Source: Chloroflexota bacterium (lineage in GTDB: Bacteria > Chloroflexota > Anaerolineae > SpSt-313). From it: a stretch of 64,000 nt of DNA. Made by a program: the position numbers and the translations under genes. Under the pieces are notes generated by a model. That model ran no database searches and had not been told where the DNA came from. It saw only the letters and a list, made by a program, of their open reading frames with translations. The stretch spans positions 30,692-94,691 of the forward strand of contig JAKPJZ010000034.1 of the NCBI GenBank assembly GCA_029553955.1, given 5' to 3'. Numbering within the stretch: the first letter of the stretch is position 1; every line of letters begins with the position of its first letter. This document shows, piece by piece, positions 1-64,000 of this stretch.

Positions 1-1873
1 CCCGCTCCAAGAGCGCCAGCGTGCGGTCGACCTGGGCGGGGCTTTTGCTCAACGTGCCGACGGCGAAAAAGTCGGCCACGCCCTGCTGCCCCAGCATGCG
101 CGCCACCACCTGGCGCGGCGCAAAGATCTTGCCCGCCAGCGTGCTGCCGAGGAAGATGCTGTTGTCGATCGTGATGCCGACCACGCGGAACCCGCGCTGG
201 CGGCGGCTCACCTCGATCTGCAGTTGATCGTCCACGCGAAAGCCGCGCGCTGCCGCCAGGTCGGCCGAGATGACGACCTCATCGGGCGCGCCGGCGGCGA
301 ACCAGCGCCCCTCCTGCAGTTGGGGCCGGTAGAGCTGCGTATCGGCAGCGACGCCCCACAGCCGGGCCTGCACGCCGTCGACCCAGCAGTTGGTGAGCGT
401 CCAGGCTTCGGCGGCGCGCACGCCGGGCACCATCTCGATCTGCCGGGCGAAACCGTCGCCTACGGGCCGGTTGAACCAGACCCAGGCATCGGCGTCGTAG
501 GTGGCAAAGGCTTCGGCGATGGCCCGATCGACCGACGCCCGCGTGCTCTGTGTCGCCAGGAACGCCGCGGCGGCCAGGGCGATGACCCCCACCGTCACCA
601 GGCTGCGGCCCCTGCGGCGCGTGAGGTTGCGCACGGCCATGGCCAGCGTCGGCGGCAGGAAGGCCAACTGGTGCAGCAGCCGGTCCAGCGCACCCCGCCC
701 AAAGGCCGACGAGATGCCGTAGCCGTTCAGGGCTGCGCGCACGGGGGTGCGGGCGCCGATCCAGGCGGGGATGAGCCCGGCGACGAGGGTCACCCCCAGG
801 CCCACCGCAGCGCCCAGGGCCAGGCCGCGCGGCGCCACGCGGAAGTGCACGGCCACGTTGCCCAGGCGAGCCACAATCCCCAGCAGCCACCAGCCCGCGA
901 CGGTTCCCAGGGCCAGCCCCAGCAGCGTCCCCGCCAGGCCGTAGGTGCCGGCCACGGCCATGTAGAGCTGCATCACCTGGCGGCGCCGGCCGCCCATGGC
1001 CTTGATGATGCCCACCTCGCGCACCTGCTCGGCCAGCAGCGCGAGCAGCGTGTTGATGACGAGAAAGCTGCTCACGCCCAGGCCCACGCACGAGAAGACG
1101 GTCAGCAGCACGAGGAGCGCGTCCAGCTCGCGCTTGCCCGGAAAGTTGAGCGCGTCGCGCACTATGGGCGTGCCGTGGGGCACCCCGCGGCTTTCGAGCA
1201 GGCGGTTGATGCGCTGGACCGTCTCCTGGGCGCGCGAGAGGTCGTAGACGCGCACCAGGAGCTGGTTGTAGCCCTCGGTGCCGAGCTGGCGGCGCACCTC
1301 GTTGGCCGGCGCATAGGCCCGTGTGATGCTGGTCAGCGTGGTGGCCAGGTAGCTGGGGCTGCGGCTAAAGCCCGAGATGGCCAGCGTGCGCTCGCGATGG
1401 TCCTGCCCGTCGCGGTATACGATATCGCCCTCGAGCTCCAGGGGGGCGATATCGCGCGCCGAGGCCTCGACGAGCACCTGGCCCGGCCCCGGCACGCGGC
1501 CCTCGGCGATGGTGAATTGGTTGAGCTGCACGGCGCCGAAATCGGGGATGCCGATCAGCTCCATGTCGCGCCACGAGGTGCCCACGCGCCACTTGGTGTA
1601 GTAGCTCACGCGCAGCTCGACCCGCTCGACGTTGGGCACCGCCGCAACCGCGCGCAGCAGCCCCGGAGCGGCGTTCCACACCCAGTAGTCGAGGTCGGCC
1701 TGCGAGGTATTGGCGTAGGTGTCGGCCTGCGCCTGGGCGACGTTCTCGCCCAGCGAAACGATGGCCACGAGCCCGGCCACGCCGATGCCGATGCCTACGA
1801 TGGTGAGCAGCGAGCGCAGCGGCCGGCGGACCAGGTCGCGCAGGGCTTTACGGACCAGACCCGACACATACAT
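1..1873 (-). CDS. ABC transporter permease, FtsX/MacB type with two FtsX modules; C-terminus lies beyond the window edge
   Basis: Absent from the ORF track because there is no stop inside the window. My reverse-strand reading from ATG (1873-1871) gives MYVSGLVRKALRDLVRRPLRSLLTIVGIGIGVAGLVAIV..., then ...LLAEQVREVGIIKAMGGRRRQVMQLY..., then a second module ...LAMAVRNLTRRRGRSLVTVGVIALAAAAF.... The frame stays open to position 1. Confidence 0.7.
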   Translation of the reverse strand, partial: MYVSGLVRKALRDLVRRPLRSLLTIVGIGIGVAGLVAIVSLGENVAQAQADTYANTSQADLDYWVWNAAPGLLRAVAAVPNVERVELRVSYYTKWRVGTSWRDMELIGIPDFGAVQLNQFTIAEGRVPGPGQVLVEASARDIAPLELEGDIVYRDGQDHRERTLAISGFSRSPSYLATTLTSITRAYAPANEVRRQLGTEGYNQLLVRVYDLSRAQETVQRINRLLESRGVPHGTPIVRDALNFPGKRELDALLVLLTVFSCVGLGVSSFLVINTLLALLAEQVREVGIIKAMGGRRRQVMQLYMAVAGTYGLAGTLLGLALGTVAGWWLLGIVARLGNVAVHFRVAPRGLALGAAVGLGVTLVAGLIPAWIGARTPVRAALNGYGISSAFGRGALDRLLHQLAFLPPTLAMAVRNLTRRRGRSLVTVGVIALAAAAFLATQSTRASVDRAIAEAFATYDADAWVWFNRPVGDGFARQIEMVPGVRAAEAWTLTNCWVDGVQARLWGVAADTQLYRPQLQEGRWFAAGAPDEVVISADLAAARGFRVDDQLQIEVSRRQRGFRVVGITIDNSIFLGSTLAGKIFAPRQVVARMLGQQGVADFFAVGTLSKSPAQVDRTLALLER

Positions 1874-1959
1874 AGAGCGATTCTATCTTTCTCAGCGTGG
1901 CAGCGGTCAGAAGCCGGACATCATGCCCCAAGGGCGCCACGAACGATGAAAACGGGTTT

Positions 1960-2012
1960 TTCTCCACAGAGGGCACAGAGGCCACAGAGATCACTCATTC
2001 CTCTGTGGTGAA
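1960..2012. repeat. Hairpin built from short tandem units (CCACAGAGG-GCACAGAGG-CCACAGAG ... CTCTGTGG)
   Basis: Direct reading. Related CACRRAGG-type elements occur at 8185-8236, 33834-33895, 40795-40862 and 51903-51952. Confidence 0.6.
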
Positions 2013-2030
2013 CCGGAGCGCCGTTTTCAG

Positions 2031-2225
2031 GTCAGCCGCAGCGAAGCAATGACAGGACCGAGTTTCTCAGCAGAACCCCATGCCGCCGTGCGGCATGGGG
2101 AAGCGCAGAAACCACTGCTGTCATTGATTCGTCGGCTGCGGCCTCCTCGCAATGACAGCAGTAGTTTCTGTGCTTGCCCAGGCTGCACCGCGGCCTGGGG
2201 CGCTCGCAATGATGGGATAAGCAGT
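2031..2225. repeat. GTCATTGCGAG / GCAATC-type nested palindromic repeat cluster (MITE/REP-like)
   Basis: Contains GCGAAGCAATGACAG, TGTCATTGATTC, CCTCCTCGCAATGACAG and CGCTCGCAATGAT. The same modules recur at 13241-13465, 20150-20272 and 37847-38095. Confidence 0.7.
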
Positions 2226-2311
2226 CGCACTGTGTGAGGCATTATACCATCGGCGGCCACAACTGCGAAAGCGGCGCGACGGTGCGCAACGGGTCTGTGC
2301 ATTTGCACAAC

Positions 2312-2340
2312 TTTACCCACGTGTTGAGGCATGGTATAAT
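2312..2340 (+). promoter_or_regulatory. Sigma-70-type promoter with extended -10 (TTTACC-N17-TATAAT, TG at -15/-14)
   Basis: TGGTATAAT at 2332-2340 stands out in a very GC-rich context, 90 nt upstream of the 2430 CDS. Confidence 0.5.
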
Positions 2341-2429
2341 CGCGCAAGGCCGACCGGCGGGCGCTGCCGGCCGCGAGGCTGTATGCCCACGAAGAGCGTG
2401 GGGAACGGGACACGGGAGCAGGGACCCCG

Positions 2430-3296
2430 ATGGTGGATATCGTGAAGGCCAAGGCGCCAGAGGCGCTGCTCGCTGCGCTGCATTCCGACGACCCCCAGGT
2501 GCGCTGGCGGGCGATGGCGGGCCTGGCCAAGGTGCGCATTCCCCAGGTCGCCAAGGCGTTGGGTGAAGCACTGCATGACCCTGAGCCGTTCGTGCGCTGG
2601 AGCGCCGCTCAGGCGCTGGGCGAAGTGGCCAGGCACGGCAGCGACCGGGCCGTGCCGGTGACGGTGGGCCGCGTCTTGCGGCAGGCGGCGCGAGATGGCG
2701 ACCCGGGCGTGCGCGCCTCGGCTGCTGACGGCATCGCTGCCTGGGGTCCCGGGGCGCCGCTCGAGCCGGTGCTGAACCTGGCCCGCGATGACCAGCCCGG
2801 TGTGCGCGCAGCGGCGATGCGGGCGCTTGGCTTGGCTGGCAGCCGGGCGGCGCACGTGGTGGGCCCGGCGCTCCTGCTCGGCCTCGAAGATGCCGACGCC
2901 GAGGTACGGCGCATGGCGGCGGGTGCCATTGCCTGGTGTCGCGACGGCGCCGGCCCTTCGGCGCTCGTGCTGCGCCTGAGCGACCCGGCCGGCACCGTGC
3001 GCGCCGCGGCGCTGCGCGCCCTCTCGCGGGTGAGCGCCGGAGAGCACGAGGCGGTTGTGCTCCCCCTGCTGCAGGATGCGGACCCGGCGGTGCGCGCCGA
3101 GGCGGTGCGCTTTCTCAGCCTGTGGGGCACTCAGCTTGCGCTGGCGCCGTTGGCGGCTTTGGAGCAGGATGCGGCGCCGCTGGGCGAGTCAACCATCGGC
3201 ACACTGGCGGCCGATGCCCGCCGGCACATCGCGCGCCGCCTGCACCGTTGGCGCGGCTGGTTCTGGCGGCTCTGGGAGCGGTGGCAGCGGCGCTAG
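2430..3296 (+). CDS. HEAT-repeat (PBS-lyase-type) protein
   Basis: Seven or more repeats of the D-x-x-x-x-VR-x-x-A-x-x-AL type, including DPQVRWRAMAGL, DPEPFVRWSAAQALG, DPGVRASAADGI, QPGVRAAAMRALG, DAEVRRMAAGAI, GTVRAAALRALS and DPAVRAEAVRFL. Confidence 0.8.
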   Translation: MVDIVKAKAPEALLAALHSDDPQVRWRAMAGLAKVRIPQVAKALGEALHDPEPFVRWSAAQALGEVARHGSDRAVPVTVGRVLRQAARDGDPGVRASAADGIAAWGPGAPLEPVLNLARDDQPGVRAAAMRALGLAGSRAAHVVGPALLLGLEDADAEVRRMAAGAIAWCRDGAGPSALVLRLSDPAGTVRAAALRALSRVSAGEHEAVVLPLLQDADPAVRAEAVRFLSLWGTQLALAPLAALEQDAAPLGESTIGTLAADARRHIARRLHRWRGWFWRLWERWQRR

Positions 3297-3487
3297 GTTC
3301 GTAGTGCTCGCTTGAGCGCCCTGACCCGGGTCAGGGCCGGGCGCACGAGGGCATGTGTCTGTGCAGGCTTGTCGGCGCCCAAGGGGTGGCAGCGGAGCGG
3401 AGAACCCGGCCAGCACACGGGTGCCCCACAACTGTGGGATATACCCAGCCTGCAGGGTCAAGCGGGCTACGGTTCTGGAAGATTGGG

Positions 3488-3763
3488 ATGAGCGAGGGCA
3501 CGGTGCCAAGCAGCCACATGGACTCGGCGTCTGCCGGCGGGGCGCTGCACGGATTCCCCGTCGCCCTGGCTCGCCGCGGCCTGCAGGCGCCTGCCCTCTT
3601 CCTGCTCGATGTGGCGCAGCCCTTCCGCCTGCTCATCCAGCAGGCGCTCCTGGTGGCGCATCCGCTGCTCTCGCCCTGGGCCGGCGAACGGCTGCTCCAC
3701 TGGGCTGATGCCCTGCAGGATGATGAGGCGCTCGAAGCGGCGAGGCAGGAGCTGGAGTCCTGA
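3488..3763 (+). CDS. Small hypothetical protein (92 aa)
   Basis: Internal ATG of track ORF 3353..3763 (MSEGTVPSS...). Non-repetitive composition. Ends 4 nt before the tandem array. No family recognised. Confidence 0.35.
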   Translation: MSEGTVPSSHMDSASAGGALHGFPVALARRGLQAPALFLLDVAQPFRLLIQQALLVAHPLLSPWAGERLLHWADALQDDEALEAARQELES

Positions 3764-3767
3764 CCGG

Positions 3768-4285
3768 CCCCAACAAGTTGGGGAGTCCGGGTGGGGAACG
3801 CCCCAACAAGCTGGGGAGTCCGGGTGAGGAACGCCCCAACAAGCTGGGGAGCCCGGGTGGGGAACGCCCCAACAGGTTGGGGAGTCCGGGTGAGGAACGC
3901 CCAACAAGTTGGGGAGTCCGGGTGAGGAACGCCCCAACAAGCTGGGGAGTCCGGGTGAGGAACGCCCCAACAAGTTGGGGAGTCCGGGTGAGGAACGCCC
4001 CAACAAGTTGGGGGGTCCGGGTGAGGAACGCCCCAACAAGTTGGGGAGTCCGGGTGGGGAACGCCCCAACAAGTTGGGGAGTCCGGGTGGGGAACGCCCA
4101 ACAAGTTGGGGAGTCCGGGTGGGGAACGCCCCAACAAGCTGGGGAGTCCGGGTGAGGAACGCCCCAACAAGTTGGGGAGTCCGGGTGAGGAACGCCCCAA
4201 CAAGCTGGGGAGTCCGGGTGAGGAACGCCCCAACAAGCTGGGGAGTCCGGGTGAGGAACGCCCCAACAAGTTGGGGAGTCCGGGT
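3768..4285. repeat. Tandem array of 16 units of a 33-nt hairpin-containing repeat (CCCCAACAAGTTGGGGAGTCCGGGTGAGGAACG)
   Basis: Unit starts: 3768, 3801, 3834, 3867, 3900, 3932, 3965, 3998, 4031, 4064, 4097, 4129, 4162, 4195, 4228, 4261. Two units (3900, 4097) are 32 nt. Units abut with no spacers. Each unit holds the palindrome CCCCAAC-AA-GTTGGGG. Confidence 0.95.
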
Positions 4286-4294
4286 TGGAGGCGC

Positions 4295-5086
4295 ATGAAC
4301 GTCGTCTCGCAGTTCTGGGAGGCCACCGACATTTCGGTGGAGGGCGTGTGGGCCCTCGCCGGCCTGGGGCTCTTTGCGCTCCTCTTCATCGCATTGACCC
4401 TGCGCGCCAGGCTCGGTCGCCCCTTCGCCATTCGCCCCCTGGCGGCTGCCGAGTGCATCCGCGCCGCGTTCGCGCGTGCCACCGAGACGGGCGAGGCGAT
4501 GCAGGTGGCGTTGGGCTCCGGCGGCCTGGGCGATCCGAGCACCGCCGATACGCTGGCGGGCCTCTATCTGACCTCGTACCTGGCACGGCGTGCAGCGCTG
4601 GCCGAGGTGCCCGTGCGCGTGCGCGTGGCCGAGGCGACGGCGCTGGCCGGGGCGCTGGCCGCCATGCAGCACAGCGCCGTCTCCACTGGCTATCCCGAGG
4701 CCTTTGACCCCGGCCAGGTGGAGTTTGTGGCGCCGCAGCCGCTGGCCTATGCCGCGGGTGTCGCGGCGGCCATCCACCGCGAGCCGCTGGTGGCCAATGC
4801 CATGGTGGGCCGCTATGGCGCCGAGGTGCTGCTGCCCGGCCAGGCCGGAGTGGCGCAGGGGCTGGTGCAGGTGGGTGGGACGAGCGATCCGACCGCGCTG
4901 CCCCTTTTTGTGGCGACGGTGCAGGCACCGCTCCTCGGTGAGGAGATCTATGCGCTGGGCGCCGCGCTGGGCCGGCATGAGCACACCGGCAGCCTGGCGA
5001 CACAGGACGTGTTCCGCGCCCTGATCGCGTTCGGGATTCTGCTGGCGGCCGTTTTGGGCGTATTGGGGATAAGGCTTGCCGGCTAG
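4295..5086 (+). CDS. Hypothetical membrane protein (N- and C-terminal TM helices)
   Basis: ATG at 4295 (MNVVSQFWEATDISVEGVWALAGLGLFALLFIAL...) inside track ORF 4106..5086. The upstream part of that ORF is only repeat-array translation. Confidence 0.6.
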   Translation: MNVVSQFWEATDISVEGVWALAGLGLFALLFIALTLRARLGRPFAIRPLAAAECIRAAFARATETGEAMQVALGSGGLGDPSTADTLAGLYLTSYLARRAALAEVPVRVRVAEATALAGALAAMQHSAVSTGYPEAFDPGQVEFVAPQPLAYAAGVAAAIHREPLVANAMVGRYGAEVLLPGQAGVAQGLVQVGGTSDPTALPLFVATVQAPLLGEEIYALGAALGRHEHTGSLATQDVFRALIAFGILLAAVLGVLGIRLAG

Positions 5087-5248
5087 TGCTTGACTGCGCA
5101 AGTTCAAAGAGGCGTGCTATCCGGGCCTAGCGCTTCGCACGGGGCCGGAGTGAAACCTTCTGGGGGGGCGCGGAGCAGGGGAGCCGGCTGTTGCCGGGTG
5201 CGATCCTGCCAGGCACGCTTGTCGTATTGAGCGCCAACTACGAACCTG

Positions 5249-5860
5249 GTGGAGGAAGGCATGAGGCGCGTCTTGCCGGGGCTCGTCGCCCTGGGTGCGG
5301 GCGTGATCATCCTGCTCGACTATCTGCTCGAGCACCCGCTGCTCGATATGCTGGGCGGCTATCTGCTCGATGGCGCGGTCATCCTTGGCGCCTGTGCCCT
5401 CCTCCTGGGGCTGATGAACCTGCTGCTCGTGAACGAGCGCCGCATCCGCCGCCGCGAGCGCGGCTGGGGCGCGAGCGCTGTCATCCTGGTGAGCGCGCTG
5501 GCGAGCCTGGGCCTCGGCCTCGTTGCCTGGCAGACGCCTGCCTGGGCCTGGTTCTACCGCTCGGTGCTCTTTCCCCTGGAGGCCGGCGCCGGCGCGCTGC
5601 TCGCCTTTGCTGTGGCCGGCGCGGCTGTGCGCACCTGGCGCTTTGGCAGCGTGGAGGGCGCGCTGCTCTTGGTGGTGGGGCTGGTCGTGCTGCTGGGCAG
5701 CTTGCCCCTCGGCGGGCTGCAGGTGCTGGCGCCGCTGCGCGATTGGATCATGGCGGTGCCGGTGTTGGCCGCTGTGCGCGGCATTCTGCTGGGCGTGGCC
5801 CTGGGGGTGGTGGCCACGGGCCTGCGGGTCCTGGTCGGGGTCGACCGTCCCTATGAATAA
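5249..5860 (+). CDS. Hypothetical polytopic membrane protein
   Basis: 203-aa ORF with several hydrophobic helices (LVALGAGVIILLDYLL, AVILGACALLLGLMNLLLV, LLLVVGLVVLLGSLPLGGL...). Confidence 0.6.
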   Translation: MEEGMRRVLPGLVALGAGVIILLDYLLEHPLLDMLGGYLLDGAVILGACALLLGLMNLLLVNERRIRRRERGWGASAVILVSALASLGLGLVAWQTPAWAWFYRSVLFPLEAGAGALLAFAVAGAAVRTWRFGSVEGALLLVVGLVVLLGSLPLGGLQVLAPLRDWIMAVPVLAAVRGILLGVALGVVATGLRVLVGVDRPYE

Positions 5861-5967
5861 GATGGTGGTTCAGCGGAGTGCTCTTGGTGGGCGTCGGAGC
5901 CGAAAGCCGTTGCGGCCGGTGAGCAGGCGCGGCAGGCCTGCGGCTGAGCGGCAGGGGGCATAAGACG

Positions 5968-7380
5968 ATGATTTACTGCTCTGGGTGCGGCACGGCAAAC
6001 CGGGAGGGCAGCCGTTTCTGCAACGAGTGTGGCCAGCGGCTGGTCGCCGAGGCGCCTGTCCCCTGCCCCCGGTGTGGCGCCGCCAACCCGCACGATGCAG
6101 CCCACTGCCAGGCGTGTGGCTTCGACCTGGCGCGCGCCAGAAACGGCATGGCACACGCCCCGACGGCCCATGTGCCGGGGCAGCACGAACCGGCCGAAGG
6201 GGCGCAGCCCGAGGGCGAAGAGCCTGCCACTCGCGACGCCGGGCTGCCACCTTGGCTCGACAGCGTCGAGAGGGCGGCGCTGGGCAGCGCACCCCGCAGG
6301 GCGGCGCTCGACGATCTGGTCGACCTGGAGGCCGAGCGCCTCGAGGCGCTGCCCCGGCCCGGAGGCTGGTCGCCCGAGGCCATCCCCATCGAACCGATCG
6401 TCGGTGTGCCCTATCGCGCCTACGAGCGCGCCCAGTTGCCCGCGACTCCCGAACAAGGCCACGCCGCCGCGCTCTTTGGCCAAGCCGCGGCCGAGGAGGT
6501 CCAGGCAGACCCCCGCGACGTCCCCGAGCCGCGTCGTGCCTCTGGGCTGCGCCCGTGGCCCCGGCGCCTTCTGGCCCTGGCCCTGCTTGCGGCGCTCCTC
6601 GTGCCCACCCTCTGGCCGGGAGGGGTGCTGGGCGCCGCCACCGCCTCGGCCTCGGCTGCAGCAGCCGCGGCGACGATCGATGCGCTGCCGCCGGGCGCGC
6701 CCGTCCTGGTGGCTTTTGAGTACGATGCCGGCATAGCCGGTGACCTGCAGCCGGCGGCCGAGGCCTACCTGCGCCACCTGCTGAACCATGGTGCGCGCCT
6801 CATCCTGGTCAGCACGCAGCCCGAGGGCGCGGCCCTCGCCGGCATGGCGCTCGACCGCGTGCTGCCGGCCTACCCAGAGGCGCGCTCTGGCGAGTCGGTC
6901 GTGCACCTGGGCTATGTGGCCGGCGGCGATGCGGCTGTGCGGGCCTTGACTCTGAGGATTGCCGGGCGTGCCGGTGCCGACTATCGCACCGGCACGCCAC
7001 TCGGCGAGGCGCCTCTGCTGCAGGGCATCGGCGGCGCGCGCCAGTTGCCGCTGATCGTCGTTCTGGGTGGCGACCTCACCCTGCTGCGCCGCTGGATCGA
7101 GCAGGCCGCCGCTCCCTACAGCGTGCCGCTTGTCGCCGGCGTGCCCATGCAGGTTGCCCCGGCGCTCGAGCCGTACTGGACGGCGGGCCAACTGCGCGGC
7201 GTAGTGGCCGGCGTCTCGGGCGCCGCTGCCTACGAACAACTGACATTGAGCCCCGCGCCGGCCGCACGCAGCGTGGCCGCCCTGCGCGTGGGCGTGTGGG
7301 CCGTCGCTGCCGCCGTTGTGCTGGGCAATCTCTGGACGTTCGTCGATTGGATACGCCGGCGGCGATCGCGTGATGCGTGA
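5968..7380 (+). CDS. Double zinc-ribbon protein with membrane-anchored extracytoplasmic domain
   Basis: N-terminus MIYCSGCGTANREGSRFCNECG...CPRCGAANPHDAAHCQACG has two CxxC...CxxC ribbons. An internal TM (LLALALLAALLVPTLW) and a C-terminal TM (VGVWAVAAAVVLGNLW) are present. Confidence 0.7.
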   Translation: MIYCSGCGTANREGSRFCNECGQRLVAEAPVPCPRCGAANPHDAAHCQACGFDLARARNGMAHAPTAHVPGQHEPAEGAQPEGEEPATRDAGLPPWLDSVERAALGSAPRRAALDDLVDLEAERLEALPRPGGWSPEAIPIEPIVGVPYRAYERAQLPATPEQGHAAALFGQAAAEEVQADPRDVPEPRRASGLRPWPRRLLALALLAALLVPTLWPGGVLGAATASASAAAAAATIDALPPGAPVLVAFEYDAGIAGDLQPAAEAYLRHLLNHGARLILVSTQPEGAALAGMALDRVLPAYPEARSGESVVHLGYVAGGDAAVRALTLRIAGRAGADYRTGTPLGEAPLLQGIGGARQLPLIVVLGGDLTLLRRWIEQAAAPYSVPLVAGVPMQVAPALEPYWTAGQLRGVVAGVSGAAAYEQLTLSPAPAARSVAALRVGVWAVAAAVVLGNLWTFVDWIRRRRSRDA

Positions 7381-7473
7381 AACGTGATGCGTAATGCGTA
7401 AGGTCTGTGCTTCCAGCCGTAGTGCTCTGCGCAGACGTGTCACGCATTACGCATCACGTTTCACGCATCACGC
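7368..7473. repeat. Perfect 32-bp inverted repeat built of GCGTRAT-type short units, with a 42-nt loop
   Basis: Left arm 7368-7399 (GCGTGATGCGTGAAACGTGATGCGTAATGCGT) is the exact reverse complement of right arm 7442-7473. The left arm overlaps the last codons and stop of the 5968 CDS. A homologous element lies at 11050-11178. Confidence 0.9.
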
Positions 7474-7491
7474 AGTACGAGGAGGACATAC

Positions 7492-8175
7492 ATGCCTGCT
7501 TGGCCGGGCCTGTCTGCTGAGGCGGTGGGCATCTGGGTTGCCGCGCTGCTGACCCTGGTGATGCTGAGCGCTGCATTCGGCGAGAACTGCATCTCGCGCC
7601 TTGGCATGGCCCTGCTCGCTGGCGCCGGCGTGGGCTATGCGGGGGCGATGGCCTGGCAGGCCGTGCTCTGGCCGCGCATCCTCCTCGTCAGCCGGGACCC
7701 GGCGCAGCACTGGCCGCTCCTGATCTGGTTCGCCCTGGGCCTGCTGCTGCTGGCGCGCGGCCTGAGCTCGGCGTCGTGGCTCAGCAACGTGTCGCTGGCC
7801 TATCTCCTTGGCGTGGGCGCGGCCCTGGCGATTGGTGGGGCGCTCGTAGGCACCCTGCTGCCTCAGCTCGTCGCCGCCGCGACGCCGCAGGGCGCCACGG
7901 CCGAGGGCGGCTGGCTCGTCGCGGCCAATGCCTTGCTCATCGCGGTGGGCACGGGCGGCGTGCTCTTTCGCTTTGCCTACACCGGCTGGAGCGGTGAGGG
8001 TGCAGTGGGCAAGCTGTGGGTGCGCCTCAGCGGTGCCTGGGGCCAGGTTGGCTATGGCTTTGTCGTGGTGGCCATGGGGGCGTTCTTTGCCACCGCCGGC
8101 ATCACGTCGCTGGCCCTGCTCGCCGCGCGCCTCGAGTTCCTGGCGGTCGACTGGCTGCACCTGGTTACACGTTAG
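7492..8175 (+). CDS. Hypothetical polytopic membrane protein
   Basis: 227-aa hydrophobic ORF. GAGGAGG lies 7 nt upstream of the ATG. Confidence 0.6.
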   Translation: MPAWPGLSAEAVGIWVAALLTLVMLSAAFGENCISRLGMALLAGAGVGYAGAMAWQAVLWPRILLVSRDPAQHWPLLIWFALGLLLLARGLSSASWLSNVSLAYLLGVGAALAIGGALVGTLLPQLVAAATPQGATAEGGWLVAANALLIAVGTGGVLFRFAYTGWSGEGAVGKLWVRLSGAWGQVGYGFVVVAMGAFFATAGITSLALLAARLEFLAVDWLHLVTR

Positions 8176-8261
8176 GGGGCGCTGCACCGCAGAGGCGCAG
8201 AGAACACGGAGGCGAATGACCAAGGAATCTGCGGTCATCCTGTTGCAGATAGTGAGCGTGT

Positions 8262-10010
8262 ATGGTCGAAGGTAGCAAAGGCGAGGCCTACCTGCTCGTC
8301 GATGTGGGGCACGTGCTGACTCACGCTGCCTACGTGGCGCGCGTGGAGGGCGTGGCGCGCCTGGTGGCGGTGGCCGAGGCCAGCACGACCAGGACGGCTG
8401 TGGAGGGCGGCCTGCTCGACGGCGTGCGCCGGGCTACGGCGAGCCTGGAGCTGCTGGCCGGCCGGCAGATTCTCGACCGCCTGGGCGAGGTGCGCCGGCC
8501 CTCAGACGGCGACGGCCACGGCGTCGACGGCGTGGTTGTCACCACCAGTCTGGCGCCGCTGTTGCGGGTGGCCCTGGTCGGCCTCACCGAGGATTTCAGC
8601 CTCGCCAGTGCGGTGCGGGCCGCCACCCTGCCCTGTGTGTCGCTCGAGCGCGCCATCTCGCTGGGGCTGGCCGAGCGCTGGCAGGCTGCCGATATCGAGG
8701 CGCTGCTGCAGCGGCCGCCCGATGTGCTCGTGCTCGTCGGCGGCGCCGACGGCGGGCCTGTGGCGCCCCTGCGCGAGATGGGCGAGACCCTCGGCACCGC
8801 CTATTCGCTGCTGCCGCCGGAGCGCCGGCCCACGGTCGTCTTTGCGGGGAATGACCGGGCATACAAGCCCGTCGCCGCCGCCTTTGCGGGCGTGGTCGAG
8901 GTGACGGCCGTCGCCAACGTCAGGCCGGCGCCGCACAAGGAGAACTTGGGCGGGCTGCAGGCCGAGCTGGCGCGCCTCTTCGGCGGCCGCCTCTGCCGTC
9001 CTGCGGGGCTGCAGCAGCTCGCCGGTTGGGCCGGCGCTGTGCCGCGCCATGACCTCGACGCCCTGGCCCGCACGCTGCGCTTTGTCGCCCGTCGCCACAG
9101 CCTGCGCCGTGGCCTCCTGGGCGTCGACGCGGGTGCCAACAGCAGCCGGGCGCTCTGGGTGCGGCCTGAAGGCGCCGCGCTCACCTGGGCGGCGCCCTAT
9201 GGAGTTGGCGCCGGGCTTGGCGCGCTGCGCGCGCTGGGCGACCCCACGGCGGTGGTGCGCTGGATGTGCCGCCCACCCTCCTGGGCCGAGGTGTGGGACA
9301 ATCTGAGCAACGTCGAGGTGCGGCCGGGCGTCGTGCCCGAGACGGATGAGGATTGGGACCTGCAGCAGGCCGCCGTGCGCGAAGCCCTGGGCCGCACCTG
9401 GGCCGGCGCCCACGCGGCCTGGGCCGGCTGGCCCGGCGAAGGCGCAGCGGCCGGCGAGGCCGAGATGATCGTGGCCCGTGGCACCGTCTTTAGCCACGCG
9501 CGCACCCCCGCCCAGGCAGCGCTGATGCTGCTCGATGCCCTCGAACCGGCGGGGCTGGTACGCCTGGCGCTCGATTGGGCAAACCTGCTGCCCGGGCTGA
9601 GCGGCCTGGCCGCGCTGGACCCCGAGGCCGCCGTGCAGGTGTTTGACAACGACGGCCTGCTGGAGCTGGGCACCCTCGTGGCACCGCGCGGGTGGCTGCG
9701 TGAGGGGGCGCGGGCGCTGCGGCTGCGCCTGCTCGTGGGCGGCGAAGAGCGGGCGCAGGTCGAGGTGCGCGCCGGCCACCTCTGCCGCGTGCCGCTGGGG
9801 ACGAACGAGCGTGGCCGGCTGGAGCTCTACCCGGCGCGCGGGCTTGACGTCGGGCTGGGCCGACGCGGGCGGGGCGGCGCGGTGGAGGTGCGCGGCGGAG
9901 CCTTGGGCGTGATCGTCGATGCCCGCGGCCGGCCGCTGCGGTTGCCGTCGGGCGATGAGGTACGCAGTGCCGCCTTCGAGGCGTGGCAGCAGGAGATCGA
10001 CACGCCGTGA
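8262..10010 (+). CDS. Hypothetical protein, possibly an ASKHA (actin/GlmL-like) ATPase fold
   Basis: 582-aa ORF. The N-terminal YLLVDVGHVLTHAAYV resembles the phosphate-1 strand-loop of GlmL/actin-like proteins. The assignment is weak. Confidence 0.55.
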   Translation: MVEGSKGEAYLLVDVGHVLTHAAYVARVEGVARLVAVAEASTTRTAVEGGLLDGVRRATASLELLAGRQILDRLGEVRRPSDGDGHGVDGVVVTTSLAPLLRVALVGLTEDFSLASAVRAATLPCVSLERAISLGLAERWQAADIEALLQRPPDVLVLVGGADGGPVAPLREMGETLGTAYSLLPPERRPTVVFAGNDRAYKPVAAAFAGVVEVTAVANVRPAPHKENLGGLQAELARLFGGRLCRPAGLQQLAGWAGAVPRHDLDALARTLRFVARRHSLRRGLLGVDAGANSSRALWVRPEGAALTWAAPYGVGAGLGALRALGDPTAVVRWMCRPPSWAEVWDNLSNVEVRPGVVPETDEDWDLQQAAVREALGRTWAGAHAAWAGWPGEGAAAGEAEMIVARGTVFSHARTPAQAALMLLDALEPAGLVRLALDWANLLPGLSGLAALDPEAAVQVFDNDGLLELGTLVAPRGWLREGARALRLRLLVGGEERAQVEVRAGHLCRVPLGTNERGRLELYPARGLDVGLGRRGRGGAVEVRGGALGVIVDARGRPLRLPSGDEVRSAAFEAWQQEIDTP

Positions 10011-11044
10011 AAGCAGAGCCCATTGCCAGCCGCCTGTATGCGCAGACCATCGTCGAGCACGAGCGACGCCTGCCCGGCGCCGGCCAGTTGCTGGTCGCGG
10101 TTGGCGATCAGGTCGAGAGCCGCACCGTCGTCGCCCGGAGCGAGGCGCAGGGTCCGCTGCGTATCGTCGACGTGGCCGAGGCCCTCGGCATTGCCCGCGA
10201 CCGCCTGCTGCGCTACCTGCGCGTCGAGGTCGGCCAGGAAGTGCAGGCCGGCGAGGTGCTGGCAACAGGCGGCTTTATGGGATGGCGCACCGTCACAGCG
10301 CCGGTCGCAGGCTGCGTCGCCGGCATTGCCGCCGGACGTGTGCTCATTGAAGAGCAGGCACACACCATCGAACTGCGCGCCAACCTGCCGGGCCAGGTGA
10401 TCCGCGTGCTCCCTGGCCAGGGGGTCGTCATCAGCGCTGTGGCCTCGCGCATTGTGGGCGCCTGGGGCTCTGGGGGCGAGGCCTATGGCCCCCTGGTGCT
10501 GCACAGCCAGGGGCCCAGCGATACCCTGCGCTGGATTGGCATTGATGTGGCCTGCCGTGGTAGAATCATAGTAGGCGGGCGCTGTCTCGATAAGCGGGTC
10601 CTGCTGCGCGCGGCGCGCCTGCGCGCCCTGGGCCTGGTGGTGGGCGGCTTGGCCGAGCATCTGCGGGCGGCGGCGCTCGAGCTGGGCCTGATCGTCATCG
10701 TCACCGACGGGATCGGGGCCGTGCCCATGGCCGAGCCCATCTTTGAGCTGCTGGCGCAGCACGAGGGCCGCGACGGCCTGTTGATCGGCGGGCGCAGCGA
10801 GTCTGTCGCGCGGCTGCCCCAAGTCGCCATCCCGCTCGACGCGGTGCGCGGCCCGCTGCACGTGGCGCCCGAGCGGCCGCTGGTCGTCGGCGACCGCGTG
10901 CGTCTTACCAGGGCGCCTTACCTGGGTGCCGTGGGCCAGGTTCTCGCCGTCATCGAAGAGGAGGGCGAGGCCTGGGCTCGCGTCAGCCTCGACGGCAGCG
11001 AGCCGGTCGTGGTGGCGTATCGCAATTTGGAGCGGCTGGGATGA
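9983..11044 (+). CDS. Hypothetical protein with barrel-sandwich-hybrid-like N-terminal repeats and a KOW-like C-terminus
   Basis: Track ORF. An alternative GTG start at 10007 overlaps the upstream stop (GTGA). Segments LLVAVGDQVESRTVVARSE and VEVGQEVQAGEVLATG look lipoyl/hybrid-barrel-like. The C-terminal segment is VVGDRVRLTRAPYLGAVGQV. Confidence 0.55.
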   Translation: MAAGDRHAVKAEPIASRLYAQTIVEHERRLPGAGQLLVAVGDQVESRTVVARSEAQGPLRIVDVAEALGIARDRLLRYLRVEVGQEVQAGEVLATGGFMGWRTVTAPVAGCVAGIAAGRVLIEEQAHTIELRANLPGQVIRVLPGQGVVISAVASRIVGAWGSGGEAYGPLVLHSQGPSDTLRWIGIDVACRGRIIVGGRCLDKRVLLRAARLRALGLVVGGLAEHLRAAALELGLIVIVTDGIGAVPMAEPIFELLAQHEGRDGLLIGGRSESVARLPQVAIPLDAVRGPLHVAPERPLVVGDRVRLTRAPYLGAVGQVLAVIEEEGEAWARVSLDGSEPVVVAYRNLERLG

Positions 11045-11049
11045 GGCGG

Positions 11050-11178
11050 AGGACGTAAAACGTAATGCGTAATGCGTGAGGCGTGAGGTGCGCTGTGCAC
11101 TATGAGGAGCTGCGCCGGGCAGACGCTCAGGGCATTACGCATTACGTTCTACGCAGTACGCATCACGCAGTACTGAGG
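11050..11178. repeat. Second copy of the GCGTAAT-unit hairpin element
   Basis: AACGTAATGCGTAATGC (11059-11075) pairs with GCATTACGCATTACGTT (11132-11148). Ends with CGCATCACGCAGTACTGAGG, matching the ...CGCATCACGCAGTACGAGGAGG end of the 7368 element. Confidence 0.8.
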
Positions 11179-11186
11179 TGTTGTCC

Positions 11187-11489
11187 ATGCCACTGACTCG
11201 TGAGCAGGTGGAACATATTGCCGAGTTGGCCAAGATTGCCTTGAGCGAGGGAGAGGTCGAGCTGTATCGTGAGCAGCTCTCGGCCATCCTCGACCATGTC
11301 GCGGCGCTGCAGCGGCTCGATACCGAGGCCATCGCGCCGACGGCGCGCGTGCTCGAGGCGAGCAACGTCATGCGGCCCGATGTGGCGCAGGCCTCGCTGC
11401 CGGTGGAGGACGTGCTGGCCAACGCGCCGTCGCGGCGCGACGATGCCTTTTGCGTGCCGCCGGTCTTGGAAGAACCATACGAGCTCTGA
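11187..11489 (+). CDS. gatC: Asp/Glu-tRNA amidotransferase subunit C
   Basis: MPLTREQVEHIAELAKIALSEGEVELYREQLSAILDHVAALQ... is a typical GatC, and it sits directly upstream of gatA. Confidence 0.9.
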   Translation: MPLTREQVEHIAELAKIALSEGEVELYREQLSAILDHVAALQRLDTEAIAPTARVLEASNVMRPDVAQASLPVEDVLANAPSRRDDAFCVPPVLEEPYEL

Positions 11490-11525
11490 AGTGTGGTCCA
11501 ATCCGCAGTTGAGAAGGCTGTATAG

Positions 11526-12998
11526 ATGCAAGTGCACGAACTGACGATCCGGGAGGCGCAGCGCCTGCTGGCCCGCGGCGAGATCAGCGCCGTCGCGCTG
11601 GCCGAGGCGGTCATCGACCGGATTGTCGCTGCAGACAATGACGTCCGCGCCTATCTCACTCTGACGCCCGAGCTGGCGCTCGAGCAGGCGCGGGCTGCTG
11701 ACCTGCGCCGCGCCGAGGCCCGGCGTTCGGGCGCGGATTCCCTGCCGCCGCTCCTCGGCATCCCCCTGGCCATCAAGGACGTGCTGTGCACGGCTGGCAT
11801 TCACACCACCTGCGGCTCGCGCATCCTCGAGGACTTTGTGCCGCCCTACGATGCGACGGTGGTCGCCCGCCTGAAGGACGCCGGCTGTGTGATGCTCGGC
11901 AAGACCAACACCGACGAGTTCGCCATGGGCTCGTCGACCGAGAACTCGGCCTACTTTGTCACCCACAACCCCTGGGACCTGGCGCGCGTGCCGGGCGGCT
12001 CGAGTGGAGGCAGCGCTGCGGCGGTGGCGGCGGGCGAAGCGCTCGGCGCGCTGGGCAGCGACACCGGCGGCAGCGTGCGCCAGCCGGCGGCCTTCTGCGG
12101 CGTAGTGGGGCTCAAGCCCACCTATGGGCGCGTCTCGCGCTACGGGCTGGTGGCCTTTGCCTCTTCGCTCGACCAGGCCGGCCCGCTCACCCGCGACGTG
12201 GCCGACGCGGCCCTGCTCTTGGGCATCATCGCCGGGGCCGATGCGCACGACTCGACCTCCGCGGCGGTGGAGGTGCCCGATTATGCGGCGGCGCTGACCG
12301 GCGACATCCGCGGCCTGCGCGTGGGCGTGCCCGAGGAGTACTTGGTGCCGGGCATGGAGCCGGGTGTGGAGGCGGCCGTGCGCCAGGCCGTGGCCCAACT
12401 GGAGGCGCTGGGGGCGGCGGTCGAGCGGGTCTCGCTGCCGCACACCGAGTATGCGCTGCCGGTGTTCTACCTGCTTGCCCCCGCCGAGGCCTCGGCCAAC
12501 CTGGCCCGCTACGACGGCGTCAAGTATGGCTACTCGGCCCCGGCCGGCGAGCTGTGGGAGATGTACAAGCGCACGCGCGGCGAGGGGTTTGGCGCCGAGG
12601 TCAAGCGGCGCATCATGCTCGGCACCTACGTCCTCTCGGCCGGCTACTATGAGGCCTACTACCTCAAGGCGCAGAAGGTGCGCACGCTGATCCGGCAGGA
12701 TTTCGAGCGTGCCTTGGCGCGCGTGGACGTGCTGGTGGCGCCCACCAGCCCCACGGTGGCCTTCCCCATCGGCGCCAAGTCCCAAGATCCGCTGCAGATG
12801 TACCTGTCGGATGTGCTCACCCTGTCGCTCAACCTGGCGGGCCTCTGCGGCATCTCGGTGCCCTGTGGCTTTTCGCAGGGCCTGCCGGTGGGCATGCAGA
12901 TCCTTGGCCGGGCGTTCGACGAGGCCACCATCCTGCGCGTCGCCCATGCCTACGAGCAGGCGACACCCTGGCATACCTATCGGCCTGCTTTGGCCTGA
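11526..12998 (+). CDS. gatA: Asp/Glu-tRNA amidotransferase subunit A (amidase signature family)
   Basis: 490 aa. Amidase signature [14 protein letters not shown] and [16 protein letters not shown]. Confidence 0.93.
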
Positions 12999-13066
12999 AA
13001 GATGTTCACCAGCCCGAAGCCGAGCTGGGCTCACAGCGACGCCACCGCCCGGCCTTGACCCGGGGT

Positions 13067-13144
13067 GGGGGATTTGGAGGTTCTCCGGCGTCGTTGGCCC
13101 GCCAGCGGGCGGGCCAACGACGCCGGAGAACCTCCAAATCCCCC
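13067..13144. repeat. Long near-perfect palindrome with GCCCGCC-AGC-GGGCGGGC apex
   Basis: GGGGGATTTGGAGGTTCTCCGGCGTCGTTGGCCCGCC / GGCGGGCCAACGACGCCGGAGAACCTCCAAATCCCCC, downstream of gatA. Confidence 0.9.
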
Positions 13145-13240
13145 GAAAAAGGGCTTGCACCGGGAGGTTGCGAAGCGTATCGCCCGGTTGCCGACCCTTC
13201 GATGGCCTGCCAGGCTACGGCGCTGTTGAGAAAGTTGCTT

Positions 13241-13465
13241 GTCATTGCGAGTACCCCAGGCCGCGATGCAGCCTGTGCAAGCACAAGAAACCGCGCCTGT
13301 CATTGCGAGGAGGCCGCAGCCGACGAAGCAATCTCCACGTCGCGCGTTGGAGATTGCTTCGCTGCGCTCGCAATGACAGGCCCAAGTTTCTGAGCAGGAG
13401 GCGGCCGCCTCCTCGCAATGACAGTCGCAGTTTCTGTGCCTGCACAGGCTGCACCGGGGCCTGAG
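13241..13465. repeat. GTCATTGCGAG / GCAATC-type nested palindromic repeat cluster
   Basis: GTCATTGCGAG appears twice, with GAAGCAATCTCCACGTCGCGCGTTGGAGATTGCTTCGCTGCGCTCGCAATGACAG and CCTCCTCGCAATGACAG. Confidence 0.8.
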
Positions 13466-13490
13466 TACTCTGCGAGCACAACTTGTACTG

Positions 13491-14498
13491 ATGGAGGAGA
13501 TGACGATGAAAGTGATTATCCCGTTGGCGGGGTTTGGCACACGCCTGCGCCCGCACACGTTCACCAAGCCCAAGCCGCTGGTCAACGTGGCCGGCAAACC
13601 GGTGCTGGGCCACATCCTCGACAAACTGGCCGGCCTCGATATCGAAGAGATCATCTTTGTCACCGGCTACCTGGGCGATCAGATCGAGGCCTATGTCAGC
13701 GCCAACTACAGCTTTCCTGCGCGCTATGTAGAGCAGAAGGAGCTCAAGGGCCAGGCCCACGCGCTCTACCTGACCCGTGACTATGTGCAGGGGCCGGTGT
13801 TGATTATCTTTGTGGACACGATCTTTGAGACCGACCTGCGCCACCTGGAGCAGAGCGACGCCGACGGCATCCTCTACGTCAAACAGGTGGAGGACCCGCG
13901 CCGCTTCGGCGTGGCGGTGCTGGAGGATGGCCGCGTCACCCGGCTGATCGAGAAGCCCAGCGGCTTTGAGCACAACCTGGCGGTCATCGGCGTCTACTAT
14001 ATCCGCGATTCTCAGTGGCTGATGCGCGCCATAGAAGAGTTGATTGCGCGCGACATCAAGACCCAGGGCGAGTACTTTCTTGCCGATGCCCTGCAACTGA
14101 TGATCGACCAGGGGGCGCGCATGGTGGCCAACCGGCTGGAGGTCTGGGAGGACTGTGGCAAGCCCGAGACGGTGCTGCACACTAACCGCTACCTGCTGGA
14201 CCAGGGCCATGGCCAGGTGGTGCCCACCGAGAACTCGATCATCATCCCGCCGGTCTATATCGCGCGCACGGCGAGGGTGGTCAACTCGATTGTCGGCCCC
14301 TACGTCACGATCGCCGACGAGGGCGTGATCAAAGACAGCATCGTGCGCGACTCGATCATCGACGAGCGCGCGCATATCGAGGACGCCATGCTCGCCGGGT
14401 CGCTCATCGGCCGCGATGCCAAGGTCTCGGGCAGCTTTGAGCGACTGAATGTGGGCGATTCGTCGCAGGTGGACTTTGCTGGCCGCGAGGCCAGCTAG
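13491..14498 (+). CDS. Sugar-phosphate nucleotidyltransferase with C-terminal left-handed beta-helix
   Basis: KVIIPLAGFGTRLRPHTFTKPKPLV is the GxGTRL nucleotidyltransferase motif. The likely true start is ATG 13506 (MKVII), after GGAGGAG. Confidence 0.85.
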   Translation: MEEMTMKVIIPLAGFGTRLRPHTFTKPKPLVNVAGKPVLGHILDKLAGLDIEEIIFVTGYLGDQIEAYVSANYSFPARYVEQKELKGQAHALYLTRDYVQGPVLIIFVDTIFETDLRHLEQSDADGILYVKQVEDPRRFGVAVLEDGRVTRLIEKPSGFEHNLAVIGVYYIRDSQWLMRAIEELIARDIKTQGEYFLADALQLMIDQGARMVANRLEVWEDCGKPETVLHTNRYLLDQGHGQVVPTENSIIIPPVYIARTARVVNSIVGPYVTIADEGVIKDSIVRDSIIDERAHIEDAMLAGSLIGRDAKVSGSFERLNVGDSSQVDFAGREAS

Positions 14499-14544
14499 CG
14501 GGGGGCTCGGAGGCCCGAACTCGTTCGGGCTGGGTTGGGGGGCG

Positions 14545-14568
14545 CCCCAACAAGTTGGGGAGTCCGGG
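14545..14568. repeat. Solo copy of the 33-nt array unit core (CCCCAACAAGTTGGGGAGTCCGGG)
   Basis: Identical to the core of the 3768-4285 units. Preceded by the related hairpin GCCCGAACTCGTTCGGGC. Confidence 0.85.
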
Positions 14569-14618
14569 CTTGGTTCCATCAGTAGTGGGTCTGGGTTCAA
14601 ACCGAGGGAGGATCGACC

Positions 14619-15731
14619 ATGATCATCGGGGTACCCAAGGAAATCAAAGACAACGAGTACCGGGTCTCCATGACACCCGCCGGGGCGGACCTTCTGGTGC
14701 GCGCGGGGCACCGGGTGTTGGTGGAGCAGGGCGCCGGTAGCGGCAGCGGCTTTGCCGACGCAGAGTATGCCCAGGCCGGCGCCGAGATCGAGCCGCAGGC
14801 CGCCAGGGTCTGGGGCCAGGCCGAGATGGTGGCCAAGGTGAAGGAACCCCTGCCGCAGGAGTATGCCTACCTGCGTGAGGGGCTGCTCCTCTTCACCTAC
14901 CTGCATCTGGCCGCCGACCGCGGGCTGACCGAGGAGCTGCTCAGGCGCAAGGTGACCGCCGTGGCCTACGAGACGGTGCAGCGCAGCGACGGCTCGCTGC
15001 CGCTGCTCACGCCCATGAGCCAGATTGCCGGCCGCATGGCGGCGCAGGTGGCGGCTACGTACCTGCAACGCACCAATGGCGGGCTGGGCAAACTCATGGG
15101 CGGCGTGCCCGGCGTGCGTCCGGCCGACGTGGTCATCATCGGCGGCGGCACCGTGGGCACCAACGCGGCGCAGATCGCGCTGGGCATGGGCGCCCAGGTG
15201 ACCGTCGTCGACGTCGTGGCCGATCGCCTGCGCTACCTGAACGAAGTGCTGCACGGCAACCTGGTGACCCTCAGCTCGAACCCGCGCAACGTGGCCGAGG
15301 CGGTGGCGCGGGCCGATGCCGTCATCGGCGCCGTGCTCACGCCGGGGGCCAAGGCGCCGCGCTTGGTGACCGGGACGATGGTGGCAACGATGCGGCCCGG
15401 CTCGGTGATCGTCGATGTGGCGGTGGACCAGGGCGGCTGTGTGGAGACGAGCCGGCCCACCTCGCACAGCGAGCCCACCTTCCTGGTCAACGGCGTCGTC
15501 CACTACTGTGTGCCCAATATCCCGGGCGTGGTGCCGTGGACTTCGACCTATGCCCTGTCGAACGCCACCCTGCCGTACGCGCGGCGTCTGGCCGACCAGG
15601 GCTTTGCTGCCGCCGTACGCAGCGACCCGGTGCTGGCGTTGGGCGTCAATGCCTACCAGGGCCACCTGACCTACCGCGCCGTGGCCGACGCATTCGGGAT
15701 GGAATACGCGCCGCTGGCGACGCTGCTGTAG
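14619..15731 (+). CDS. ald: Alanine dehydrogenase
   Basis: MIIGVPKEIKDNEYRVSMTPAGADLLVRAGHRVLVEQGAG..., with the Rossmann motif VVIIGGGTVGTNAA. Confidence 0.92.
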   Translation: MIIGVPKEIKDNEYRVSMTPAGADLLVRAGHRVLVEQGAGSGSGFADAEYAQAGAEIEPQAARVWGQAEMVAKVKEPLPQEYAYLREGLLLFTYLHLAADRGLTEELLRRKVTAVAYETVQRSDGSLPLLTPMSQIAGRMAAQVAATYLQRTNGGLGKLMGGVPGVRPADVVIIGGGTVGTNAAQIALGMGAQVTVVDVVADRLRYLNEVLHGNLVTLSSNPRNVAEAVARADAVIGAVLTPGAKAPRLVTGTMVATMRPGSVIVDVAVDQGGCVETSRPTSHSEPTFLVNGVVHYCVPNIPGVVPWTSTYALSNATLPYARRLADQGFAAAVRSDPVLALGVNAYQGHLTYRAVADAFGMEYAPLATLL

Positions 15732-15738
15732 CGGCGAC

Positions 15739-15817
15739 GGGGTTCTGGCGGGTTGGCAACGCTGCCGGCCACCCCCCCCGGGGGTGGCCGGCAGCGTTGC
15801 CAACCCGCCAGAACCCC
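15739..15817. repeat. Long perfect palindrome (GGGGTTCTGGCGGGTTGGCAACGCTGCCGGCCACCCCC / complement)
   Basis: Direct reading. Lies between ald and gltX. The annotated long gltX ORF start (15753) falls inside it. Confidence 0.9.
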
Positions 15818-15839
15818 GTTTGCCGAAGGAGAGTCGAGA

Positions 15840-17261
15840 GTGATTCGCACGCGCTTCGCGCCCAGCCCCACGGGCTCTATGCACATTGGCAACCTGCGCA
15901 CGGCGCTCTACGCCTACCTGCTCGCCCGGCATAGCGGCGGCCGCTTCATCCTGCGCATCGAAGACACCGACCGCAGGCGTCACGTCCCCGAGGCCATCCA
16001 GGTCATCTACGACAGCCTGCGGCTCGCGGGGATTGACTGGGATGAAGGCCCCGACGTCGGCGGGAGCTATGGCCCGTACGTGCAGAGCGAACGCCGGGCG
16101 GTCTACCGGGAGCATGCGGAGCACCTGCTGGAGATCGGCGCTGCCTACCGCTGCTTTTGCGCCAGGGCTGAGGCGCAGGCAGCCGCTGCGCCCGCGCTCC
16201 GCGATCCCTGCCGCCTGCTGCCCCGGGCCGAGGCTGAGGCGCGGGCCAGGGCGGGCGAGCCGCATACCATCCGCCAGCGCATCCCCGAAGGCGGCGTGAC
16301 GTCGTTCGTGGATCACGTTTTCGGCACCATCACCGTCAGCAACGACACGCTCGATGATCAGGTGTTGCTGAAATCGGATGGCCTGCCCACCTATAACCTG
16401 GCCAATGTGATCGACGATCACCTGATGGCAATTACCCACGTCGTGCGCGGCGTCGAGTACCTCTCGTCGGCGCCCAAGTACAACCTGCTCTACACCAGCC
16501 TGGGTTGGGAGATTCCCGAGTACGTGCACCTGCCCCACATCGTCAAAGAGTCGGGGAAAAAGCTCAGCAAGCGCGACGGCGATGCCTCGTTCCAAGACAT
16601 CCTGGCGCGCGGCTATCTGCCCGAGGCGGTGGTCAACTATATCGCGCTCCTGGGCTGGAGCCCGGGCGACGACCGCGAGTTCTTTACCCTGGCCGGCCTG
16701 GTCGCCGAGTTTGACATCGATCGCATCAACAAGTCGAGCGCGGCCTTTTCCTTTGCCAAGCTCGATTGGCTCAACGGCGAGCACATCCGCACGTTGCCGG
16801 CGGAGCGCTTTCACGCTGCCGCCCGGGGCTACTACCCGGCGCGCATCGCCGAGGCGCTCGACACGGCGCGGCTCAGCCGCCTCGTGCAGCCCAGGGTCGC
16901 CAGGCTGAGCGACATTCCACACATGGTCGCGTTCTTTGGTGAGGTGCCGGCCTACGACGTGGCGCTCTACAACCATGACAAGTCCAGATCGACCGTCGCC
17001 TCGAGCCGCGACGTGCTTGAGCGCCTTGGGTCGCTGCTGGCCGCCCTCGAGCCGTGGAGCAATGAGGCGCTGCACCAGCGGTTGGTCGCTTTTGCCGCTG
17101 AAGCGGGGCTGAAGACCGGTACGGTGATGTGGCCGCTGCGCATCGCGCTCTCCGGCTCGCCGGCGACCCCGGGCGGGGCCACCGAGCTCGCCGAGGTGCT
17201 GGGCAAGGACGAGACGCTGCGCCGCATCGCCGCCGCGCTCGAGGTGCTGCGCCAAGCTTGA
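15840..17261 (+). CDS. gltX: Glutamyl-tRNA synthetase
   Basis: VIRTRFAPSPTGSMHIGNLRTALYAYL carries the HIGN class-I motif, and KLSKRDG is the KMSKS-type motif. The GTG at 15840 is in frame with track ORF 15753..17261 and lies just past the palindrome. Confidence 0.9.
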   Translation: MIRTRFAPSPTGSMHIGNLRTALYAYLLARHSGGRFILRIEDTDRRRHVPEAIQVIYDSLRLAGIDWDEGPDVGGSYGPYVQSERRAVYREHAEHLLEIGAAYRCFCARAEAQAAAAPALRDPCRLLPRAEAEARARAGEPHTIRQRIPEGGVTSFVDHVFGTITVSNDTLDDQVLLKSDGLPTYNLANVIDDHLMAITHVVRGVEYLSSAPKYNLLYTSLGWEIPEYVHLPHIVKESGKKLSKRDGDASFQDILARGYLPEAVVNYIALLGWSPGDDREFFTLAGLVAEFDIDRINKSSAAFSFAKLDWLNGEHIRTLPAERFHAAARGYYPARIAEALDTARLSRLVQPRVARLSDIPHMVAFFGEVPAYDVALYNHDKSRSTVASSRDVLERLGSLLAALEPWSNEALHQRLVAFAAEAGLKTGTVMWPLRIALSGSPATPGGATELAEVLGKDETLRRIAAALEVLRQA

Positions 17262-17346
17262 GGGCGCTCGGGGGGAGCCCCGCGTGCCTTTGGATGCCGA
17301 CGTGGCCGGCGCACGGCTTCGTGCCGAGCCGGCCCGGTACCTTAAG

Positions 17347-17491
17347 GGGTTTGGAGAGGGTTTGTCAGAGCGGGGCGTCGTGTGCCGCCCGCGGGCGGCA
17401 CACGACGCCCCGCTCTGACAAACCCTCTCCAAACCCGCCCTGGTCTGAAGCCGGGATCGCCGCATAGCGGTTGCCCCGGCTCCGACCCAGG
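17347..17491. repeat. Composite intergenic element: long palindrome (17347-17436, apex GCCGCCCGCGGGCGGC) plus a three-helix tail stem-loop (17439-17491)
   Basis: Tail: CCTGG-tctgaa-GCCGGG-atcg-CCGC-ata-GCGG-ttgc-CCCGGC-tccgac-CCAGG. Confidence 0.85.
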
Positions 17492-17511
17492 CTGAGGCCG
17501 AAGGAGTCTGT

Positions 17512-18414
17512 ATGGCCAAGCTGTTTGAATGCGCGCTCAATTTCAGTGAGGGGCGCCGCCCGGAGGCGATAGACGCCATCGTCGCGGCGGCGCGGGGGGT
17601 GGGCGTGCGCGTGCTCGATGTGGCCGCGAATGCCGACCATAACCGCACGGTGCTCAGCTTTGTGGGCCCGGCCGATGCGGTGGATGAGGCGGTCGGCGCG
17701 GTGACCGGCGAGGCGTTGCGGTTGATCGACATGAACCGGCACCAGGGCGCCCATCCGCGCATGGGCGCGGTCGACGTGGTGCCCCTCGTGCCCCTGGGCG
17801 AGGCAACGATGGACGATGCCGTGGCCCTTGCCCGGCGCATCGGCGCGCGCCTGGCGGGCGAGTTCGCGCTGCCCATCTTCCTCTACGAGGCGGCGGCGAC
17901 ACGCCCGGAGCGGCGCAACCTGGCCGATGTGCGCCGCGGCGAGTTCGAAGGGCTGGCGGCGCGGCTGGCCACAGAGGAATGGCGCCCCGACTGCGGCCCG
18001 GTGCGCCCCCACCCGACGGGCGGCGCCACGGCCGTGGGCGCCCGCCGCTTCCTCGTGGCCTACAACGTGAACCTGGGCACCGACGACCTCGAGGTGGCGA
18101 AGCGCATCGCCCACGCCGTACGGGCGCGCGATGGCGGCCTGGCGGCGGTCAAGGCGCTCGGCGTCGCGCTCAGCGAGCGGCGCCAGGTGCAGGTGTCGAT
18201 GAATGTCGTGGACCCCTTCGCCACGCCCCTCTACCGGGCTTTTGAGCTCGTGCGCCTCGAGGCCCAGCGCTATGGGGTGCCGGTCGTCGGCAGCGAGATT
18301 GTGGGCCTCGTGCCCCTGGCGGTGCTGGCCGAGGTTGCCCGCTATTACCTGCGCCTCGAGGGCTTTGCCGATGGCCAGGTGCTCGAGAGCCGGCTGTGGG
18401 GGCCGGAGCCCTGA
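17512..18414 (+). CDS. Glutamate formimidoyltransferase
   Basis: MAKLFECALNFSEGRRPEAIDAI... matches the characteristic E-C-x-x-NFSEGR N-terminus of formiminotransferases. There is no cyclodeaminase domain. Confidence 0.85.
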   Translation: MAKLFECALNFSEGRRPEAIDAIVAAARGVGVRVLDVAANADHNRTVLSFVGPADAVDEAVGAVTGEALRLIDMNRHQGAHPRMGAVDVVPLVPLGEATMDDAVALARRIGARLAGEFALPIFLYEAAATRPERRNLADVRRGEFEGLAARLATEEWRPDCGPVRPHPTGGATAVGARRFLVAYNVNLGTDDLEVAKRIAHAVRARDGGLAAVKALGVALSERRQVQVSMNVVDPFATPLYRAFELVRLEAQRYGVPVVGSEIVGLVPLAVLAEVARYYLRLEGFADGQVLESRLWGPEP

Positions 18415-18441
18415 TCCGGAGCCTGTGTTCGTAGTACCGTA

Positions 18442-18507
18442 GAGCGGGCGGAGGGGGCAACCTGGCACAGGTCGGAACCTGTGCCAGGTTGCCCCCTCCG
18501 CCCGCTC
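18442..18507. repeat. Perfect palindrome (GAGCGGGCGGAGGGGGCAACCTGGCACAGGT-cgga-complement)
   Basis: Direct reading. Followed at 18508-18535 by a variant array unit, CCCGAACAAGTTCGGGAGTCCGGG. Confidence 0.9.
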
Positions 18508-18646
18508 GGCCCGAACAAGTTCGGGAGTCCGGGGGAGGGTGGCCCGAGCGAGTTTGGGGGGGCCGGGGTACGGTTTGGTGCCTGCAAGCAATTGCTATAC
18601 AATTGTTGCGGGTTTGAAACGTGCAAACGGAGGAAGGAGCGACGAC

Positions 18647-19240
18647 ATGCGCGGAGGGCATTACGCCGCGCCCCGATTGGTGATCCTACTGACCGCTGGC
18701 CTGGCTGCAGCCCTGTCGCTTGCCTGTGCCATCCCCGCTCTCAGCCGAGGCAATGCGGCGCCCGAGGTCGCGGCCACGCCGCCCATGCTCTCGCCCAGCC
18801 CCACGCAGCCGCCGGCGCCTGCGCCGCAGGCCATGGAGACGACGATCAGGATCAGCGAGTCGGAGCTGAACGACTGGCTGCAGGGCATGAGCCCGAGCCT
18901 GGGCCAGGGCGCCGAGTTCAGCGACATGCGGGTCACAATCCGCAGCACGGGCATCACAGTGTGGGGCAACGCCAAGGTCGCGCAGTTGCGGGGGACGCAG
19001 GTGCCTGTCGAGGTCCTGCTGATGCCGGTGGTCCGCAACGATGGGCTGCAGCTCGAGGTGCTCGACGTGCGGCTCGGCGGCGCCTACGCCTCCCTCAGCG
19101 GGCTCGTCAAGCCGCTGGTGGTTTCGGGCATTGACCAGGGCCTCGACATCAACGCCCTGCTGGCCGATCAGGGGGTGCATGTCACCCGTGTCGAGCTGCA
19201 GGACGGCTGCCTGGCTATCTGCACGGTGCCGGCGAACTGA
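18647..19240 (+). CDS. Hypothetical secreted protein or lipoprotein
   Basis: ATG at 18647 follows AGGAAGGAG. The signal-like N-terminus LVILLTAGLAAALSLAC has a lipobox-like L-S-L-A-C. Confidence 0.6.
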   Translation: MRGGHYAAPRLVILLTAGLAAALSLACAIPALSRGNAAPEVAATPPMLSPSPTQPPAPAPQAMETTIRISESELNDWLQGMSPSLGQGAEFSDMRVTIRSTGITVWGNAKVAQLRGTQVPVEVLLMPVVRNDGLQLEVLDVRLGGAYASLSGLVKPLVVSGIDQGLDINALLADQGVHVTRVELQDGCLAICTVPAN

Positions 19241-19242
19241 GG

Positions 19243-19356
19243 AGGGCGCGAGAGGGCGCGAGAGGGCGTGAAAGCGGCGCGAAAGGGCGCGAAAGGGGCG
19301 CGAAAGGGGCGCGAAAGGTGGCTCTCCTTTTCGTGCCCCTTTCGTGCCCTTTCGCG
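19243..19356. terminator. Imperfect hairpin made of GGCGCGAAAGG-type tandem units, between convergent genes
   Basis: GGCGCGAAAGGGCGCGAAAGGGGCGCGAAAGGGGCGCGAAAGG ... CCTTTTCGTGCCCCTTTCGTGCCCTTTCGCGCC. A terminator role is inferred from position only; there is no U-tract. Confidence 0.5.
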
Positions 19357-19357
19357 C

Positions 19358-20077
19358 CTAGTCGGGCCGCGGGCCGTTGGGCGAGTTCTTGGCAAAGCGG
19401 TAGCCCAGGCCGCGTTCGGTGAGGATGTAGCGTGGGTTGGTCGGGTCGGGCTCGATCTTTTGGCGCAGGCGCCAGATGAAGAGCTTGGTGTAGTCGGTCT
19501 CGTCCACATACTCCGAGCCCCACACCTGCTCCAGAAGCTGCTGGTGCGTCATCACCCGCCCCGAGTTCTCGGCCAGCACCAGCAGCAGGCGCAGCTCGGT
19601 GGGGGTCAGGTCCACGAGCTCGCCGCCGCGCCGCACCTCCCAGCGCTCCGAGTCGATGCTCAAGTAGTCATCACAGTAGAGGATGCGGCCGCGCACCGGC
19701 GGAGGCAGCCTGGTGCGCCGCAGCACGGCCTCGAGCCGGGCCTCGAGCTCCTTCAGGCTGAAGGGTTTGGCGATATAGTCGTCGGCGCCCATCTTGAGGC
19801 CCATGACGCGGTCGGTCTCCTGGTCGCGCGCGGTGAGCATAATGACCGGCACGTCCGACATCTCGCGGATGCGCTTGCAGACCTCCCAGCCGTCGAGCTT
19901 GGGCATCATGATGTCAAGAAGGACCAAGTCGGGGCGCTCGCTGTAGAGCACTTGGAGACCTTCCAGCCCGTTGGAAGCCATGAGCACCTGGTAGCCCACC
20001 TTGGAGAGGTAGAGCTTGAGGGCATTGACCAGGGTCTGGTCGTCGTCGATGATCAAAATCTTGGTGCCCTCCGCCAT
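19358..20077 (-). CDS. OmpR-family response regulator
   Basis: KILIIDDDQTLV...DLVLLDIMMPKLDG is a canonical receiver. The winged-helix C-terminus ends GLGYRF. Confidence 0.92.
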   Translation of the reverse strand: MAEGTKILIIDDDQTLVNALKLYLSKVGYQVLMASNGLEGLQVLYSERPDLVLLDIMMPKLDGWEVCKRIREMSDVPVIMLTARDQETDRVMGLKMGADDYIAKPFSLKELEARLEAVLRRTRLPPPVRGRILYCDDYLSIDSERWEVRRGGELVDLTPTELRLLLVLAENSGRVMTHQQLLEQVWGSEYVDETDYTKLFIWRLRQKIEPDPTNPRYILTERGLGYRFAKNSPNGPRPD

Positions 20078-20149
20078 GCGAGTTTACCTCCTAGCGAACC
20101 GAAGCAGGGCAAAGGTCGAAGATTGCCCTGATAATACATCAATCGCCGA

Positions 20150-20272
20150 ATTCCCGCCAGTGGAGCGGGTATGCAGTGTCATGGCGAGCGCAGCGAGCCA
20201 TATCCAACGCGGTCGTCGCGAGCATGGCTGGGGATTGCTTCGCTGCGCTGGCAACGATAGTGTGAACGCCCT
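20150..20272. repeat. GTCATGGCGAGCG...GATTGCTTCGCTGCGCTGGCAACGAT repeat (same family as 2031, 13241, 37847)
   Basis: Sits in the 197-nt gap between the kinase stop and the regulator start. Confidence 0.7.
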
Positions 20273-20274
20273 GT

Positions 20275-23200
20275 CTACTTCCATGGCAGGCGCACGGTGA
20301 ACGTCGAGCCGACGCCCATCTCGCTCTCCACCGCAACCGTCCCGCCATGGGCCTCGACGCCCTGCTTCACCAGCACGAGCCCCAGCCCGGTGCCCTCGAT
20401 GCCCGCCTCTCTGGCCGTCTTGACGCGATAGAATTTTTGGAAGAGATGGGGGATCGCATCGGGCGGAATGCCGATGCCGCGGTCGGTGACCTGGAGCACG
20501 AGGCCCTCGGCCTGGCCCCGCAGAGTCACGGTCACCTCCCCCCCTGGGCGGCTATACTTGATCGCGTTCGCTACCAGGTTCTTGACGATCATGGTCACCA
20601 TCTCGTGGTCGGCCGCCAGGTCGGGCAGGTCCTCCGCGGCGTCGATGCGGATGGTGACCTCCTGGTTGCGGCGTTGTACGTCGAGCATCCTCAGCACGTC
20701 GGCCAGCAGATCGCTCAGGTGGATGCGAACCTTGCGCACCTCGAAGCGGCCGGCCTCCAGGCGCGACAGGTTCAAAAGGTCGCTGATGAGCTGCGACAAG
20801 CGGTCAGTCTGCTGGTCGATGGTGTGCAAGAATTGGTCGCGCATTGACCGGTCATCCCCTTCGACTCCGCCGAGCAAAAGCTCGGTGTAGGCCTTGATCG
20901 AAGCCAGAGGGGTGCGCAGCTCGTGCGAGACGTTGGCTACAATATCGGTCTTGAGGCGATCCACTTCCTTGAGCCGCGAGATATCGGCAAAACTGATGAG
21001 GTAGCCGAATGGCTCGTGGTTGCCGCTGTGCAGGGCGACGGCGCCCTGCAGGATGTCGCGCGTGCCTGTGGCCGCCGGGATCACCGTCTCCTGCGGGGGC
21101 ACGCGCTCGCCGGTCGCGATCACCTGGCCAAGCGGGCTTCTGGCTGCGGCGATCTGCGGGCCCAACACGTCGGTCAGCGGCCTGCCGATCACATCCTGTG
21201 CGCGGTAGCCCGTGATGACCTCGGCGCCGGCGTTGAAGGTCCTGATGCGCAGGCCGACGTCGGTCACCACGATGCCGCTAAAGGTCTCGCGCAGGATGGT
21301 CTCGGTCTTGCGCTTCTCGTCGATGGTCTCGCGATACAGGCGAGCGTTCTCGATGGCGATGGCGGCCTGGTTGGCAAAGGCCACGGCGTTCTGCAGGTCG
21401 TCTCGGCGGTAGAAGCCGGGTTCGACCTTGCCCATGGCCAGGATGCCGCGCGCTGCGCCGCGGACCACGAGCGGCACGCCGATGAGTGCGCGCACCTGTA
21501 GTCCCTCGGGCAATTGCACCTCTGGGTTCTCGGTCTTGATATCGTTGATGATGAGCGGCTCACGCCCCTCGAGCAGCCTGACAAAGAGCGGGAACTGGCC
21601 TGCGGCGAAGCGGCGGCCGATAAAGTGCTCGCCCTCGGGCAGGCCCCGCGCGTTGCTCACGTCGAGCTGGTCGCCCGAGAGGAGCATGATGGCGGCGCAA
21701 TCGTAGCTGGCGACGTTCTGCAACTGCTCCAGCACCAGCTCGAGCACCAGGTCCAGTTCGAGGCTCGAGCCAATGACCCGCGACATCTCGCGCAGGGTAT
21801 CGGCGAGCTGGCGCTTGGCCTGCTCCGACTCCAGCAGGCGGGCGTTGTCGACGGCGAGGCTGGCGTGGTCCGACAGCATACCCAGCAGGCGCAGCTCCTC
21901 TTCCGAGAAGGCGTGCGGCTGGCAGTGCAGCGCGGCCAGGGCGCCGGCCGTGACCGCGCCGCGGCGCAGTGGGTAGATGGCGCTGCCGCGGATGTGGCTG
22001 GCTTGCGCCAGGTCGGGCGGCAGGCCGGGGGCCAGGTGCAGGTCCGCGGCTACCGCCGGCTTGCCGCTGTGCGCCACGCGCTCGACAGCGTACGCCTCTG
22101 CCGAGTCTGGGGCCAGGGTGCACTGGGCGCCTGCGGCCGTGATGCCGCAGCTCGCTGCAAGACCGTGGCCGGGCTCGTAGAGCACCACGTGCGCCTCGTC
22201 GGCCCGCAGCAGGCGGATGGCGCTCTCGACGACGACCTGGAGCACAGCGGGCAGGCTGTGTGACGAGACCAGGCGCACCCCGGCCTCCTGCAGGGCGGTG
22301 AGCTCGGCCACGCGCGCCTTGGTGGTGGCGAACAGGTGCGCGTTCTCGACTGCGACCGCCGTCTGGTTGGCCAGCGTCGCCAGCGTGGTCTCATCATCGC
22401 TTGAGAGCGATCCGCCCTGCAGCCTGGCGCTGACGGCCAGGATGCCGACCAGGCTGCCCTTTACCGCAAGGGGCACGAAGAGCTGCACGCCCAGCCGGCC
22501 CAGGGCTTCCTTCTCTTCATGCCACAGGCTGCGGAACTGGGGCAGCATGTCGAGCTCGCGGCCGTGCAGCGGCTGCTCCGAGAGCCGCAGCCACTGCACC
22601 ACGGGATGGTCGTTCCGCAGGCGCAGCGTCGATTTCTCTTCCAGGCCCTGCTGCGTGGCGACAAAGAACTCGCCGCTGCTCTCTTCGCGCAGAAAGAGGA
22701 CGGCGCGCTCGAGGTGCATGGTGCGGCAGATCTCGCTGAGCAGCATGCCGCCCAGGGTTTCCAGGTCAATCACCGCGGTCGTGCGCCGGCTGAGCTCACG
22801 CAGCATGCGGGCGGCGTCGTACTTGTCGCGGAAGAGCAGGCGATCGACCCCGGCCTGCACGCGCTCGCGCCAGGGACGCACCAAGAGCGCCGCCAGCATG
22901 GCGATGCCGATGGCAATGGCAAAGGCCCAGCCGCCGACCGCCGTCTGCAATAGCCGCTCGAACACAAAGATGCTGAGCAGATAAAAGACGGCGATGGCTG
23001 CCGTGAGGATGGTGTAGGCCAGCCCGCGGCGCACGACCAGGGCCATGTCGAGCAGTTGGTAGCGCAGGATGGCATACGCGAATATCGAGGCGCTGAGGAT
23101 GTTGGCGATGACGTCGATGGGGTAGCCGACGAGGGCCGGCACCATGTTGGCCGAGGTGCCCAACAGGATGATGACGATGGCGATCAGCAGGTAGCGCAGG

Positions 23201-23712
23201 CGGTTGCGCTCCATGTCGGTGGCTGCCTGCCGATAGCCCCGCACCAGGCTGGCGAGGCCAAAGCCGATAAAGCCGATATTCGAGACGGCAATCAGAATGA
23301 AGAGCGGGCCGTACTCGGGCACGAGCAGGCCGGTGTCTGTATCGAGGTGGACGCCGATGATAAAGTGCGCCCGGTCGGTCAGCGACGTCATGGCGGTGGC
23401 CAGCCAGATCAGCACACCCAACAGGATGGTGATCGGCCGCTCACGGATGCGCAGCAGGGCGCGCGCAAAGAAGCAGAAGAGGATGAACTGCGCCGGGGCC
23501 GTGGCGGCGGCCATGCGGTAGCCCAGCAGGGCCATGTCATTGGTCTTGCTCAGGCTGACGACCATGTATGATGCCTGCCAGAGCAGCATGCCGGCCAGGT
23601 ACATGGCGAAGAGCTGGTTGACGCGCACGTGCAGCCCGCGACGGAACACGAACACCGCGAGGGCTGCGTAGCTGATTACGGCCAGTATAGAGAAGAACAG
23701 GGCTGGAGTCAT
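20275..23712 (-). CDS. Sensor histidine kinase: polytopic N-terminal membrane module, multiple GAF-like domains, PAS, HisKA, HATPase
   Basis: 1145 aa. H-box SHELRTPLASIKAY. ATPase boxes NLVANAIKYS, DRGIGIP and GTGLGLVLVK. About eight N-terminal TM helices. Confidence 0.92.
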   Translation of the reverse strand: MTPALFFSILAVISYAALAVFVFRRGLHVRVNQLFAMYLAGMLLWQASYMVVSLSKTNDMALLGYRMAAATAPAQFILFCFFARALLRIRERPITILLGVLIWLATAMTSLTDRAHFIIGVHLDTDTGLLVPEYGPLFILIAVSNIGFIGFGLASLVRGYRQAATDMERNRLRYLLIAIVIILLGTSANMVPALVGYPIDVIANILSASIFAYAILRYQLLDMALVVRRGLAYTILTAAIAVFYLLSIFVFERLLQTAVGGWAFAIAIGIAMLAALLVRPWRERVQAGVDRLLFRDKYDAARMLRELSRRTTAVIDLETLGGMLLSEICRTMHLERAVLFLREESSGEFFVATQQGLEEKSTLRLRNDHPVVQWLRLSEQPLHGRELDMLPQFRSLWHEEKEALGRLGVQLFVPLAVKGSLVGILAVSARLQGGSLSSDDETTLATLANQTAVAVENAHLFATTKARVAELTALQEAGVRLVSSHSLPAVLQVVVESAIRLLRADEAHVVLYEPGHGLAASCGITAAGAQCTLAPDSAEAYAVERVAHSGKPAVAADLHLAPGLPPDLAQASHIRGSAIYPLRRGAVTAGALAALHCQPHAFSEEELRLLGMLSDHASLAVDNARLLESEQAKRQLADTLREMSRVIGSSLELDLVLELVLEQLQNVASYDCAAIMLLSGDQLDVSNARGLPEGEHFIGRRFAAGQFPLFVRLLEGREPLIINDIKTENPEVQLPEGLQVRALIGVPLVVRGAARGILAMGKVEPGFYRRDDLQNAVAFANQAAIAIENARLYRETIDEKRKTETILRETFSGIVVTDVGLRIRTFNAGAEVITGYRAQDVIGRPLTDVLGPQIAAARSPLGQVIATGERVPPQETVIPAATGTRDILQGAVALHSGNHEPFGYLISFADISRLKEVDRLKTDIVANVSHELRTPLASIKAYTELLLGGVEGDDRSMRDQFLHTIDQQTDRLSQLISDLLNLSRLEAGRFEVRKVRIHLSDLLADVLRMLDVQRRNQEVTIRIDAAEDLPDLAADHEMVTMIVKNLVANAIKYSRPGGEVTVTLRGQAEGLVLQVTDRGIGIPPDAIPHLFQKFYRVKTAREAGIEGTGLGLVLVKQGVEAHGGTVAVESEMGVGSTFTVRLPWK

Positions 23713-23829
23713 CGCTCTTCGGGTCTCGCGCGCGGCACACCTGACAGGTCTTCGCCAGACCTGTCACACCGATTTCCATGGCAGGAAGGCGATTGGCAAT
23801 AACCCAGCCGGACGCCTGCCCATACCCAC

Positions 23830-23990
23830 GGGTGCGGCCCCCCTACCGTTCCCCCGTCGCGGGGGGATTGGGCTGTCTTCGCCCGCACAGCATCGCTCGC
23901 TTGCCACTTCTTGGCCGCACAGGGTGCGGTCGGACGACCCAATTCCCCCGCGACGGGGGAACGGTAGGGGGGCCGCACCCTGCAGCAGGA
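23830..23990. repeat. 43-bp inverted repeats (one mismatch) flanking a 75-nt core; MITE-like
   Basis: Left arm at 23830-23872 (GGGTGCGGCCCCCCTACCGTTCCCCCGTCGCGGGGGGATTGGG) against right arm at 23948-23990 (CCCAATTCCCCCGCGACGGGGGAACGGTAGGGGGGCCGCACCC). Confidence 0.85.
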
Positions 23991-24109
23991 GAAACCGTCT
24001 GTCAGCCGCGGCGCGAGCTGGACCGAGTTTTTGCCAGAGAGCTGGCGCTGACCACCTGCCAGGGACACTGGTGTGTCAGGTGTACCGCCCGCCTGCAAGA
24101 GGGCAGCCG

Positions 24110-24829
24110 TCACTTGCTGGCCTCCAGGATCACCACCGGCGGGTACCATTGCGACGTCGGGTGGCGGAACTCTTCGACGTGGATCGACGCGAACCCGGCC
24201 TCGGCGAGCATGGCCTCCCACTCTTCCTTCAGGAAGAGCTGCTCATAGGCGGCCAGTTCGGCCCGCACGATGGCCATGGACCGCTTGACGCACAGGTAGT
24301 ACAGCGACAGGAGCGGCATCAGCAGCACACCCAGTGTGCTCCGCCACTTTTCGCAACGCGACATGTCGGCCACGGCCAGGCGTCCGCCGGGTTTGAGCAC
24401 GCGCCTGATCTCGGGCAGAGTCTGGCGCACCGTCGTGTGGTGCAGGGCGATGCTGCTGACGACGATGTCGAACGAGGCGTCTGCGAAGGGCAGGGCCTCG
24501 GCCGCCGCCGTGCGCAGCTCGACGCGATCGCCCAGGCCCAGCCGTTGCACGTTCCGCTCGGCCCGGTGCAGCATCTCGGGCGTGGGGTCGATGCCGATCA
24601 CGCGCCCATCCTGCAACTGCTCGGCGATGGCCAAAGCCAGGGCGCCGGTGCCGGTGCCGATATCCAGCACCTGCGCCGAGGGGGTCACACCCGCCGCCTT
24701 GACGACACGCTTCAGCATCTCCTCGTAGGGCAGGCCCGAGTACTGCTCAACCTCCTTCGCAACCGTCTGATCATAGGTCGGGGCCCAGGCGGTAAAGCCT
24801 GCGATGGTTTCGTTGGCTTGGTCGCTCAT
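24110..24829 (-). CDS. Class I SAM-dependent methyltransferase
   Basis: Motif I VLDIGTGTGALALAIAE, a post-I acidic residue (IGIDP), and FDIVVSSIALHH. Confidence 0.85.
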   Translation of the reverse strand: MSDQANETIAGFTAWAPTYDQTVAKEVEQYSGLPYEEMLKRVVKAAGVTPSAQVLDIGTGTGALALAIAEQLQDGRVIGIDPTPEMLHRAERNVQRLGLGDRVELRTAAAEALPFADASFDIVVSSIALHHTTVRQTLPEIRRVLKPGGRLAVADMSRCEKWRSTLGVLLMPLLSLYYLCVKRSMAIVRAELAAYEQLFLKEEWEAMLAEAGFASIHVEEFRHPTSQWYPPVVILEASK

Positions 24830-24931
24830 CTACCCTCTCCTCGCCCTCGGCGTCCGCTTGGAGCGCCGGCCGCCGGCCAGCTTGGGCCCTTGCGCAGACA
24901 GGCCGCCGGGCAGCCGGCGCTCTGGCATACC

Positions 24932-26542
24932 CTATTGGTCACCGGCGCTGGCCTGCATCAGCTTGGCGAGCGTATCGTCAGAGATGTTCATGTGTGCCGG
25001 CTTCATCTGGGCCAGGTCGACGCCCTCGGCATGTCGCGCCTGCATGTAGCGCTGGAATGTGCCCGGCGCGAGCAGAGTCACCCGCAGCGGGTCCATGCCG
25101 AGCATGCTGTGCAGGTCGGCATAGTCGTGGTCCATCTCGGCGAGCTGGCGGTCCAGACGGTCGCGGACCTCGGCCACGTCGACCGCGCCGTCCTTGGGCT
25201 CCAGATACAGGTGCAGGGCCAGCCGCTGGCCATCGTACTCTTTGCGCGCCGTCCAATCGACGTAGGGCAGGCCGGTGGCCTGGAGCGCCTGCCAGATCGC
25301 ATTCTCGGTGAGCCGGGCAAAGTCGGCCAGGTCGATAATATCGTCGGCGCGCGAGTAGAACATCCACTGAGGTATGTCGACGCCGGTCTCTTCGTCGCGC
25401 AGCGCCGTGATCTCGATGATATCGCCGATACGGTAGCGCGTGTACACGCCGCCCAAAAAGTTGGTGAACACCAGCTCATAGCGCCGGCCAGCCTGGACCT
25501 CGGCGAGGGTCGCCGTGCTGGGCTTGAAGCTGCGATCGGCCCGACTGCGCAGTGCCTCGTCCTCTGGGATGAACTCCAAAAAGTTGCTGTCGGGGAAGAA
25601 GGTCATGCCCTTGGCGTTCCAGAGCTGCACGCCGACGACGCCGCCCTCGGTGCAGGCAAAGCCCTCCAGCGCGATGTGGCCCCAGTACTCTTCGATCTGT
25701 TTGCGGAAGAGGCGCACATCGGTGCCCCCGGTCATCAGGCACTTGACCGTCCAGAGATCGCGCGGCAGGAGGTACGTGCGCCCCGCCAGCCGGCTGCGCA
25801 CAAAGCCGCGCAAGAGCCGGAAAAGCACCCGCGGATGCAGGAAGAAGGCCGAGAGCTTCATGCTCGCCGCGCCCTGTGCGAACTGCTCGCCCATCTTGAG
25901 CAGCACGCTGGCGGCGCCGTAAAAGCCATCGATGCCGTCGCGGAGGGCCAGCCGGAAGCCTTCTTGGATGCGTTCGGCGAACTCCATCTTCTCGGCAGCC
26001 TCGACGGGCGGCAAGAAGGCAAAGCCGAACTGCGACTCGGTGGCCCTGGCGACGGCGCCCGAGACGTAGGGGTAGGGGGCCAGGGCGAAGAGGACGGTAT
26101 CGCGCTCTTCGAAGGCGAAATCGCCGGGGCGCGTGCAGGCGCCGATGATGAGCGCGGCCATGATCGACTCGGCAAAGCGCTGCGCCATCTGTGGCGAATA
26201 GGGCGCCCACTTGTAGCGGTACTCGCCCGTGCGCCCCGACGTGTGCAGCCACCACTGGGGCTTGGCCGGCAAGACGTCTTCGCGCTTGTCGGCGAGATAG
26301 TCGGCATAGTCGGCATAGGTGGTCAACGGGACGTCGCGACGGAATTCCTCCACCGTCGCCGGAATGCGCCCTCCCAACAGGCGCCGGCCGAGCTCACAGG
26401 TGCCCAGCAGCCGCAACTGTTCCAGCAGCAGCCGTTCCTGGATTTGCATGGTCTCGGCGAGCGAGAGATGGAGAAAGCCACAGTACTTTTTCCAAATCTC
26501 GTCACGCCTTCCCTGCCGCAGGAGTTCCAATGCAGTCGCCAC
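24932..26542 (-). CDS. GH3-family (acyl-acid amido synthetase-like) adenylating enzyme
   Basis: 536 aa. FRRDVPLTTYADYADYLADK...WWLHTSGRTGEYRYKWAPYS resembles the GH3 N-terminal ATP/AMP motif region. Assigned by eye only. Confidence 0.6.
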   Translation of the reverse strand: MATALELLRQGRRDEIWKKYCGFLHLSLAETMQIQERLLLEQLRLLGTCELGRRLLGGRIPATVEEFRRDVPLTTYADYADYLADKREDVLPAKPQWWLHTSGRTGEYRYKWAPYSPQMAQRFAESIMAALIIGACTRPGDFAFEERDTVLFALAPYPYVSGAVARATESQFGFAFLPPVEAAEKMEFAERIQEGFRLALRDGIDGFYGAASVLLKMGEQFAQGAASMKLSAFFLHPRVLFRLLRGFVRSRLAGRTYLLPRDLWTVKCLMTGGTDVRLFRKQIEEYWGHIALEGFACTEGGVVGVQLWNAKGMTFFPDSNFLEFIPEDEALRSRADRSFKPSTATLAEVQAGRRYELVFTNFLGGVYTRYRIGDIIEITALRDEETGVDIPQWMFYSRADDIIDLADFARLTENAIWQALQATGLPYVDWTARKEYDGQRLALHLYLEPKDGAVDVAEVRDRLDRQLAEMDHDYADLHSMLGMDPLRVTLLAPGTFQRYMQARHAEGVDLAQMKPAHMNISDDTLAKLMQASAGDQ

Positions 26543-26705
26543 GTGTCTATCCCCCCTGAATTGTGTTGCGGCCGGCCGCTGGCGGACCGCGCTACGAAAC
26601 GTCGTTGGGCCGGCGCCGCTGTGCCGGCTGCCCCTGCGGTGACTTGCCTCGAGTCTTGTGCCCGTCGGGAGCGCCCACGAAGCCGCCTGCGGCGGCCAGT
26701 GGGGG

Positions 26706-27329
26706 CTAGGGTGTCTCGGATGGGCGTTCAGTAGACGAGGTTATCAGAGCCTGCGCAGTGCTCTGCAGGCGAGGCAAGGTACGCAGGCAGCGGGCCAGGC
26801 TCTTGGCCGTTGGTAGAAGCATCGGGGTCCGATTTCGATAGTCGCCGTAGCTCGGGAACATCTTGTCGAAGAGCAGCACCTCCTGCAGCCAGGCGTAGAG
26901 AGCGTCGACCACGAACCACACGATGCCGGCCAGCAGCATCAGCCGCCCGCGGCTCACGAGCGTCAACCCCAGCAGGCCCAGGCCGAGCCAGAGCACGCCG
27001 GGGTGGCGCGTGAGCGCATAGGTGCCGGTGGTGATCAGGTGGTTGCCGACGCCCTGTCGCGCATACGTCTGGGTAAACGGGATTTCGATGAACAGCGAAT
27101 AGACGAGAAGGAGGCCGCCGGCCACGGTGAGGGGCCAACCGGCGAGCGCCGTCCAGCCGGGCCAGTTGTAGCGGGCCGGGTCTGCCAGCACCCAAGCCAG
27201 CGCGGTCACACAGGTGGCGACAGTCGCAAGGCCGGCGATGGGCTTCAGATAGGCGACGCGCCGCCAAGAAGTCCAGTCGAAAACGAAGGCGAGCATAAAG
27301 CCCGCTACGCCCAGGAGGATCGGTGCCAT
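26706..27329 (-). CDS. Membrane methyltransferase of the ICMT/PEMT (isoprenylcysteine carboxyl methyltransferase-like) family
   Basis: Polytopic protein with LITTGTYALTRHPGVLWLGLGL, matching the TxGxYxxxRHPxY-type motif. Confidence 0.7.
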   Translation of the reverse strand: MAPILLGVAGFMLAFVFDWTSWRRVAYLKPIAGLATVATCVTALAWVLADPARYNWPGWTALAGWPLTVAGGLLLVYSLFIEIPFTQTYARQGVGNHLITTGTYALTRHPGVLWLGLGLLGLTLVSRGRLMLLAGIVWFVVDALYAWLQEVLLFDKMFPSYGDYRNRTPMLLPTAKSLARCLRTLPRLQSTAQALITSSTERPSETP

Positions 27330-27447
27330 GGAGTGCCCCTGTGTCGCCTGCGGACCTTCCGCGGCGCCATGATGATTATATCATGATCTTGCGCAGAGTG
27401 CAATATTAAAACGTCACCCATTTCCGATACATTCAAAACCTTCGTTC

Positions 27448-27502
27448 GTAGAGTCGGAGAGTGGGGGCGGCAGGACACACCGCCCCCACTCTCCGACTCT
27501 AC
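27448..27502. repeat. Perfect palindrome (GTAGAGTCGGAGAGTGGGGGCGG-caggacaca-CCGCCCCCACTCTCCGACTCTAC)
   Basis: Direct reading. Confidence 0.9.
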
Positions 27503-27524
27503 AAGCACGCTTCATGACAGCTAC

Positions 27525-27553
27525 TTGCGATAGCGTGAGGCAGCGCGTATAAT
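27525..27553 (+). promoter_or_regulatory. Candidate sigma-70 promoter (TTGCGA-N17-TATAAT)
   Basis: A perfect -10 in GC-rich context, about 100 nt upstream of the 27651 CDS. Confidence 0.45.
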
Positions 27554-27650
27554 AGCGCGCGAGGAGGGAAGGGCACTCGCGCCCGAGCCGGCCGGCGCGG
27601 CAGCCGGCGCGCCAGGCGGGGTATCGTCACAGCAGCGCCTCGACGGTATC

Positions 27651-28325
27651 ATGAGCGCCCGCACGAGCGTGGAGATACTGATCGTCACCAGTTCCGCCGA
27701 GGCTGCCCGACGCTTGCAGGCCTCCCTTGAGCGCCACGGACACCGTGTGCGGGCTACCGCTGGCGTGGCCGAGGCCTTGCCGCTCCTCGAAGCCCAACGG
27801 GTGGATTGGCTCGTTGTCGAGTGCCGGCTCCTGGAGGCCAACGGCGCGGCCCTCTTCCATCTCCTCGGCCGCCGCCCGCACCCCCCCATGATCCTTCCAC
27901 TGGTGATGCCTGTCGCATCAGGCGCCTCCGCTGCGTTGGTGCCCGATGGCGACGGTCTGGAGGCAGCGTTGGCCCAGGCACAGACCTTGCTGGGCCAACG
28001 CGACGCGACGACGCTGCGCATCGGCGACCTGGCCATCGACCTGGTGACCAAACGGGTGACCCTGCATGGCCGGCACGTGGCCCTGCCGCCGATCCAGTTC
28101 CGCCTGCTGCTCTACCTGACGCAGAATGCCGGCCGTGTGGTGGGGGCGCAGGAGCTCTTGAAGGCGGTGTGGGGCTACGAGGGTGAAGAGAACGAGGCCC
28201 GCGAGCTCGTCAAGGTCCATGTGCGGCAGATCCGGCGCCGGCTCGGGCTCGAGGCGCAGCATGCCGACTATGTGCAATCGGTGCGCGGCTTTGGCTACCT
28301 CGTCACGCCGCCGGAGGGCACATAG
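27651..28325 (+). CDS. OmpR-type winged-helix regulator with degenerate (pseudo-)receiver domain
   Basis: The C-terminus is canonical (LRIGDLAIDL...LPPIQFRLLLYL...VHVRQIRRRL...VRGFGYLV). The receiver has TSS where DD is expected (ILIVTSS) and Glu at the phospho-acceptor position (DWLVVECRL, residue 57). Confidence 0.8.
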   Translation: MSARTSVEILIVTSSAEAARRLQASLERHGHRVRATAGVAEALPLLEAQRVDWLVVECRLLEANGAALFHLLGRRPHPPMILPLVMPVASGASAALVPDGDGLEAALAQAQTLLGQRDATTLRIGDLAIDLVTKRVTLHGRHVALPPIQFRLLLYLTQNAGRVVGAQELLKAVWGYEGEENEARELVKVHVRQIRRRLGLEAQHADYVQSVRGFGYLVTPPEGT

Positions 28326-28443
28326 CGTATGGCTGATGGCGCATGGCCGATGGCAGCGGAGTGGGGCCATACGCCATCAGCCGTAGGCCGCAGCGCTTCA
28401 CCGAATCTTCACCGTGTCTTTACTGGATCATCACTGCATGGGC

Positions 28444-28472
28444 CTGGTATATGCAGCGATTCGTGATATAAT
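28444..28472 (+). promoter_or_regulatory. Candidate extended -10 promoter (TGATATAAT)
   Basis: TG-n-TATAAT at 28464-28472. The -35 is weak. Located about 170 nt upstream of ATG 28642. Confidence 0.4.
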
Positions 28473-28641
28473 GCGCCATGAGGTCCACGACGGAGCGCCG
28501 TCGCGCGAGCCCCGGCCAGTGTGCCGGGGCGTTGTCTTGTGGGGCGGGTGCCGACCGCTGTGGCCTCGGCGCTGCACCGCAGCAGGGGCGTCTGTCGTGA
28601 TGGGCGTCGTACCTCTGCGGTGGTCTGCTGGGAGGCACGGT

Positions 28642-28938
28642 ATGGAGAAGGAGGGCCCGCTGCCCGGCGACGTGCAGGGCATGGAGATTCGCTGCCCAGA
28701 CGGCCCCGTGGGCCGCGTGGCCGACGTGTTGGTAGACCCGTTGACCGAACGCCCACGCTACCTGATCTGGCGCGAAGCGGTGGTAGTGACGCGGGAAGTG
28801 AGCATCCCGGTCGACTATATCGAGCGCATTGAAGAGAACGGCATCGTGCTGCGCGTCGGGCGCGCAGCAATCGAGCGCTTGCCACGTTTCTGGATGGCCG
28901 ATTCAGAAGGAAAGGAGAACGATGCAGCGGGAACTTGA
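28642..28938 (+). CDS. PRC-barrel domain protein (98 aa)
   Basis: ATG 28642 follows GGAGG. GMEIRCPDGPVGRVADVLVDPLTERPRYLIW...VSIPVDYIERIEENGIVL is a PRC-barrel-like pattern. The end overlaps the kamA start by 17 nt. Confidence 0.65.
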   Translation: MEKEGPLPGDVQGMEIRCPDGPVGRVADVLVDPLTERPRYLIWREAVVVTREVSIPVDYIERIEENGIVLRVGRAAIERLPRFWMADSEGKENDAAGT

Positions 28939-30259
28939 AGAACCTCCGGGCGATAAGCCTCCCCAACTCAGCTCTCGGAGGGCTGCGGTTTGGGAGGCTG
29001 TCCCGGACGCCCTGTGGAACGATTGGCACTGGCAGATGCGCCATCGCCTGACCGGCGTGGCGGATCTCAAGCGAGTGCTGACGCTCACTGGCGAAGAGGA
29101 AGATGGTGTAGCCCAGACGCTGCAACACCTGCGGATGGCGATCACCCCATACTTTGCCTCTCTGCTGGACCCGCACAACCCGAACTGCCCGCTGCGGCGC
29201 CAGGTGGTGCCGACTACCCAGGAGCTCGTGGTGAGCCAGGCCGACATGGCTGACCCACTGAGCGAAGACCATCATTCGCCCGTGCCGGGGCTGGTGCATC
29301 GCTACCCCGACCGGGTGCTGGTGCTGGTCACCGACCAGTGCGCGGCCTACTGCCGGCACTGCACACGGCGGCGCCTGGTGGGGGCCAAGCAGCAGGTAAT
29401 GGGGCTCGAGCAGATGGACCGCGTGGTGCGCTACGTGGCCGAGCACACCGAGGTGCGCGACGTCCTGATGTCGGGCGGCGATCCGTTGATCATGAGCGAC
29501 CGGCACATCGAGTATCTGCTGGCGCGCCTGCGGGCGATCCCCCACGTGGAGATCATCCGCCTGGGCAGCCGCGTGCCGGTGTACCTGCCGCAACGGATCA
29601 CGCCCGAGCTGGTGGCGATGCTGCGGCGCTACCATCCGCTGTACATCAATATCCACTTCAACCATCCGGCCGAAGTGACGCCCGAGGTGAAGCAAGCCTG
29701 CGGGCGCCTGGCCGATGCGGGCATCCCGCTGGGCAGCCAGACGGTGCTGCTGCGCGGCATCAACGACTGCCCGCACATCATCAAGCGGCTGCTGCAACTG
29801 ATGTTGATGATCCGTGTGCGGCCGTACTACCTGTACCAGTGCGATCTGTCGCAGGGCATCGAGCACTTTCGCACGTCGGTGGCCAAGGGCATCGAGATTA
29901 TCGAGAACCTGCGCGGCCACACGTCGGGGCTGGCGGTGCCGCAGTTCGTCATTGACGCGCCCGGCGGCGGCGGCAAAGTGCCCATCCTGCCGCAGTATCT
30001 GATCTCGATGTCTGACGGCAAGGCGATCGTGCGCAACTTTGAAGGCAAGATCTGCGCCTATAGCCAGCCGGAGGGCTATCGCAGCCAGTGCCAGGAGAAC
30101 TGCGCTTGCTGCCAGGATGCGGAGCGCTGCGCACCCCAGGGCGTGGCCGGCCTGCTACAGGGCAACGCGGCGGTGCTGGGTGGCGAGCAGCGGCCGGCAG
30201 AGGCTGCCGTTCCGGTGCACATCTGCCCGGCGATGCTGCACGACGCAGCCTTGCAGTAG
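28922..30259 (+). CDS. kamA: Lysine 2,3-aminomutase family radical SAM enzyme
   Basis: CAAYCRHCTRRR is the CxxxCxxC motif. Also MSGGDPLIMSD and RVRPYYLYQCDL. ATG 28922 follows AAGGAGAA and is in frame with track ORF 28829..30259. Confidence 0.88.
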   Translation: MQRELEEPPGDKPPQLSSRRAAVWEAVPDALWNDWHWQMRHRLTGVADLKRVLTLTGEEEDGVAQTLQHLRMAITPYFASLLDPHNPNCPLRRQVVPTTQELVVSQADMADPLSEDHHSPVPGLVHRYPDRVLVLVTDQCAAYCRHCTRRRLVGAKQQVMGLEQMDRVVRYVAEHTEVRDVLMSGGDPLIMSDRHIEYLLARLRAIPHVEIIRLGSRVPVYLPQRITPELVAMLRRYHPLYINIHFNHPAEVTPEVKQACGRLADAGIPLGSQTVLLRGINDCPHIIKRLLQLMLMIRVRPYYLYQCDLSQGIEHFRTSVAKGIEIIENLRGHTSGLAVPQFVIDAPGGGGKVPILPQYLISMSDGKAIVRNFEGKICAYSQPEGYRSQCQENCACCQDAERCAPQGVAGLLQGNAAVLGGEQRPAEAAVPVHICPAMLHDAALQ

Positions 30260-30422
30260 CGCTCGTGGGGCGGGCTTTCCAGCCCGCCCAAACCCCCTTC
30301 TGGCCCAGAGCCGGGCGAGAGCGAAGCTGACACTCGGCCATTGCCAGGATGCTGAAACGGGTGAGACTGCTCTCCGCAAGCCTGCTCCACAGGCCATCGC
30401 TCGCCGCGTGGAACGGAGTACG

Positions 30423-31340
30423 ATGTCTGACCTGTCTCTGCGGCGCGGCCGTGCGCCGGCTGTCGCTGGCCTGCTGCTGACCGTCCTCATCTGGGGCACG
30501 ACCTTTGTGGCCACCAAGGTCGTGCTGCGCGAGGTGCCCCCCTTGACGCTCACGCTGTGGCGCTTCCTGTTGGCCACAGCGGCGCTCCTGCCCCTGGCCT
30601 GGGCCGAGCGGCGCCGGGCCGGGGGCAAGCTGCCCTGGCGGGGGTTACTCGCCGCGGGCCTCGTCGGCGGCTGCCTCTACTATGGGCTGCAGAACCTGGG
30701 CATGGTCTACACCACGGCCTCCAAGGCCTCGCTGATCCTGGCGACGATCCCGGCGCTCACCGCGGCGCTGTCGGCCCTGACGCTGCACGAGCGCATCGGC
30801 GCGGCGCGGGCGCTGGGCGTCGGCCTGTCGGTCTGCGGTGTGGTAGCCATTGTTGCGGCCGACCGGGCGGCCACCTGGCAGAGCGGGCAACTCAGCGGTG
30901 ACCTGCTGATCGTGGCCTCGGCGCTGGCCTGGGCGGGCTACACCGTGTTGGGCAAGGGGCTGCAGCGTCGGGTGACGCCGGCGGTGCTCTCGGCGGCCAC
31001 GGTGGGCCTGGGCGCCATCATGTTGCTGCCCTTCGCCGGCTATGAGGCGCTGCGGCAGCCGCTGCGGGTGCCTTCGCCCGCGGGCTGGCTGGCTATCGCC
31101 TACCTGGGGCTCATCGCCTCCACTGTGCCCTTCCTGCTCTGGAACCGGGCCCTGCGCTCGCTCGACGCCAGCGAGGCGGCTGTCTATACTAACCTGGTGC
31201 CCTTTGTGGCCGTCGTCAGCGCCATGCTCCTGCTGGGCGAGACGCTGGCCCCACTGCAGCTCGTGGGCGGTGTGCTCGTCGTGGCCGGCGTCTGGGCGGC
31301 GAGCGTCAACGCGCTTCCGGGGGCCGGCCGGCGGCGGTAA
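30423..31340 (+). CDS. DMT-superfamily (EamA-type) transporter
   Basis: ATG 30423 (MSDLSLRRGRAPAVAGLLLTVLIWGTTFVATKVVL...), with ten hydrophobic helices in two EamA-like halves. Confidence 0.8.
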   Translation: MSDLSLRRGRAPAVAGLLLTVLIWGTTFVATKVVLREVPPLTLTLWRFLLATAALLPLAWAERRRAGGKLPWRGLLAAGLVGGCLYYGLQNLGMVYTTASKASLILATIPALTAALSALTLHERIGAARALGVGLSVCGVVAIVAADRAATWQSGQLSGDLLIVASALAWAGYTVLGKGLQRRVTPAVLSAATVGLGAIMLLPFAGYEALRQPLRVPSPAGWLAIAYLGLIASTVPFLLWNRALRSLDASEAAVYTNLVPFVAVVSAMLLLGETLAPLQLVGGVLVVAGVWAASVNALPGAGRRR

Positions 31341-32679
31341 GGCGCTGCCACATATCGTGCTCCAGCTCGCGCGCGCGCGCGATATCGGCCGCCATGGCGA
31401 GGTAGCCGAAGCGCTTCTCGGCGAGCGACGTGATGATGGTCGGCAGGATGCCCTCCTTGTGCGCGGCTGCGGGGAAGCGGATGCCCTCCAGCAGGCCCTG
31501 CAGCTCCCCGTAGGTGAGCGGCGCGCCCGCCAGGTGCAGCGCGTTGTTGCAGATGACGGCGCAGCGCTGCCAGTAACGAGGGCCGAAGAGCGCCTCGGCA
31601 GCCTCGTGGGCATGCGTGCCTCCCGTGCGGCGTGTGTTGATCTCTACGGCGTACATGGCGCCATCGCGGCCGGCCACCAGGTCCATGTCAAAGATGCCCA
31701 CATAGCCCCGGCGGCGCACCTCGCGTGCCACCTCCAGGCCCGCCTCCTCCAGCATCCGCTCCAGCTCGGGCGCCAGCAGCTCGCGGTACATCTCGACGCC
31801 ATGAAAGTAGCCGGTGGGGCTCAGGATCTGGCCGCAGAGGTACATGAACTCGACCTCCTGCGCCGGGTCGGCCGGCACGCGCATCTCGAGCGACGGCGAG
31901 CCGCCGCCGAGGCGCGGGTCCATCTCGATGAGCTCCTCGACGACGATCACGTCGGCGGTCATCTGCGAGTCGGTCTCCAGGCTGGCCCGCAGCGCTCCCT
32001 CGATCTGCCGCTCGCTGCCGGGCATGTCGCCGGGGCGCAGCATGCGGATGCCCACACCGCTCTGGCTATAGTTGGGCTTGCACAGGCAGCCGCGCCCGGC
32101 GCCCAAGAAGCGCGCGGCGGCACGGGCGGCCTCGGCGGGCCCGGCGGCGACGAGGCCCTCGGGCAGGCGCACGCCCGGCACCCGATCTTGAATGGCGGCA
32201 AAGAACTCGCGAAAGCCGGCCTTGCCGTCGAGATAGTCGCGCACGGCGAGGCGCGCGGCTGGCGGGCATTCGGGCGTGGTTACGGCGATGCCGGCCGCAC
32301 GCAGCGCCGCGGCCACCTCGTGCACCTGCGGCGCGGCCATCGAGGCGATGAGGCGCACCGGGCCCGTGCCCTGCAGGTGCGCCACGATGGCGGCCCACAA
32401 CTCGTGGTCGTGTAGGACGTCCTCGAACAGGCTCGTGGAGGGCTGGCGTGGCGCCAGGTTCACGAGCCGCTTGTAGCCCAGGGCCTGTTGCACGTAGGCC
32501 ACGTACTCGAGTGGCAAGGGCAGTGAGGTCACGACGACCTTGTCATCCTGGCCCCAGAACAGGGCGCGGTCGGCGAGGTAGTAGCAGTCGCGCAGCTCAT
32601 AGTCGCGGAGCGCCGGGTCCTCGATGCTGGCGACGTTGTCGCGATACATGTCGACGATGCTGGCGATGATCAGTTCCAT
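31306..32679 (-). CDS. ATP-grasp ligase (PGM1-like peptide ligase type)
   Basis: GCLCKPNYSQSGVGIRML, VIVVEELIE and GIFDMDLVAGRDGAMYAVEINTRRTGGTH are typical ATP-grasp segments. The 3' end overlaps the EamA gene by 35 nt, convergently. Confidence 0.65.
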   Translation of the reverse strand: MELIIASIVDMYRDNVASIEDPALRDYELRDCYYLADRALFWGQDDKVVVTSLPLPLEYVAYVQQALGYKRLVNLAPRQPSTSLFEDVLHDHELWAAIVAHLQGTGPVRLIASMAAPQVHEVAAALRAAGIAVTTPECPPAARLAVRDYLDGKAGFREFFAAIQDRVPGVRLPEGLVAAGPAEAARAAARFLGAGRGCLCKPNYSQSGVGIRMLRPGDMPGSERQIEGALRASLETDSQMTADVIVVEELIEMDPRLGGGSPSLEMRVPADPAQEVEFMYLCGQILSPTGYFHGVEMYRELLAPELERMLEEAGLEVAREVRRRGYVGIFDMDLVAGRDGAMYAVEINTRRTGGTHAHEAAEALFGPRYWQRCAVICNNALHLAGAPLTYGELQGLLEGIRFPAAAHKEGILPTIITSLAEKRFGYLAMAADIARARELEHDMWQRLTAAGRPPEAR

Positions 32680-32849
32680 CGCAGTAGTCTGTCATCCTCC
32701 TCACGAGAGTTGCGCAATAGTAGCATGATTGGGGCAATCCGGCAACCCCCGTTGTTGCCGGACAGGGCCCGGTACGACAGCCGCACTTGTCGCCAGGGCA
32801 CGCCATCCGGGCAAAAGGCTTCGCACGGCACCGGAACAGACCCTCTATA

Positions 32850-33055
32850 GGGTTTTTCTGGAGCATTGGCCGGAGCGTGGCCGCCCGCGGGCGGCCACGC
32901 TCCGGCCAATGCTCCAGAAAAACCCCTCCTGGCTGGAGCCGGGCTCACGAGGACATGAGCCTATGCCGGCTTGTCCGCGCCCAGGGGGCGACAGCGAAGC
33001 GGGGGAGCCGGCTGTAACCGGGAGCCCGGGCGCCAAGTACGGTTGCAGTATTAGG
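32850..33055. repeat. Composite intergenic element: palindrome (32850-32925, apex GGCCGCCCGCGGGCGGCC), three-helix tail (32928-32985) and CAAGTACGGTTGCAGTATTAGG end motif (33034-33055)
   Basis: The same architecture occurs at 36437-36619 and, inverted, at 60242-60409. The end motif overlaps the hypB stop codon. Confidence 0.85.
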
Positions 33056-33716
33056 CTGTGCCCCGCACGCGGCCGAGCAATGCCTTGAGCCAGGCAGCCC
33101 AGGCGGCCATGCCCTCGCCTGTGGCGCAAGAGAGCTCAAAGAACGCCGCCGTGGGGTTGATGCCGGCGATCAGGCGGCGGAAGGCGGCGCGGTCAAAGGG
33201 CACGTAGGGGGCCAGGTCGGTCTTGTTGAGCACGACGGCGTCGACGGCGGCAAAGATGCCGGGGTACTTGTAGGGCTTGTCGTCGCCCTCGGGCACGCTG
33301 GAGACGAGCACGCGCGCCGCCTCGCCCAGGCCGAACTCGACGGGGCAGATGAGGTTGCCCACGTTCTCGACAAAGAGCAGGTCGATCTCGCCCAGGGGCA
33401 GTTGCTCGAGCGCGGCGCGCACCATCGGGGCATCGAGGTGGCAAGTGCCGCCGGTGTTGATCTGCACCACCGGCGCGCCGGCCGCGGCTACCTTGTCGGC
33501 ATCGACGCGCGAGGCGATGTCGCCCTCGATCACGCCGACACGCAGGCCCTCGCCCGCGGCCTCGATGGTGCGCAGGATCAGGCTCGTTTTGCCTGCGCCC
33601 GGCGAGGCCATGATGTTCACCGCGCAGACGCGGTGCATCTCGAGCAGGCGGCGGTTCTCCTCGGCGATGCGCTCGTTGGCGCTCAGAATGTCGCGCACGA
33701 TCGGCACTTGGACCAT
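33051..33716 (-). CDS. hypB: Hydrogenase/urease-type nickel-insertion GTPase HypB
   Basis: SPGAGKTSLI is the P-loop, with ENVGNLICP and LNKTDL (NKxD). Overall the protein reads HypB-like. Confidence 0.85.
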   Translation of the reverse strand: MVQVPIVRDILSANERIAEENRRLLEMHRVCAVNIMASPGAGKTSLILRTIEAAGEGLRVGVIEGDIASRVDADKVAAAGAPVVQINTGGTCHLDAPMVRAALEQLPLGEIDLLFVENVGNLICPVEFGLGEAARVLVSSVPEGDDKPYKYPGIFAAVDAVVLNKTDLAPYVPFDRAAFRRLIAGINPTAAFFELSCATGEGMAAWAAWLKALLGRVRGTA

Positions 33717-34016
33717 GGCAGCCTTCTTTCATGAAACCATGGCCACCATTATAGCGTTCCGAGAGCGGACCGCAAGAGCGCCGCGCCGGAGCGGGTGTAT
33801 GCCAAGATCGTCGGTAACCGACGGGAGCCGATCACCACGAAGGGCACAAAGGGGGCAAGGGGAGCACCCAAAGCCCTTTGGTGGCCTTTGTGGTTCAAGA
33901 GCTCCCGACTGTCTTGGGATATGCCCCGCGCGCATGGCAACGGGCCATTTCCTCTACTACATAGTAGCCGGACGCGTTGGTGCGTTCGCAGCCATCACTC
34001 ACTCGGGAGGGTCATC

Positions 34017-34247
34017 ATGGCACGCAGAAGGGGTTTCCATCTTTCGCCGCCGCGCAAGGTTACGCTCATCATTGCCGCCGTTCTGTGGGCTGTGGGGCTG
34101 GCGTTCTACATTCCGGGCGCGGCGCCGGCGGTGGCGAGTATCGCCGCTGCCATTCCGGTGCTCGGCGCGCTGCCGAACCTGGGGGCGTGGCTGCTTGCGG
34201 CTGCCGGGGCGCTGCTGATGATCGGCGTCACGGTGGACGGCATCTGA
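34017..34247 (+). CDS. Small membrane protein (76 aa)
   Basis: ATG 34017 follows GGGAGG. Two TM helices (VTLIIAAVLWAVGLAFYI; LGAWLLAAAGALLMIGV). Confidence 0.4.
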   Translation: MARRRGFHLSPPRKVTLIIAAVLWAVGLAFYIPGAAPAVASIAAAIPVLGALPNLGAWLLAAAGALLMIGVTVDGI

Positions 34248-34740
34248 GCCAGGCGGGGGCTGGGGGGCGGGGTGCCATGTGCATCGCGCCCCTTCTTTGT
34301 GTGAGGCGGCGGGGTGACCCCCACCGTCCCCCCCTCACGGGGGGATGGGTTGGTTGTGGCCGCGGGCGTGGCGGGGAGACCATTGCTGGTCCTGGAGGAA
34401 CCCATGAGCCAACCCCGTGCCATCCGCGTCTCTGTCTCTTCGACCTTCCGCATGCAAGACAGCCCGGATGCGGCGCTGGCCTGCTATGAGGCGCACTGTT
34501 CGGAGTCCCGAAGTTGTTCGGGTTTGTCGCAGAGGGGCATGCCGTGCGATAGTTGGCCCCACGTCGGGTCCCCAACAAGTTGGGGCTCCGGGAGCGTGGT
34601 GGCATGGCCCCAAGTTGGGGCTCCGGGAGCGTGCACCTGCCGGCCTCTTGTGGCGTCCTCGCGTTCCGGCTATACTACGGGCCACGACGTGGCTGCTGCG
34701 GATGTTCGCGCAGCATTGGGTTCCATCCAGGGGGTAGCCC

Positions 34741-35286
34741 ATGAGTGACCTTCACCAGCACTATGTCTGTACCCGCGAGGAGGCGCGTGAGATCTTGGCG
34801 CGCCATGACCGCTTCTGGGTCTCGGACTGTGGCTGCCGCGCGGGGCGCGGTGGCTGCGCGCGCTCGCGGCTGGATCTCTGCCTGGCCTTGGTGCCGGGTG
34901 AGACCTCGTCGCCCGCGGCCGAGCGCGAGGTGACGCGCGCCGCGGTGGAGGAGATCCTTCACGAGGCGGAGGAGAAGCACCTCGTGGTGCGCCCCTTCCG
35001 CGACGAGGCGCGCACGCAGACGGTGGGCCTGTGCTTCTGTTGCGACGATTGCTGCGCCTACTCTCTGCGCTCGCAAGAGATCCAGTGCGACCAGGGGGCC
35101 TCGGTGGAGCGCACCGAGCGCAGCGCCTGTAGCGACTGCGGCGATTGCGTGGCCGTCTGCCACTCTGGCGCGCGCCGGCTGGAGGGTAGCGCGCTGGTGC
35201 TGGACACGGCGGCCTGCTATGGCTGCGGCCTCTGCGCCGACGTTTGCCCGAGCGGCTGCATCACCATGGTGAAGCGAGAGCCCTGA
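34741..35286 (+). CDS. Cys-rich 4Fe-4S ferredoxin-domain protein
   Basis: CSDCGDCVAVC and CYGCGLCADVCP are ferredoxin motifs. Extra Cys clusters DCGCRAGRGGC and CFCCDDCC are present. Confidence 0.75.
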   Translation: MSDLHQHYVCTREEAREILARHDRFWVSDCGCRAGRGGCARSRLDLCLALVPGETSSPAAEREVTRAAVEEILHEAEEKHLVVRPFRDEARTQTVGLCFCCDDCCAYSLRSQEIQCDQGASVERTERSACSDCGDCVAVCHSGARRLEGSALVLDTAACYGCGLCADVCPSGCITMVKREP

Positions 35287-35366
35287 ACGCCGCCCGTGTC
35301 GCTTGCCCGACGGGGCGCGTCATCCGGGCATTTCGCTTCGCTCATGACCGGAATGGAACCCTGTAT

Positions 35367-35422
35367 GGGGAGATCTCGGTGGGTTGGCCGCCCACGAGCG
35401 GCCAACCCACCGAGATCTCCCC
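35367..35422. repeat. Palindrome GGGGAGATCTCGGTGGGTTGGCCG-cccacgag-CGGCCAACCCACCGAGATCTCCCC
   Basis: Direct reading. Confidence 0.9.
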
Positions 35423-35462
35423 TTCCCAGGGGAGGCTTCTTGGGCCGCCCCACACCCGCGAT

Positions 35463-36356
35463 ATGGGCCTGGAGGCCTTGAGCTCGATGACCTCGTACAC
35501 AATCGTCGACACCTTCCCCGCCTTCCTTGCCTGGTGGCAGGGCACACAGTCCCTGCCGCTCGCGGCGCAGGTGGCCTCGTGGGCGGCCGAGTACATGGCG
35601 CCCTGGCCCGAGCTCCTCGCCATGCAGCAGGCCGACTATGCGGCGCAGGGCTGCGATTGGCGCGAGGCGGCCGCGGCGCGCGTGTTCCCTCACCTGGCGG
35701 AGCGCCTGCCGGTGATGCGGGCAGCCCATGCGCAGCTCGCGGCGGTGGCCGCGCCGGCCTGCCGGGCGACGATGGACGCACTGGGCTGGCCGGCCGAGGT
35801 GACTCTGGTGTTCTATGTGGGCATCGGCTGCGGGGCGGGCTGGGCCACCAGGTACGAGGGTCGGCCGGCGGTGCTCCTGGGCCTGGAGAGCATCGCCGAG
35901 TGTAGCTGGAGCGCGCCCGAGACGCTGCGTGGCCTGGTGGCGCACGAGGTTGGCCACCTGCCGCACGCCGATTGGCGCGCTGCGGCGGGCCTGGCGGTGG
36001 GCAGCGGGCCCTTCTGGCAGCTCTACGAGGAGGGCTTTGCCCAGCGCGCCGAGCACCTGGCGTTGGGCCGCGAGAGCTGGCACATGGCCAACGGCGATTG
36101 GCTCGCCTGGTGTCGCGAGCGGCGCGCCTGGTTGGCCGCCGAGTTCCTGCGCCGCGCCGAGGCGGGCGAGGGCGGGCGCGAGTTCTTTGGCTCCTGGTAC
36201 TCCATCGAGGGCCACAGCCAGTGCGGCTACTACCTGGGCCACGAGGTGGTGCAGGCGCTGCAGGCCCAAATGAGCCTGCGCGAGATTGCCGTGCTGGCCG
36301 ATTGGGAGGCGGGCACAAGGCGAGCACTCGCGGGCCTTGCCGGAACTGCTGGCTAG
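35463..36356 (+). CDS. Putative Zn-dependent protease (HExxH; DUF2268-like)
   Basis: ATG 35463 lies within track ORF 35244..36356. The motif is LVAHEVGHLPHADW. Confidence 0.6.
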   Translation: MGLEALSSMTSYTIVDTFPAFLAWWQGTQSLPLAAQVASWAAEYMAPWPELLAMQQADYAAQGCDWREAAAARVFPHLAERLPVMRAAHAQLAAVAAPACRATMDALGWPAEVTLVFYVGIGCGAGWATRYEGRPAVLLGLESIAECSWSAPETLRGLVAHEVGHLPHADWRAAAGLAVGSGPFWQLYEEGFAQRAEHLALGRESWHMANGDWLAWCRERRAWLAAEFLRRAEAGEGGREFFGSWYSIEGHSQCGYYLGHEVVQALQAQMSLREIAVLADWEAGTRRALAGLAGTAG

Positions 36357-36436
36357 CACGACAACCCTACTTGTTGCGCCAGGCGGAGGAACGTCCGGGC
36401 CTCGAGCTTCGCAGAGTACCGGAGCTGAACCGTAAA

Positions 36437-36619
36437 GGGCTTTCTGGCGGGTAGGTGCAGCCGCGAGGCCGCCCGCGGGCGGCCTCGCGGCTGCACCTAC
36501 CCGCCAGAAAGCCCTCCTGGGCTGGGGCCGGGTTAGCGCGGAGCGAGTAGGCCGGCCACCACCCGGATAGCCGGTTGCCGTTGGGCTGCTGCTGCGTCAA
36601 GTACGGTCGTAGTATCAGG
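36437..36619. repeat. Composite intergenic element (palindrome 36437-36514, tail, and CAAGTACGGTCGTAGTATCAGG at 36598-36619)
   Basis: Apex GGCCGCCCGCGGGCGGCC. The end motif overlaps the stop codon of the 36615 CDS. Confidence 0.85.
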
Positions 36620-37811
36620 GCCAGTTGGGCTGCGCCGGCTGGCTGTAGGGCCCGGCGCGCAGCTCGTCCCAATAGCCCTGCTCTTCGAGGCCGCGGTACG
36701 AGAACAGCCCCTGCCCTTGGGCGCCCAGGCTGCGAGCGATGGCGATGCGCTGCGCGATGGGGCCAAAGGTGGCATAGTCGCTGCCGATGCCCAGCAAGAC
36801 CGCGCCCGGCCGCGAGCCGGTCACGTAATCCTGCGCCAGGGTCTGGAAGCGGTCGGGAAAGTCGTGCACGGTGGGGCTGTAGATCATGGGCGTGATCGCC
36901 GCGACGAGGCCCGACTTGGCCCAGCCCTGCGAATCCTGAAAGTAGGCATCGTAGCCGCCGCGGCCGGAGAACCAGCCCCAGCGGTCGATGTACGCCGGCC
37001 AGGCGGTCGCCGTCAGGCGGGCGCCCGGGCGGGCGGGCAGCGCCTCCTGGCCCAGTCGCTGCACCAGGCCGGTCACCTGGTCGCGCTGCCATTGGTCGTG
37101 GCTGAGCGACGAGTTCTGAGCTACGGCCTGAGCATACGTGCTGTTGCTCAGCGGGTCATACGAGTACTCGGGGCCGGCGTAGCGGATATAGTCGAGGTGC
37201 AGGCCGTCGACCGGGTAGCGCGCCAGCACGTCCTTGCATACAGCCACGACGCGGTCGACCACCGCCGGGTGCGCCGGGTTGGCCGAGAGATAGTTGTCGG
37301 CGCTCAGTTGCTGCGGGCCGCTGCGCGTCCACTGGAGCCACTCCTGGCCGTAGCGTTGGTTGAACTCGAGGTACATATGTGTGGGCATGGCCGAGGCTGG
37401 GGGTGGCGTGGTGCCCAGCCAGGCGGGGTAGACGTTGACCCAGGCGTGCACCTCGAGGCCACGTGCGTGGGCCAGCTCGAGCATCATGGCCAGGGGGTCG
37501 TAGCCGGGGTCTTTGCCGAGGGTGCCGCTCAGCGCGGCCGACCAGGGCTCGAGCCCCGGCGTGTAGAGGGCGTCGGCCTGGGCACGCACCTGGAAAAAGA
37601 TGACGTTGAGGTTGGCCGAGGCGGCGCGGTCGACGATGGTGCGCAGGTCGTCTCGCGTCTTGAAATCGAAGCGGCTCACCCAGACGGCGCGCGTCTCGCG
37701 CGTGGGGGCGGCCGGCGGCGGCGTCTGCGCCTGAGTGGGCAGCGCTGCGAGGATGAGCGCGGCCAGGAGCGCCGCACACAGTCCGACGAGTCGGTTCTTG
37801 CTCATTTTCAC
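36615..37811 (-). CDS. Secreted glycoside-hydrolase-like protein (GHL10/DUF187 type)
   Basis: Signal peptide MKMSKNRLVGLCAALLAALILAALPTQA, followed by RAVWVSRFDF...NVIFFQVRAQADALY...EVHAWVNVY. Confidence 0.7.
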   Translation of the reverse strand: MKMSKNRLVGLCAALLAALILAALPTQAQTPPPAAPTRETRAVWVSRFDFKTRDDLRTIVDRAASANLNVIFFQVRAQADALYTPGLEPWSAALSGTLGKDPGYDPLAMMLELAHARGLEVHAWVNVYPAWLGTTPPPASAMPTHMYLEFNQRYGQEWLQWTRSGPQQLSADNYLSANPAHPAVVDRVVAVCKDVLARYPVDGLHLDYIRYAGPEYSYDPLSNSTYAQAVAQNSSLSHDQWQRDQVTGLVQRLGQEALPARPGARLTATAWPAYIDRWGWFSGRGGYDAYFQDSQGWAKSGLVAAITPMIYSPTVHDFPDRFQTLAQDYVTGSRPGAVLLGIGSDYATFGPIAQRIAIARSLGAQGQGLFSYRGLEEQGYWDELRAGPYSQPAQPNWP

Positions 37812-37846
37812 ATCCAGTGCCAGGGTTGGCGGCCTATGACCGCCCT

Positions 37847-38095
37847 GGAGATCGCTTCGCTGCGGCTGCTCAGTAACTTGGTCCTGTCATTGCGAGCGTA
37901 GCGAAGCAATCTCCACGTCGGGCATTGGAGTTGCCTCGCTTCGCTCGCAACCTGGGGCTGCTGCGCTGCGCTTGCAGCTATGAGATTGCTTCGTCGGCGG
38001 CTGCGGCCGCCTCCTCGCAATGACAGGCCAGGGTTCTGTGCTGGGCCCAGGGTTCCGCTAACCCTGGGATACTCGCAATGGCAGCCGCAACACTT
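37847..38095. repeat. GTCATTGCGAG / GCAATC-type nested palindromic repeat cluster
   Basis: GTCATTGCGAGCGTAGCGAAGCAATCTCCACGTCGGGCATTGGAGTTGCCTCGCTTCGCTCGCAA ... GATTGCTTCGTCGGCGGCTGCGGCCGCCTCCTCGCAATGACAG. Confidence 0.8.
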
Positions 38096-38168
38096 GCCTC
38101 GCGCAGGGTGCAGCAAGCCCCATGCCACAGATGGCCTGGAGAATGTCTGTCGCGAGAATGCTTGTAGT

Positions 38169-38248
38169 GAGGGAGGAGGTGACGGGGGCGTGGCGCAGGC
38201 GGCTGCCACGGCAGCCGCCTGCGCCACGCCCCCGTCACCTCCTCCCTC
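38169..38248. repeat. Perfect palindrome (GAGGGAGGAGGTGACGGGGGCGTGGCGCAGGCGGCTGCC-ac-complement)
   Basis: Direct reading. Confidence 0.9.
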
Positions 38249-38264
38249 ACGACGAACGAGGCTG

Positions 38265-39224
38265 CTAGCGCACCAGCTCGGGCATGGCCTGGGCGGCGGC
38301 GAGCCGCTCGGGGGCGATGTGGAAGGTGTGGGTCTCGCCGTGGGCCAGGTAGCGCACCCGGTCCTCCAGCCCCGCCGCCTCGACGCGGCGCTTGAACTCG
38401 TCGAGCGGCGATTTGAAGACGGTATAGTCGTTGTAGTGGATGGGGATGGCCAACCGCGGGTTGACGAGGCGCATGGCCTCGGCGCCCTGCCGCCCGTCCA
38501 TGGTGACCATGATGCCCAGGATGCGGGTGCCGCCCAGGTGCAGGAGCGCCAGGTCGATGTTGGGGAAGCGGCGCGGGATCTCTTGCAGCGCGGTGATGGC
38601 CAGGGTGTCGCCGGTGATGTAGAGCGTCACCAGCGGCCCGCCCGCGCCGGTGGCGAACTGCAGGACGCTGCCCATCACCGGCGGCAGCAGCGAGGCGACG
38701 CCGAGCGGCCCGTGCTGCCCCGGCGTGGCGGCGATCTGCAGGCGGGCGCCGCCACGCGCAAAGCCGACGGCCGACCAGGTGTGCAGCGGGATGGGCACGG
38801 CAAAGCCGCGGCGGCGCAGCGCCTGCTCGGCGTGGGGCGTGGTCACGATGGGCTGCAGCTTGTCGAGCTCGCGCTCGGCCACATAGTCAAAGTGGTCGCC
38901 GTGATAGTGCGAGAGCACGAGCAGATCGAGCGGCGGCAGGTCGCGGATTTCCAGGGCCGGGTCGGTGAGTCGTGTGGAGCGTAGGCCGTAGCCGAGGCGG
39001 GCCTGCTGGTGACGGTGCAAAAAGTTGGGGTCGGTGAGGATGGTGAAGCCGGCGTAGCGGATCAGGACGGTGGCCGTCCCGACAAAAAAGACCGAACCCT
39101 GCGCCAGGTCGGGGGCGGCGCCGCGCCCTGACGGCAGCGTGAACTCGGTGGCAACCTTCATGGCCTCAAGCCTCCATGCGAGCGTGAGGCCCGTATTGTA
39201 GGGCACGCGCCGCGGCGGCGTCAA
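38265..39224 (-). CDS. MBL-fold metallo-hydrolase
   Basis: LVLSHYHGDHFD is an HxHxDH-type motif. 319 aa. Confidence 0.75.
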   Translation of the reverse strand: MTPPRRVPYNTGLTLAWRLEAMKVATEFTLPSGRGAAPDLAQGSVFFVGTATVLIRYAGFTILTDPNFLHRHQQARLGYGLRSTRLTDPALEIRDLPPLDLLVLSHYHGDHFDYVAERELDKLQPIVTTPHAEQALRRRGFAVPIPLHTWSAVGFARGGARLQIAATPGQHGPLGVASLLPPVMGSVLQFATGAGGPLVTLYITGDTLAITALQEIPRRFPNIDLALLHLGGTRILGIMVTMDGRQGAEAMRLVNPRLAIPIHYNDYTVFKSPLDEFKRRVEAAGLEDRVRYLAHGETHTFHIAPERLAAAQAMPELVR

Positions 39225-39411
39225 GCCTTATGCAGAGCGCCCGGCCCCGCCTCCCTGTTGCGCCGGCATGAGCGGGCCGGCAGGCTGTAGGCGGGTGCTC
39301 GCTGAGAGTCTGGCATGGCCCGCAGGCCATGTGAACTGCCATGACGCCCGCAGACGTCATGAGCAGCGCTGCCGACACTACGCCCGTTCGCTACTACAAC
39401 CTGCTGGATGC

Positions 39412-40758
39412 CTAATCGCGTAGCTCAGCGACCAACTTGGCATGGCTTTCGCGCGTGATGGGGTATTTGATCAGCAGCGGCATCGTCAGCACAAACATCA
39501 GCACCGGCACCAGGCAGAAGAGGATGCGAATGCCCAAGAGAGTAAAGTCGGATTGGGCGACATTGGGCACATAGCCAAAGCCGGCCAACGTCCAACCTAC
39601 TGCGGCAATGGCAAGAGCATTGGCGAACTTGGTAATGAAATTCCACATGCCGTAATAGATGCCTTCGCGGCGTTCGCCGGTGGCGGCTTCATCAATCTCG
39701 ATCACATCAGGCACCATACTCCAGGGGCATACCCATTGTGCGGAAAGCCCCATGCCCGCGACGATGGCAGCAACGTACACATATGGTGTAGGGCCCTTGG
39801 GAACGAAGAATAATGTCAGAATTGCCACAGCAGCCACTGCAAGGCCTAGCGCATACGCTTTGCCCTTCCCGATGCGGTCTGCGATCATCTTCATCGGGTA
39901 AAGGAATACTCCAATCGTCAGCAAAAGTGCCAGCATGATGAAGGCCATCTGCTCTTCCATGTTGACCTGGTACTTGAGGTAATATGGCAACAGGGTCGTC
40001 AGGAGCGTAAAGCTGACATTGGCAATGAGGAATGCGGCAACCAGTTGGACAAAGGGTTTGTTCTTGAATGTCTGAACGAACGCTTTGATCGCCGGCATTT
40101 TGGAAGGCTGCACTTCCGAAACAGGCTTTTCTTTCACGCTGAAAGCAGTGATCAGGACGACTGCTGCTGCGTAAACGCCAAATGTCAGCCCCATGGCACT
40201 GTAGCTGGCCTGGGGCGACAGCCCGAGGTTCTTGGCATAAGCATCAGCGACGGTTACTGTCAATGCGGCACCAAGGATATAACCGACTACAGTGAATATC
40301 TCTCGTACAGTGGTCAGATTGGTACGTTCATCGTAGTCATAGGTCAGTTCAGGTGTCATCGCCGTATAGGCTACCGCGACGAACGTGTGGATGGTGTCGA
40401 ACAGAAGGAACGTGAATAGGACAACAAAAAAGGCAACGAAACCTGACATCCTGGCTGGGATGGAGAACAGCAGCCAAGTGGACAATGCCAGGGGGATGGC
40501 CAAGAAGAGCAGATATGGCCTGCGGCGACCCCAGCGCGACCTGGTGCGATCCGAGACATAGCCGAATACTACATCGTTGAAGGCATCCCAGGTGAATTTG
40601 CCTACCATAAGTGCAGTCCCTACTAATCCGGCATCCAAGAGCGCGATATCGGTATAGTAGAAAAGCAAGAAGAACTGGACTATGGAGGTGAGCATGGCAA
40701 TGCCAGAATCTGCGATGCCATAGAGAACCTTGATGCGATGCGGTATTCTGGCTGTCAT
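39412..40758 (-). CDS. GPH-family (MelB-like glycoside/pentoside/hexuronide) cation symporter
   Basis: ATG 40758 follows AAGGAAG (MTARIPHRIKVLYGIADSGIAM...). GYVSDRTRSRWGRRRPYLL is the GPH signature loop. Lies in the low-GC block. Confidence 0.8.
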   Translation of the reverse strand: MTARIPHRIKVLYGIADSGIAMLTSIVQFFLLFYYTDIALLDAGLVGTALMVGKFTWDAFNDVVFGYVSDRTRSRWGRRRPYLLFLAIPLALSTWLLFSIPARMSGFVAFFVVLFTFLLFDTIHTFVAVAYTAMTPELTYDYDERTNLTTVREIFTVVGYILGAALTVTVADAYAKNLGLSPQASYSAMGLTFGVYAAAVVLITAFSVKEKPVSEVQPSKMPAIKAFVQTFKNKPFVQLVAAFLIANVSFTLLTTLLPYYLKYQVNMEEQMAFIMLALLLTIGVFLYPMKMIADRIGKGKAYALGLAVAAVAILTLFFVPKGPTPYVYVAAIVAGMGLSAQWVCPWSMVPDVIEIDEAATGERREGIYYGMWNFITKFANALAIAAVGWTLAGFGYVPNVAQSDFTLLGIRILFCLVPVLMFVLTMPLLIKYPITRESHAKLVAELRD

Positions 40759-40917
40759 TGTGCTTCCTTTGCCTGGTCTGATCTCGCAATAGGGCTCCGG
40801 CTCACCGCAGAGACCGCGGAGGGCGCAGAGGAAGCTGAACAACCTCTGCACGCTCTGGGGTGAAAGCCAGACGGTGGACGTGAGCACACCGCTCGCAGGC
40901 GGTTCTGTCAGGCGCTC

Positions 40918-42648
40918 CTATTGAGGCTGCTGTCTGCCGCCATAGTGCTGTTTCGCCAACAAGAGGAACTCGTCGGCGCGGACAACCTTGACTCGCGCCG
41001 GGTCAAGCGTCTGAACAAAGTTGTAGACATCGGCGATCGTTGTGCGATAGGCGAAGAGATGCACTCCGATGAACCTCGGCGTTTGCGATGGGGCATCGAG
41101 CAACGCCTTGACCCCTGCCAGCACCTCTTCGCTGGTATCACGCACCTGCGAAAGGTGGGGCCAGGCATTGCACAAGAACACCTTGCCATAGCCACATCTG
41201 ACCGGTCTTGCCTTCACGAAAAAGTACCCGGAAAGGAAACCGAGGATATTCGATGGGGCCTGGAGGTGTTGCCTTATCACCTTGTCTGGCGGATCGGGAT
41301 AGTACGAAGTGATGACATTGATATCGGCCTTGGCGCAGGCCTGTGCTGAACGAAGCAGGTAATCGGGCAGATCATCATGCAATGGTGGGATGATATACCC
41401 CGCTCCGGATGGCCCAGCGACAAGGCAATCGTTGGGGGTCAGGCTGCTGTAGTAGAGACCCAACAGGGCAGGTGCGAGCTCGGCCAAAAGGGGCTGCATC
41501 TCCCAGTTGAAAGGCACCAGGCCGCGTTCAGGTCTGCGCCACCCTCCCACCTGTGCCGTATTCATCAGCATCAACTGATCGCCATCTGAATAGGTGAAGG
41601 TGAGGTAGGTCTTTTCCGGCTCGAGAACGACAGCGGATTCATGAATATGGAACTGCTTCAGGGGCACTGAAGCGGGCAAGGCGCTGTGAAACGAGAAGTT
41701 GGCGGCCAGATGCGCCGGCGCCAGGCGCAACCCATTGGCACTGAGCAGCACCATGAAGGAGAACTCGTCATCACGGTTGGTGTGCCAGCCAAAGATGACT
41801 GCCCCTGGTTGCTGGGCGACTCTTTTCTGAATGGCTATGGTCAGACCGACTTCGGGATCGGCCGACATTCTCTCGACGGCGAGCTGCTTCAACCTGCGGA
41901 ACAGGCCGGTGCCATAGATGATATTCCTCAGCCAGGAGGGGCCGCCCAGGCAGAGCAGCAAGAGCTTCCAGCCGCTGTTGAAGGCCTGGCCACTGCCCTT
42001 GCTGGAGAGGCCACAAGTGAATATTCTCTCCTTGACCACATAATCGATGAACTCGGGGCGGTGCCAGCCTGGCTCGATGCTGGCCACCTTGCCCGGTGTG
42101 CATCGAGAGAACAGATTCTCCAGTGCCCATGAATACAGTGCGATACGGTCTTGCCAGCGGCCGCGCAGATCTTGCTGAATGGGCAGCCCAAATCGCTCCG
42201 CCCAATCCACGTGATCGGGGCTGATAGGGAGCAGGCTCTCCAGGCTGCAGATCATGATAGCGACGTTGATGCTGTCTGGCTGCTCAGGGTCCCAAACAAC
42301 AAAGCCTTTGATGATAGGTAGGAAATGCGCAATGGCTTCTGCCAGACTGTCTACCCGCTGCGGCTGCAGCGGGTAGATCTTGGCGTAGGCATCCAGATTG
42401 TGCTGGTCCTGCTGGCCCAGAGCATCCCTGAATTTCTCTCTCCACAGCTCTTCGGAGATGAAATCCTCATTGGTCTTTCGAGACGCGGGGTCATCATAGA
42501 TGCCATAATCAAGAAACATGGCGGGCTGGGTGCGGTTTGCCAGCCCTTGCAGGCTGGCGGCCGTCACCTGGTCGTCATATCGCATCTCACCGACGGCGAG
42601 AACGATGATGGGGTATGTGCCGGTCATGGCCATGTCTAGTACCCCCAC
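40918..42648 (-). CDS. GxGYxYP-family putative glycoside hydrolase
   Basis: 576 aa with VAGPSGAGYIIPP, which fits the GxGYxYP motif. The start may be 42633. Overlaps the upstream gene's stop. Confidence 0.6.
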   Translation of the reverse strand: MGVLDMAMTGTYPIIVLAVGEMRYDDQVTAASLQGLANRTQPAMFLDYGIYDDPASRKTNEDFISEELWREKFRDALGQQDQHNLDAYAKIYPLQPQRVDSLAEAIAHFLPIIKGFVVWDPEQPDSINVAIMICSLESLLPISPDHVDWAERFGLPIQQDLRGRWQDRIALYSWALENLFSRCTPGKVASIEPGWHRPEFIDYVVKERIFTCGLSSKGSGQAFNSGWKLLLLCLGGPSWLRNIIYGTGLFRRLKQLAVERMSADPEVGLTIAIQKRVAQQPGAVIFGWHTNRDDEFSFMVLLSANGLRLAPAHLAANFSFHSALPASVPLKQFHIHESAVVLEPEKTYLTFTYSDGDQLMLMNTAQVGGWRRPERGLVPFNWEMQPLLAELAPALLGLYYSSLTPNDCLVAGPSGAGYIIPPLHDDLPDYLLRSAQACAKADINVITSYYPDPPDKVIRQHLQAPSNILGFLSGYFFVKARPVRCGYGKVFLCNAWPHLSQVRDTSEEVLAGVKALLDAPSQTPRFIGVHLFAYRTTIADVYNFVQTLDPARVKVVRADEFLLLAKQHYGGRQQPQ

Positions 42649-43967
42649 AAGCTGTGCGTCACTGTGCTCCAGGCAGGCAACCCTTCTGGCGTGTCAGGGT
42701 AGGCCAGATAATGCGCTTTGAGCCGGCGAGAAAGCCCGTATAGCGTGTCCATCAACTGAAGGCTGTTCGAGGAGAATGCGCCTTCCTGTACGCCCGCCCG
42801 CAATTGCCGGCAGATGGCTTCCCATCTTGCGGGTGGAAGGTTCAGCTCATAGTGCAGATTGAGGTACTCATAGTCTTCTTGGCAGAAGATGATCTTGTGC
42901 CGGTACAAGTAGTCCACTTCTTGCCTGGGCAGACCATTGACCGGGAACAAGAAGGCCATCACCCCAGCGAACTTGGCTCCCTGCCCGCGCAAGTAGCGCA
43001 CATTGTATTCCCAGAGCCCCTTGCGGCTGACATCGCCCTGCTCGAGGGCAGCCAGAATGACCTCTTGAGCAATGCTGCAGGCAGTGAACCCGCTGGTGAT
43101 ACCCTCGCCAGAGAAGGCTTTGTTCTGATAGACGCAATCACCCACGCCCGCAAAACCATCGCCCACATAGGAGGATGGAGCGCGACGATAGGGTGAGCAC
43201 CCTACCCGCCTGGCGACCAATCTGCCAGGATGGCCATACGTTGTCTCTCGCCATTGGGTCAACGCATTGCGGGCATTGTCGGCGCTGCCGGGAGCGATAA
43301 TGCCCAGGATGGCACCGTCTCCATAGGACTTGTTCCAGAATCCGGGCGCACCAAGGAACGAGTTGTTGTCAGTCGGAAAACCGGCAGGGATATCATCCCG
43401 CAATTCCAATGCGCAGAAGAAGGTCTGCTCTGGGGGAAGAGGGCAGTTTTCCACGCCAAAGCCATCCGGCAGACGCGTTCGTACAGCGCCGGCAGTCCCT
43501 GAGGCATCAACGGTGATCCTGGCACGTGCTTCAAAAGGCTCACCTGCGCACGTGCCGCGCACACCGCAGCAGAAGCCGTTATCGATGATCGCATCTTCCA
43601 CACGGGCATGGTCGATGATCCTGCCGCCCGCCTGGCGCACATAGCCGTGCAGCCGTTGTACAAAAGCGGGCATGTTGGCGACATAAAAGGGATAGCGCAC
43701 CTCGAAATGCTCGCTGCCATCGATGGACCACACTCTGTTGGCCGGCACCAGGTGCAAGCGCTCGGGAGGAAGCGGATGGGGGATAGCGAACTCGTCAAAG
43801 CGGACCTGGTCCAAATGGATGACCTCGATGTGCGCGCCTACCTTCTCTAGAGGCAGGGCTTCCAAGAGGAGCACATCGCAACCAGCCTGTGCCAGTTTCC
43901 AGCCCAGGTAGGAACCGGTTGGTCCTGCGCCCACAATAAGGACATCTGCAGTGCAAGTCTGGGCCAT
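42636..43967 (-). CDS. FAD-dependent oxidoreductase (geranylgeranyl-reductase-like fold)
   Basis: DVLIVGAGPTGSYLGWKLAQAGCDVLLLE is a GxGxxG-plus-acidic dinucleotide motif. Confidence 0.75.
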   Translation of the reverse strand: MAQTCTADVLIVGAGPTGSYLGWKLAQAGCDVLLLEALPLEKVGAHIEVIHLDQVRFDEFAIPHPLPPERLHLVPANRVWSIDGSEHFEVRYPFYVANMPAFVQRLHGYVRQAGGRIIDHARVEDAIIDNGFCCGVRGTCAGEPFEARARITVDASGTAGAVRTRLPDGFGVENCPLPPEQTFFCALELRDDIPAGFPTDNNSFLGAPGFWNKSYGDGAILGIIAPGSADNARNALTQWRETTYGHPGRLVARRVGCSPYRRAPSSYVGDGFAGVGDCVYQNKAFSGEGITSGFTACSIAQEVILAALEQGDVSRKGLWEYNVRYLRGQGAKFAGVMAFLFPVNGLPRQEVDYLYRHKIIFCQEDYEYLNLHYELNLPPARWEAICRQLRAGVQEGAFSSNSLQLMDTLYGLSRRLKAHYLAYPDTPEGLPAWSTVTHSLWGY

Positions 43968-44425
43968 CGGGCACCTCCAGTGTCATGCGTGGCATCTGGG
44001 CCCCTGTGGACAGAGCAGTGCACGATTCGTCTCTCGTCATGGTACCGGAAGAGGCGCCGCGAGTCCACGGCGTAGTCCTGATCTGGCCTCATGCCAGTCT
44101 CAGGTTGTACCTGCGGACCGCCACGGGCAGCGCTTCCACGTAGCTGCGTCCTCCAACGGCTGCGCACACGCGTCTCGTCCTGTTGCATCAGATGAAAGCG
44201 TCACCGGTGCGGGGTGTTGCCGTGCCAACGACCAGAGAGCTCTCCCTCCTGGCCAGAGCCGGGCGCAAGCGCAGCGGGTCAGCCGGCAGCCATCCGGACC
44301 ACCTGCGGCTGCCCGCATGAAGCACGATCAACCCGGGCATGCAGCGCCTCCCGTTCAGAGGCTTGGGGTGGCGGCGGGAAGGCTCGAAAGAGAGAGGCCG
44401 CTCTGAGTGTGCGGCCACAATGCAA

Positions 44426-44489
44426 AGCGGGAGACGGGGCTTGAACCCGCGACAGCCTGCTTGGAAGGCAGGAGCTCTACCACTGAGCT
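44426..44489 (-). other. 3' remnant of tRNA-Gly(UCC) (D-arm to discriminator, no 5' acceptor strand): attL-type junction
   Basis: 44448-44489 is identical over 42 nt to 51387-51428 inside the intact tRNA-Gly. The T-arm differs (GCGGGTTCAAGCCCCGT versus GCGAGTTCAAATCTCGT). The 5' side reads GTTTCGA, which is not complementary to CTCCCGC. Confidence 0.85.
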
Positions 44490-45055
44490 CGAAACCACAA
44501 GATGTAGTATGTTGCCTCAGTCTACACCACTACCAGTAGTGTTTTGGCTTTTGCAGCATAAGGCTGTCATACAGATGTTCTAGCGCCGCTGCTACTTCGC
44601 ACTACAGAACCGGCGCCTGACAACAGAAAACCCGCCCCAGGTTTGCTACCTAGAGCGGGTTGTGATAAACTGTCCTCCGCCTGGGTGGGCAATCACCTGG
44701 GCCGCGCCTCGGGGTGCTCGTAACACCGCCGGGGCTTTTCTATTGTCACCCCCATTGTACCACTCGGGCGCCGATGTTGCCAAGTCGGGGGGGGCTGTCT
44801 CCTCCGGGGAAAGGCATGTTTTGGCGGGTTTTCGCCCCCCTACCCCTATTTCGCGGTCGTCCGAGCAAGATTGCCCGAACGGTCTTCGTGACCGTCCGGC
44901 CCAGCGATTTTGACGCCCCTGCCGAGTTCGGCAAACCCGTACAGCAAAAAAACTAGGGCTGGCACCGGTAGCTAGTGAGGGCTGTGAAGATTGAAGGGGC
45001 CTATCCCCCCCCTGCCGCCCTACAGGCTGGGGCGGCTACACACCGCCCCTTGCCG

Positions 45056-45799
45056 TTACACCTGCGCGGTCACCCGCTCCCGCCTGGCCGCCGCTTCGGC
45101 AAGCTCGCGCTCTACCTCGGCTAGCTCGCCTTCCGCTTCCAAGACGCGGGCCTGCTGCGCCTCTATGACCCCGCTCCCCGCCTGCTGTTCCTGCAGGGTA
45201 GCCAGGCGTTGCCTTTCGTTGCGCAGCCTGGACTGAGCGTTCAGCAGCGCACGCTCTCCGGGCGTAGGCGGCCGCTTGATGCCCAGGGCTTCCACGTCCA
45301 GGCCAGGAACCTGCAGCAGGGCGTTTTCAAGCTGGGCTATTGCTAGGTCAAGCTGTTTGACCGTGCAGCCGGTACCTACGGTCCGCATCCGTGCACCTCG
45401 GGCGCACAAGCGGCCCAGCTCGGCGCGCTTGGCGTCCGCTTTGGCCAGGGTCTCCCTGGCCGTCTGCAGCTGGCCATGGAGAGTGCCCAGGAGGTCAACG
45501 AACACCGCGTTAACCTTCTCGGCCTCGGCCTGGACCACCTGCCGCCGGCGCTCTTGTTCCTGGGCCTTGATGTGCTCAATCTGGCGGTCCATGGCCGCCA
45601 GGCCGGTACGCCCTACCCGCGCCTTGTGGGCCGCGGCTTCCATGTCGGCGGTCACGGCCGCGATGCTCTTGCCCTCGGCCAGCAGCTCGCCGGCTTGGGC
45701 CTCTGCGTCGCGGGCCGCCTGCTCCAGCCTGGCCACCTCGGCGGCCAGGGCCGCCCGGCGGGCTTGGAGGTCTTCTAGTGTGGGTGCGTTCTTCGCCAT
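45056..45799 (-). CDS. Coiled-coil hypothetical protein (element ORF, 247 aa)
   Basis: Ala/Glu/Gln/Arg-rich heptad-like sequence throughout. The start lies 6 nt after the upstream stop. Confidence 0.55.
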   Translation of the reverse strand: MAKNAPTLEDLQARRAALAAEVARLEQAARDAEAQAGELLAEGKSIAAVTADMEAAAHKARVGRTGLAAMDRQIEHIKAQEQERRRQVVQAEAEKVNAVFVDLLGTLHGQLQTARETLAKADAKRAELGRLCARGARMRTVGTGCTVKQLDLAIAQLENALLQVPGLDVEALGIKRPPTPGERALLNAQSRLRNERQRLATLQEQQAGSGVIEAQQARVLEAEGELAEVERELAEAAARRERVTAQV

Positions 45800-45805
45800 G
45801 ATGTG

Positions 45806-46147
45806 CTACCCTTTCTCTACAATGCGGCTCTCGCGCCGGTCGCGCACGTCGTGCCCGCGGATTTCCTCAAGGAGCTCTACCAGGTCTCTCTTGAGACCGT
45901 ACCACGCATTCCCTGGGCAGCGCTGCCCACTCCGCACCCAACGTTGCAGGGCGGCCAGCCTGTCTGGGAAGGCGAGCTCTGCCAGGCGCCGCGCCCTGCG
46001 CTGGGCGTCGGTGGCGTTCGCCGGCAAGGGCCGGTCTCTGACCTTGAGGAAGAGCAGTTGCAGCTCCCTCAGCTCTGCCTCTTGCTCCACGCGGGTAGGC
46101 GCCAGCCCTCCGCTGGTTGTCTTCATGTCTACGTCTGCGCGCTCCAT
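45806..46147 (-). CDS. Hypothetical protein (element ORF, 113 aa; alternative start 46126)
   Basis: Track ORF, tightly packed in the operon. No family recognised. Confidence 0.5.
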   Translation of the reverse strand: MERADVDMKTTSGGLAPTRVEQEAELRELQLLFLKVRDRPLPANATDAQRRARRLAELAFPDRLAALQRWVRSGQRCPGNAWYGLKRDLVELLEEIRGHDVRDRRESRIVEKG

Positions 46148-46542
46148 CGTCTCTGTCGTCCTTTCTTCCGGGGCCGCTGCCCCTCAGCCGGTCCTGTAAC
46201 GCTTCGTCCAAGTCCACCACCGTCGCCAACATCCAGCACCGCCGGCAACCAGTGGGGCCGCCGGTAGTGGTAGCGCCCCTTGACCAGCGGCAGGCCAAGC
46301 ATGGCGCCATCCGCCGCGTAGGTTAGCCACGATGTAGGAACCAGCTTCACGACACCGCTCTGTAGCAGGTCCGAGACGGCCCCCGCAAACGCATCATTCA
46401 CGCCGCTCCACAGCACCACGTTGTCATTGTCGCCCAGGGTCAACTGGCCGTCGCCGGCCATGTCAGCGCCTAGCGAGCGCTCAAGCTCTACAAAGCTCAC
46501 GTGGCGCCGCCCGCGCACCAGGTCAAGGATTCGCTGCTTCAT
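46129..46542 (-). CDS. Hypothetical protein (element ORF, 137 aa)
   Basis: The ATG at 46542 overlaps the primase-helicase stop (ATGA). Sequence begins MKQRILDLVRGRRHVSFVELERSL... Confidence 0.5.
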   Translation of the reverse strand: MKQRILDLVRGRRHVSFVELERSLGADMAGDGQLTLGDNDNVVLWSGVNDAFAGAVSDLLQSGVVKLVPTSWLTYAADGAMLGLPLVKGRYHYRRPHWLPAVLDVGDGGGLGRSVTGPAEGQRPRKKGRQRRWSAQT

Positions 46543-48938
46543 GCTGTCATCTCCTCGGCCCGCTCCTCGCAGAACGAGCAACATGCCTGCCCATCTGGGC
46601 CACGGCGCAGGGTGGGCAGGCCACAGTACGCGCAGTCCTCAGCCGTCGGCCCCCCCTCGGGCTCTACTGTCGTTACTGACGTTACTGACGTTTGTAGGAG
46701 AGGGTCAGGCAAAACGACTGCGTGTGTCTGCGCAAGTCGCTGCAGGTCTGAAAGGGTTACCACGCGCACGCGCTTGCTTGGATTACCTACCCGCTTGGGC
46801 TGCAAACGCATGCGCGACAATGCCTTGCCTACTGTACGGTTGTTGATCCAATCGCCGTCAGCGTCTTCTTCCTCGGCGGCCAGCTTCGTTGCCGCCGTGA
46901 TTGCGCTCACTGTCATTTGGTATTGTCGTTCTGCCTTACCCTCGGATGAAACGACAGTAATGACAGTAACGTCAGTAACGACAGTAACCCCACGCTCTGC
47001 ATCGCCTGCCAACCTGAGCAGTGCTTGTGCCACGAACCTGCCTATACCTGTCTGCTCTAGCTCGCGGCGCTCGCTCTGGTAGCTCTGCGCCAAAGTGTGC
47101 AGGCGGTCGAACAGGCCCGCCGCGCCGCGCTCTTGCAGCCATAGGGCCACGGCCAGGATTGCCCGCCAGGGCTCCAGTGTCCGGCCCATCAGCGCACATT
47201 CCGCGCCGACTCGCTCATCGTAGGCGGGCAGATCGGGCAGGCTGGCCAGGCCCAGCGCCCACAGGTCGCTGAGCAGCTTCTTGCGGTCATGCGGCCAGCG
47301 GCCATACTCTAGGGGATCGCTGTTGGCCTTCTGGCGGTCGATTGTCCGCACCAGGGGCACCACCACGCTGCGCGATGCCAGCACCGCGTCGGGCACGTTG
47401 ATTGCCGAGAACAGTCGGGGGCAGTAGGTGCTCACGTGTCGCGTTACCCACGTACGATCACCAGCGGGTTCCTTCATGGGCACGCTGCTTCCCCGGCGGT
47501 TGCCGGCCAACAGCAGGGTCCGCTTGTCAGGGTCACACTTCTTGGGGTCCGAGAGCGCTTCAGCGTCGTCGAAGCCCAGGGTCGCGCCATAGTCGGCGAG
47601 ATCACGCAGGGCAGCGAACGTGCCCCCGCTCTGGATCACGTGCCCCAGGTAGGCGAGCTCGCAGATCAAGACCAGGAGTTGTGTCTTGCCGGAGCCCGAC
47701 TCGCCGTTGGGCCATAGGTAGCCGAACACCTGAAACGCATCCTGTAGCCACGTGGCCAGGATGTAGGCGGCCACCATCTCACACATGGTGCGTTGATCGC
47801 CCAGGCTGCGGTCAAAGTCGATGAAGCGGTCCACCACGTCGGCCACCCGCCGGAACACGTCCACGGGGTCGGGCCGCTGGCCGGCGCGGTACGCTTTGAC
47901 GCCCGCCGCGCTCCAGCCCTTGCCGTCCATAACTACCTCCGGCAGGTGCGCATCGATGCCCAGGTCGTCCATGGGCCGGTCGCCACCGTCGCCGAAGATC
48001 ACCCCATCGTCACGGATCACAAACAGCCGCCGCGCCCTGGTGACTGTAGGCGGGTTCAACCTCAACACCTGCCCGCTCTTCTCATCCAGCCGTTCCGTGA
48101 CCGTCGTTTCGGTCCACAGCCACGCCGCCGCGTAGCTCCTGCCTTCGATCAAGGCCAGGGGGCGACGCATGACCAATGGCGCGTCGTCGAGCAGCCGCAC
48201 CTGTGGGGGCGCCGCCTGGGGAAGGGGCCGGGGCGCTTCGATCAGCGCCTCAAGCTCCTGCACCGTGTGGCCGGCGGCCAGGTAGTCGTCTACGCCAATC
48301 TTGCCGTTGCCGTTGGCCGGCAGGTACACCCGGCCCACGTGGGCGCCCTTGCGTTGCAGGTGCTCGGTCAGCCGCTCAAGCGCCTGCTGCACCTCGCGCT
48401 TCGTCATCACGTCCGAGTCGAAGCAGATCACCACGTCGCGCGCGTTCAACGCGATGTAGTCAAAGTCGGCCAAGAGGGTCACGCCACCAGCGGCATTCTT
48501 GCCAACAAAGTTCCACACGCCCAGCAGCGCCACAGCACACAGCCCTTGCGATGCCAGGCTGTCGGCTTTCTTCTGGCCCTCGGTGATCCACAGCCGCACC
48601 GAGGGGTCCGCCAACATCGGGCGGCATGGTGGCGGGCAGTCCAGCCGTGTGCTCGTACCCTTAGGCACCTCGTACTTGATCGCCTTGTCTTGCCCGGTCT
48701 TGCGGTCATGGACAACGCGCGGATTGTCGGGCCGGTAGACGTTCAGCCCGTTGTGGCCGTCGGTTGTCCACAAGGGCAAGAGCAGGCCAGGCACCCGGCA
48801 TTGCGAGGGAACAAAGCCCAGCTTGCGCAGATCGGCGGGGTCGTCGATGGTCCGGTAACCGCGCGCCTGGATCACCGCATCAGCGATGCCCGACTCGTCT
48901 CGTAGCATCTTCAAATGGAGATCGGAAACGTCAGCCAT
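46539..48938 (-). CDS. Toprim (DUF3854-like) primase domain fused to a P-loop NTPase/helicase, with a C-terminal zinc finger
   Basis: LWITEGQKKADSL is the Toprim Glu and VVICFDSD the DxD. Walker A is NGESGSGKT. The C-terminus reads CAYCGLPTLRRGPDGQACCSFC. Confidence 0.8.
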   Translation of the reverse strand: MADVSDLHLKMLRDESGIADAVIQARGYRTIDDPADLRKLGFVPSQCRVPGLLLPLWTTDGHNGLNVYRPDNPRVVHDRKTGQDKAIKYEVPKGTSTRLDCPPPCRPMLADPSVRLWITEGQKKADSLASQGLCAVALLGVWNFVGKNAAGGVTLLADFDYIALNARDVVICFDSDVMTKREVQQALERLTEHLQRKGAHVGRVYLPANGNGKIGVDDYLAAGHTVQELEALIEAPRPLPQAAPPQVRLLDDAPLVMRRPLALIEGRSYAAAWLWTETTVTERLDEKSGQVLRLNPPTVTRARRLFVIRDDGVIFGDGGDRPMDDLGIDAHLPEVVMDGKGWSAAGVKAYRAGQRPDPVDVFRRVADVVDRFIDFDRSLGDQRTMCEMVAAYILATWLQDAFQVFGYLWPNGESGSGKTQLLVLICELAYLGHVIQSGGTFAALRDLADYGATLGFDDAEALSDPKKCDPDKRTLLLAGNRRGSSVPMKEPAGDRTWVTRHVSTYCPRLFSAINVPDAVLASRSVVVPLVRTIDRQKANSDPLEYGRWPHDRKKLLSDLWALGLASLPDLPAYDERVGAECALMGRTLEPWRAILAVALWLQERGAAGLFDRLHTLAQSYQSERRELEQTGIGRFVAQALLRLAGDAERGVTVVTDVTVITVVSSEGKAERQYQMTVSAITAATKLAAEEEDADGDWINNRTVGKALSRMRLQPKRVGNPSKRVRVVTLSDLQRLAQTHAVVLPDPLLQTSVTSVTTVEPEGGPTAEDCAYCGLPTLRRGPDGQACCSFCEERAEEMTA
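46664..46689. repeat. Iteron-like cluster A: CTACTGTC-GTTACTGAC-GTTACTGAC
   Basis: Direct reading. Lies inside the 3' end of the primase-helicase CDS. Confidence 0.8.
46951..46986. repeat. Iteron-like cluster B: four 9-nt units ACGACAGTA-ATGACAGTA-ACGTCAGTA-ACGACAGTA (reverse complement of cluster A units)
   Basis: GTCAGTAAC is the reverse complement of GTTACTGAC. The clusters are inverted and about 260 bp apart. Confidence 0.8.
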
Positions 48939-48968
48939 GGCGCCCCCTACTCAAACAGGCTGGCCTGG

Positions 48969-49181
48969 TCACTGCTGCACCCCCTCGGCTGCGAGGTGTT
49001 CGCGCAGCCGCCGGCGCTCGCCTTCGGCAATCTCGTTGAGCAGGGAATCGCCAAAGCGCAGCCGTGTCATTTCCTTCGTGATGTGCTCAGCCACCAAGCG
49101 GGCCAGTTGGGGGTCAGCGCTGCGCCCGATGGGAATCAGCGCGCCTTGCTCACTGCGCCTGCAGAGCTGGACTTCTAGCAT
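48969..49181 (-). CDS. Small hypothetical protein (element ORF, 70 aa)
   Basis: Track ORF that fills the gap between two element genes. Confidence 0.4.
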   Translation of the reverse strand: MLEVQLCRRSEQGALIPIGRSADPQLARLVAEHITKEMTRLRFGDSLLNEIAEGERRRLREHLAAEGVQQ

Positions 49182-49267
49182 GTTGCCCTCCCTGGAATCA
49201 AAACGGCCCAGTCCAAAGACTGGGCCAGCGTTTCGCTCTCTACTATGTACCAGGGTAGGCTGTGACG

Positions 49268-50356
49268 TTATGGCATGGCGGTCGTTTGCAGCAGATCGCA
49301 GACTTTGCGTTTCGCTCGTGACCGCCGCTGGCGCGTGGCGTCGTCGGTTGCGTCGCTCTGCAGCGCCTCACGCTCTAGGGGGGTCAGCTTCCCCAGGATG
49401 GGCGCGAGCTCCTGCAACAAGCGAAGCTGCTCCATGGTCAGGCCGGCCGCCGCCCCCAGTTGGGCCGCCATCTCGGCCTCCAGCTTCAGGGCCTCGGGCG
49501 TGTCTTCGTCGGGCAAAGGGGCCTCTTGGCGCCCTCGGTATTCGTCCAGTGTGGCGCCATCGAGCAGGGCCTGCTCGATCCGCGCTCGCACCTGGCGGCG
49601 CAACCACCGGTATGCATAGTCCAGGTTGAGATTGTCCGGTATTTCGCGCCCAGCCATGTACAGCGCCGGACTGGCCGCCATGCGCCAGGCGCTCGCAAAG
49701 CTCAGGCTGACCCCCTCCGGCCCGGCCTCGGCCCGGTACTGCTGGAAGGCCGGCTCAAGCAACGCCCAGCGTCGGGTGTGGAACACCGCCCCCCGCTGAA
49801 AGTAGCGCTCCAGCAGGCGGTCGAGCGCCGCCTGGACGGCCTCGGGGTCGTCATTGCTCCGCAGAATGAGCACGTCCCCTTGAAAGCGCCCCGGTTGGAA
49901 GGGCTCGGCCAACCGAATGAGCGCTCCTAGATCGGGTAGATTCAGCGTTTCCAGCACAGGCGCCAGGTCGCGCATGAGCTCGGCGCATTTCGTGGCCACG
50001 CGGGCGAGATCGGCAAACGCTTGCCGGGTGGGGCTAGCGATGCTCGCCGCCGTTGCCGCCACCTCGTTTACGATGTCCTTGATCAGCCTTTGCTCAGCGT
50101 TGCCCACGAAAAGACCGCCCTTTCCGTTTGCCGGTAGGCGGTCTTCGTGGTACACTATACCCGTCAGCCGCCCGCACCGGTTGACCATGCCCCAGACGCC
50201 GCTAACGTCGTGGGGCTTTTCCCTTGTCGCAGAGTCTACACGATTCGCGCCAAGTCCGCAAGCGACTCGCTCGCCCGTTCTGCCGGCGCAAGGGGCCGGC
50301 CACGACGGGCAGGCCAGCACCGGCCCGCTGGCGATGTAGTAGCTCTGTTTCTTCAT
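49268..50356 (-). CDS. Hypothetical protein with a possible sigma-70 region-4-like C-terminal HTH
   Basis: The start overlaps the integrase stop by 4 nt. The C-terminal LTPLEREALQSDATDDATRQRRSRAKRKV resembles region 4.2 (weak). Confidence 0.5.
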   Translation of the reverse strand: MKKQSYYIASGPVLACPSWPAPCAGRTGERVACGLGANRVDSATREKPHDVSGVWGMVNRCGRLTGIVYHEDRLPANGKGGLFVGNAEQRLIKDIVNEVAATAASIASPTRQAFADLARVATKCAELMRDLAPVLETLNLPDLGALIRLAEPFQPGRFQGDVLILRSNDDPEAVQAALDRLLERYFQRGAVFHTRRWALLEPAFQQYRAEAGPEGVSLSFASAWRMAASPALYMAGREIPDNLNLDYAYRWLRRQVRARIEQALLDGATLDEYRGRQEAPLPDEDTPEALKLEAEMAAQLGAAAGLTMEQLRLLQELAPILGKLTPLEREALQSDATDDATRQRRSRAKRKVCDLLQTTAMP

Positions 50357-51291
50357 AGCAGCTTATCCGCCGGCGAGTGGGCCGCGTGCGCCCGCTCCAC
50401 ATCTTCACCAGTCAGGGCTAGGTATCTTTGCAGCACGGTTAGGCTTGAGTGGCCCATGAGCAGCCGTAAGCTGTGCAAGTCCATACCATCGCGCAGGCAC
50501 CAGAGGGCGAAGGTTCGCCGGAAGCGGTGTGGCCCGCAGGGGCTCACCCCAGCTGCCCGCCCGAGACGTACCAGAGCCGTCTGCAGGCCGTGGACACTGA
50601 GCGCGCCACACTCGCAGCCTTGGAGGTCATAGGCCGGCCAGAGGGCCGCCCTGGGCGAAGGCTCGCCTCGATACGCCATGAGGCGCAGAATGGCCGCCCG
50701 CGCCTTGTTGCCCACTCTCACCTGTCGCTGCTTGCGCCCTTTGCCCAGCACCACCGCCAAGCCGGTACGCATGTCCACATCGCCCACCCGCAGGGCCACG
50801 CACTCCGCCGCCCGCAGGCCGGTATCGAGCAGCACCAGGATAAGGGCATAGTTGCGCGCACCGGTCGCCGTTTTGCGGTCGCAGGCGGTCAGCAGCTTGT
50901 GTACCTCTTCAGGGGTGAAAGGCGGTGGGACTCTCTGCTCTAATCGGGGCATGGCAACACGGGCCATAGGCGACTCGCTCAAGTCGCCCTCTCTCACCAG
51001 CCAATTGAGCCAGGCTTTGATACCACGGGCGTGGGCGTGTTGGGTGGTATCTTTGACGCCACGCTCCTGTATGCTCACCAGGTAGGCGCGCACATGGCCG
51101 GCTTTGATGTGGGCCACATCTCGGACGTCTTGGGCCTTCAACCAGGCCACAAAGCCGCCGACGGTGTATCGGTAGTGTTCGAGGGTCTTGGGTGTGCAGC
51201 GTGCGGCTTGCCTATCCAACAGGAAGCCCTGTAACGCCGCGTCAAGTGGTGAAAACTTGAGGATGTGCAGCGTAAGATGCTCAGCAGACAT
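50353..51291 (-). CDS. Tyrosine recombinase/integrase (XerC/D-like)
   Basis: Catalytic pattern LLDTGLRAAE (Arg), GKGRKQR (Lys), HRFRRTF (HxxR) and MGHSSLTVLQRY (His...Tyr). Confidence 0.9.
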   Translation of the reverse strand: MSAEHLTLHILKFSPLDAALQGFLLDRQAARCTPKTLEHYRYTVGGFVAWLKAQDVRDVAHIKAGHVRAYLVSIQERGVKDTTQHAHARGIKAWLNWLVREGDLSESPMARVAMPRLEQRVPPPFTPEEVHKLLTACDRKTATGARNYALILVLLDTGLRAAECVALRVGDVDMRTGLAVVLGKGRKQRQVRVGNKARAAILRLMAYRGEPSPRAALWPAYDLQGCECGALSVHGLQTALVRLGRAAGVSPCGPHRFRRTFALWCLRDGMDLHSLRLLMGHSSLTVLQRYLALTGEDVERAHAAHSPADKLL

Positions 51292-51364
51292 GAAAAAAGC
51301 CCTCCCTCCTGTTACCCACTACTAGTAGTAGGTTGCAGGTCAGAGGGCTACTACATCTTGTGTA

Positions 51365-51436
51365 AGCGGGAGACGAGATTTGAACTCGCGACAGCCTGCT
51401 TGGAAGGCAGGAGCTCTACCACTGAGCTACTCCCGC
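51365..51436 (-). tRNA. tRNA-Gly (anticodon UCC)
   Basis: The reverse complement GCGGGAG-TA-GCTC-AGTGGTA-GAGC-T-CCTGC-CTTCCAA-GCAGG-CTGTC-GCGAG-TTCAAAT-CTCGT-CTCCCGC-T folds as a 72-nt cloverleaf. No CCA is encoded. Confidence 0.9.
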
Positions 51437-51442
51437 GTGCAG

Positions 51443-51516
51443 TCGGGGCGAGAGGACTTGAACCTCCGACTTCAGCGTCCCAAACGCTGCGCGCTACCAA
51501 TCTGCGCCACGCCCCG
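51443..51516 (-). tRNA. tRNA-Pro (anticodon UGG)
   Basis: The reverse complement CGGGGCG-TG-GCGC-AGATTGGTA-GCGC-G-CAGCG-TTTGGGA-CGCTG-AAGTC-GGAGG-TTCAAGT-CCTCT-CGCCCCG-A is 74 nt. Confidence 0.9.
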
Positions 51517-51526
51517 TCTGGCTATG

Positions 51527-51555
51527 AGTATAATCAGAACCCCGTGCCTGGTCAA
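51527..51555 (-). promoter_or_regulatory. Promoter of the tRNA-Pro/tRNA-Gly pair (TTGACC-N17-TATACT)
   Basis: The minus strand reads cTTGACCaggcacggggttctgatTATACTcatagccaga, followed by the tRNA-Pro 5' end. Confidence 0.6.
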
Positions 51556-51902
51556 GCAGCCGCCAGGCACGGGGTGTATCCCAGAATCGTCGGTGCATTT
51601 CTGGCCCGAATGATGCGTATGGTCTCGGCGTCTGCCGCCCACGCCCGAGGCTCCCGTGGTAAGCCTCGGGCTACAGAAACAAAGCCCCTATGGGGCTGGT
51701 GTCGCCCCTGAACGCCGTGATCTCGGGAGACACGCGCCCACGGCGGCAAGCAGCCGAGGTCAAGCGTAGACGATTCGAAGCGCACGAGCCCGCAGGGCTT
51801 TGTCTCTGTAGCCCGAGGCTTGACGGGAGCCTCGGGCGGAGCGGCGTGCGCAACGTATGCCTGTTGCACAGACGATTGTGGGATACACCCGCGGGCATGG
51901 TT

Positions 51903-51952
51903 GAACCACGAAGGACACAAAGGACAGGTTCCCTTTGTGTCCTTCGTGGTTC
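51903..51952. repeat. Perfect 21-bp hairpin of the CACGAAGG-ACACAAAGG type
   Basis: GAACCACGAAGGACACAAAGG-acaggttc-CCTTTGTGTCCTTCGTGGTTC. Overlaps the stop of the 51951 CDS. Confidence 0.85.
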
Positions 51953-53066
51953 AGCCTCGTCCCTCCAGCGCCTCTCCGTACACCTCCTCCACGCGCTGCA
52001 CCATACGCTCGAGGCCGAATTCGCGCTGGGCGCGGGCGCGGGCGTGGGCGCCGAGGCGACGGCGGTGCTCGGGGTCGCTGAGCAGGTCGCGGCAGGCGCG
52101 GGCGAGCGCCTGCGGGTCGCGTGGGGGCACGACAAGGCCCGTCTCGCCGTGGCGGTTGACAAACGAGGTGCCGGTGCCGAGCTCGGTCGAGACCACCGGC
52201 AGCCCGGCGGCCATGGCCTCGACTTGCACCAGGCCGTAGGCCTCGCTGCGTTCGCAGGCCGGCAGGACGAAGAGGTCGGCGGCGTGGTAGCAGGCGGGCA
52301 GGCCGGCGTCGGCCACGTCGCCCAGCCAGGACACACGCCCGGCCACGCCCAGTTCGCCCGCGAGCGCCTGCCACTCGGCGGCCATGGACCCCGTGCCCAC
52401 GACCGCCAGGTGCGCGCCGGGCAGGTCGGCGAGGGCGCGCAGCAGGTACTGCAGGCCCTTGTAGTAGCGCAGCCGGCCCACGAAAAGCAGCAGCGGCCGC
52501 CCGAGCTGCGCCCGCCGGCGGGCCACCTGCGCCGGGTCCGCCGCCTCGAAGCGCGCGGTGTCGATGCCCAGCGGCACCAGGCGGCAGCGATCCGTCACCG
52601 GCTTGAGGAAGGGCGAGGTCGCGAGGTAGGCCGGGCTGGTGACGATGATGCGCTGGGCGGCGCGCAGCGCGCGGCGCAGCGCGGGGGCGTAGAGGGCGAG
52701 AATGCGGCGCTGCCTGACCACGTCGGACTGGTAGCTGATCACCGTCGCCCGCGCGCGGCCCCACAGCCGGTTGGCCAGCTCGCCCACGGGGTAGGGCGAC
52801 TGCACGTGGGCCACGTCGGGCCGCAGCCGCGCCAGCTCGCGGGCCAGCGCCAGGCTGAGCGGCGTCGAGGCCACCGTGGCCAGGCGGCCGGCCTTGATCA
52901 CCTGCACGCCGTTCAGTTCCTCGCGCACGGTGCGCCGGCTGGGGTCGGTCACGAGCACCGTCACCTCGTGGCCGCGTCGCGCCTGCGCCTCGGCGAGGGC
53001 GCGCAGGTGGTTCTCGATGCCGCCGAGCACCGGGAAGTAGTCTTTGTAGATGTGGAGGATCCTCAA
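51951..53066 (-). CDS. Glycosyltransferase family 4 (GT-B)
   Basis: MRILHIYKDYFPVLGGIENHLRALAEAQARRGHEVTVL, with a C-terminal E-x7-E-type region (ERSEAYGLVQVEAMAAGLPVV). Confidence 0.85.
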   Translation of the reverse strand: MRILHIYKDYFPVLGGIENHLRALAEAQARRGHEVTVLVTDPSRRTVREELNGVQVIKAGRLATVASTPLSLALARELARLRPDVAHVQSPYPVGELANRLWGRARATVISYQSDVVRQRRILALYAPALRRALRAAQRIIVTSPAYLATSPFLKPVTDRCRLVPLGIDTARFEAADPAQVARRRAQLGRPLLLFVGRLRYYKGLQYLLRALADLPGAHLAVVGTGSMAAEWQALAGELGVAGRVSWLGDVADAGLPACYHAADLFVLPACERSEAYGLVQVEAMAAGLPVVSTELGTGTSFVNRHGETGLVVPPRDPQALARACRDLLSDPEHRRRLGAHARARAQREFGLERMVQRVEEVYGEALEGRG

Positions 53067-53210
53067 GTCAGTCCCTCATGCCCGATTGGGCGCAACGTAG
53101 CACGAAAACGCCCACAGGGGGCTAGGCTACGGGTTGGCGCGCGTTTTCAGATCCGTCCTACCACAGTAGCCGGGTATCCTGCCACGCGCCCGCCCGGGCC
53201 CAACCCGGGA

Positions 53211-53370
53211 GGGGGTTTCTTGAGGTTGTCGGGCGTCGCGTGGCCCGCCCGCGGGCGGGCCACGCGACGCCCGACAACCTCAAGAAACCCCCTGAACAGG
53301 GAACCACACCGGGCGGATGCGAAGCGCCGTCCCGGCAGCGCCGGGAGCCCGGGCGGTTCCCGAACCGCCC
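53211..53370. repeat. Composite intergenic element (palindrome 53211-53292 with apex GGCCCGCCCGCGGGCGGGCC, plus a CCGGG-rich tail)
   Basis: Direct reading. Confidence 0.85.
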
Positions 53371-55380
53371 CTACAGGTGCGCGTCGAACCAGCGCAGGAT
53401 GTGCTCGAGGCGCGCGATGCGGCGGTCGGTGCGGCCGTTGCGCGAGAGGCCGTGGAACTCGTCGGGGAAGCGCACCATCTCGGTGGCGACGCCCAGCCGC
53501 TTGAGCGCCACAAAGACCTGCTCGCCCTGCTCGATGGGGCAGCGCAGGTCGCCCTCGTTGTGGATGACGAGGGTGGGGGTGACGGCGTGGCCGATGTAGC
53601 TGATCGGCGAGCGCTCCCAGTAGGCCTGCAGGTCCTCGAAGGGGGCCTTGTCGTTGATCTGGTGCTGGAAGGCCCAGTTAAAGTCGCTGGAGCCCCACAT
53701 GCTGATGAAATTGCTGACGCAGCGCTGCGTCACGGCGGCTTGGAAGCGGTTGGTATGGCCGATGATCCAGACGGTCATGTAGCCGCCATAGCTGCCGCCG
53801 GTGACGCCCATGCGCCCCGGGTCGATGTAGGGCTGTTGGGCGACGTAATCAGTCCATGACATAAGGTCAGCATAGTCGGTGGTGCCCCACTGGCGCCAGT
53901 TGGCCTTGGCGTGCTCCTCGCCATAGCCGCGGCCGCCGCGGGGGTTGCAAAAGTAGACGACGTAGCCGTGGGCCGCCAGGAAGTAGAACTCGTGCATGAA
54001 GAGGTGGCCGTACTGCAGTAGCGGCCCGCCGTGGATCTCGAGGATGGAGGGATACTTTTTCGTGGGGTCAAAGTGAGGCGGCTTGAGGATCCAGCCCTGC
54101 AGGTCGTTGCCGTCGGGGCCTTTGATCCAGGCCTCTTCGATGGTGCCCAGGTCGATGCGGCCCAAGAGCGCCCGGTTCTGCCGCGTGAGCTGGCGCTCGG
54201 CGCCGGTGGCCATGTCGCGCACGCACACCTGGCCGGGGTCATCCATACTGCCGTAAAAGTAGGCCAGCCGCGTCTGCTCGCGGTCGAAGGTACAGCTGCC
54301 CACCACGGCGCCCTCGCCGGCGACGGTCTGCAGCCCCTCGCCGTCCACACCGATGGCCATCAAGAGCGAGCTGCCGTGGCGCACGGCGGGGAAGTAGATG
54401 GTGCGGCCGTCGCGCGACCAGGTGGGCGGCATCTCCTCGGCCTGGCCCAGGTCGGCGATGGTCCACGCGCTGACGTGCAGGTCGTGTGGCTCGGTGAGGT
54501 TGCGCGGCGGCGCCGAGCCGTCGGCGGGCAGCACCCAGAGGCCCTGGTTCTTGAAGGGCAGAGCTTCGCCTTCGACGGCATAGTAGGCGATGAGGCGGCC
54601 GTCGGGCGAAAAGCTGGGTTGCATCTTGCCGCCGATGGGGGCGTCGATGCGGCGCGCCTCGCCGCCCGCGGCGGGCATGACAAAGAGGTCATCGGCATCG
54701 GGCCGCAGGTCGGGGTCGGCGCTGCGGTTGGAGACAAAGGCCAGCCGGCGGCCGTCGGGCGACCAGGCGGGCATCTGCTCGTCGAACATGGCGTGGTCGG
54801 TGAGCTGCTTAGCCCGGCCCGTGCGCGCGTCGACCGTCCACAGGTGCCAGCGCTCGTGGGGCAGGTAGCCGTAGCCGTCGAGCTTGTAAAAGGCGCGGTC
54901 GTAGTGGCGCGCCACCACGCCCAGCTTTTTCTTCTGCTCGTCCTTCTCGCGCTCCAGCGCCTCGGGGTCGGCCTTGCGCACCGTGCAGACGAGCCGGCGG
55001 CCGTCGGGGCTCCAGGCCAGGCTGCCGATGGTGCCCTCGATGGACGTCAGTGGGCGCGCCTCGCCGCCGTGGGTGGGGATGAGGTAGACCTGGGGCGGTT
55101 TGTCCTTGTCGCCGCGGTCCGAGAGGAAGGCGATCTCCTCGCCGTCGGGCCGCCAGCGCGGCATGGCGTCGACCTGGTCGCCATAGGTGAACTGGCGCGG
55201 CGGGCCGGAGCCATCGGCCAGGGCCAGCCACAGGTTGGCGTGTTTCTTCTCCGTCTTGCGGTCCACCCGCTGCACGCTGTAGGCCACGAGCCGGCCATCG
55301 GGCGACAGGCGGACGTCGGAGATGAGCTCAAAGGCGTAGAGGTCCTCGGCGCTGATCGCGCGCCTGGTGCGGGCAGGCAT
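53371..55380 (-). CDS. S9-family serine peptidase (beta-propeller plus alpha/beta hydrolase)
   Basis: Nucleophile motif GGSYGGYMT. TolB-like repeats are seen in the N-terminal half (SPDGRRL, SPDGRLIAY). 669 aa. Confidence 0.88.
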   Translation of the reverse strand: MPARTRRAISAEDLYAFELISDVRLSPDGRLVAYSVQRVDRKTEKKHANLWLALADGSGPPRQFTYGDQVDAMPRWRPDGEEIAFLSDRGDKDKPPQVYLIPTHGGEARPLTSIEGTIGSLAWSPDGRRLVCTVRKADPEALEREKDEQKKKLGVVARHYDRAFYKLDGYGYLPHERWHLWTVDARTGRAKQLTDHAMFDEQMPAWSPDGRRLAFVSNRSADPDLRPDADDLFVMPAAGGEARRIDAPIGGKMQPSFSPDGRLIAYYAVEGEALPFKNQGLWVLPADGSAPPRNLTEPHDLHVSAWTIADLGQAEEMPPTWSRDGRTIYFPAVRHGSSLLMAIGVDGEGLQTVAGEGAVVGSCTFDREQTRLAYFYGSMDDPGQVCVRDMATGAERQLTRQNRALLGRIDLGTIEEAWIKGPDGNDLQGWILKPPHFDPTKKYPSILEIHGGPLLQYGHLFMHEFYFLAAHGYVVYFCNPRGGRGYGEEHAKANWRQWGTTDYADLMSWTDYVAQQPYIDPGRMGVTGGSYGGYMTVWIIGHTNRFQAAVTQRCVSNFISMWGSSDFNWAFQHQINDKAPFEDLQAYWERSPISYIGHAVTPTLVIHNEGDLRCPIEQGEQVFVALKRLGVATEMVRFPDEFHGLSRNGRTDRRIARLEHILRWFDAHL

Positions 55381-55546
55381 GGCATGCGCTCCTTTGTTGT
55401 GTAGCAGGGCCCCGCGGCATTCACACTGAGGGTGATGGCTCTATTATAGCCGGGGCGGCCCGCACCGCAAAGGTCTGCGCTCAACTGCCGAAGCCAGGCC
55501 AAGGGCTGCGGGCTCTGGCCGCCAGCGTGCCATGGAGGCGAAGCGC

Positions 55547-56134
55547 TCACCTGGGCGCGAACCGATTGTGGAACACAAGCTCGGCCAGCGGCTTCTTGGG
55601 GCGTGGCGCGGGCGGCTCGACCGGGTAACCAAAGGCGAGGATCTCCGACGGGATGCAGTCCTCGGGCAAGCCGAGCAGCGCGGCGACGCGGTCGACATCA
55701 AAGCGCGAGACCCAGGTCGAGCCGACGCCGCGCTCGAGCGCAGCGAGGGCCATGTGCGTGCCGGGGATCTTGGTCTGGTGCTCCTCGAGGTTGAGGCGGG
55801 CGTAGAGGGCGCAGTCCATGCCCGCCACAGCGCCTGACCAGGCGGGGAAGCGGTCGCGCTGGATGTCACGCGCGCCGCGCTCGTCGGCCACGATGGTGGC
55901 ACAGAGGACGACGAGCAGCGGCGCGGCGGCGAGCCACTGCTGCCCACAGGCGGCTGCGGCGATCTCGGCGATCAGTGCGCGCTCGGCGATGACGCCGAAC
56001 TTCCAGGGCTGCTCGTTGCCGCCCGAGGGCGAGAGCCGGCCGGCCTCGAGAATCTCGGCGATTACCTCGTCGGGCACCGGCCGGTCGAGGAAGCGGCGCA
56101 CGCTGCAGCGCCTGCGCAGGAGGTCGAGGATCAT
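55547..56134 (-). CDS. Nitroreductase-family protein
   Basis: The ATG at 56134 overlaps the upstream stop (ATGA). [21 protein letters not shown]...SPSGGNEQPWKF. Confidence 0.82.
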   Translation of the reverse strand: MILDLLRRRCSVRRFLDRPVPDEVIAEILEAGRLSPSGGNEQPWKFGVIAERALIAEIAAAACGQQWLAAAPLLVVLCATIVADERGARDIQRDRFPAWSGAVAGMDCALYARLNLEEHQTKIPGTHMALAALERGVGSTWVSRFDVDRVAALLGLPEDCIPSEILAFGYPVEPPAPRPKKPLAELVFHNRFAPR

Positions 56135-56340
56135 GTCTGCTCCTGAGATGCGACGATCTCTTGCACGCGGCCCACCTGCCCGCTCTCGAGGCGCACCTTG
56201 ATGCCGTGCGGGTGGTGGGGCGACTTGGTGAGGATGTCTTTCACCGCGCCGCGCGTGCGCTTGCCGGTGCGCTGGTCCTGCTTTTGGACGATATCTACCA
56301 GCAGGCCGGGGCGAATGTCTTGGCGATTCTGGCCGCTCAT
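56131..56340 (-). CDS. YwbE-family small protein
   Basis: [53 protein letters not shown] matches my memory of the YwbE family. Confidence 0.75.
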
Positions 56341-56879
56341 GATGCTGTACGTGCTCCATATTCACTCTCGTGGATCTCGATGGTGAGCAGCTCGTCGCCC
56401 GGCGTGCGCGCCGTCTGCGGCTCGCGCACGGTCAAGCGTCGTGCCGCGTCCATGCCCTTGGTGACCCGGCCAAAGATGGTGTGCTTGCCGTTGAGCCAGG
56501 GCGTGGCGGCGTAGGTGATGAAGAATTGGCTGCCGTTGGTGTTGGGGCCGGCGTTGGCCATGGCCAGGATGCCGGCGCTGTCGAACCTCACGTCGCGGGC
56601 GATCTCGTCGTCGAACTTGTAGCCGGGGCCGCCGCGGCCAGTGCCGGTGGGGTCGCCGCCCTGGGCCATAAAGTCGGTGATCACGCGGTGAAAGGTGGTG
56701 TGGTCGTAGAACCCATCGCGAGCCAGGAAGACGAAATTGTTCACCGTCTTGGGGGCCTTGTCGGCGAGGAGGTCCACTTCGATATCGCCCTTGGCCGTCT
56801 TGAGGATGGCGCGATAGTGTTTCTTGGCGTCGATGGTCATCGCAGGGGGCTTGGGCCACTGTTTGGTGCTGACGGTCAC
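56337..56879 (-). CDS. Cyclophilin-type peptidyl-prolyl isomerase
   Basis: The GTG at 56879 follows [36 protein letters not shown]...[15 protein letters not shown]. Confidence 0.88.
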
Positions 56880-57051
56880 GGTTTGCTCCTTTGCTGGTGT
56901 GGATGGGATGATTGTAGCGCGAATGCGGCGCGCGTCAATGCAGAGGCTGCGCTCGGAAGCCGTAACCATTCGTCGTCCAGCGCGTCTCCATAACGCGTCG
57001 ACTTGTGCGACCGCCCTCATGCGGGCGGTCTCCATTTGCAGGAGGTCCGCC

Positions 57052-57345
57052 ATGTCCGGTCCACTCGCCCTCCCGCCGCTCATCGGCTGCGCCGTGGCGC
57101 TGTGCAGCCTGCTGCTCGGCCTGCACACGCTGCGCCGGCGCGCCCTGCCGCCGCTGCTCGCGCCCTTGATGCGGCTGAACGGCGCGCTGACTGCGGCCGT
57201 CGCGAGAGACGACGTCGCGCGCCGGCTCGAGGACCTGCGCACGCCGGCCGATTCGGCGCGACTCTACGGCTGGGCCCTGGTCTACGCCGGCACCTTTGGC
57301 GTGATCGTCGCCGGCGGGCAGCTCCTGCGCCTGGCTTGCCTGTAG
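57052..57345 (+). CDS. Small membrane protein (97 aa)
   Basis: ATG 57052 follows GGAGG. Hydrophobic stretches at the N- and C-termini. Confidence 0.4.
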
Positions 57346-57356
57346 TACCGGAGAGC

Positions 57357-57405
57357 GAGCGGCGACACCTGACAGGTCTCGGAGACCTGTCAGGTGTCGC
57401 CGCTC
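57357..57405. repeat. Perfect palindrome (GAGCGGCGACACCTGACAGGTCTC-g-GAGACCTGTCAGGTGTCGCCGCTC)
   Basis: Direct reading. Confidence 0.9.
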
Positions 57406-57434
57406 TTGAAGCGCAGGCGGGGCCATGTTATAAT
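57406..57434 (+). promoter_or_regulatory. Extended -10 promoter (TTGAAG-N17-TATAAT, TG at -15/-14)
   Basis: TGTTATAAT at 57426-57434, 64 nt upstream of ATG 57498. Confidence 0.5.
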
Positions 57435-57497
57435 GCGAGCGGACTAGTCCTGGCGGCAGGCCCCGTTCGCTTGCCCCGCTGGGGCAAGGAGGCGCAC

Positions 57498-58691
57498 ATG
57501 CTCCAACCTTCCTTTGGCAAGGACATTCTCATCCTCCTGAATGCCGAGAGCGCGGGGGCGACGCGCACCGCGATTGACGAGATCCAGCGCCTGGGCGGGC
57601 GCATCATCCACGTCTACCCGCCGCGGGTGCTCATCGGCGAGGTGCCGCCCGAGGTCGAGCCGCAGGTGCGCGCGCTGGCCAACGTCAGGCAGGTCTACCG
57701 CAGCCGGGTGGACCTGGGTGAGGTGGAGGCCCTGGGCGCCGCGACGGTGCAGGCGGTGAAGGGCTGGAACCGAGGCTTTGCCGCCTCCTTCCGGGCGCTC
57801 AAATCGGGGCGTTCGAGCGAAGGCCGCTCGTGGGGCGCGCCCGGCTATGCCCCCGAGGGGCCGGTGCAGGCGCCGCCCCATCTGCGCGAAGGGGGCGACG
57901 CGCGGGCGCATGCCCCCGGCGGCGATACCAGCGCGTACCTCATCGGCAAGGTGGCCACCGCGATCATCCTGGTCGAAGGCTCGGCGGCGCCCTACACCTT
58001 TACCCAGATGGAGCGCGACACCATCGTGGCCGAGGTGCAGGACGGCCTGGGCTGGCTGGCGACGCAGGAGCCCAAGGCTCAGGTCTCCTGGTTCTACGAG
58101 GTCTATGAGGTTGGCCTCGACCTGGACCCGGCGCAGGTGCCCGATTTCACCGAAGACACCTGGCGCGATGCGGTCATGGCCAAGCTCGGCTATGCCGCCA
58201 ACTGGGCCGGCCTCGAGCAGTTCGCCCGCGACCGCCGCACCGCCCTGGGCACCGAGTGGGCCTATGCCATCTTTGTCACGCGCTTTCCGCTGTGGCACTT
58301 TGCCTATGCCTTCAAGCCGCGCGTGGTGCTGAACTATGACCTCGACGGCTGGGGCATCGACAACATGGACCGCATCGTGGCCCACGAGACGGGCCACATC
58401 TTTGGCGCGGCCGACGAGTATGCCGAGAGCGGCTGCACGTGCGGCGAGCGCTGGGGCTACCTGGACGTGGAGAACGGCAACTGCGAGCTCTGTGCGCCGC
58501 AGCAGGAGCCCTGCATCATGAGTCACAACGCCTGGGCCATGTGCGCCTATACTCGGGGCCACCTGGGCTGGCGCGACTCCAACGGCGACGGTGTGCTCGA
58601 CCCCCTCGACCCGCCGCCGCCGGTGGCTAAGCCGTGGTGGCTGCAGTTTATCGAGTGGCTGCTGGGCCTCTTTAGCCGTAAGCCACACTGA
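57498..58691 (+). CDS. Putative zinc metalloprotease (HExxHxxGxxD)
   Basis: ATG 57498 follows AAGGAGG, within track ORF 57003..58691. Motif VAHETGHIFGAADEY. A Cys-rich segment follows (CTCGERWGYLDVENGNCELC...C). Confidence 0.65.
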   Translation: MLQPSFGKDILILLNAESAGATRTAIDEIQRLGGRIIHVYPPRVLIGEVPPEVEPQVRALANVRQVYRSRVDLGEVEALGAATVQAVKGWNRGFAASFRALKSGRSSEGRSWGAPGYAPEGPVQAPPHLREGGDARAHAPGGDTSAYLIGKVATAIILVEGSAAPYTFTQMERDTIVAEVQDGLGWLATQEPKAQVSWFYEVYEVGLDLDPAQVPDFTEDTWRDAVMAKLGYAANWAGLEQFARDRRTALGTEWAYAIFVTRFPLWHFAYAFKPRVVLNYDLDGWGIDNMDRIVAHETGHIFGAADEYAESGCTCGERWGYLDVENGNCELCAPQQEPCIMSHNAWAMCAYTRGHLGWRDSNGDGVLDPLDPPPPVAKPWWLQFIEWLLGLFSRKPH

Positions 58692-58695
58692 GGAA

Positions 58696-58773
58696 GGGAT
58701 TGTGAAGCACGTTTCGGCGTCGCTGCCCGCCCCGCGGGGCGGGCAGCGACGCCGAAACGTGCTTCACAATCCC
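58696..58773. terminator. Perfect palindrome between convergent genes (apex GCCCGCCCCGCGGGGCGGGC)
   Basis: GGGATTGTGAAGCACGTTTCGGCGTCGCTGCCCGCCCC / complement. Overlaps the lnt stop. A terminator role is inferred from position. Confidence 0.55.
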
Positions 58774-60221
58774 TTTATCGTGAAGAAGACGAGGCCGGCC
58801 AGGGCGAGCCAGCCGATCCAGTCGCCCAGGCGGATGGCGGGGGCGTCGACGCTGCCCAGCGGCACGTTGGCGACGAGCGTGGCCGGCTGCATGGCGCTGC
58901 TCACGGCGCGGGCGACGATGCGCCCGTAGGGGTCGACGATGGCCGAGTCGTAGCCGATGTCGGCCTTGACCATCGCGGCGCGGTTCTCGATGGCGCGAAA
59001 GACGACGTGGCTGTAGTGCTTGGCGGCGATGGCAGGCCAATCGCACGAGGGCACGGCGATAACGGCGGCGCCGTTGCGGGCCACCTTGCGGGCGGTGTCG
59101 GTAAAGTCGAGGTCGTAGCAGATGATGCTGCCCAGCCGGCCCAGCGGCGTGTCGTAGGCGGGGTAGGTGCCGCGGGTCAGGCTCGTCTCGCCGGCGAACG
59201 ACACCGGGTGGTCTTTGCCGTAGACCCCCAGGAAGCGGCCGTCGGGTGCGAGCACGGTCACTTCATTGCGCAGGCCGCGCTCGCTGCGTACGCTGTAGCC
59301 GATAGCCAGGTAGGCGCGCGTCTCGGCGGCGAGCGCCTGCAGCTCGGCGCTGCGGCGGGTCTGGGGGTCGAACGGCAGGTAGCCCTCGGGCCAGACGATG
59401 AACCGCGCCCCGGCGGCAGCAACGCGGCGCGTCTGCTCGTAGAGCCGGGCCAGGTCCTCCTCACTGCGCAGCGAGGCGCCCGGCTGTACCGCGGCCACGC
59501 GTAGGGTGGGGCTGGGCGCGCGCAGCAGCGCCAGGCTGAGGCCCGTCCAGGCGGCAAGGAGCAGCGCCACGCTCCCCAGCCACGCCGCGGCGAGGCGGCC
59601 CGCCGGCCTGGGCGCGGCTGCCTGCTGTTGCAGCCGGCCCCATAGCCAGAGCGCGCCCAGGGCGAGGGCATAGTTGCAGAGGAGAATGAGCAGGCTGAGG
59701 CCGTAGACGCCAAAGAGGCTCACCGGCTGCAGCAGCCAGGTCCGCTCAAAGAGGGCGTGGGCGACAAAGCCCCAACTGCCGACCATGGGCAGGAGGCCGC
59801 GGATCATCTCGATGCCGACAAAGACGGCCGCGCCCTGGAGCACTAACAAGCGGTAGCGCGTGCGCTCGTGAAAGGCGCGGTCGCGCCAGGAGGCTGCGGC
59901 GGCGATGGCGGCGGCCACGAGTGGGATGAGCTCCATCCAGGGCGCGCGCGTGCCGCCAAAGGTGCCGCCCAGGTAGCCCCAGAAGAAGACGCCAATGCCG
60001 GCGCCGTAGGCCAGGCCCGAGAGGTGGCGCGGCAGCACCCGGTGCTGCGCCAGCACCATCGGCACAAGGCCGGCAAAGATCGGGGGCCATAGGCCGTAGG
60101 GCGGGAAGGCCAACGTCAGCAGCACGCCGCTCAGCGCGGCCAGGGCCAGCCCGGCCACGGTGCGCAGCACGAGCTCGCATGTGCCGACCTGGGGGGCGAC
60201 GTTTGAGGTTATGGCGCTCAT
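58764..60221 (-). CDS. lnt: Apolipoprotein N-acyltransferase
   Basis: Polytopic N-terminus plus a CN-hydrolase domain (RFIVWPEGYLPF, AIGYSV, SIICYDLDF: Glu/Lys/Cys triad context). Confidence 0.85.
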   Translation of the reverse strand: MSAITSNVAPQVGTCELVLRTVAGLALAALSGVLLTLAFPPYGLWPPIFAGLVPMVLAQHRVLPRHLSGLAYGAGIGVFFWGYLGGTFGGTRAPWMELIPLVAAAIAAAASWRDRAFHERTRYRLLVLQGAAVFVGIEMIRGLLPMVGSWGFVAHALFERTWLLQPVSLFGVYGLSLLILLCNYALALGALWLWGRLQQQAAAPRPAGRLAAAWLGSVALLLAAWTGLSLALLRAPSPTLRVAAVQPGASLRSEEDLARLYEQTRRVAAAGARFIVWPEGYLPFDPQTRRSAELQALAAETRAYLAIGYSVRSERGLRNEVTVLAPDGRFLGVYGKDHPVSFAGETSLTRGTYPAYDTPLGRLGSIICYDLDFTDTARKVARNGAAVIAVPSCDWPAIAAKHYSHVVFRAIENRAAMVKADIGYDSAIVDPYGRIVARAVSSAMQPATLVANVPLGSVDAPAIRLGDWIGWLALAGLVFFTIKGL

Positions 60222-60241
60222 CTGGCTCTCCTGGAATCCCC

Positions 60242-60409
60242 CTCACCCTAATACGACAACCGTACTTGTTGCCAGCGGTTGGTGGCGATCCGGGTGGCTG
60301 TCGGCTGATTCGCTGCGCTTCTCCCCGGCCATGGCCCGGAAGGGGAATGCTCGGCCGGTTGGCTGGCCCGCGGGCGGCCACGGGCCAGCCAACCGGCCGA
60401 GCATTCCCC
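60242..60409. repeat. Composite intergenic element in inverted orientation (CCTAATACGACAACCGTACTTG at 60248-60269; palindrome 60342-60409)
   Basis: The reverse complement shows the same order (palindrome, CCGGG-rich tail, CAAGTACGGTTGTCGTATTAGG) as 32850 and 36437. Confidence 0.8.
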
Positions 60410-60499
60410 CCAGATGGTTCCGTTCCGGCCATATGCTCCGTGCAGGGCACGGAGCGTGAAGCCCCGACAGCGGATCGCTACTCGGGAGGGGGCCGCCGG

Positions 60500-60853
60500 C
60501 TAGACCTCGGTGGCTCGCAGCGCGGCCAGCAGGCGCTCGGGCGGGTCGCCCTTGCTCACAAAGGCGTCGGCCCCGGCGGCCAACGCGGCGTGGCGCGCCT
60601 CGGGCCGTCCGCTGAGGGCGATCACGCGCAGGCGCGGGCAGGTAGCGCGCAGCGCCTGCACCGCCTCGGCGGCCTGCAAGCCGCGCAGTTCCCAATCCAG
60701 CAGCACGACGTCGGGGCAGGCCGCCCGGACCGTGGCCAGCAGGGCCTGAGCCTCGGCGGCCTCGTTTATCACCACCAGGCCCGGCTCGTGCTCCAGGAGC
60801 AGCCGCAGGGCCGAGCGGACCTCTCGTTGATCATCTGCAAGTAGTATACGCAT
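60500..60853 (-). CDS. Single-domain (CheY-like) response regulator
   Basis: ATG 60853 (MRILLADDQREVRSALRLLL...DVVLLDWEL...VIALSG...FVSKG). Confidence 0.85.
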   Translation of the reverse strand: MRILLADDQREVRSALRLLLEHEPGLVVINEAAEAQALLATVRAACPDVVLLDWELRGLQAAEAVQALRATCPRLRVIALSGRPEARHAALAAGADAFVSKGDPPERLLAALRATEV

Positions 60854-61162
60854 CTGCGCTGTCCCGGCACAATTTGATACAAGGGGCATCTGGAGGTCCG
60901 GCGGGCGCCCCCGCACCCGCCGGACCCCTGCCAACGGATTGGCAATGCTTCTGGCTGCTTCCACTATACGCCATGACGCCCTCCCATGCACCGTGCGGAG
61001 GACGAGACTCGCCGGTGGCCAGATGGCCAGTCCTGATGCTGGCCAGGTGGCCAGGTGCCTGATGGTGCGGAGTCACCCCTCGGAGGTGCAGCATTTGACA
61101 GCATTTGGACTCTCGCGTATCGTTCAGGCATCGTAACCGCCTCTAGCGAAAGAGGAGGGCTT

Positions 61163-62194
61163 ATGCCCAGCACATGTCGCCATACCTGCTCAAGAGTGGT
61201 CCGCATCGCGTTGCTCGTGGTGCTGCTTGGTCTTGCTGTGCTGCCTCCGGCCGGCACGCTGGCCCAGGGGCCGAACCTGCTGCAGAACCCAGGCTTCGAG
61301 CCGCCCTTTGCGGCTTCGATCCCCGGCAAGGAGAACTGCCTCATCGCGGCTCCTTGGGTCGCCTGGTTCGCCCAGGGCTCGGAGTGGGAGACGACACAGG
61401 GCTACAAGCTCGCCCCCGAGTACAAGATGGCCACCCGTGCCGACTATCCGGGCAACCGGGTGCGCAACGGCGAGCTCTCGCAGCAGTGGTTTCATAGTTG
61501 GGGCAACTTCCAGGCGGGCATCTACCAGGTGGTGCCCAATGTCACACCCGGCGCGCGCTACACGTTCGAGCTTTGGGTGCTGACCTGGTCATGCGACAGG
61601 GAAGACAAGGGCAACTGTGACGGCGCGACCTCGGGCGATCCATCGCCGATGCACGTGCGCATCGGCATCGACCCCAATGGTGGCGGCGATCCCTTCAACC
61701 CGGCCATCGTCTGGTCGGAGGAGGGGAACGCCTACGACGCCTGGACGCGCTTCGAAGTGACCGCGGCGGCCCAGGGCTCGACCATCAGCGTCTTTGTCTA
61801 CAGCTATCCCGAGTTCCGCAGCCAAGACAACAACGTCTACGTCGACGATGCCGGCCTGTTCATGGCTGCCCCGCCGCCGTCGCCGACGCCGCGGCCGACG
61901 AACCCGCCCACGGCGACGCCGCTGCCGACCGAGACGCCGCTGCCCACAGCGACCCCGCCGCCGACGGCGACCCCGCTGCCGCCGACCGCGACGCCGCAGC
62001 CGCCGACGGCGACGCCGCAGCCCACGGCGACGGCGCTGCCCGCGGCTACCGATGCGCCGCAGCCCACTGCCGTTCCGGCCAAGGCCCCGAGCCAGTCTTC
62101 CTCAGGGTCGGGCCTGCTCGTGCCGCTGGCCGGGCTGGCCCTCCTCGTGGCCGTGTCGGTCGGCATCGTGTTGGTCCGGCGTCGCGGCAGGTAA
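61163..62194 (+). CDS. Secreted carbohydrate-binding-module-like protein with Pro/Thr linker and C-terminal TM anchor
   Basis: ATG 61163 follows GAGGAGG. Signal peptide, then NLLQNPGFE (a CBM4/9-type start). The PT-rich region is PPPSPTPRPTNPPTATPLPTETPLPTATPPPTATP..., ending in LLVPLAGLALLVAVSVGIVLV. Confidence 0.7.
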   Translation: MPSTCRHTCSRVVRIALLVVLLGLAVLPPAGTLAQGPNLLQNPGFEPPFAASIPGKENCLIAAPWVAWFAQGSEWETTQGYKLAPEYKMATRADYPGNRVRNGELSQQWFHSWGNFQAGIYQVVPNVTPGARYTFELWVLTWSCDREDKGNCDGATSGDPSPMHVRIGIDPNGGGDPFNPAIVWSEEGNAYDAWTRFEVTAAAQGSTISVFVYSYPEFRSQDNNVYVDDAGLFMAAPPPSPTPRPTNPPTATPLPTETPLPTATPPPTATPLPPTATPQPPTATPQPTATALPAATDAPQPTAVPAKAPSQSSSGSGLLVPLAGLALLVAVSVGIVLVRRRGR

Positions 62195-62201
62195 GGACTG
62201 G

Positions 62202-63227
62202 ATGAGACAACGGCGGACGGTGCTTTTGGTCGTGGTGGCGCTCCTGGCTGTTGCCGGGGCGGCGCTTGGCGTGTTGACGCGCCGGGCGCCGTCCACAGCG
62301 CCGTCCGCCACAGGTACTCTGGCGCCCGTCGAGACGCCGGCGGTTACGCCGACGCCGACGGCCACGCCCCGTCGCCGCCCCAGCGGGACGGTCACTGCGA
62401 CCCGGGTGCCGACCAAGACGCCGCGCCCGCCCCGACCGATCAGTAAGATCGGACCGGAGATCAGCGGCGGCACCCACGTCGCGCTGGGCACGCCCCCCGT
62501 GGTCAAGCTGCGCAACATCTCGGCCGAGTATGTGGGCCAAGCGCGGCAGGAGGTCGGGTCCGAGTGCCTGATCGTCGTCCGCTTCGAGTTTGACGAGCCC
62601 GATCAGGCGCACGAGCCGGTGCAGGCGGCCCGCGAGTGGTTTGACCGCCGCCGCGGCGACATGCTGGAGATGAAGGCGGCCGGCGGGCCCAACATCGCCT
62701 TTGAGACGGGCGCCAACGAGGTTGGTGACAGCGGCCTCGACTGGTACGTCGCTTTCTCGCTCGAGCTGATCCCGCGCATGCACGCCGACGGCCTCCGCTG
62801 CGTGGCCGGCAACCCGGCCATGGGCACCTGGAACGAACAGAACTGGCCCAGGTTCGCGCCGGTGATCGCCATCCTCACGCCCGACGACTTGTTGGGGCTC
62901 CACGAATACTGGGCCAGCGAGGCGCAGATCGATGACCGTTGGTATTGTGGCCGTTGGAGCATCCCCGAGATTGCGGCCGTGATCGGCAACACCAAGATCG
63001 TCATTACCGAGTGCGGCCGCGATATCGGCTGGGCGCAGATGAACGATGCAGAACAGTTCCTCTACGAGCTGGAAAAGTATGACATCCTGCTCAACCAGTA
63101 CCCCAACGTCGTCGGTGCGACGGCCTTTACCATCGATGCCAACTGGGGCGACTATAACGTCTTTGACATTTGGCCGCAGGTCGTCTATCGCTACTCGCTC
63201 ACGCCGACGCCGCAGCCGGGGCGCTAG
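62202..63227 (+). CDS. Membrane-anchored clan-A-like glycoside hydrolase (TIM barrel)
   Basis: ATG 62202. N-terminal TM. Candidate acid/base GANEV and nucleophile VITECG. Confidence 0.55.
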   Translation: MRQRRTVLLVVVALLAVAGAALGVLTRRAPSTAPSATGTLAPVETPAVTPTPTATPRRRPSGTVTATRVPTKTPRPPRPISKIGPEISGGTHVALGTPPVVKLRNISAEYVGQARQEVGSECLIVVRFEFDEPDQAHEPVQAAREWFDRRRGDMLEMKAAGGPNIAFETGANEVGDSGLDWYVAFSLELIPRMHADGLRCVAGNPAMGTWNEQNWPRFAPVIAILTPDDLLGLHEYWASEAQIDDRWYCGRWSIPEIAAVIGNTKIVITECGRDIGWAQMNDAEQFLYELEKYDILLNQYPNVVGATAFTIDANWGDYNVFDIWPQVVYRYSLTPTPQPGR

Positions 63228-63235
63228 AAGGGGTG

Positions 63236-63309
63236 GGGTTTGGGTTGGTTGGCCCTGTGGGCTGCCCTGGCACGCCAGGGCAGCCCACAGGGCCAACCAA
63301 CCCAAACCC
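63236..63309. repeat. Long palindrome (GGGTTTGGGTTGGTTGGCCCTGTGGGCTGCCCTGG-cacg-complement)
   Basis: Direct reading. Confidence 0.9.
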
Positions 63310-63374
63310 TCTCTGGGTCAGGGCCGGACGGTTGCGGAGGCCGCCGGCCGGCGGTGGCCTCAGGAGGTTTCTTG

Positions 63375-64000
63375 TTGGATGGTGAGCGCGCGCCCGGCAA
63401 GGCGCTCAAGCGCGCCGGTGTGCTGCCCTGGATCATCGCGCTGACGGCGCTGGCGCTGGCCCTGCGCCTCTATCGCCTGGCCGGGCCGGTCGTGCTGCGT
63501 TGGGACGAAGGCTGGAGCCTGGCCCACGCCAGCCTGCCCTGGGGCGCGCTGTGGCAGGTGGCCACTGCAGAATGGCACCCGCCGGCCTACATCGCCCTGC
63601 TCAAGCTGTGGCTGGCCGCCGGCCGCGGCGCCTGGAGCATGCGCATGCTTTCCGTGCTGCTGAGCGTGCTGGCGGTGCCGCTCGCCTACGGCGCAGGCCA
63701 GGCCTGGTCGGGCAAGCGGCGCACCGGCATCCTCATGGCGGGCTTTGTCGCCGTGTGGCCGCTGCTCGTCTACTATGGCCAGGTGGCGCGCCCGTATGCC
63801 CTGGCGGCGTTGGCCGTGCTGGCTGCGGCCTGGTTCATGCTGCGCAGCGACGATGGGCCCACCTGGCGCGATGGCCCGGGCCTGGTGCTCAGCTCGGCCC
63901 TCGCCCTCTTCACCTTTTACAACAGCGCCTTCGCCCTGGCCGCGCTCTGGCTCTACGCCGCCGCGCTTCGCCCGCGCCGCACGCCGCGCCTGCTCGTGTT
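63375..64000 (+). CDS. GT39/ArnT-like glycosyltransferase (N-terminal part; continues beyond the window)
   Basis: Not in the track because there is no stop in the window. TTG 63375 lies 7 nt after AGGAGG. My translation reads ...GVLPWIIALTALALALRLYRLAGPVVLRWDEGWSLAHASLPW...WHPPAYIALLKLW... Confidence 0.6.
   Translation, partial: MDGERAPGKALKRAGVLPWIIALTALALALRLYRLAGPVVLRWDEGWSLAHASLPWGALWQVATAEWHPPAYIALLKLWLAAGRGAWSMRMLSVLLSVLAVPLAYGAGQAWSGKRRTGILMAGFVAVWPLLVYYGQVARPYALAALAVLAAAWFMLRSDDGPTWRDGPGLVLSSALALFTFYNSAFALAALWLYAAALRPRRTPRLLV

Follow-up and report, generated by a model that had tools for sequence, protein, structure and literature searches.

Repetitive extragenic palindromes (REPs), bacterial interspersed mosaic elements (BIMEs), REPINs and REP-associated tyrosine transposases (RAYTs) have been described in detail (PMC2817692; PMC3116915; PMC3337134). 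In Escherichia coli, REPs are short, GC-footed palindromes of which hundreds lie outside genes, and they are accompanied by the transposase TnpA-REP, an association referred to as the 'REPtron' (PMC3479197; PMC6006769; PMC2817692). TnpA-REP is described as binding the folded single-stranded REP together with a 5' guide and as cleaving and rejoining it (PMC3479197; PMC8266576), and its HUH motif, catalytic tyrosine and metal ligands have been assigned to residues H59/H61, Y115, N119 and H123 (Messing et al., PMC3479197). In Pseudomonas, REPINs that are commonly arranged as inverted REP doublets occur with a single-copy RAYT, and the families were found through the most abundant 16-mers (PMC3116915; PMC3337134). 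Head-tail (HT) dimers, tandem REPs and clusters of reiterated singletons or dimers have been reported by Di Nocera et al. (2013; PMC3733652), who consider a link between amplification and clustering possible and who also report GTAG repeats in Chloroflexi. RAYTs of Group 4 have further been described as common in Caldilineae (PMC5581495).

The repeat array examined here (3768..4285, + strand) lies in the window, that is, the whole 64,000-nt stretch of DNA that was analysed, which forms part of contig C133 of a 5.37-Mb metagenome bin (272 contigs, 91.8% complete, 8.15% contamination, 68% GC). This array represents a cluster of REPs belonging to a REP/RAYT system and is, as such, an already known kind of bacterial repeat. 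What is unusual about it is the foot, which is neither GTAG nor CGTC, the short and perfect palindrome, and the spacer-free array in which all units are direct. The comparisons described below suggest that the array very probably results from local head-to-tail amplification of a REP, a non-autonomous DNA module that folds into a hairpin, and that the family to which it belongs is spread and maintained by a single-copy RAYT (TnpA-REP) encoded on another contig. The original prediction for this DNA, a structured hairpin repeat that had amplified locally, stands as far as it goes but was incomplete, since the REP of a REP/RAYT system had been missed.

Tandem repeat analysis, unit parsing and a match to the genome-wide C-type consensus all identify the array as a C-type REP array of 16 head-to-tail units. 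Tandem Repeats Finder reported positions 3767-4285 with a period of 33, 15.8 copies, 95% matches and a score of 926. Parsed from 3768 onward, the array consists of abutting units that each read CCCCAACAAGTTGGGG followed by AGTCCGGGTG(A/G)GGAACG and that contain the perfect palindrome CCCCAAC-AA-GTTGGGG. Expressed in REP terms, a unit comprises a head, G(A/G)GGAACG, this palindrome, and a tail, AGTCCGGG, and it matches the genome-wide C-type consensus gGGGaaCG-CCCCAACAAGTTGGGG-A(G/C)TCCGGG. Units 5 (at 3900) and 11 (at 4097) are only 32 nt long, their CCCC run being one C short, and the last unit, number 16, is truncated and ends after 25 nt. Only six positions vary within the array. The most frequent variant, GCT for GTT, is found in 6 of the 16 units and changes a stem A:T pair to A:C; GTGGGG rather than GTGAGG is present in 5 of 15 units; and AAG/AGG, GGGGAG/GGGGGG and AGTCC/AGCCC variation each concerns a single unit. 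With up to two mismatches allowed, the core motif has 29 matches in the window compared to 0.07 in shuffled sequence, and the number 29 was reached in 0 of 100 shuffles. All 16 units have the same orientation, and the array therefore lacks the combination of regular spacing and alternating orientation by which BIMEs are recognized. The 16-copy, spacer-less 33-nt array with two 32-nt units that had been predicted is thus borne out, in the assembled sequence, by Tandem Repeats Finder and unit parsing, and the alignment of units confirms variation at a few positions only, including GTT/GCT, AAG/AGG and GTGAGG/GTGGGG. The statement that this is not CRISPR also holds: although short, partly palindromic tandem repeats of ~33 nt are reminiscent of CRISPR arrays, the units abut without spacers and the repeat is dispersed at 92 sites in both orientations. 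A separate feature of the array is a weak hint of a higher-order period of 197 nt, the per-unit mean difference being 1.20 at a shift of six units against 1.53-1.91 in the range of shifts 1-7; shifts of eight and nine units, for which there are few pairs, are as low.

A genome-wide census of the unit, as had been recommended, was run with the pattern CCC[CG]AACAAGTT[CG]GGG, allowing one mismatch. It recovered 455 copies in 92 clusters on 54 of the 272 contigs. Copies stand alone in 21 cases and in pairs in 16, the largest array has 23 of them, and 349 of the 455 copies are in clusters of at least five; the array in the window ranks third by size and is the largest that consists of C-type copies only. 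Among the 40 clusters with at least five copies, 13 are purely or almost purely direct and 27 are of mixed orientation. In many clusters, inverted C-type copies alternate with G-type copies at regular spacing, and inverted <C G> doublets, 20-46 nt apart, are frequent both in this genome and in others. The two subfamilies are represented by 164 copies of the C-type (CCCCAAC..GTTGGGG) and 277 copies of the G-type (CCCGAAC..GTTCGGG), both followed by the strongly conserved tail A(G/C)TCCGG (T in 93-95% and CC in 94-98%). When all 16-mers of the genome are ranked, the G-type core comes first (205 copies) and the C-type core fifth (131). The unit therefore belongs to a family of 455 copies that is almost wholly extragenic and whose two subfamilies differ by one compensated stem pair. 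In the census of exact cores this pair, 4:13, is G:C in 205 copies, C:G in 131 and any other combination in 10, a covariation which indicates that the hairpin is what is conserved and which supports the selection on the hairpin that had been proposed. It should be noted that subfamily counts are inflated by tandem amplification, such that the covariation does not amount to 336 independent events. The compensatory stem change on which that proposal was built is real, but it is neither rare nor a one-off, the G:C form being the commoner of the two subfamilies.

Other members of the family in the window show the same features on a smaller scale. Copies that had been taken as solitary at 14545, 18508 and 34563 are present, with cores at 14545-14560, 18510-18525 and 34570-34585, but each is adjoined by a second copy that is degenerate or inverted. 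The first is part of a REP doublet in an intergenic spacer (14514..14568), in which an inverted G-type copy with one mismatch (14514-14529, - strand) is paired with a C-type copy (14545-14560, + strand) that carries the tail AGTCCGGG. The second, also in an intergenic spacer (18510..18558, + strand), is the G-type REP CCCGAACAAGTTCGGG plus AGTCCGGG (18510-18533), followed by a degenerate copy (18543-18558). Three copies make up the third, an intergenic group (34507..34625): at 34507-34522 a G-type copy that is inverted and has one mismatch, at 34570-34585 a C-type copy, and at ~34608-34620 a copy shortened to CCCCAAGTTGGGG. The exact tail of the array units, AGTCCGGGTG[AG]GGAACG, is found nowhere else in the genome, all 13 of its 13 matches being in the window array, which argues for amplification in place and agrees with the local amplification first suggested for this locus. 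Other direct arrays have their own locus-specific periods (23/28, 28/30, 27, 36 and 43 nt), the shortest of which, 23 nt, equals exactly the hairpin plus a 7-nt tail.

The location of the repeats relative to genes was assessed with a crude, purpose-made codon log-odds finder that was trained on 437 long ORFs of high GC3 and from which non-overlapping ORFs were picked, yielding 4289 genes and a coding fraction of 81.8%. This codon-score finder was used instead of an open-frame test because the latter is non-discriminating in a genome of 68% GC; an open frame spans 52 of the 78 testable clusters and 1215 of 1560 random sites. By these crude gene calls, 18 of 455 REP cores fall inside a predicted CDS, compared to 81.8% coding overall, and 85 of the 92 clusters have no copy inside a CDS. 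Moreover, seven of the 18 intra-CDS cores are at 5' ends, where the finder has probably over-extended genes into arrays, and five of these seven belong to the window array. Clusters on contigs C118 and C197 appear to be situated within long ORFs. Of 78 clusters with classifiable neighbors (14 clusters at contig edges were left out), 50 are between co-directional, 12 between convergent and 16 between divergent genes. Genome-wide, the corresponding numbers are 2278, 389 and 436, a similar mix, and there is no hint of terminator-like placement. An intrinsic terminator was also considered for the hairpin and rejected, as no T-run follows it.

The core is a perfect palindrome of 16 nt within a conserved module of ~32 nt and, like a REP, is short and capable of forming a stem-loop. 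The predicted DNA fold of one unit has a 6-bp stem with a tetraloop and a lower GGA.C/GTCC stem. Folding energies of single units are not significantly better than those of shuffled sequences (z from -0.8 to -1.8); for the RNA of the whole array the comparison with shuffles gives z = -6.7. Single changes that keep a G-T wobble were seen on the TT-loop strand in 24 clusters and on the AA-loop strand in 13, a difference that is suggestive, not significant, in copies that are not independent. If the guide must be 5' of the hairpin, as it is for the E. coli enzyme, then the active strand would, as a conjecture, be the TT-loop strand, reading 5'-CCGGA(C/G)T-hairpin. A search of the array against Rfam returned nothing at gathering score; under permissive settings, two sub-threshold matches to sX13 (23.2 and 21.8 bits, cut-off 50) were taken as chance.

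A candidate enzyme for this repeat is present in the same genome. Four Y1-transposase matches were detected, among them an intact RAYT gene of 202 aa on contig C260 (563-1171, - strand). Its product scores 90.1 bits against the NCBIfam equivalog model NF047646, 'REP-associated tyrosine transposase' (cut-off 80), and 29.3 against Pfam Y1_Tnp (cut-off 23), and it matches the E. coli TnpA-REP/REP complex (PDB 4ER8) with an E value of 1.2e-7. In that alignment H65-Y-H67, Y125, N129 and H133 correspond to H59-M-H61, Y115, N119 and H123 of 4ER8, and these HUH, Tyr, N and H catalytic residues are invariant in four of four orthologues. The gene stands between REP clusters of this family (35-510 and 1337-1533), with 12 copies on one side and six on the other, and the flanking units include GGAACG-CCCCAACAAGTTGGGG-AGTCCGGGT, which is identical to units of the window array. 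RAYTs of this type are single-copy in the genome, the next best matches being 37%, 26% and 27% identical. A second Y1 gene, on contig C76, belongs to the IS200 type, and the repeats that flank it are different ones. The RAYT gene on C260 is thus intact, carries the HUH and Tyr catalytic residues and is flanked by the same REP units. Taken with the high and dispersed copy number of the repeat, its extragenic location, the family-model score and the single copy of the cognate RAYT, this is the combination of features that characterizes REP/RAYT systems.

The pairing of repeat and enzyme was followed into other genomes. With the exact 21-mer CCCSAACAAGTTSGGGRSTCC, 310 matches were obtained in the host genome and 0 in four other genomes of the same family and order. 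Of 150 genomes sampled from the class, 10 had 3-35 matches each, and these 10 all belong to other families; the reversed 21-mer, used as a control, gave 0 in all genomes. In other families, RAYTs were sought in the five genomes with the most REP matches. The closest orthologues found, 65% (G148) and 63% (G068) identical and from two genomes of other families, are both preceded by G-type copies and followed, within ~60 nt downstream, by a C-type copy. The remaining three of the five genomes searched had RAYT matches of only 26-36% identity, with no REP nearby. One of these three, G127, has 35 REP matches but the best RAYT found there is 34% identical, which counts against the pairing. A genome of the same family as the host (G001) encodes a RAYT orthologue of 55-56% identity that is flanked by a different compound repeat of ~190 nt, and this genome has 0 matches to the pattern. 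The two closest RAYT orthologues found thus carry the same REPs on their flanks, and the sharing of REPs at RAYT orthologues indicates that enzyme and repeat travel together, as described for REP/RAYT systems (PMC6006769).

A sequence of events can be proposed for the origin of the array. First, one C-type REP would have been inserted into a short spacer between a small ORF and a gene encoding a DUF6754 protein by the RAYT acting on single-stranded hairpin DNA. Second, the inserted REP would have multiplied in place, either through slipped-strand events or unequal recombination between adjacent units, or through repeated cut-and-join by the RAYT. Point changes, including the stem-weakening change of GTT to GCT and the loss of one C, would have come later, and the array may now be in slow decay.

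The least distant alternative to the array as described concerns its details and not its nature. The REP cluster would be real, but the number of 16 copies, the two 32-nt units and the order of variants are taken from a short-read assembly and could be artefacts of it; this is possible, if rather doubtful. REPs do break this assembly, as shown by the 14 of 92 REP clusters that are no more than 150 nt from a contig end, and the fragmentation and contamination of the metagenome bin point the same way. On the other hand, both borders of the array are reproduced without difference in contigs from four public runs of four studies (three of sludge and one of soil, one of them possibly the source sample). 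The left border is covered by 3413-3796 (X1 and X2), 3468-3796 (X3) and 3413-3821 (X4), and the right border by contigs that match from 4259 (X1, X2 and X3) or from 4272 (X4). Additionally, variants are spread through the array, which gives it unique words. None of the contigs in the four public runs bridges the array, within which depth mixes all REP copies, and an exact-match scan of metagenome contigs with the left and right junctions returned 0 records.

A second alternative follows from the genes on either side. Upstream is a small conserved ORF to which no function is assigned (3488..3763, + strand), the start of which is uncertain, being 3353 for the longest ORF and 3488 according to the codon-score finder; no Pfam family was matched in a search with it. 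Its stop codon (3761-3763) is 4 nt ahead of the first REP. Downstream, GGAGG (4286..4290, + strand), read from the sequence as the likely ribosome-binding site, abuts the last REP tail and is 4 nt before ATG 4295 of the DUF6754 membrane-protein gene (4295..5086, + strand). Genes encoding an FtsX/MacB permease, a HEAT-repeat protein, the small ORF, DUF6754, a membrane protein and a zinc-ribbon protein are syntenic with those of locus L005 ('Anaerolineae bacterium'), in which the small ORF is 56% identical over 62 residues and the DUF6754 protein is 60% identical. In L005, the small ORF is separated from the DUF6754 gene by 133 nt of unrelated, REP-free sequence, as compared to a spacer of 531 nt in the window, of which 518 are REP. 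The alignment of DUF6754 proteins begins at the Met of ATG 4295, which is residue 64 of the longer ORF, and Pfam PF20539 (E 2.5e-39) matches residues 18-258, counted from that Met, on profile positions 11-249 of 257. These alignments place the true start of the gene at ATG 4295 and not at an in-array TTG (4106), such that the REPs fill the intercistronic spacer and are no part of the downstream protein.

Given this position, the array could be a host-exapted RNA or DNA element, kept since its ~16 hairpins act in the operon. Such a reading is a rival on function only and is compatible with a REP origin. Proposed roles are to stabilize the upstream message, to stall ribosomes at the stop codon, to uncouple translation of DUF6754, or, in the manner of BIMEs, to serve as a binding site for gyrase or a nucleoid protein. 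It would be consistent with the placement between co-directional and syntenic genes, with a first hairpin that follows the upstream stop codon so closely and a last one that ends at the GGAGG, and with the folding of the array RNA relative to shuffles; in E. coli, a REP located close to a stop codon can cause ribosome stalling (PMC12306157), and REPs have been described as stabilizing mRNA (PMC6006769). Exaptation is nonetheless unlikely, as the orthologous locus does without the repeat, the stem-weakening GCT is carried by 6 of 16 units, and copies of the family in co-directional spacers have no strand bias relative to flanking genes (105 sense and 124 antisense). Both the absence of the repeat from the orthologous locus and the missing strand bias relative to transcription speak against a required host function, and the effect of the array on its host is probably small. 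If the flanking genes are co-transcribed, the mRNA would have ~16 hairpins between two cistrons; the E. coli REPs offer an analogy for possible effects, namely protection of the upstream message or an uncoupling of the two genes.

Comparison with described systems bears on how the RAYT might recognize this repeat. Like the E. coli REPtron, the family combines a short, GC-footed palindrome in hundreds of extragenic copies with one HUH/Tyr transposase gene that is flanked by its own REPs and has conserved catalytic residues, and its two sequence subtypes often alternate in inverted orientation like the Y and Z REPs of E. coli. Unlike E. coli REPs, there is no 5' GT[AG]G foot, and it is A(G/C)TCCGG, 3' on the AA-loop strand, that is conserved; the 7-bp stem is perfectly palindromic and has no bulge; the window array is all-direct and spacer-free, whereas classical BIMEs alternate; and the host is an Anaerolineae-like metagenome bin and not a proteobacterium. 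At the best fixed offset from the hairpin, GT[AG]G or its complement is present in only 14 of 166 C-type and 11 of 281 G-type copies. With no GT[AG]G at a fixed place, the family falls outside the canonical REP definition used by Quentin et al. (2018; PMC6006769). A CGTC tag is likewise absent, the C-type head GGAACG reading CGTTCC on the other strand, and the family thus differs from the superfamilies described by Di Nocera et al. (2013; PMC3733652) in having neither the GTAG nor the CGTC tag. The single-copy RAYT, the common inverted doublets and the prominence of the cores among the most abundant 16-mers are shared with the REPIN/RAYT systems of Pseudomonas, from which the window array departs in that it comprises 16 direct singlets and not doublets. 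The motif set of the C260 RAYT (NHYH, W-Y and YIHINP) fits TnpA-REP subclass 2.8 (NHYH / W-Y / YIH.NP; ~199 aa, here 202) best among the tabulated subclasses when motifs only are compared. That subclass, however, was described from eight members, all cyanobacterial, whose REPs are long and carry the canonical GT[AG]G (Quentin et al., 2018; PMC6006769).

It is conceivable, although the probability is small, that target recognition follows a different logic in this REP/RAYT lineage. In that case the perfect 7-bp palindrome and a quasi-palindromic GGA(G/C)TCC foot, not GT[AG]G, would be recognized by a RAYT similar to the rare subclass 2.8, whose own cut-and-join activity would build spacer-free head-to-tail concatemers directly. 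The many arrays whose periods are specific to their locus would then serve as a natural record of how REPs amplify, and the identity of the core despite RAYTs that are 63-65% identical would reflect either a strict co-constraint of enzyme and substrate or horizontal spread across families of Anaerolineae. Under the preferred reading of a locally amplified REP, what is described here is a well-populated REP/RAYT system of an uncultured Anaerolineae-type sludge bacterium, with a non-GTAG foot and many direct concatemers. It has a modest chance of being of use as a second, divergent test case for RAYT recognition and amplification of non-GTAG REPs, and opens no new question itself.

Two further readings fare worse. 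A plain satellite or slippage repeat that is unrelated to any transposase, with the closeness of the RAYT to similar repeats a coincidence, is highly improbable: slippage alone can grow tandem arrays, but dispersal to 92 clusters on 54 contigs, 21 of them single copies, needs a transposition-like process, and REPs and RAYT are linked in three of three genomes with RAYT orthologues of at least 63% identity. More improbable still is a coding repeat, in which 33-nt units would specify an 11-residue repeat of changing number or frame, through slippage, in a phase-variable N-terminus of DUF6754, since the frame that joins the last five units to the gene from TTG 4106, the start chosen by the codon-score finder, is broken by the two 32-nt units, Met 4295 is the starting point of both the Pfam domain and the orthologue, the orthologous spacer is repeat-free, and the unit is found in either orientation across 92 clusters that are for the most part intergenic.

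The reading frames themselves were only partly as first described. On the + strand, three partial ORFs lie over the array (3778-4155, 3909-4298 and 4106-5086), the last of them in frame with the DUF6754 gene and reading PNKLGSPGEER five times, as had been observed for the last five units. The claim that no single frame passes through the array is correct for the + strand but not for the - strand, on which two open frames cross the entire array (3331-4542 and 3467-5107), as expected by chance in a genome of 68% GC. The suggestion that the array alters the N-terminus of the gene at 4295 finds no support in the domain start, in the orthologue or in the repeat-free orthologous spacer, and the search of the orthologous locus for a clean in-frame 11-aa repeat, which the original prediction had put forward as a check, found a spacer in L005 without the repeat and no repeat N-terminus. 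For genome annotation, the consequence is that these repeats yield long spurious ORFs on both strands and, at this locus, a false N-terminal extension of 63 residues to the DUF6754 gene.

The identical 21-nt module of the REP was found in 10 of 150 sampled genomes in a class-level search (G127, G148, G068, G058, G101, G029, G075, G074, G099, and G115), all from other families of the class, and in none of four genomes of the same family. Both the C and G subtypes were present among the class-level matches. Because this distribution is patchy, it suggests that the pair formed by the REP and its associated tyrosine transposase (RAYT) either spread horizontally or was lost repeatedly. One of these genomes, G127, carries 35 REP copies, yet the best RAYT found there is only 34% identical. 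In the same-family genome G001, a RAYT orthologue (55-56% identity) and its surrounding arrays occupy positions 513-2591 of the extracted locus L007 (contig C238). In these flanking arrays, a compound repeat recurs every ~185-190 nt and has no sequence relation to the REP studied in the source genome.

Repeat content in the source genome is unusually high genome-wide. Counting of 16-mers recovered further sequences that occur 110-136 times each, namely GGCCGCCCGCGGGCGG, GTCATTGCGAGGAGGC, TAGCCCCTTGTGGGCG, which is preceded by GTAG, GGGGAACGGTAGGGGG, and TCCCCCGTCGCGGGGGA. Tracts of the heptamer ACGCATC are also present, for example at window positions 7368-7474 and 11132-11173. Multiple REP-like families are probably present side by side in this genome. 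A second Y1 transposase gene, of IS200 type (NF033573, 74 bits), lies at 1270-2080 of locus L001 on contig C76 and is bordered on both flanks by copies of a distinct hairpin repeat that includes GTCTTCGTAGCCCGAGGCTTCCC.

The window contains a second dispersed repeat of ~128 nt (3319-3446), located in the interval that separates the HEAT-repeat gene from the small ORF; it had 116 blastn matches across the source genome, including more than 20 copies near full length with 87-96% identity. Numerous mutually different contigs stack over this repeat in all four public sequencing runs. An Rfam search with it returned no match and folding revealed nothing significant; it may represent a MITE-like element.

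A long near-perfect palindrome, GGGCGGAGGGGGCAACCTGGCACAGGT ... ACCTGTGCCAGGTTGCCCCCTCCGCCC, was read from the sequence at 18447-18506, immediately upstream of the solo G-type REP and past the gene ending at 18414. It may be a terminator or belong to a further repeat family.

Elsewhere in the source genome, three REP copies (contig C118, 28339-28453) and five REP copies (contig C197, 18212-18347) lie midway in long ORF predictions (3051 and 2721 nt, respectively). These ORFs were called by a crude codon-score gene finder, and the copies are either in-frame intragenic insertions or mark places where the gene finder merged two genes.

Follow-up and report, generated by a model that had tools for sequence, protein, structure and literature searches.

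A 6.9-kb mobile element is present within a tRNA-Gly gene of an uncultivated Anaerolineae bacterium, in a window (the whole stretch of DNA analysed) of 64 kb. With a probability of about 0.7, it is an integrative, self-replicating element of phage ancestry which belongs to a large unnamed family. The same intact element is found in at least seven samples at ~99.9-100% identity.

Integration in tRNA-Gly

The element is bounded by two copies of a direct repeat, which bracket 6.9 kb of genes all on the same strand. The ends and the integration genes are as follows:

44425-44489, minus strand: attR, the displaced native 3' part of tRNA-Gly (nt 9-72 plus 1), from the repeat, Rfam and the T-stem of contig L112
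44497-44509: 13-nt inverted-repeat arm ACAAGATGTAGTA, partner at 51349-51361
50353-51291, minus strand: int312, XerC/D-like tyrosine recombinase, from Pfam, PHROGs, NCBIfam and catalytic residues
51298-51349, minus strand: long hairpin and U6 immediately ahead of the int ATG (z -4.4)
51349-51361: 13-nt inverted-repeat arm TACTACATCTTGT, partner at 44497-44509
51365-51436, minus strand: attL, intact hybrid tRNA-Gly(UCC), from ARAGORN, the repeat and Rfam

Both ARAGORN and Rfam place tRNA-Gly(UCC) at 51365-51436 and a tRNA-Pro at 51442-51516 (minus strand). An earlier note on this DNA described a 42-nt identical block in tRNA-Gly(UCC). This block is confirmed as the perfect core (44448-44489 and 51387-51428, tRNA nt 9-50) of a longer repeat, which spans 65 nt at 94% identity (44425-44489 and 51364-51428). 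The core occurs only twice in the 64-kb window, against an expectation of zero. In Rfam, the left copy is recognised as a partial tRNA with 44 bits, over model positions 9-63. The difference in T-arms reported earlier is also borne out: all four mismatches between the copies lie in the T-arm, which reads GCGGG/CCCGT in the remnant and GCGAG/CTCGT in the intact gene. In a related species (L112) the tRNA-Gly is uninterrupted and its T-stem is that of the remnant (GCGGG/CCCGT); thus the native 3' half has been displaced by the element, as the note had proposed. L112 does not amount to a clean empty site, however, being another species in which a further 10.7 kb is missing as well. All assemblies of the same species which span the site carry the element integrated, with no empty site among them, and no circular junction of the element itself was found in any contig examined. 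A terminator-like hairpin lies on the host side of attR.

The 5' part of the attL tRNA is host sequence; the T-arm and everything 3' of the crossover is supplied by the element. The crossover must fall in tRNA nt 9-50. From what is generally known of integrases which target tRNAs, the likely core is the anticodon stem-loop. In the first step of the proposed mechanism, the integrase would join an attP carrying tRNA-Gly nt 9-72 to the chromosomal tRNA, with a crossover inside nt 9-50 and most likely in the anticodon stem-loop, so that the tRNA would stay functional.

The integrase matches PF00589 (E 3e-29) and has the complete catalytic set R..K..HxxR..H..Y. No excisionase was recognised in the element. 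The inverted repeats previously noted at the internal ends are real and 13 nt long, but they are not core-type recombinase sites, since their 74-bp spacing in a rejoined attP is too wide. The left arm adjoins a palindromic CCACTACCAGTAGTG motif (44527-44541), and the att region of a relative (L016) is flanked by similar CCACTAC..GTAGTG motifs. The hairpin before int encloses the Shine-Dalgarno sequence and would stop read-through from the tRNA.

Replication protein and candidate origin

The largest gene encodes a replication protein and contains two sets of short repeats:

46539-48938, minus strand: pri799, replication protein of 799 aa, from Pfam, PHROGs, alignment, structure model and fold search
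46665-46692, plus strand: iteron set B, three copies of the same 9-mer as set A in inverted orientation, ~265 bp from set A
46953-46988, minus strand: iteron set A, four copies of a 9-bp repeat (GTTACTGWC), candidate origin inside the pri gene

The protein consists of a DnaG/Toprim primase core (residues ~1-250), a P-loop ATPase with SF3-like motif spacing, a C-terminal helical or winged-helix-like region and a terminal CxxC..CxxC ribbon. Its identification as a Toprim and Walker A primase-helicase holds up. Pfam detects a DUF3854/Toprim domain (E 1.8e-22); the Toprim E and DxD residues and the Walker A and Walker B residues are invariant in 18 homologues; and the primase core matches the DnaG core fold with a probability of 1.0. 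Over its full length, the model matches phage Toprim-helicase fusions (E down to 5e-19). The ATPase part is poorly modelled (pLDDT <50 over residues 400-523) and has no sequence match in Pfam, NCBIfam or PDB.

By analogy, the two inverted iteron sets inside the pri gene are likely to be the replication origin. Relatives have the same layout with different, lineage-specific 9-mers. In the second step of the mechanism, the excised circle would replicate from these sets, which lie in the 3' part of the rep gene and to which the replication protein would bind through its C-terminal DNA-binding part. Iterons are bound by the replication protein in the case of SaPI Rep, lambda O and P4 alpha. It is very improbable that the element is instead an integrative mobilisable element, moved by conjugation, in which the Toprim protein serves DNA transfer and not vegetative replication. 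The DUF3854 domain of cyanobacterial plasmids does lie under genes annotated as MobF/TraI-like relaxases. However, searches of the element revealed no relaxase, coupling protein, FtsK-like translocase or oriT-like feature, and phage-type primase-helicases are indicated both by the layout of the iterons and by the fold matches over the full length.

Structured RNA and the remaining genes

An undescribed structured RNA of ~125 nt is present in two copies in the element. The RNAs and the remaining features are:

44622-44747, minus strand: structured small RNA (copy 2), located at the element's far end, from covariation and RNA model
44858-44969, minus strand: conserved non-coding block GGGGCGTCAAAAT ... 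GGCAATCTTGCTCGNACG, function unknown
45056-45799, minus strand: p247, coiled-coil orphan protein
45806-46147, minus strand: p113 (106 aa in one annotation), no family
46129-46542, minus strand: p137, phage family of unknown function (phrog_7134 in PHROGs, E 2.9e-17)
48969-49181, minus strand: p70, small protein upstream of pri, with weak zf-HC2 (anti-sigma) resemblance
49204-49227, minus strand: terminator-like hairpin between p279 and p70
49268-50107, minus strand: p279, 279 aa from a GTG start at 50107, family with an ECF-sigma region-4 C-terminus
50105-50228, minus strand: structured small RNA copy 1, from RNA covariance model and covariation

Covariation is strong: 93.7% of cells are paired, against 33-47% in slid alignments used as a control, and double changes occur in 29 of 31 pairs. 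Both copies have a GACAA start 6-7 nt past the -10 box and a terminator at the end. Copy 1 has a promoter-like TTGCGG-17-TAGACT (50261-50233) and a terminator U-tract which overlaps the GTG start of p279; copy 2 has a promoter-like TTGGCA-18-TACAAT (44783-44754) and an intrinsic terminator (44661-44629). Two copies each are also found in the relatives L021 and L032. No Rfam family matches at E up to 1, C4/CI and IsrK included, and a search for a target of the RNA found none. Judged from their position, the RNAs are probably either leaders or attenuators, or else a trans-acting RNA for immunity or copy control. In the third step of the mechanism, terminators would insulate expression and each RNA copy would form a promoter-plus-terminator unit ahead of an operon: copy 1 ahead of p279-p70-pri, and copy 2 ahead of attP-int in the circular element. 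In the fourth, the RNAs may have p279 (sigma-like) and p70 (possibly an anti-sigma) as partners.

All seven ORFs listed previously are present on the minus strand. Among their 4-nt ATGA overlaps, only that between pri and p137 is a genuine gene junction; the overlap of int with the 362-aa ORF is lost because this ORF is re-annotated as p279. The longer ORF is an over-extension, and its first ~83 codons span the promoter and the structured RNA gene (50105-50228). The sigma region-4-like tail attributed to it stands at family level, in a protein of 279 aa. The p279 of this element has a ~12-aa deletion in the helix-turn-helix, and none of its fold matches to sigma factors reaches significance (E >= 0.14). 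The zf-HC2 match of p70 (E 0.0096) is below the Pfam cut-off, and p70 has no homologues in the other loci compared. In close relatives, p137 is conserved directly 3' of the primase-helicase gene (homologues in L016, L017, L021 and L022). Only two homologues of p247, both near-identical, occur among 5.8 billion proteins. The conserved non-coding block is duplicated in L018. Apart from int, pri, p279 and p137, the genes are lineage-specific orphans. The reported layout of integrase, primase-helicase and origin agrees with the searches: no capsid, packaging, structural, relaxase or transfer gene was found in the element by Pfam, PHROGs or NCBIfam, and no defence system by PADLOC.

Relatives, spread and known systems

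In metagenomes, the replication protein has more than 1,250 full-length relatives. The family is spread very widely over phyla and adjoins Gly, Arg, Leu, Lys, Ser or Met tRNAs; in one subfamily a large serine recombinase replaces the tyrosine integrase. A compact 5.7-7.8-kb architecture is found repeatedly across several lineages. L021 is a 7.0-kb element between perfect 84-bp tRNA-Leu repeats. L016 and L020 have tail-att-int junctions, which represent a circle or tandem array, and in L024 the junction with the host is seen, at the same tRNA-Arg. These relatives bear on the idea of a decaying prophage remnant which has kept lysogeny and replication modules and lost mobility. Such decay is improbable. 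The replication-protein family does occur in complete phages, and neither a circular form nor an empty site is seen for the element, but its ORFs are all intact and tightly packed, the att repeat has a perfect core, the minimal architecture and both RNA copies recur at other tRNAs with perfect repeats (L021), and tail-att-int junctions exist in the family. A recurring compact end product is not expected from random decay.

For the integrative, self-replicating element favoured here, the leading candidate for a route to new cells is the hijacking of capsids of a helper phage with the same replication-protein family. An alignment-based scan of IMG/VR gave seven viral-contig loci (replication protein 39-65% identical). 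The one which proved to be phage, L010, is a real tailed phage contig with terminase, portal, scaffold and head genes and a replication protein 55% identical. This contig, the phage family of p137, the phage-type cargo of relatives (resolvase-like, DUF669-like, Pam3 gp34-like) and the recurrent compact architecture would all suit a minimalist phage satellite, with helper-induced excision and replication and packaging in helper capsids, perhaps as concatemers; we regard this as possible, if doubtful. The size and gene set (integrase, regulator, primase-helicase, few unknowns) match the PICMI minimum (PMC10803314). Packaging as in PICMIs, with orphan genes acting in helper sensing, interference or defence, is similarly tentative. 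Against a satellite, Pfam, PHROGs and NCBIfam reveal no terS, capsid, portal, Sid/Psu/Cpm-like or AlpA gene, and PADLOC no defence system. The window shows no evident helper prophage. IMG/VR holds no close relative of the replication protein by single-protein scan, nor the conserved non-coding block, and L010 has no significant match to the RNA model. The element carries no marker set of the P4-like, PICI or PICMI satellites.

An integrative plasmid, which excises and replicates with no dedicated transfer route and persists vertically with occasional spread, is likewise conceivable rather than probable; rare spread by transformation, vesicles or generalised transduction is a speculative part of this reading. 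The element has complete integration and replication modules and nothing else recognisable, and only the integrated form is seen, at one locus, in many samples. In cyanobacteria, a role as plasmid initiators is proven for proteins which share DUF3854 but differ in their helicase domain (PMC9978351, PMC10079941). However, the wide spread of the family over phyla and tRNA sites argues for an efficient transfer route, and there are links to phage genes.

Several known systems resemble the element in part. Satellite phage P4 has an integrase and the gp-alpha primase-helicase, integrates in tRNA-Leu and uses CI RNA immunity. The element likewise has tRNA integration, small structured RNAs ahead of the replication operon and one ~800-aa replication protein which combines a Toprim-type primase, an ATPase with motif spacing like that of SF3 helicases and a putative C-terminal iteron-binding part. 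It differs in that the NCBIfam P4-family primase model does not match (there is no sequence membership), sid, psu, delta, eps and alpA genes are absent, Rfam has no match for the RNA at E up to 1, the iterons are located within the rep gene, and no helper is known. The SaPI origin consists of two iteron sets with a spacer between them, next to rep, and the two-set layout of the element resembles it; the order of integrase, regulators and then pri-rep is also shared with PICIs and SaPIs. In contrast to these, the element lacks terS, ppi, cpm and other packaging or interference genes, has another integrase type, is about half the size and has a Chloroflexota host. The pRN family (pSSVi/pSSVx) comprises archaeal integrative plasmids, some of which are fusellovirus satellites. 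Like these and the actinomycete pSAM2-type elements, the element in tRNA-Gly is a small tRNA-integrating replicon with an integrase and a large primase-helicase or Rep protein; however, the proteins are unrelated (prim-pol Rep in pRN, FtsK-like Tra and RepSA in pSAM2), and the element has no Tra-like gene.

PICMIs are minimalist satellites of Vibrionaceae (PMC10803314). They share with the element a minimal set of integrase, one regulator, primase and few unknowns, and have no capsid-remodelling genes. Their markers AlpA (PF05930/PF12728), the DUF3987/DUF5906 primase and the fis neighbourhood are absent from the element, which targets a tRNA. The CyRepA1/CyRepA2 replicons of cyanobacterial plasmids pSYSA and pCC5.2 (PMC9978351, PMC10079941) encode a DUF3854 primase domain at the N-terminus and, behind it, an ATPase or helicase, as pri799 does, although only the N-terminal ~220 residues can be aligned (30-35% identity) and the DEXDc domain is not detected in pri799. 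The cyanobacterial plasmids are free and encode no integrase, and their RNA is an antisense pair, whereas the RNAs of the element are two sense-strand paralogues. Both have a small ORF directly upstream of rep (ssr7036 and p70), and RNA-based control, which governs CyRepA replicons, is proposed for the element.

Structure of the insertion at tRNA-Gly

The 6.9-kb element lies between an intact tRNA-Gly gene and a displaced 3' part of a tRNA gene (the remnant, or attR). Its ends and their surroundings contain the following features.

51365-51436, minus strand: tRNA-Gly(UCC), predicted by ARAGORN
51442-51516, minus strand: tRNA-Pro, predicted by ARAGORN
44497-44509 and 51349-51361: 13-nt inverted repeat at the inner ends of the element
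51298-51349: strong hairpin followed by U6, immediately 5' of the int ATG and enclosing the Shine-Dalgarno sequence (z -4.4)

The identical 42-nt block described in the earlier note is present, as the perfect core of a longer duplication: the repeat finder gives 65 nt (44425-44489 and 51364-51428) at 94% identity. The core corresponds to tRNA-Gly nucleotides 9-50, and exactly two copies are found in the window where none is expected. The left copy is a partial tRNA by Rfam score, and all four mismatches are located in the T-arm, which reads GCGGG/CCCGT in the remnant and GCGAG/CTCGT in the intact gene. In L112, a contig of a related Anaerolineae species retrieved through the flanking glycosyltransferase (79% protein and 82% DNA identity), the tRNA-Gly is uninterrupted; its T-stem is GCGGG/CCCGT, and over 64 nt the gene shares 96.9% identity with the remnant. 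Because the L112 gene matches the remnant, it is the remnant that represents the native 3' half, and the replacement came with the element, as had been proposed from the sequence. This duplication of a tRNA 3' end, with the native copy displaced, is typical of islands integrated into tRNA genes by tyrosine recombinases.

The integrase, int312 (312 aa), is a XerC/D-like tyrosine recombinase (PF00589, E 3e-29). It adjoins the att site and has a complete catalytic R-K-H-R-H-Y set (R160, HxxR 255-258, H281 and Y290); in integrase as well as in direct repeats, the element thus has the form of a tRNA-integrated island. The 13-nt inverted repeats had been regarded as core-type recombinase sites; this can no longer be maintained, as the arms would be 74 bp apart in a rejoined attP. 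The crossover must lie within tRNA nucleotides 9-50. Judging by the established behaviour of integrases that target tRNA genes, the likely core of int312 recombination is the symmetric anticodon stem-loop. The attP junction would run from the sRNA2-CGAAACC side (sRNA2 being the second copy of a structured RNA), through the 65-nt core, to TACTACATCTTGT and int. The attB junction would comprise the 5' part of tRNA-Gly, then the GCGGGTTCAAGCCCCGT T-arm, then TGCATTGTGGCCGCAC.

Exact-protein look-ups with int, pri, p247 and the flanking oxidoreductase as queries place the element, at ~99.9-100% identity and each time integrated at the same locus, in at least seven samples. These include JGI 3300010344, 3300009767 and 3300009715, ENA ERZ795049, ERZ795058 and ERZ27257448, SRR4236674, and the NCBI MAG GCA_035377745.1. 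All site-spanning contigs carry the integrated copy, and the look-ups returned neither a circular junction nor a same-species empty site. Two contigs are broken inside the att core; such breaks are expected of a repeat.

The gene order in L112 is glycosyltransferase, tRNA-Pro, tRNA-Gly and, 155 bp on, cobW. The distance from tRNA-Gly to cobW in the window is 17.6 kb, made up of the element and a 10.7-kb sugar-utilisation cluster (33757-44424, between the att remnant and cobW). The cluster is also missing from L112, which was therefore rejected as a clean empty site. A second contig from the glycosyltransferase search (L113) stops short of the tRNAs. The cluster encodes an FAD oxidoreductase, a GxGYxYP glycoside hydrolase, an MFS transporter, a lactamase_B protein, GHL10 and a ferredoxin; its G+C content is 0.64 overall and lower (0.52-0.60) in the tRNA-proximal part at 39.5-44 kb. 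It may be a separate acquisition, or it may have been lost in L112; no third att remnant that would mark it as an older island was found.

Several repeats were observed in the flanking DNA. Copies of a REP-like hairpin (AACCACGAAGGNCACAAAGG and its complement) at 51899-51956 and 33833-33895 mark both outer edges of the 18-kb stretch missing from L112. The spacer between tRNA-Pro and the glycosyltransferase contains nested inverted repeats (51572-51597/51865-51890 and 51661-51687/51795-51821), and these large palindromes give spurious microRNA matches in Rfam. Contig-to-window BLAST gives extra matches of 76-87 nt at 95-100% identity, some of them inverted (window 36436-36515, 38164-38250 and 32850-32925), which may represent dispersed short repeats in the host genome. 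Upstream of tRNA-Pro in L112 (11100-11290) there are tandem runs of GCGTAAT/GCGTGAT heptamers and their inverted complement.

The replication protein and a candidate origin

The 799-aa protein pri799 had been read as a primase-helicase, and the primase part of this assignment holds. Its N-terminus is a DUF3854/Toprim domain (PF12965, E 1.8e-22, exceeding the curated cut-off), as in CyRepA-type initiators, and its AlphaFold model (pLDDT 71.7) has a match of probability 1.0 to the DnaG RNA-polymerase core. The full-length fold matches phage Toprim-helicase fusion proteins with E down to 5e-19. The presumed helicase part, where CyRepA-type initiators have a C-terminal DEXDc helicase domain, has Walker A and B motifs but is poorly modelled and matches no helicase family in Pfam or NCBIfam; in our own reading, the spacing of its ATPase motifs looks SF3-like. 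Sequence searches of the PDB with pri799 and its family profile gave nothing useful. Among 18 homologues there is no variation at Toprim residues E120 and D174-x-D176, Walker A (412-419), Walker B (456-460) or an LLLAGN motif. CyRepA1 and CyRepA2, which are DUF3854 primase-helicases, have been shown experimentally to be plasmid initiators (PMC9978351, PMC10079941). With plasmids and phages from isolates, pri799 shares the N-terminal domain alone.

Two sets of short repeats are found within the pri gene.

46988-46953: four 9-bp iterons (GTTACTGWC) in the 3' part of pri
46665-46692: three inverted 9-bp units, 265 bp from the four-unit set

The 9-mer occurs once elsewhere in the window, at 40253; inside pri, the iterons encode a VTVVTDVTVITVV-like peptide. 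Relatives have two sets in the same arrangement and position, built of different 9-mers (TTACCGCCG, TTAGCTCCA, TTAGTGCCA and TTAATGCCG). These were found by direct count; an initial pattern (GTNACNGTNAC...) was mis-specified and had zero matches. Iterons bound by a Rep protein would be expected to keep their layout and to differ in sequence between lineages, and by analogy the inverted repeat sets are likely to form the replication origin. The candidate resembles SaPI origins and also lambda ori, which is situated inside gene O.

A duplicated structured RNA and the remaining genes

The non-coding end of the element has a promoter-like site, a conserved stretch of ~125 nt and an intrinsic terminator. 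A covariance model from four relatives located a second copy of this RNA at the other end of the element, in the 5' part of what had been described as a 362-aa ORF; it scores 88 bits with a second model. Copies in the window and in two relatives are as follows.

50105-50228, minus strand: RNA copy 1
44622-44747, minus strand: RNA copy 2
5660-5786 and 10417-10545 of relative L021: both RNA copies
716-852 and 8953-9078 of relative L032: both RNA copies

The RNA has three hairpins and its own promoter and terminator, and is present twice per element. Both copies in the window start with GACAA, 6-7 nt past a -10 box. An alignment of 26 distinct sequences, fitted to the model, has 93.7% paired cells (33-47% in slid controls) and double changes in 29 of 31 pairs; a MAFFT alignment of four sequences already contains 6 compensatory pairs. 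In Rfam, neither 43000-53000 nor the copy in the closest relative, L016, has a match at E up to 1, and a search for antisense targets of the conserved linker found no convincing site. Copy 1 precedes p279, p70 and pri; copy 2 would precede attP and int once the element is circular. The copies are read as leader/attenuator units or as a trans-acting control RNA.

Because copy 1 occupies the 5' part of the 362-aa ORF, the protein is now taken to start at GTG 50107 and to have 279 aa (p279). The NCBI annotation of the MAG also calls it at 279 aa, and the best of 78 homologue clusters has 280 aa and aligns from residue 1. The sigma-region-4-like tail suggested for this protein applies to its family: Sigma70_r4_2 is matched by 11 of 31 members, and the family profile matches ECF sigma region 4 in the PDB (E 7e-5). 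The window member itself has no region 4 match, a deletion of ~12 aa in the helix-turn-helix, and no detectable region 2; its model is confident (pLDDT 85.8), and the top fold matches are nearly all sigma factors, none of them significant (E >=0.14). Directly after p279 (49268-50107) lies p70 (48969-49181), a 70-aa protein with a weak match to the anti-sigma domain zf-HC2, under the Pfam cut-off. The two may constitute a sigma/anti-sigma-like pair.

Of the other proteins, p137 belongs to phrog_7134 and is found behind pri in close relatives. Both p113 and p247 are orphans, p247 even within a set of 5.8 billion proteins. Essentially no homologues of p279, p70, p113 or p247 are found in 95 related loci, so these are not core genes of the family. 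The sole PADLOC match among the seven proteins is a DnaG-like domain on pri799.

The wider family and the nature of the element

Full-length homologues of pri799 form more than 1,250 clusters in metagenomes, at about 55% identity; those with names come from Anaerolineae/Chloroflexi, Blastocatellia, Chloracidobacterium and Binatia. No full-length counterpart was found in isolate-derived phage and plasmid collections. A single-protein scan of IMG/VR with pri799 was empty, and a conserved non-coding block of the element (44858-44969) is absent from IMG/VR.

Relatives adjoin an integrase and one of the tRNAs for Gly, Arg, Leu, Lys, Ser or Met. L021 contains a 7.0-kb element that has both RNA copies and is flanked by perfect tRNA-Leu repeats of 84 bp, and L060 has 145-bp repeats 5.7 kb apart. 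In one subfamily (L063, L071, L076-L078, L082, L084 and L094), a large serine recombinase of ~555 aa downstream of pri replaces the tyrosine integrase (e.g. L077 13900-15579), and a 369-aa protein with a C-terminal helix-turn-helix is encoded upstream of pri. Gene content is mosaic except for pri, the RNA and the integrase.

Junctions of attP type are found in L016 and L020 only. L016 has the order tail, RNA copy 2, defective tRNA-Asn-like stretch, int, which is an attP-type junction. The order in L020 is tail, tRNA-Arg, int, with a host junction at the same tRNA in L024. L020 was rejected as a clean circle, as the wrap of its ends is inexact and L019 diverges past the shared block; two related elements in tandem are the more likely arrangement.

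A 35-kb viral contig, L010 (IMGVR_UViG_3300025678_000041, region 15396-20940), encodes a primase-helicase 55% identical to pri799, and this rep gene contains iterons (TTAGCTCCA). The contig also encodes a terminase large subunit, portal, head morphogenesis and scaffold proteins, and has a weak major-head-protein match (E 4e-4). The replication module is therefore shared with real tailed phages, and L010 is a candidate relative of a helper phage.

Judged from its sequence, this is a genuine integrated element of phage ancestry, and probably a replicon. As described earlier, it combines an integrase and a primase-helicase without capsid or transfer genes, none of which is matched in Pfam, PHROGs or NCBIfam. 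No relaxase, coupling protein or FtsK-like translocase is found in these databases, and the element does not class as conjugative or mobilisable; nor does it class as an anti-phage defence island, as PADLOC finds no known defence system. The markers of P4-like satellites (the P4-family primase alpha, sid, psu, delta, alpA and eps) have no match in Pfam, PHROGs or NCBIfam at E up to 0.1. The int and pri genes of PICIs and capsid-forming PICIs are present, and no head or packaging family (terS, ppi, cpm, capsid or portal) is found in the seven proteins. PICMI are marked by int, AlpA (PF05930/PF12728) and a DUF3987/DUF5906 primase, and adjoin fis (PMC10803314). Neither AlpA nor this primase is matched in Pfam, and the insertion is at tRNA-Gly, not fis. 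The element may be a satellite or a plain integrative plasmid; that it is a remnant is less likely.

A joint reading can be put forward tentatively, with a probability of about 0.2. The element would represent the first minimalist phage-satellite family of Chloroflexota, Acidobacteriota and neighbouring uncultivated phyla, and a previously undescribed duplicated RNA would run the switch between the integrated and the replicating state. One RNA copy would guard the replication operon, and the other would guard attP-int only after circularisation. Together with the sigma/anti-sigma-like pair encoded by the element, the RNA would form a circuit for RNA-based immunity or antitermination.

Many genomes contain small islands made up of an integrase and a primase alone, and how they spread is mostly obscure. 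What is new here is how large and phylogenetically wide the family is, the likely origin within rep, and the duplicated structured RNA. The element anchors a very large family in little-studied phyla dominant in anaerobic digesters, soils and sediments, and it is a test case for the minimum that a mobile element needs to persist. A rep gene with a likely internal origin would offer a defined minimal replicon, which could serve as a vector backbone for Anaerolineae. The covarying RNA motif is new, and its duplicated, position-specific placement suggests a regulatory circuit. The proposed circuit would be analogous but unrelated to P4 CI RNA or HK022 put; in gene content, the element resembles the minimal set shown for PICMI (PMC10803314).
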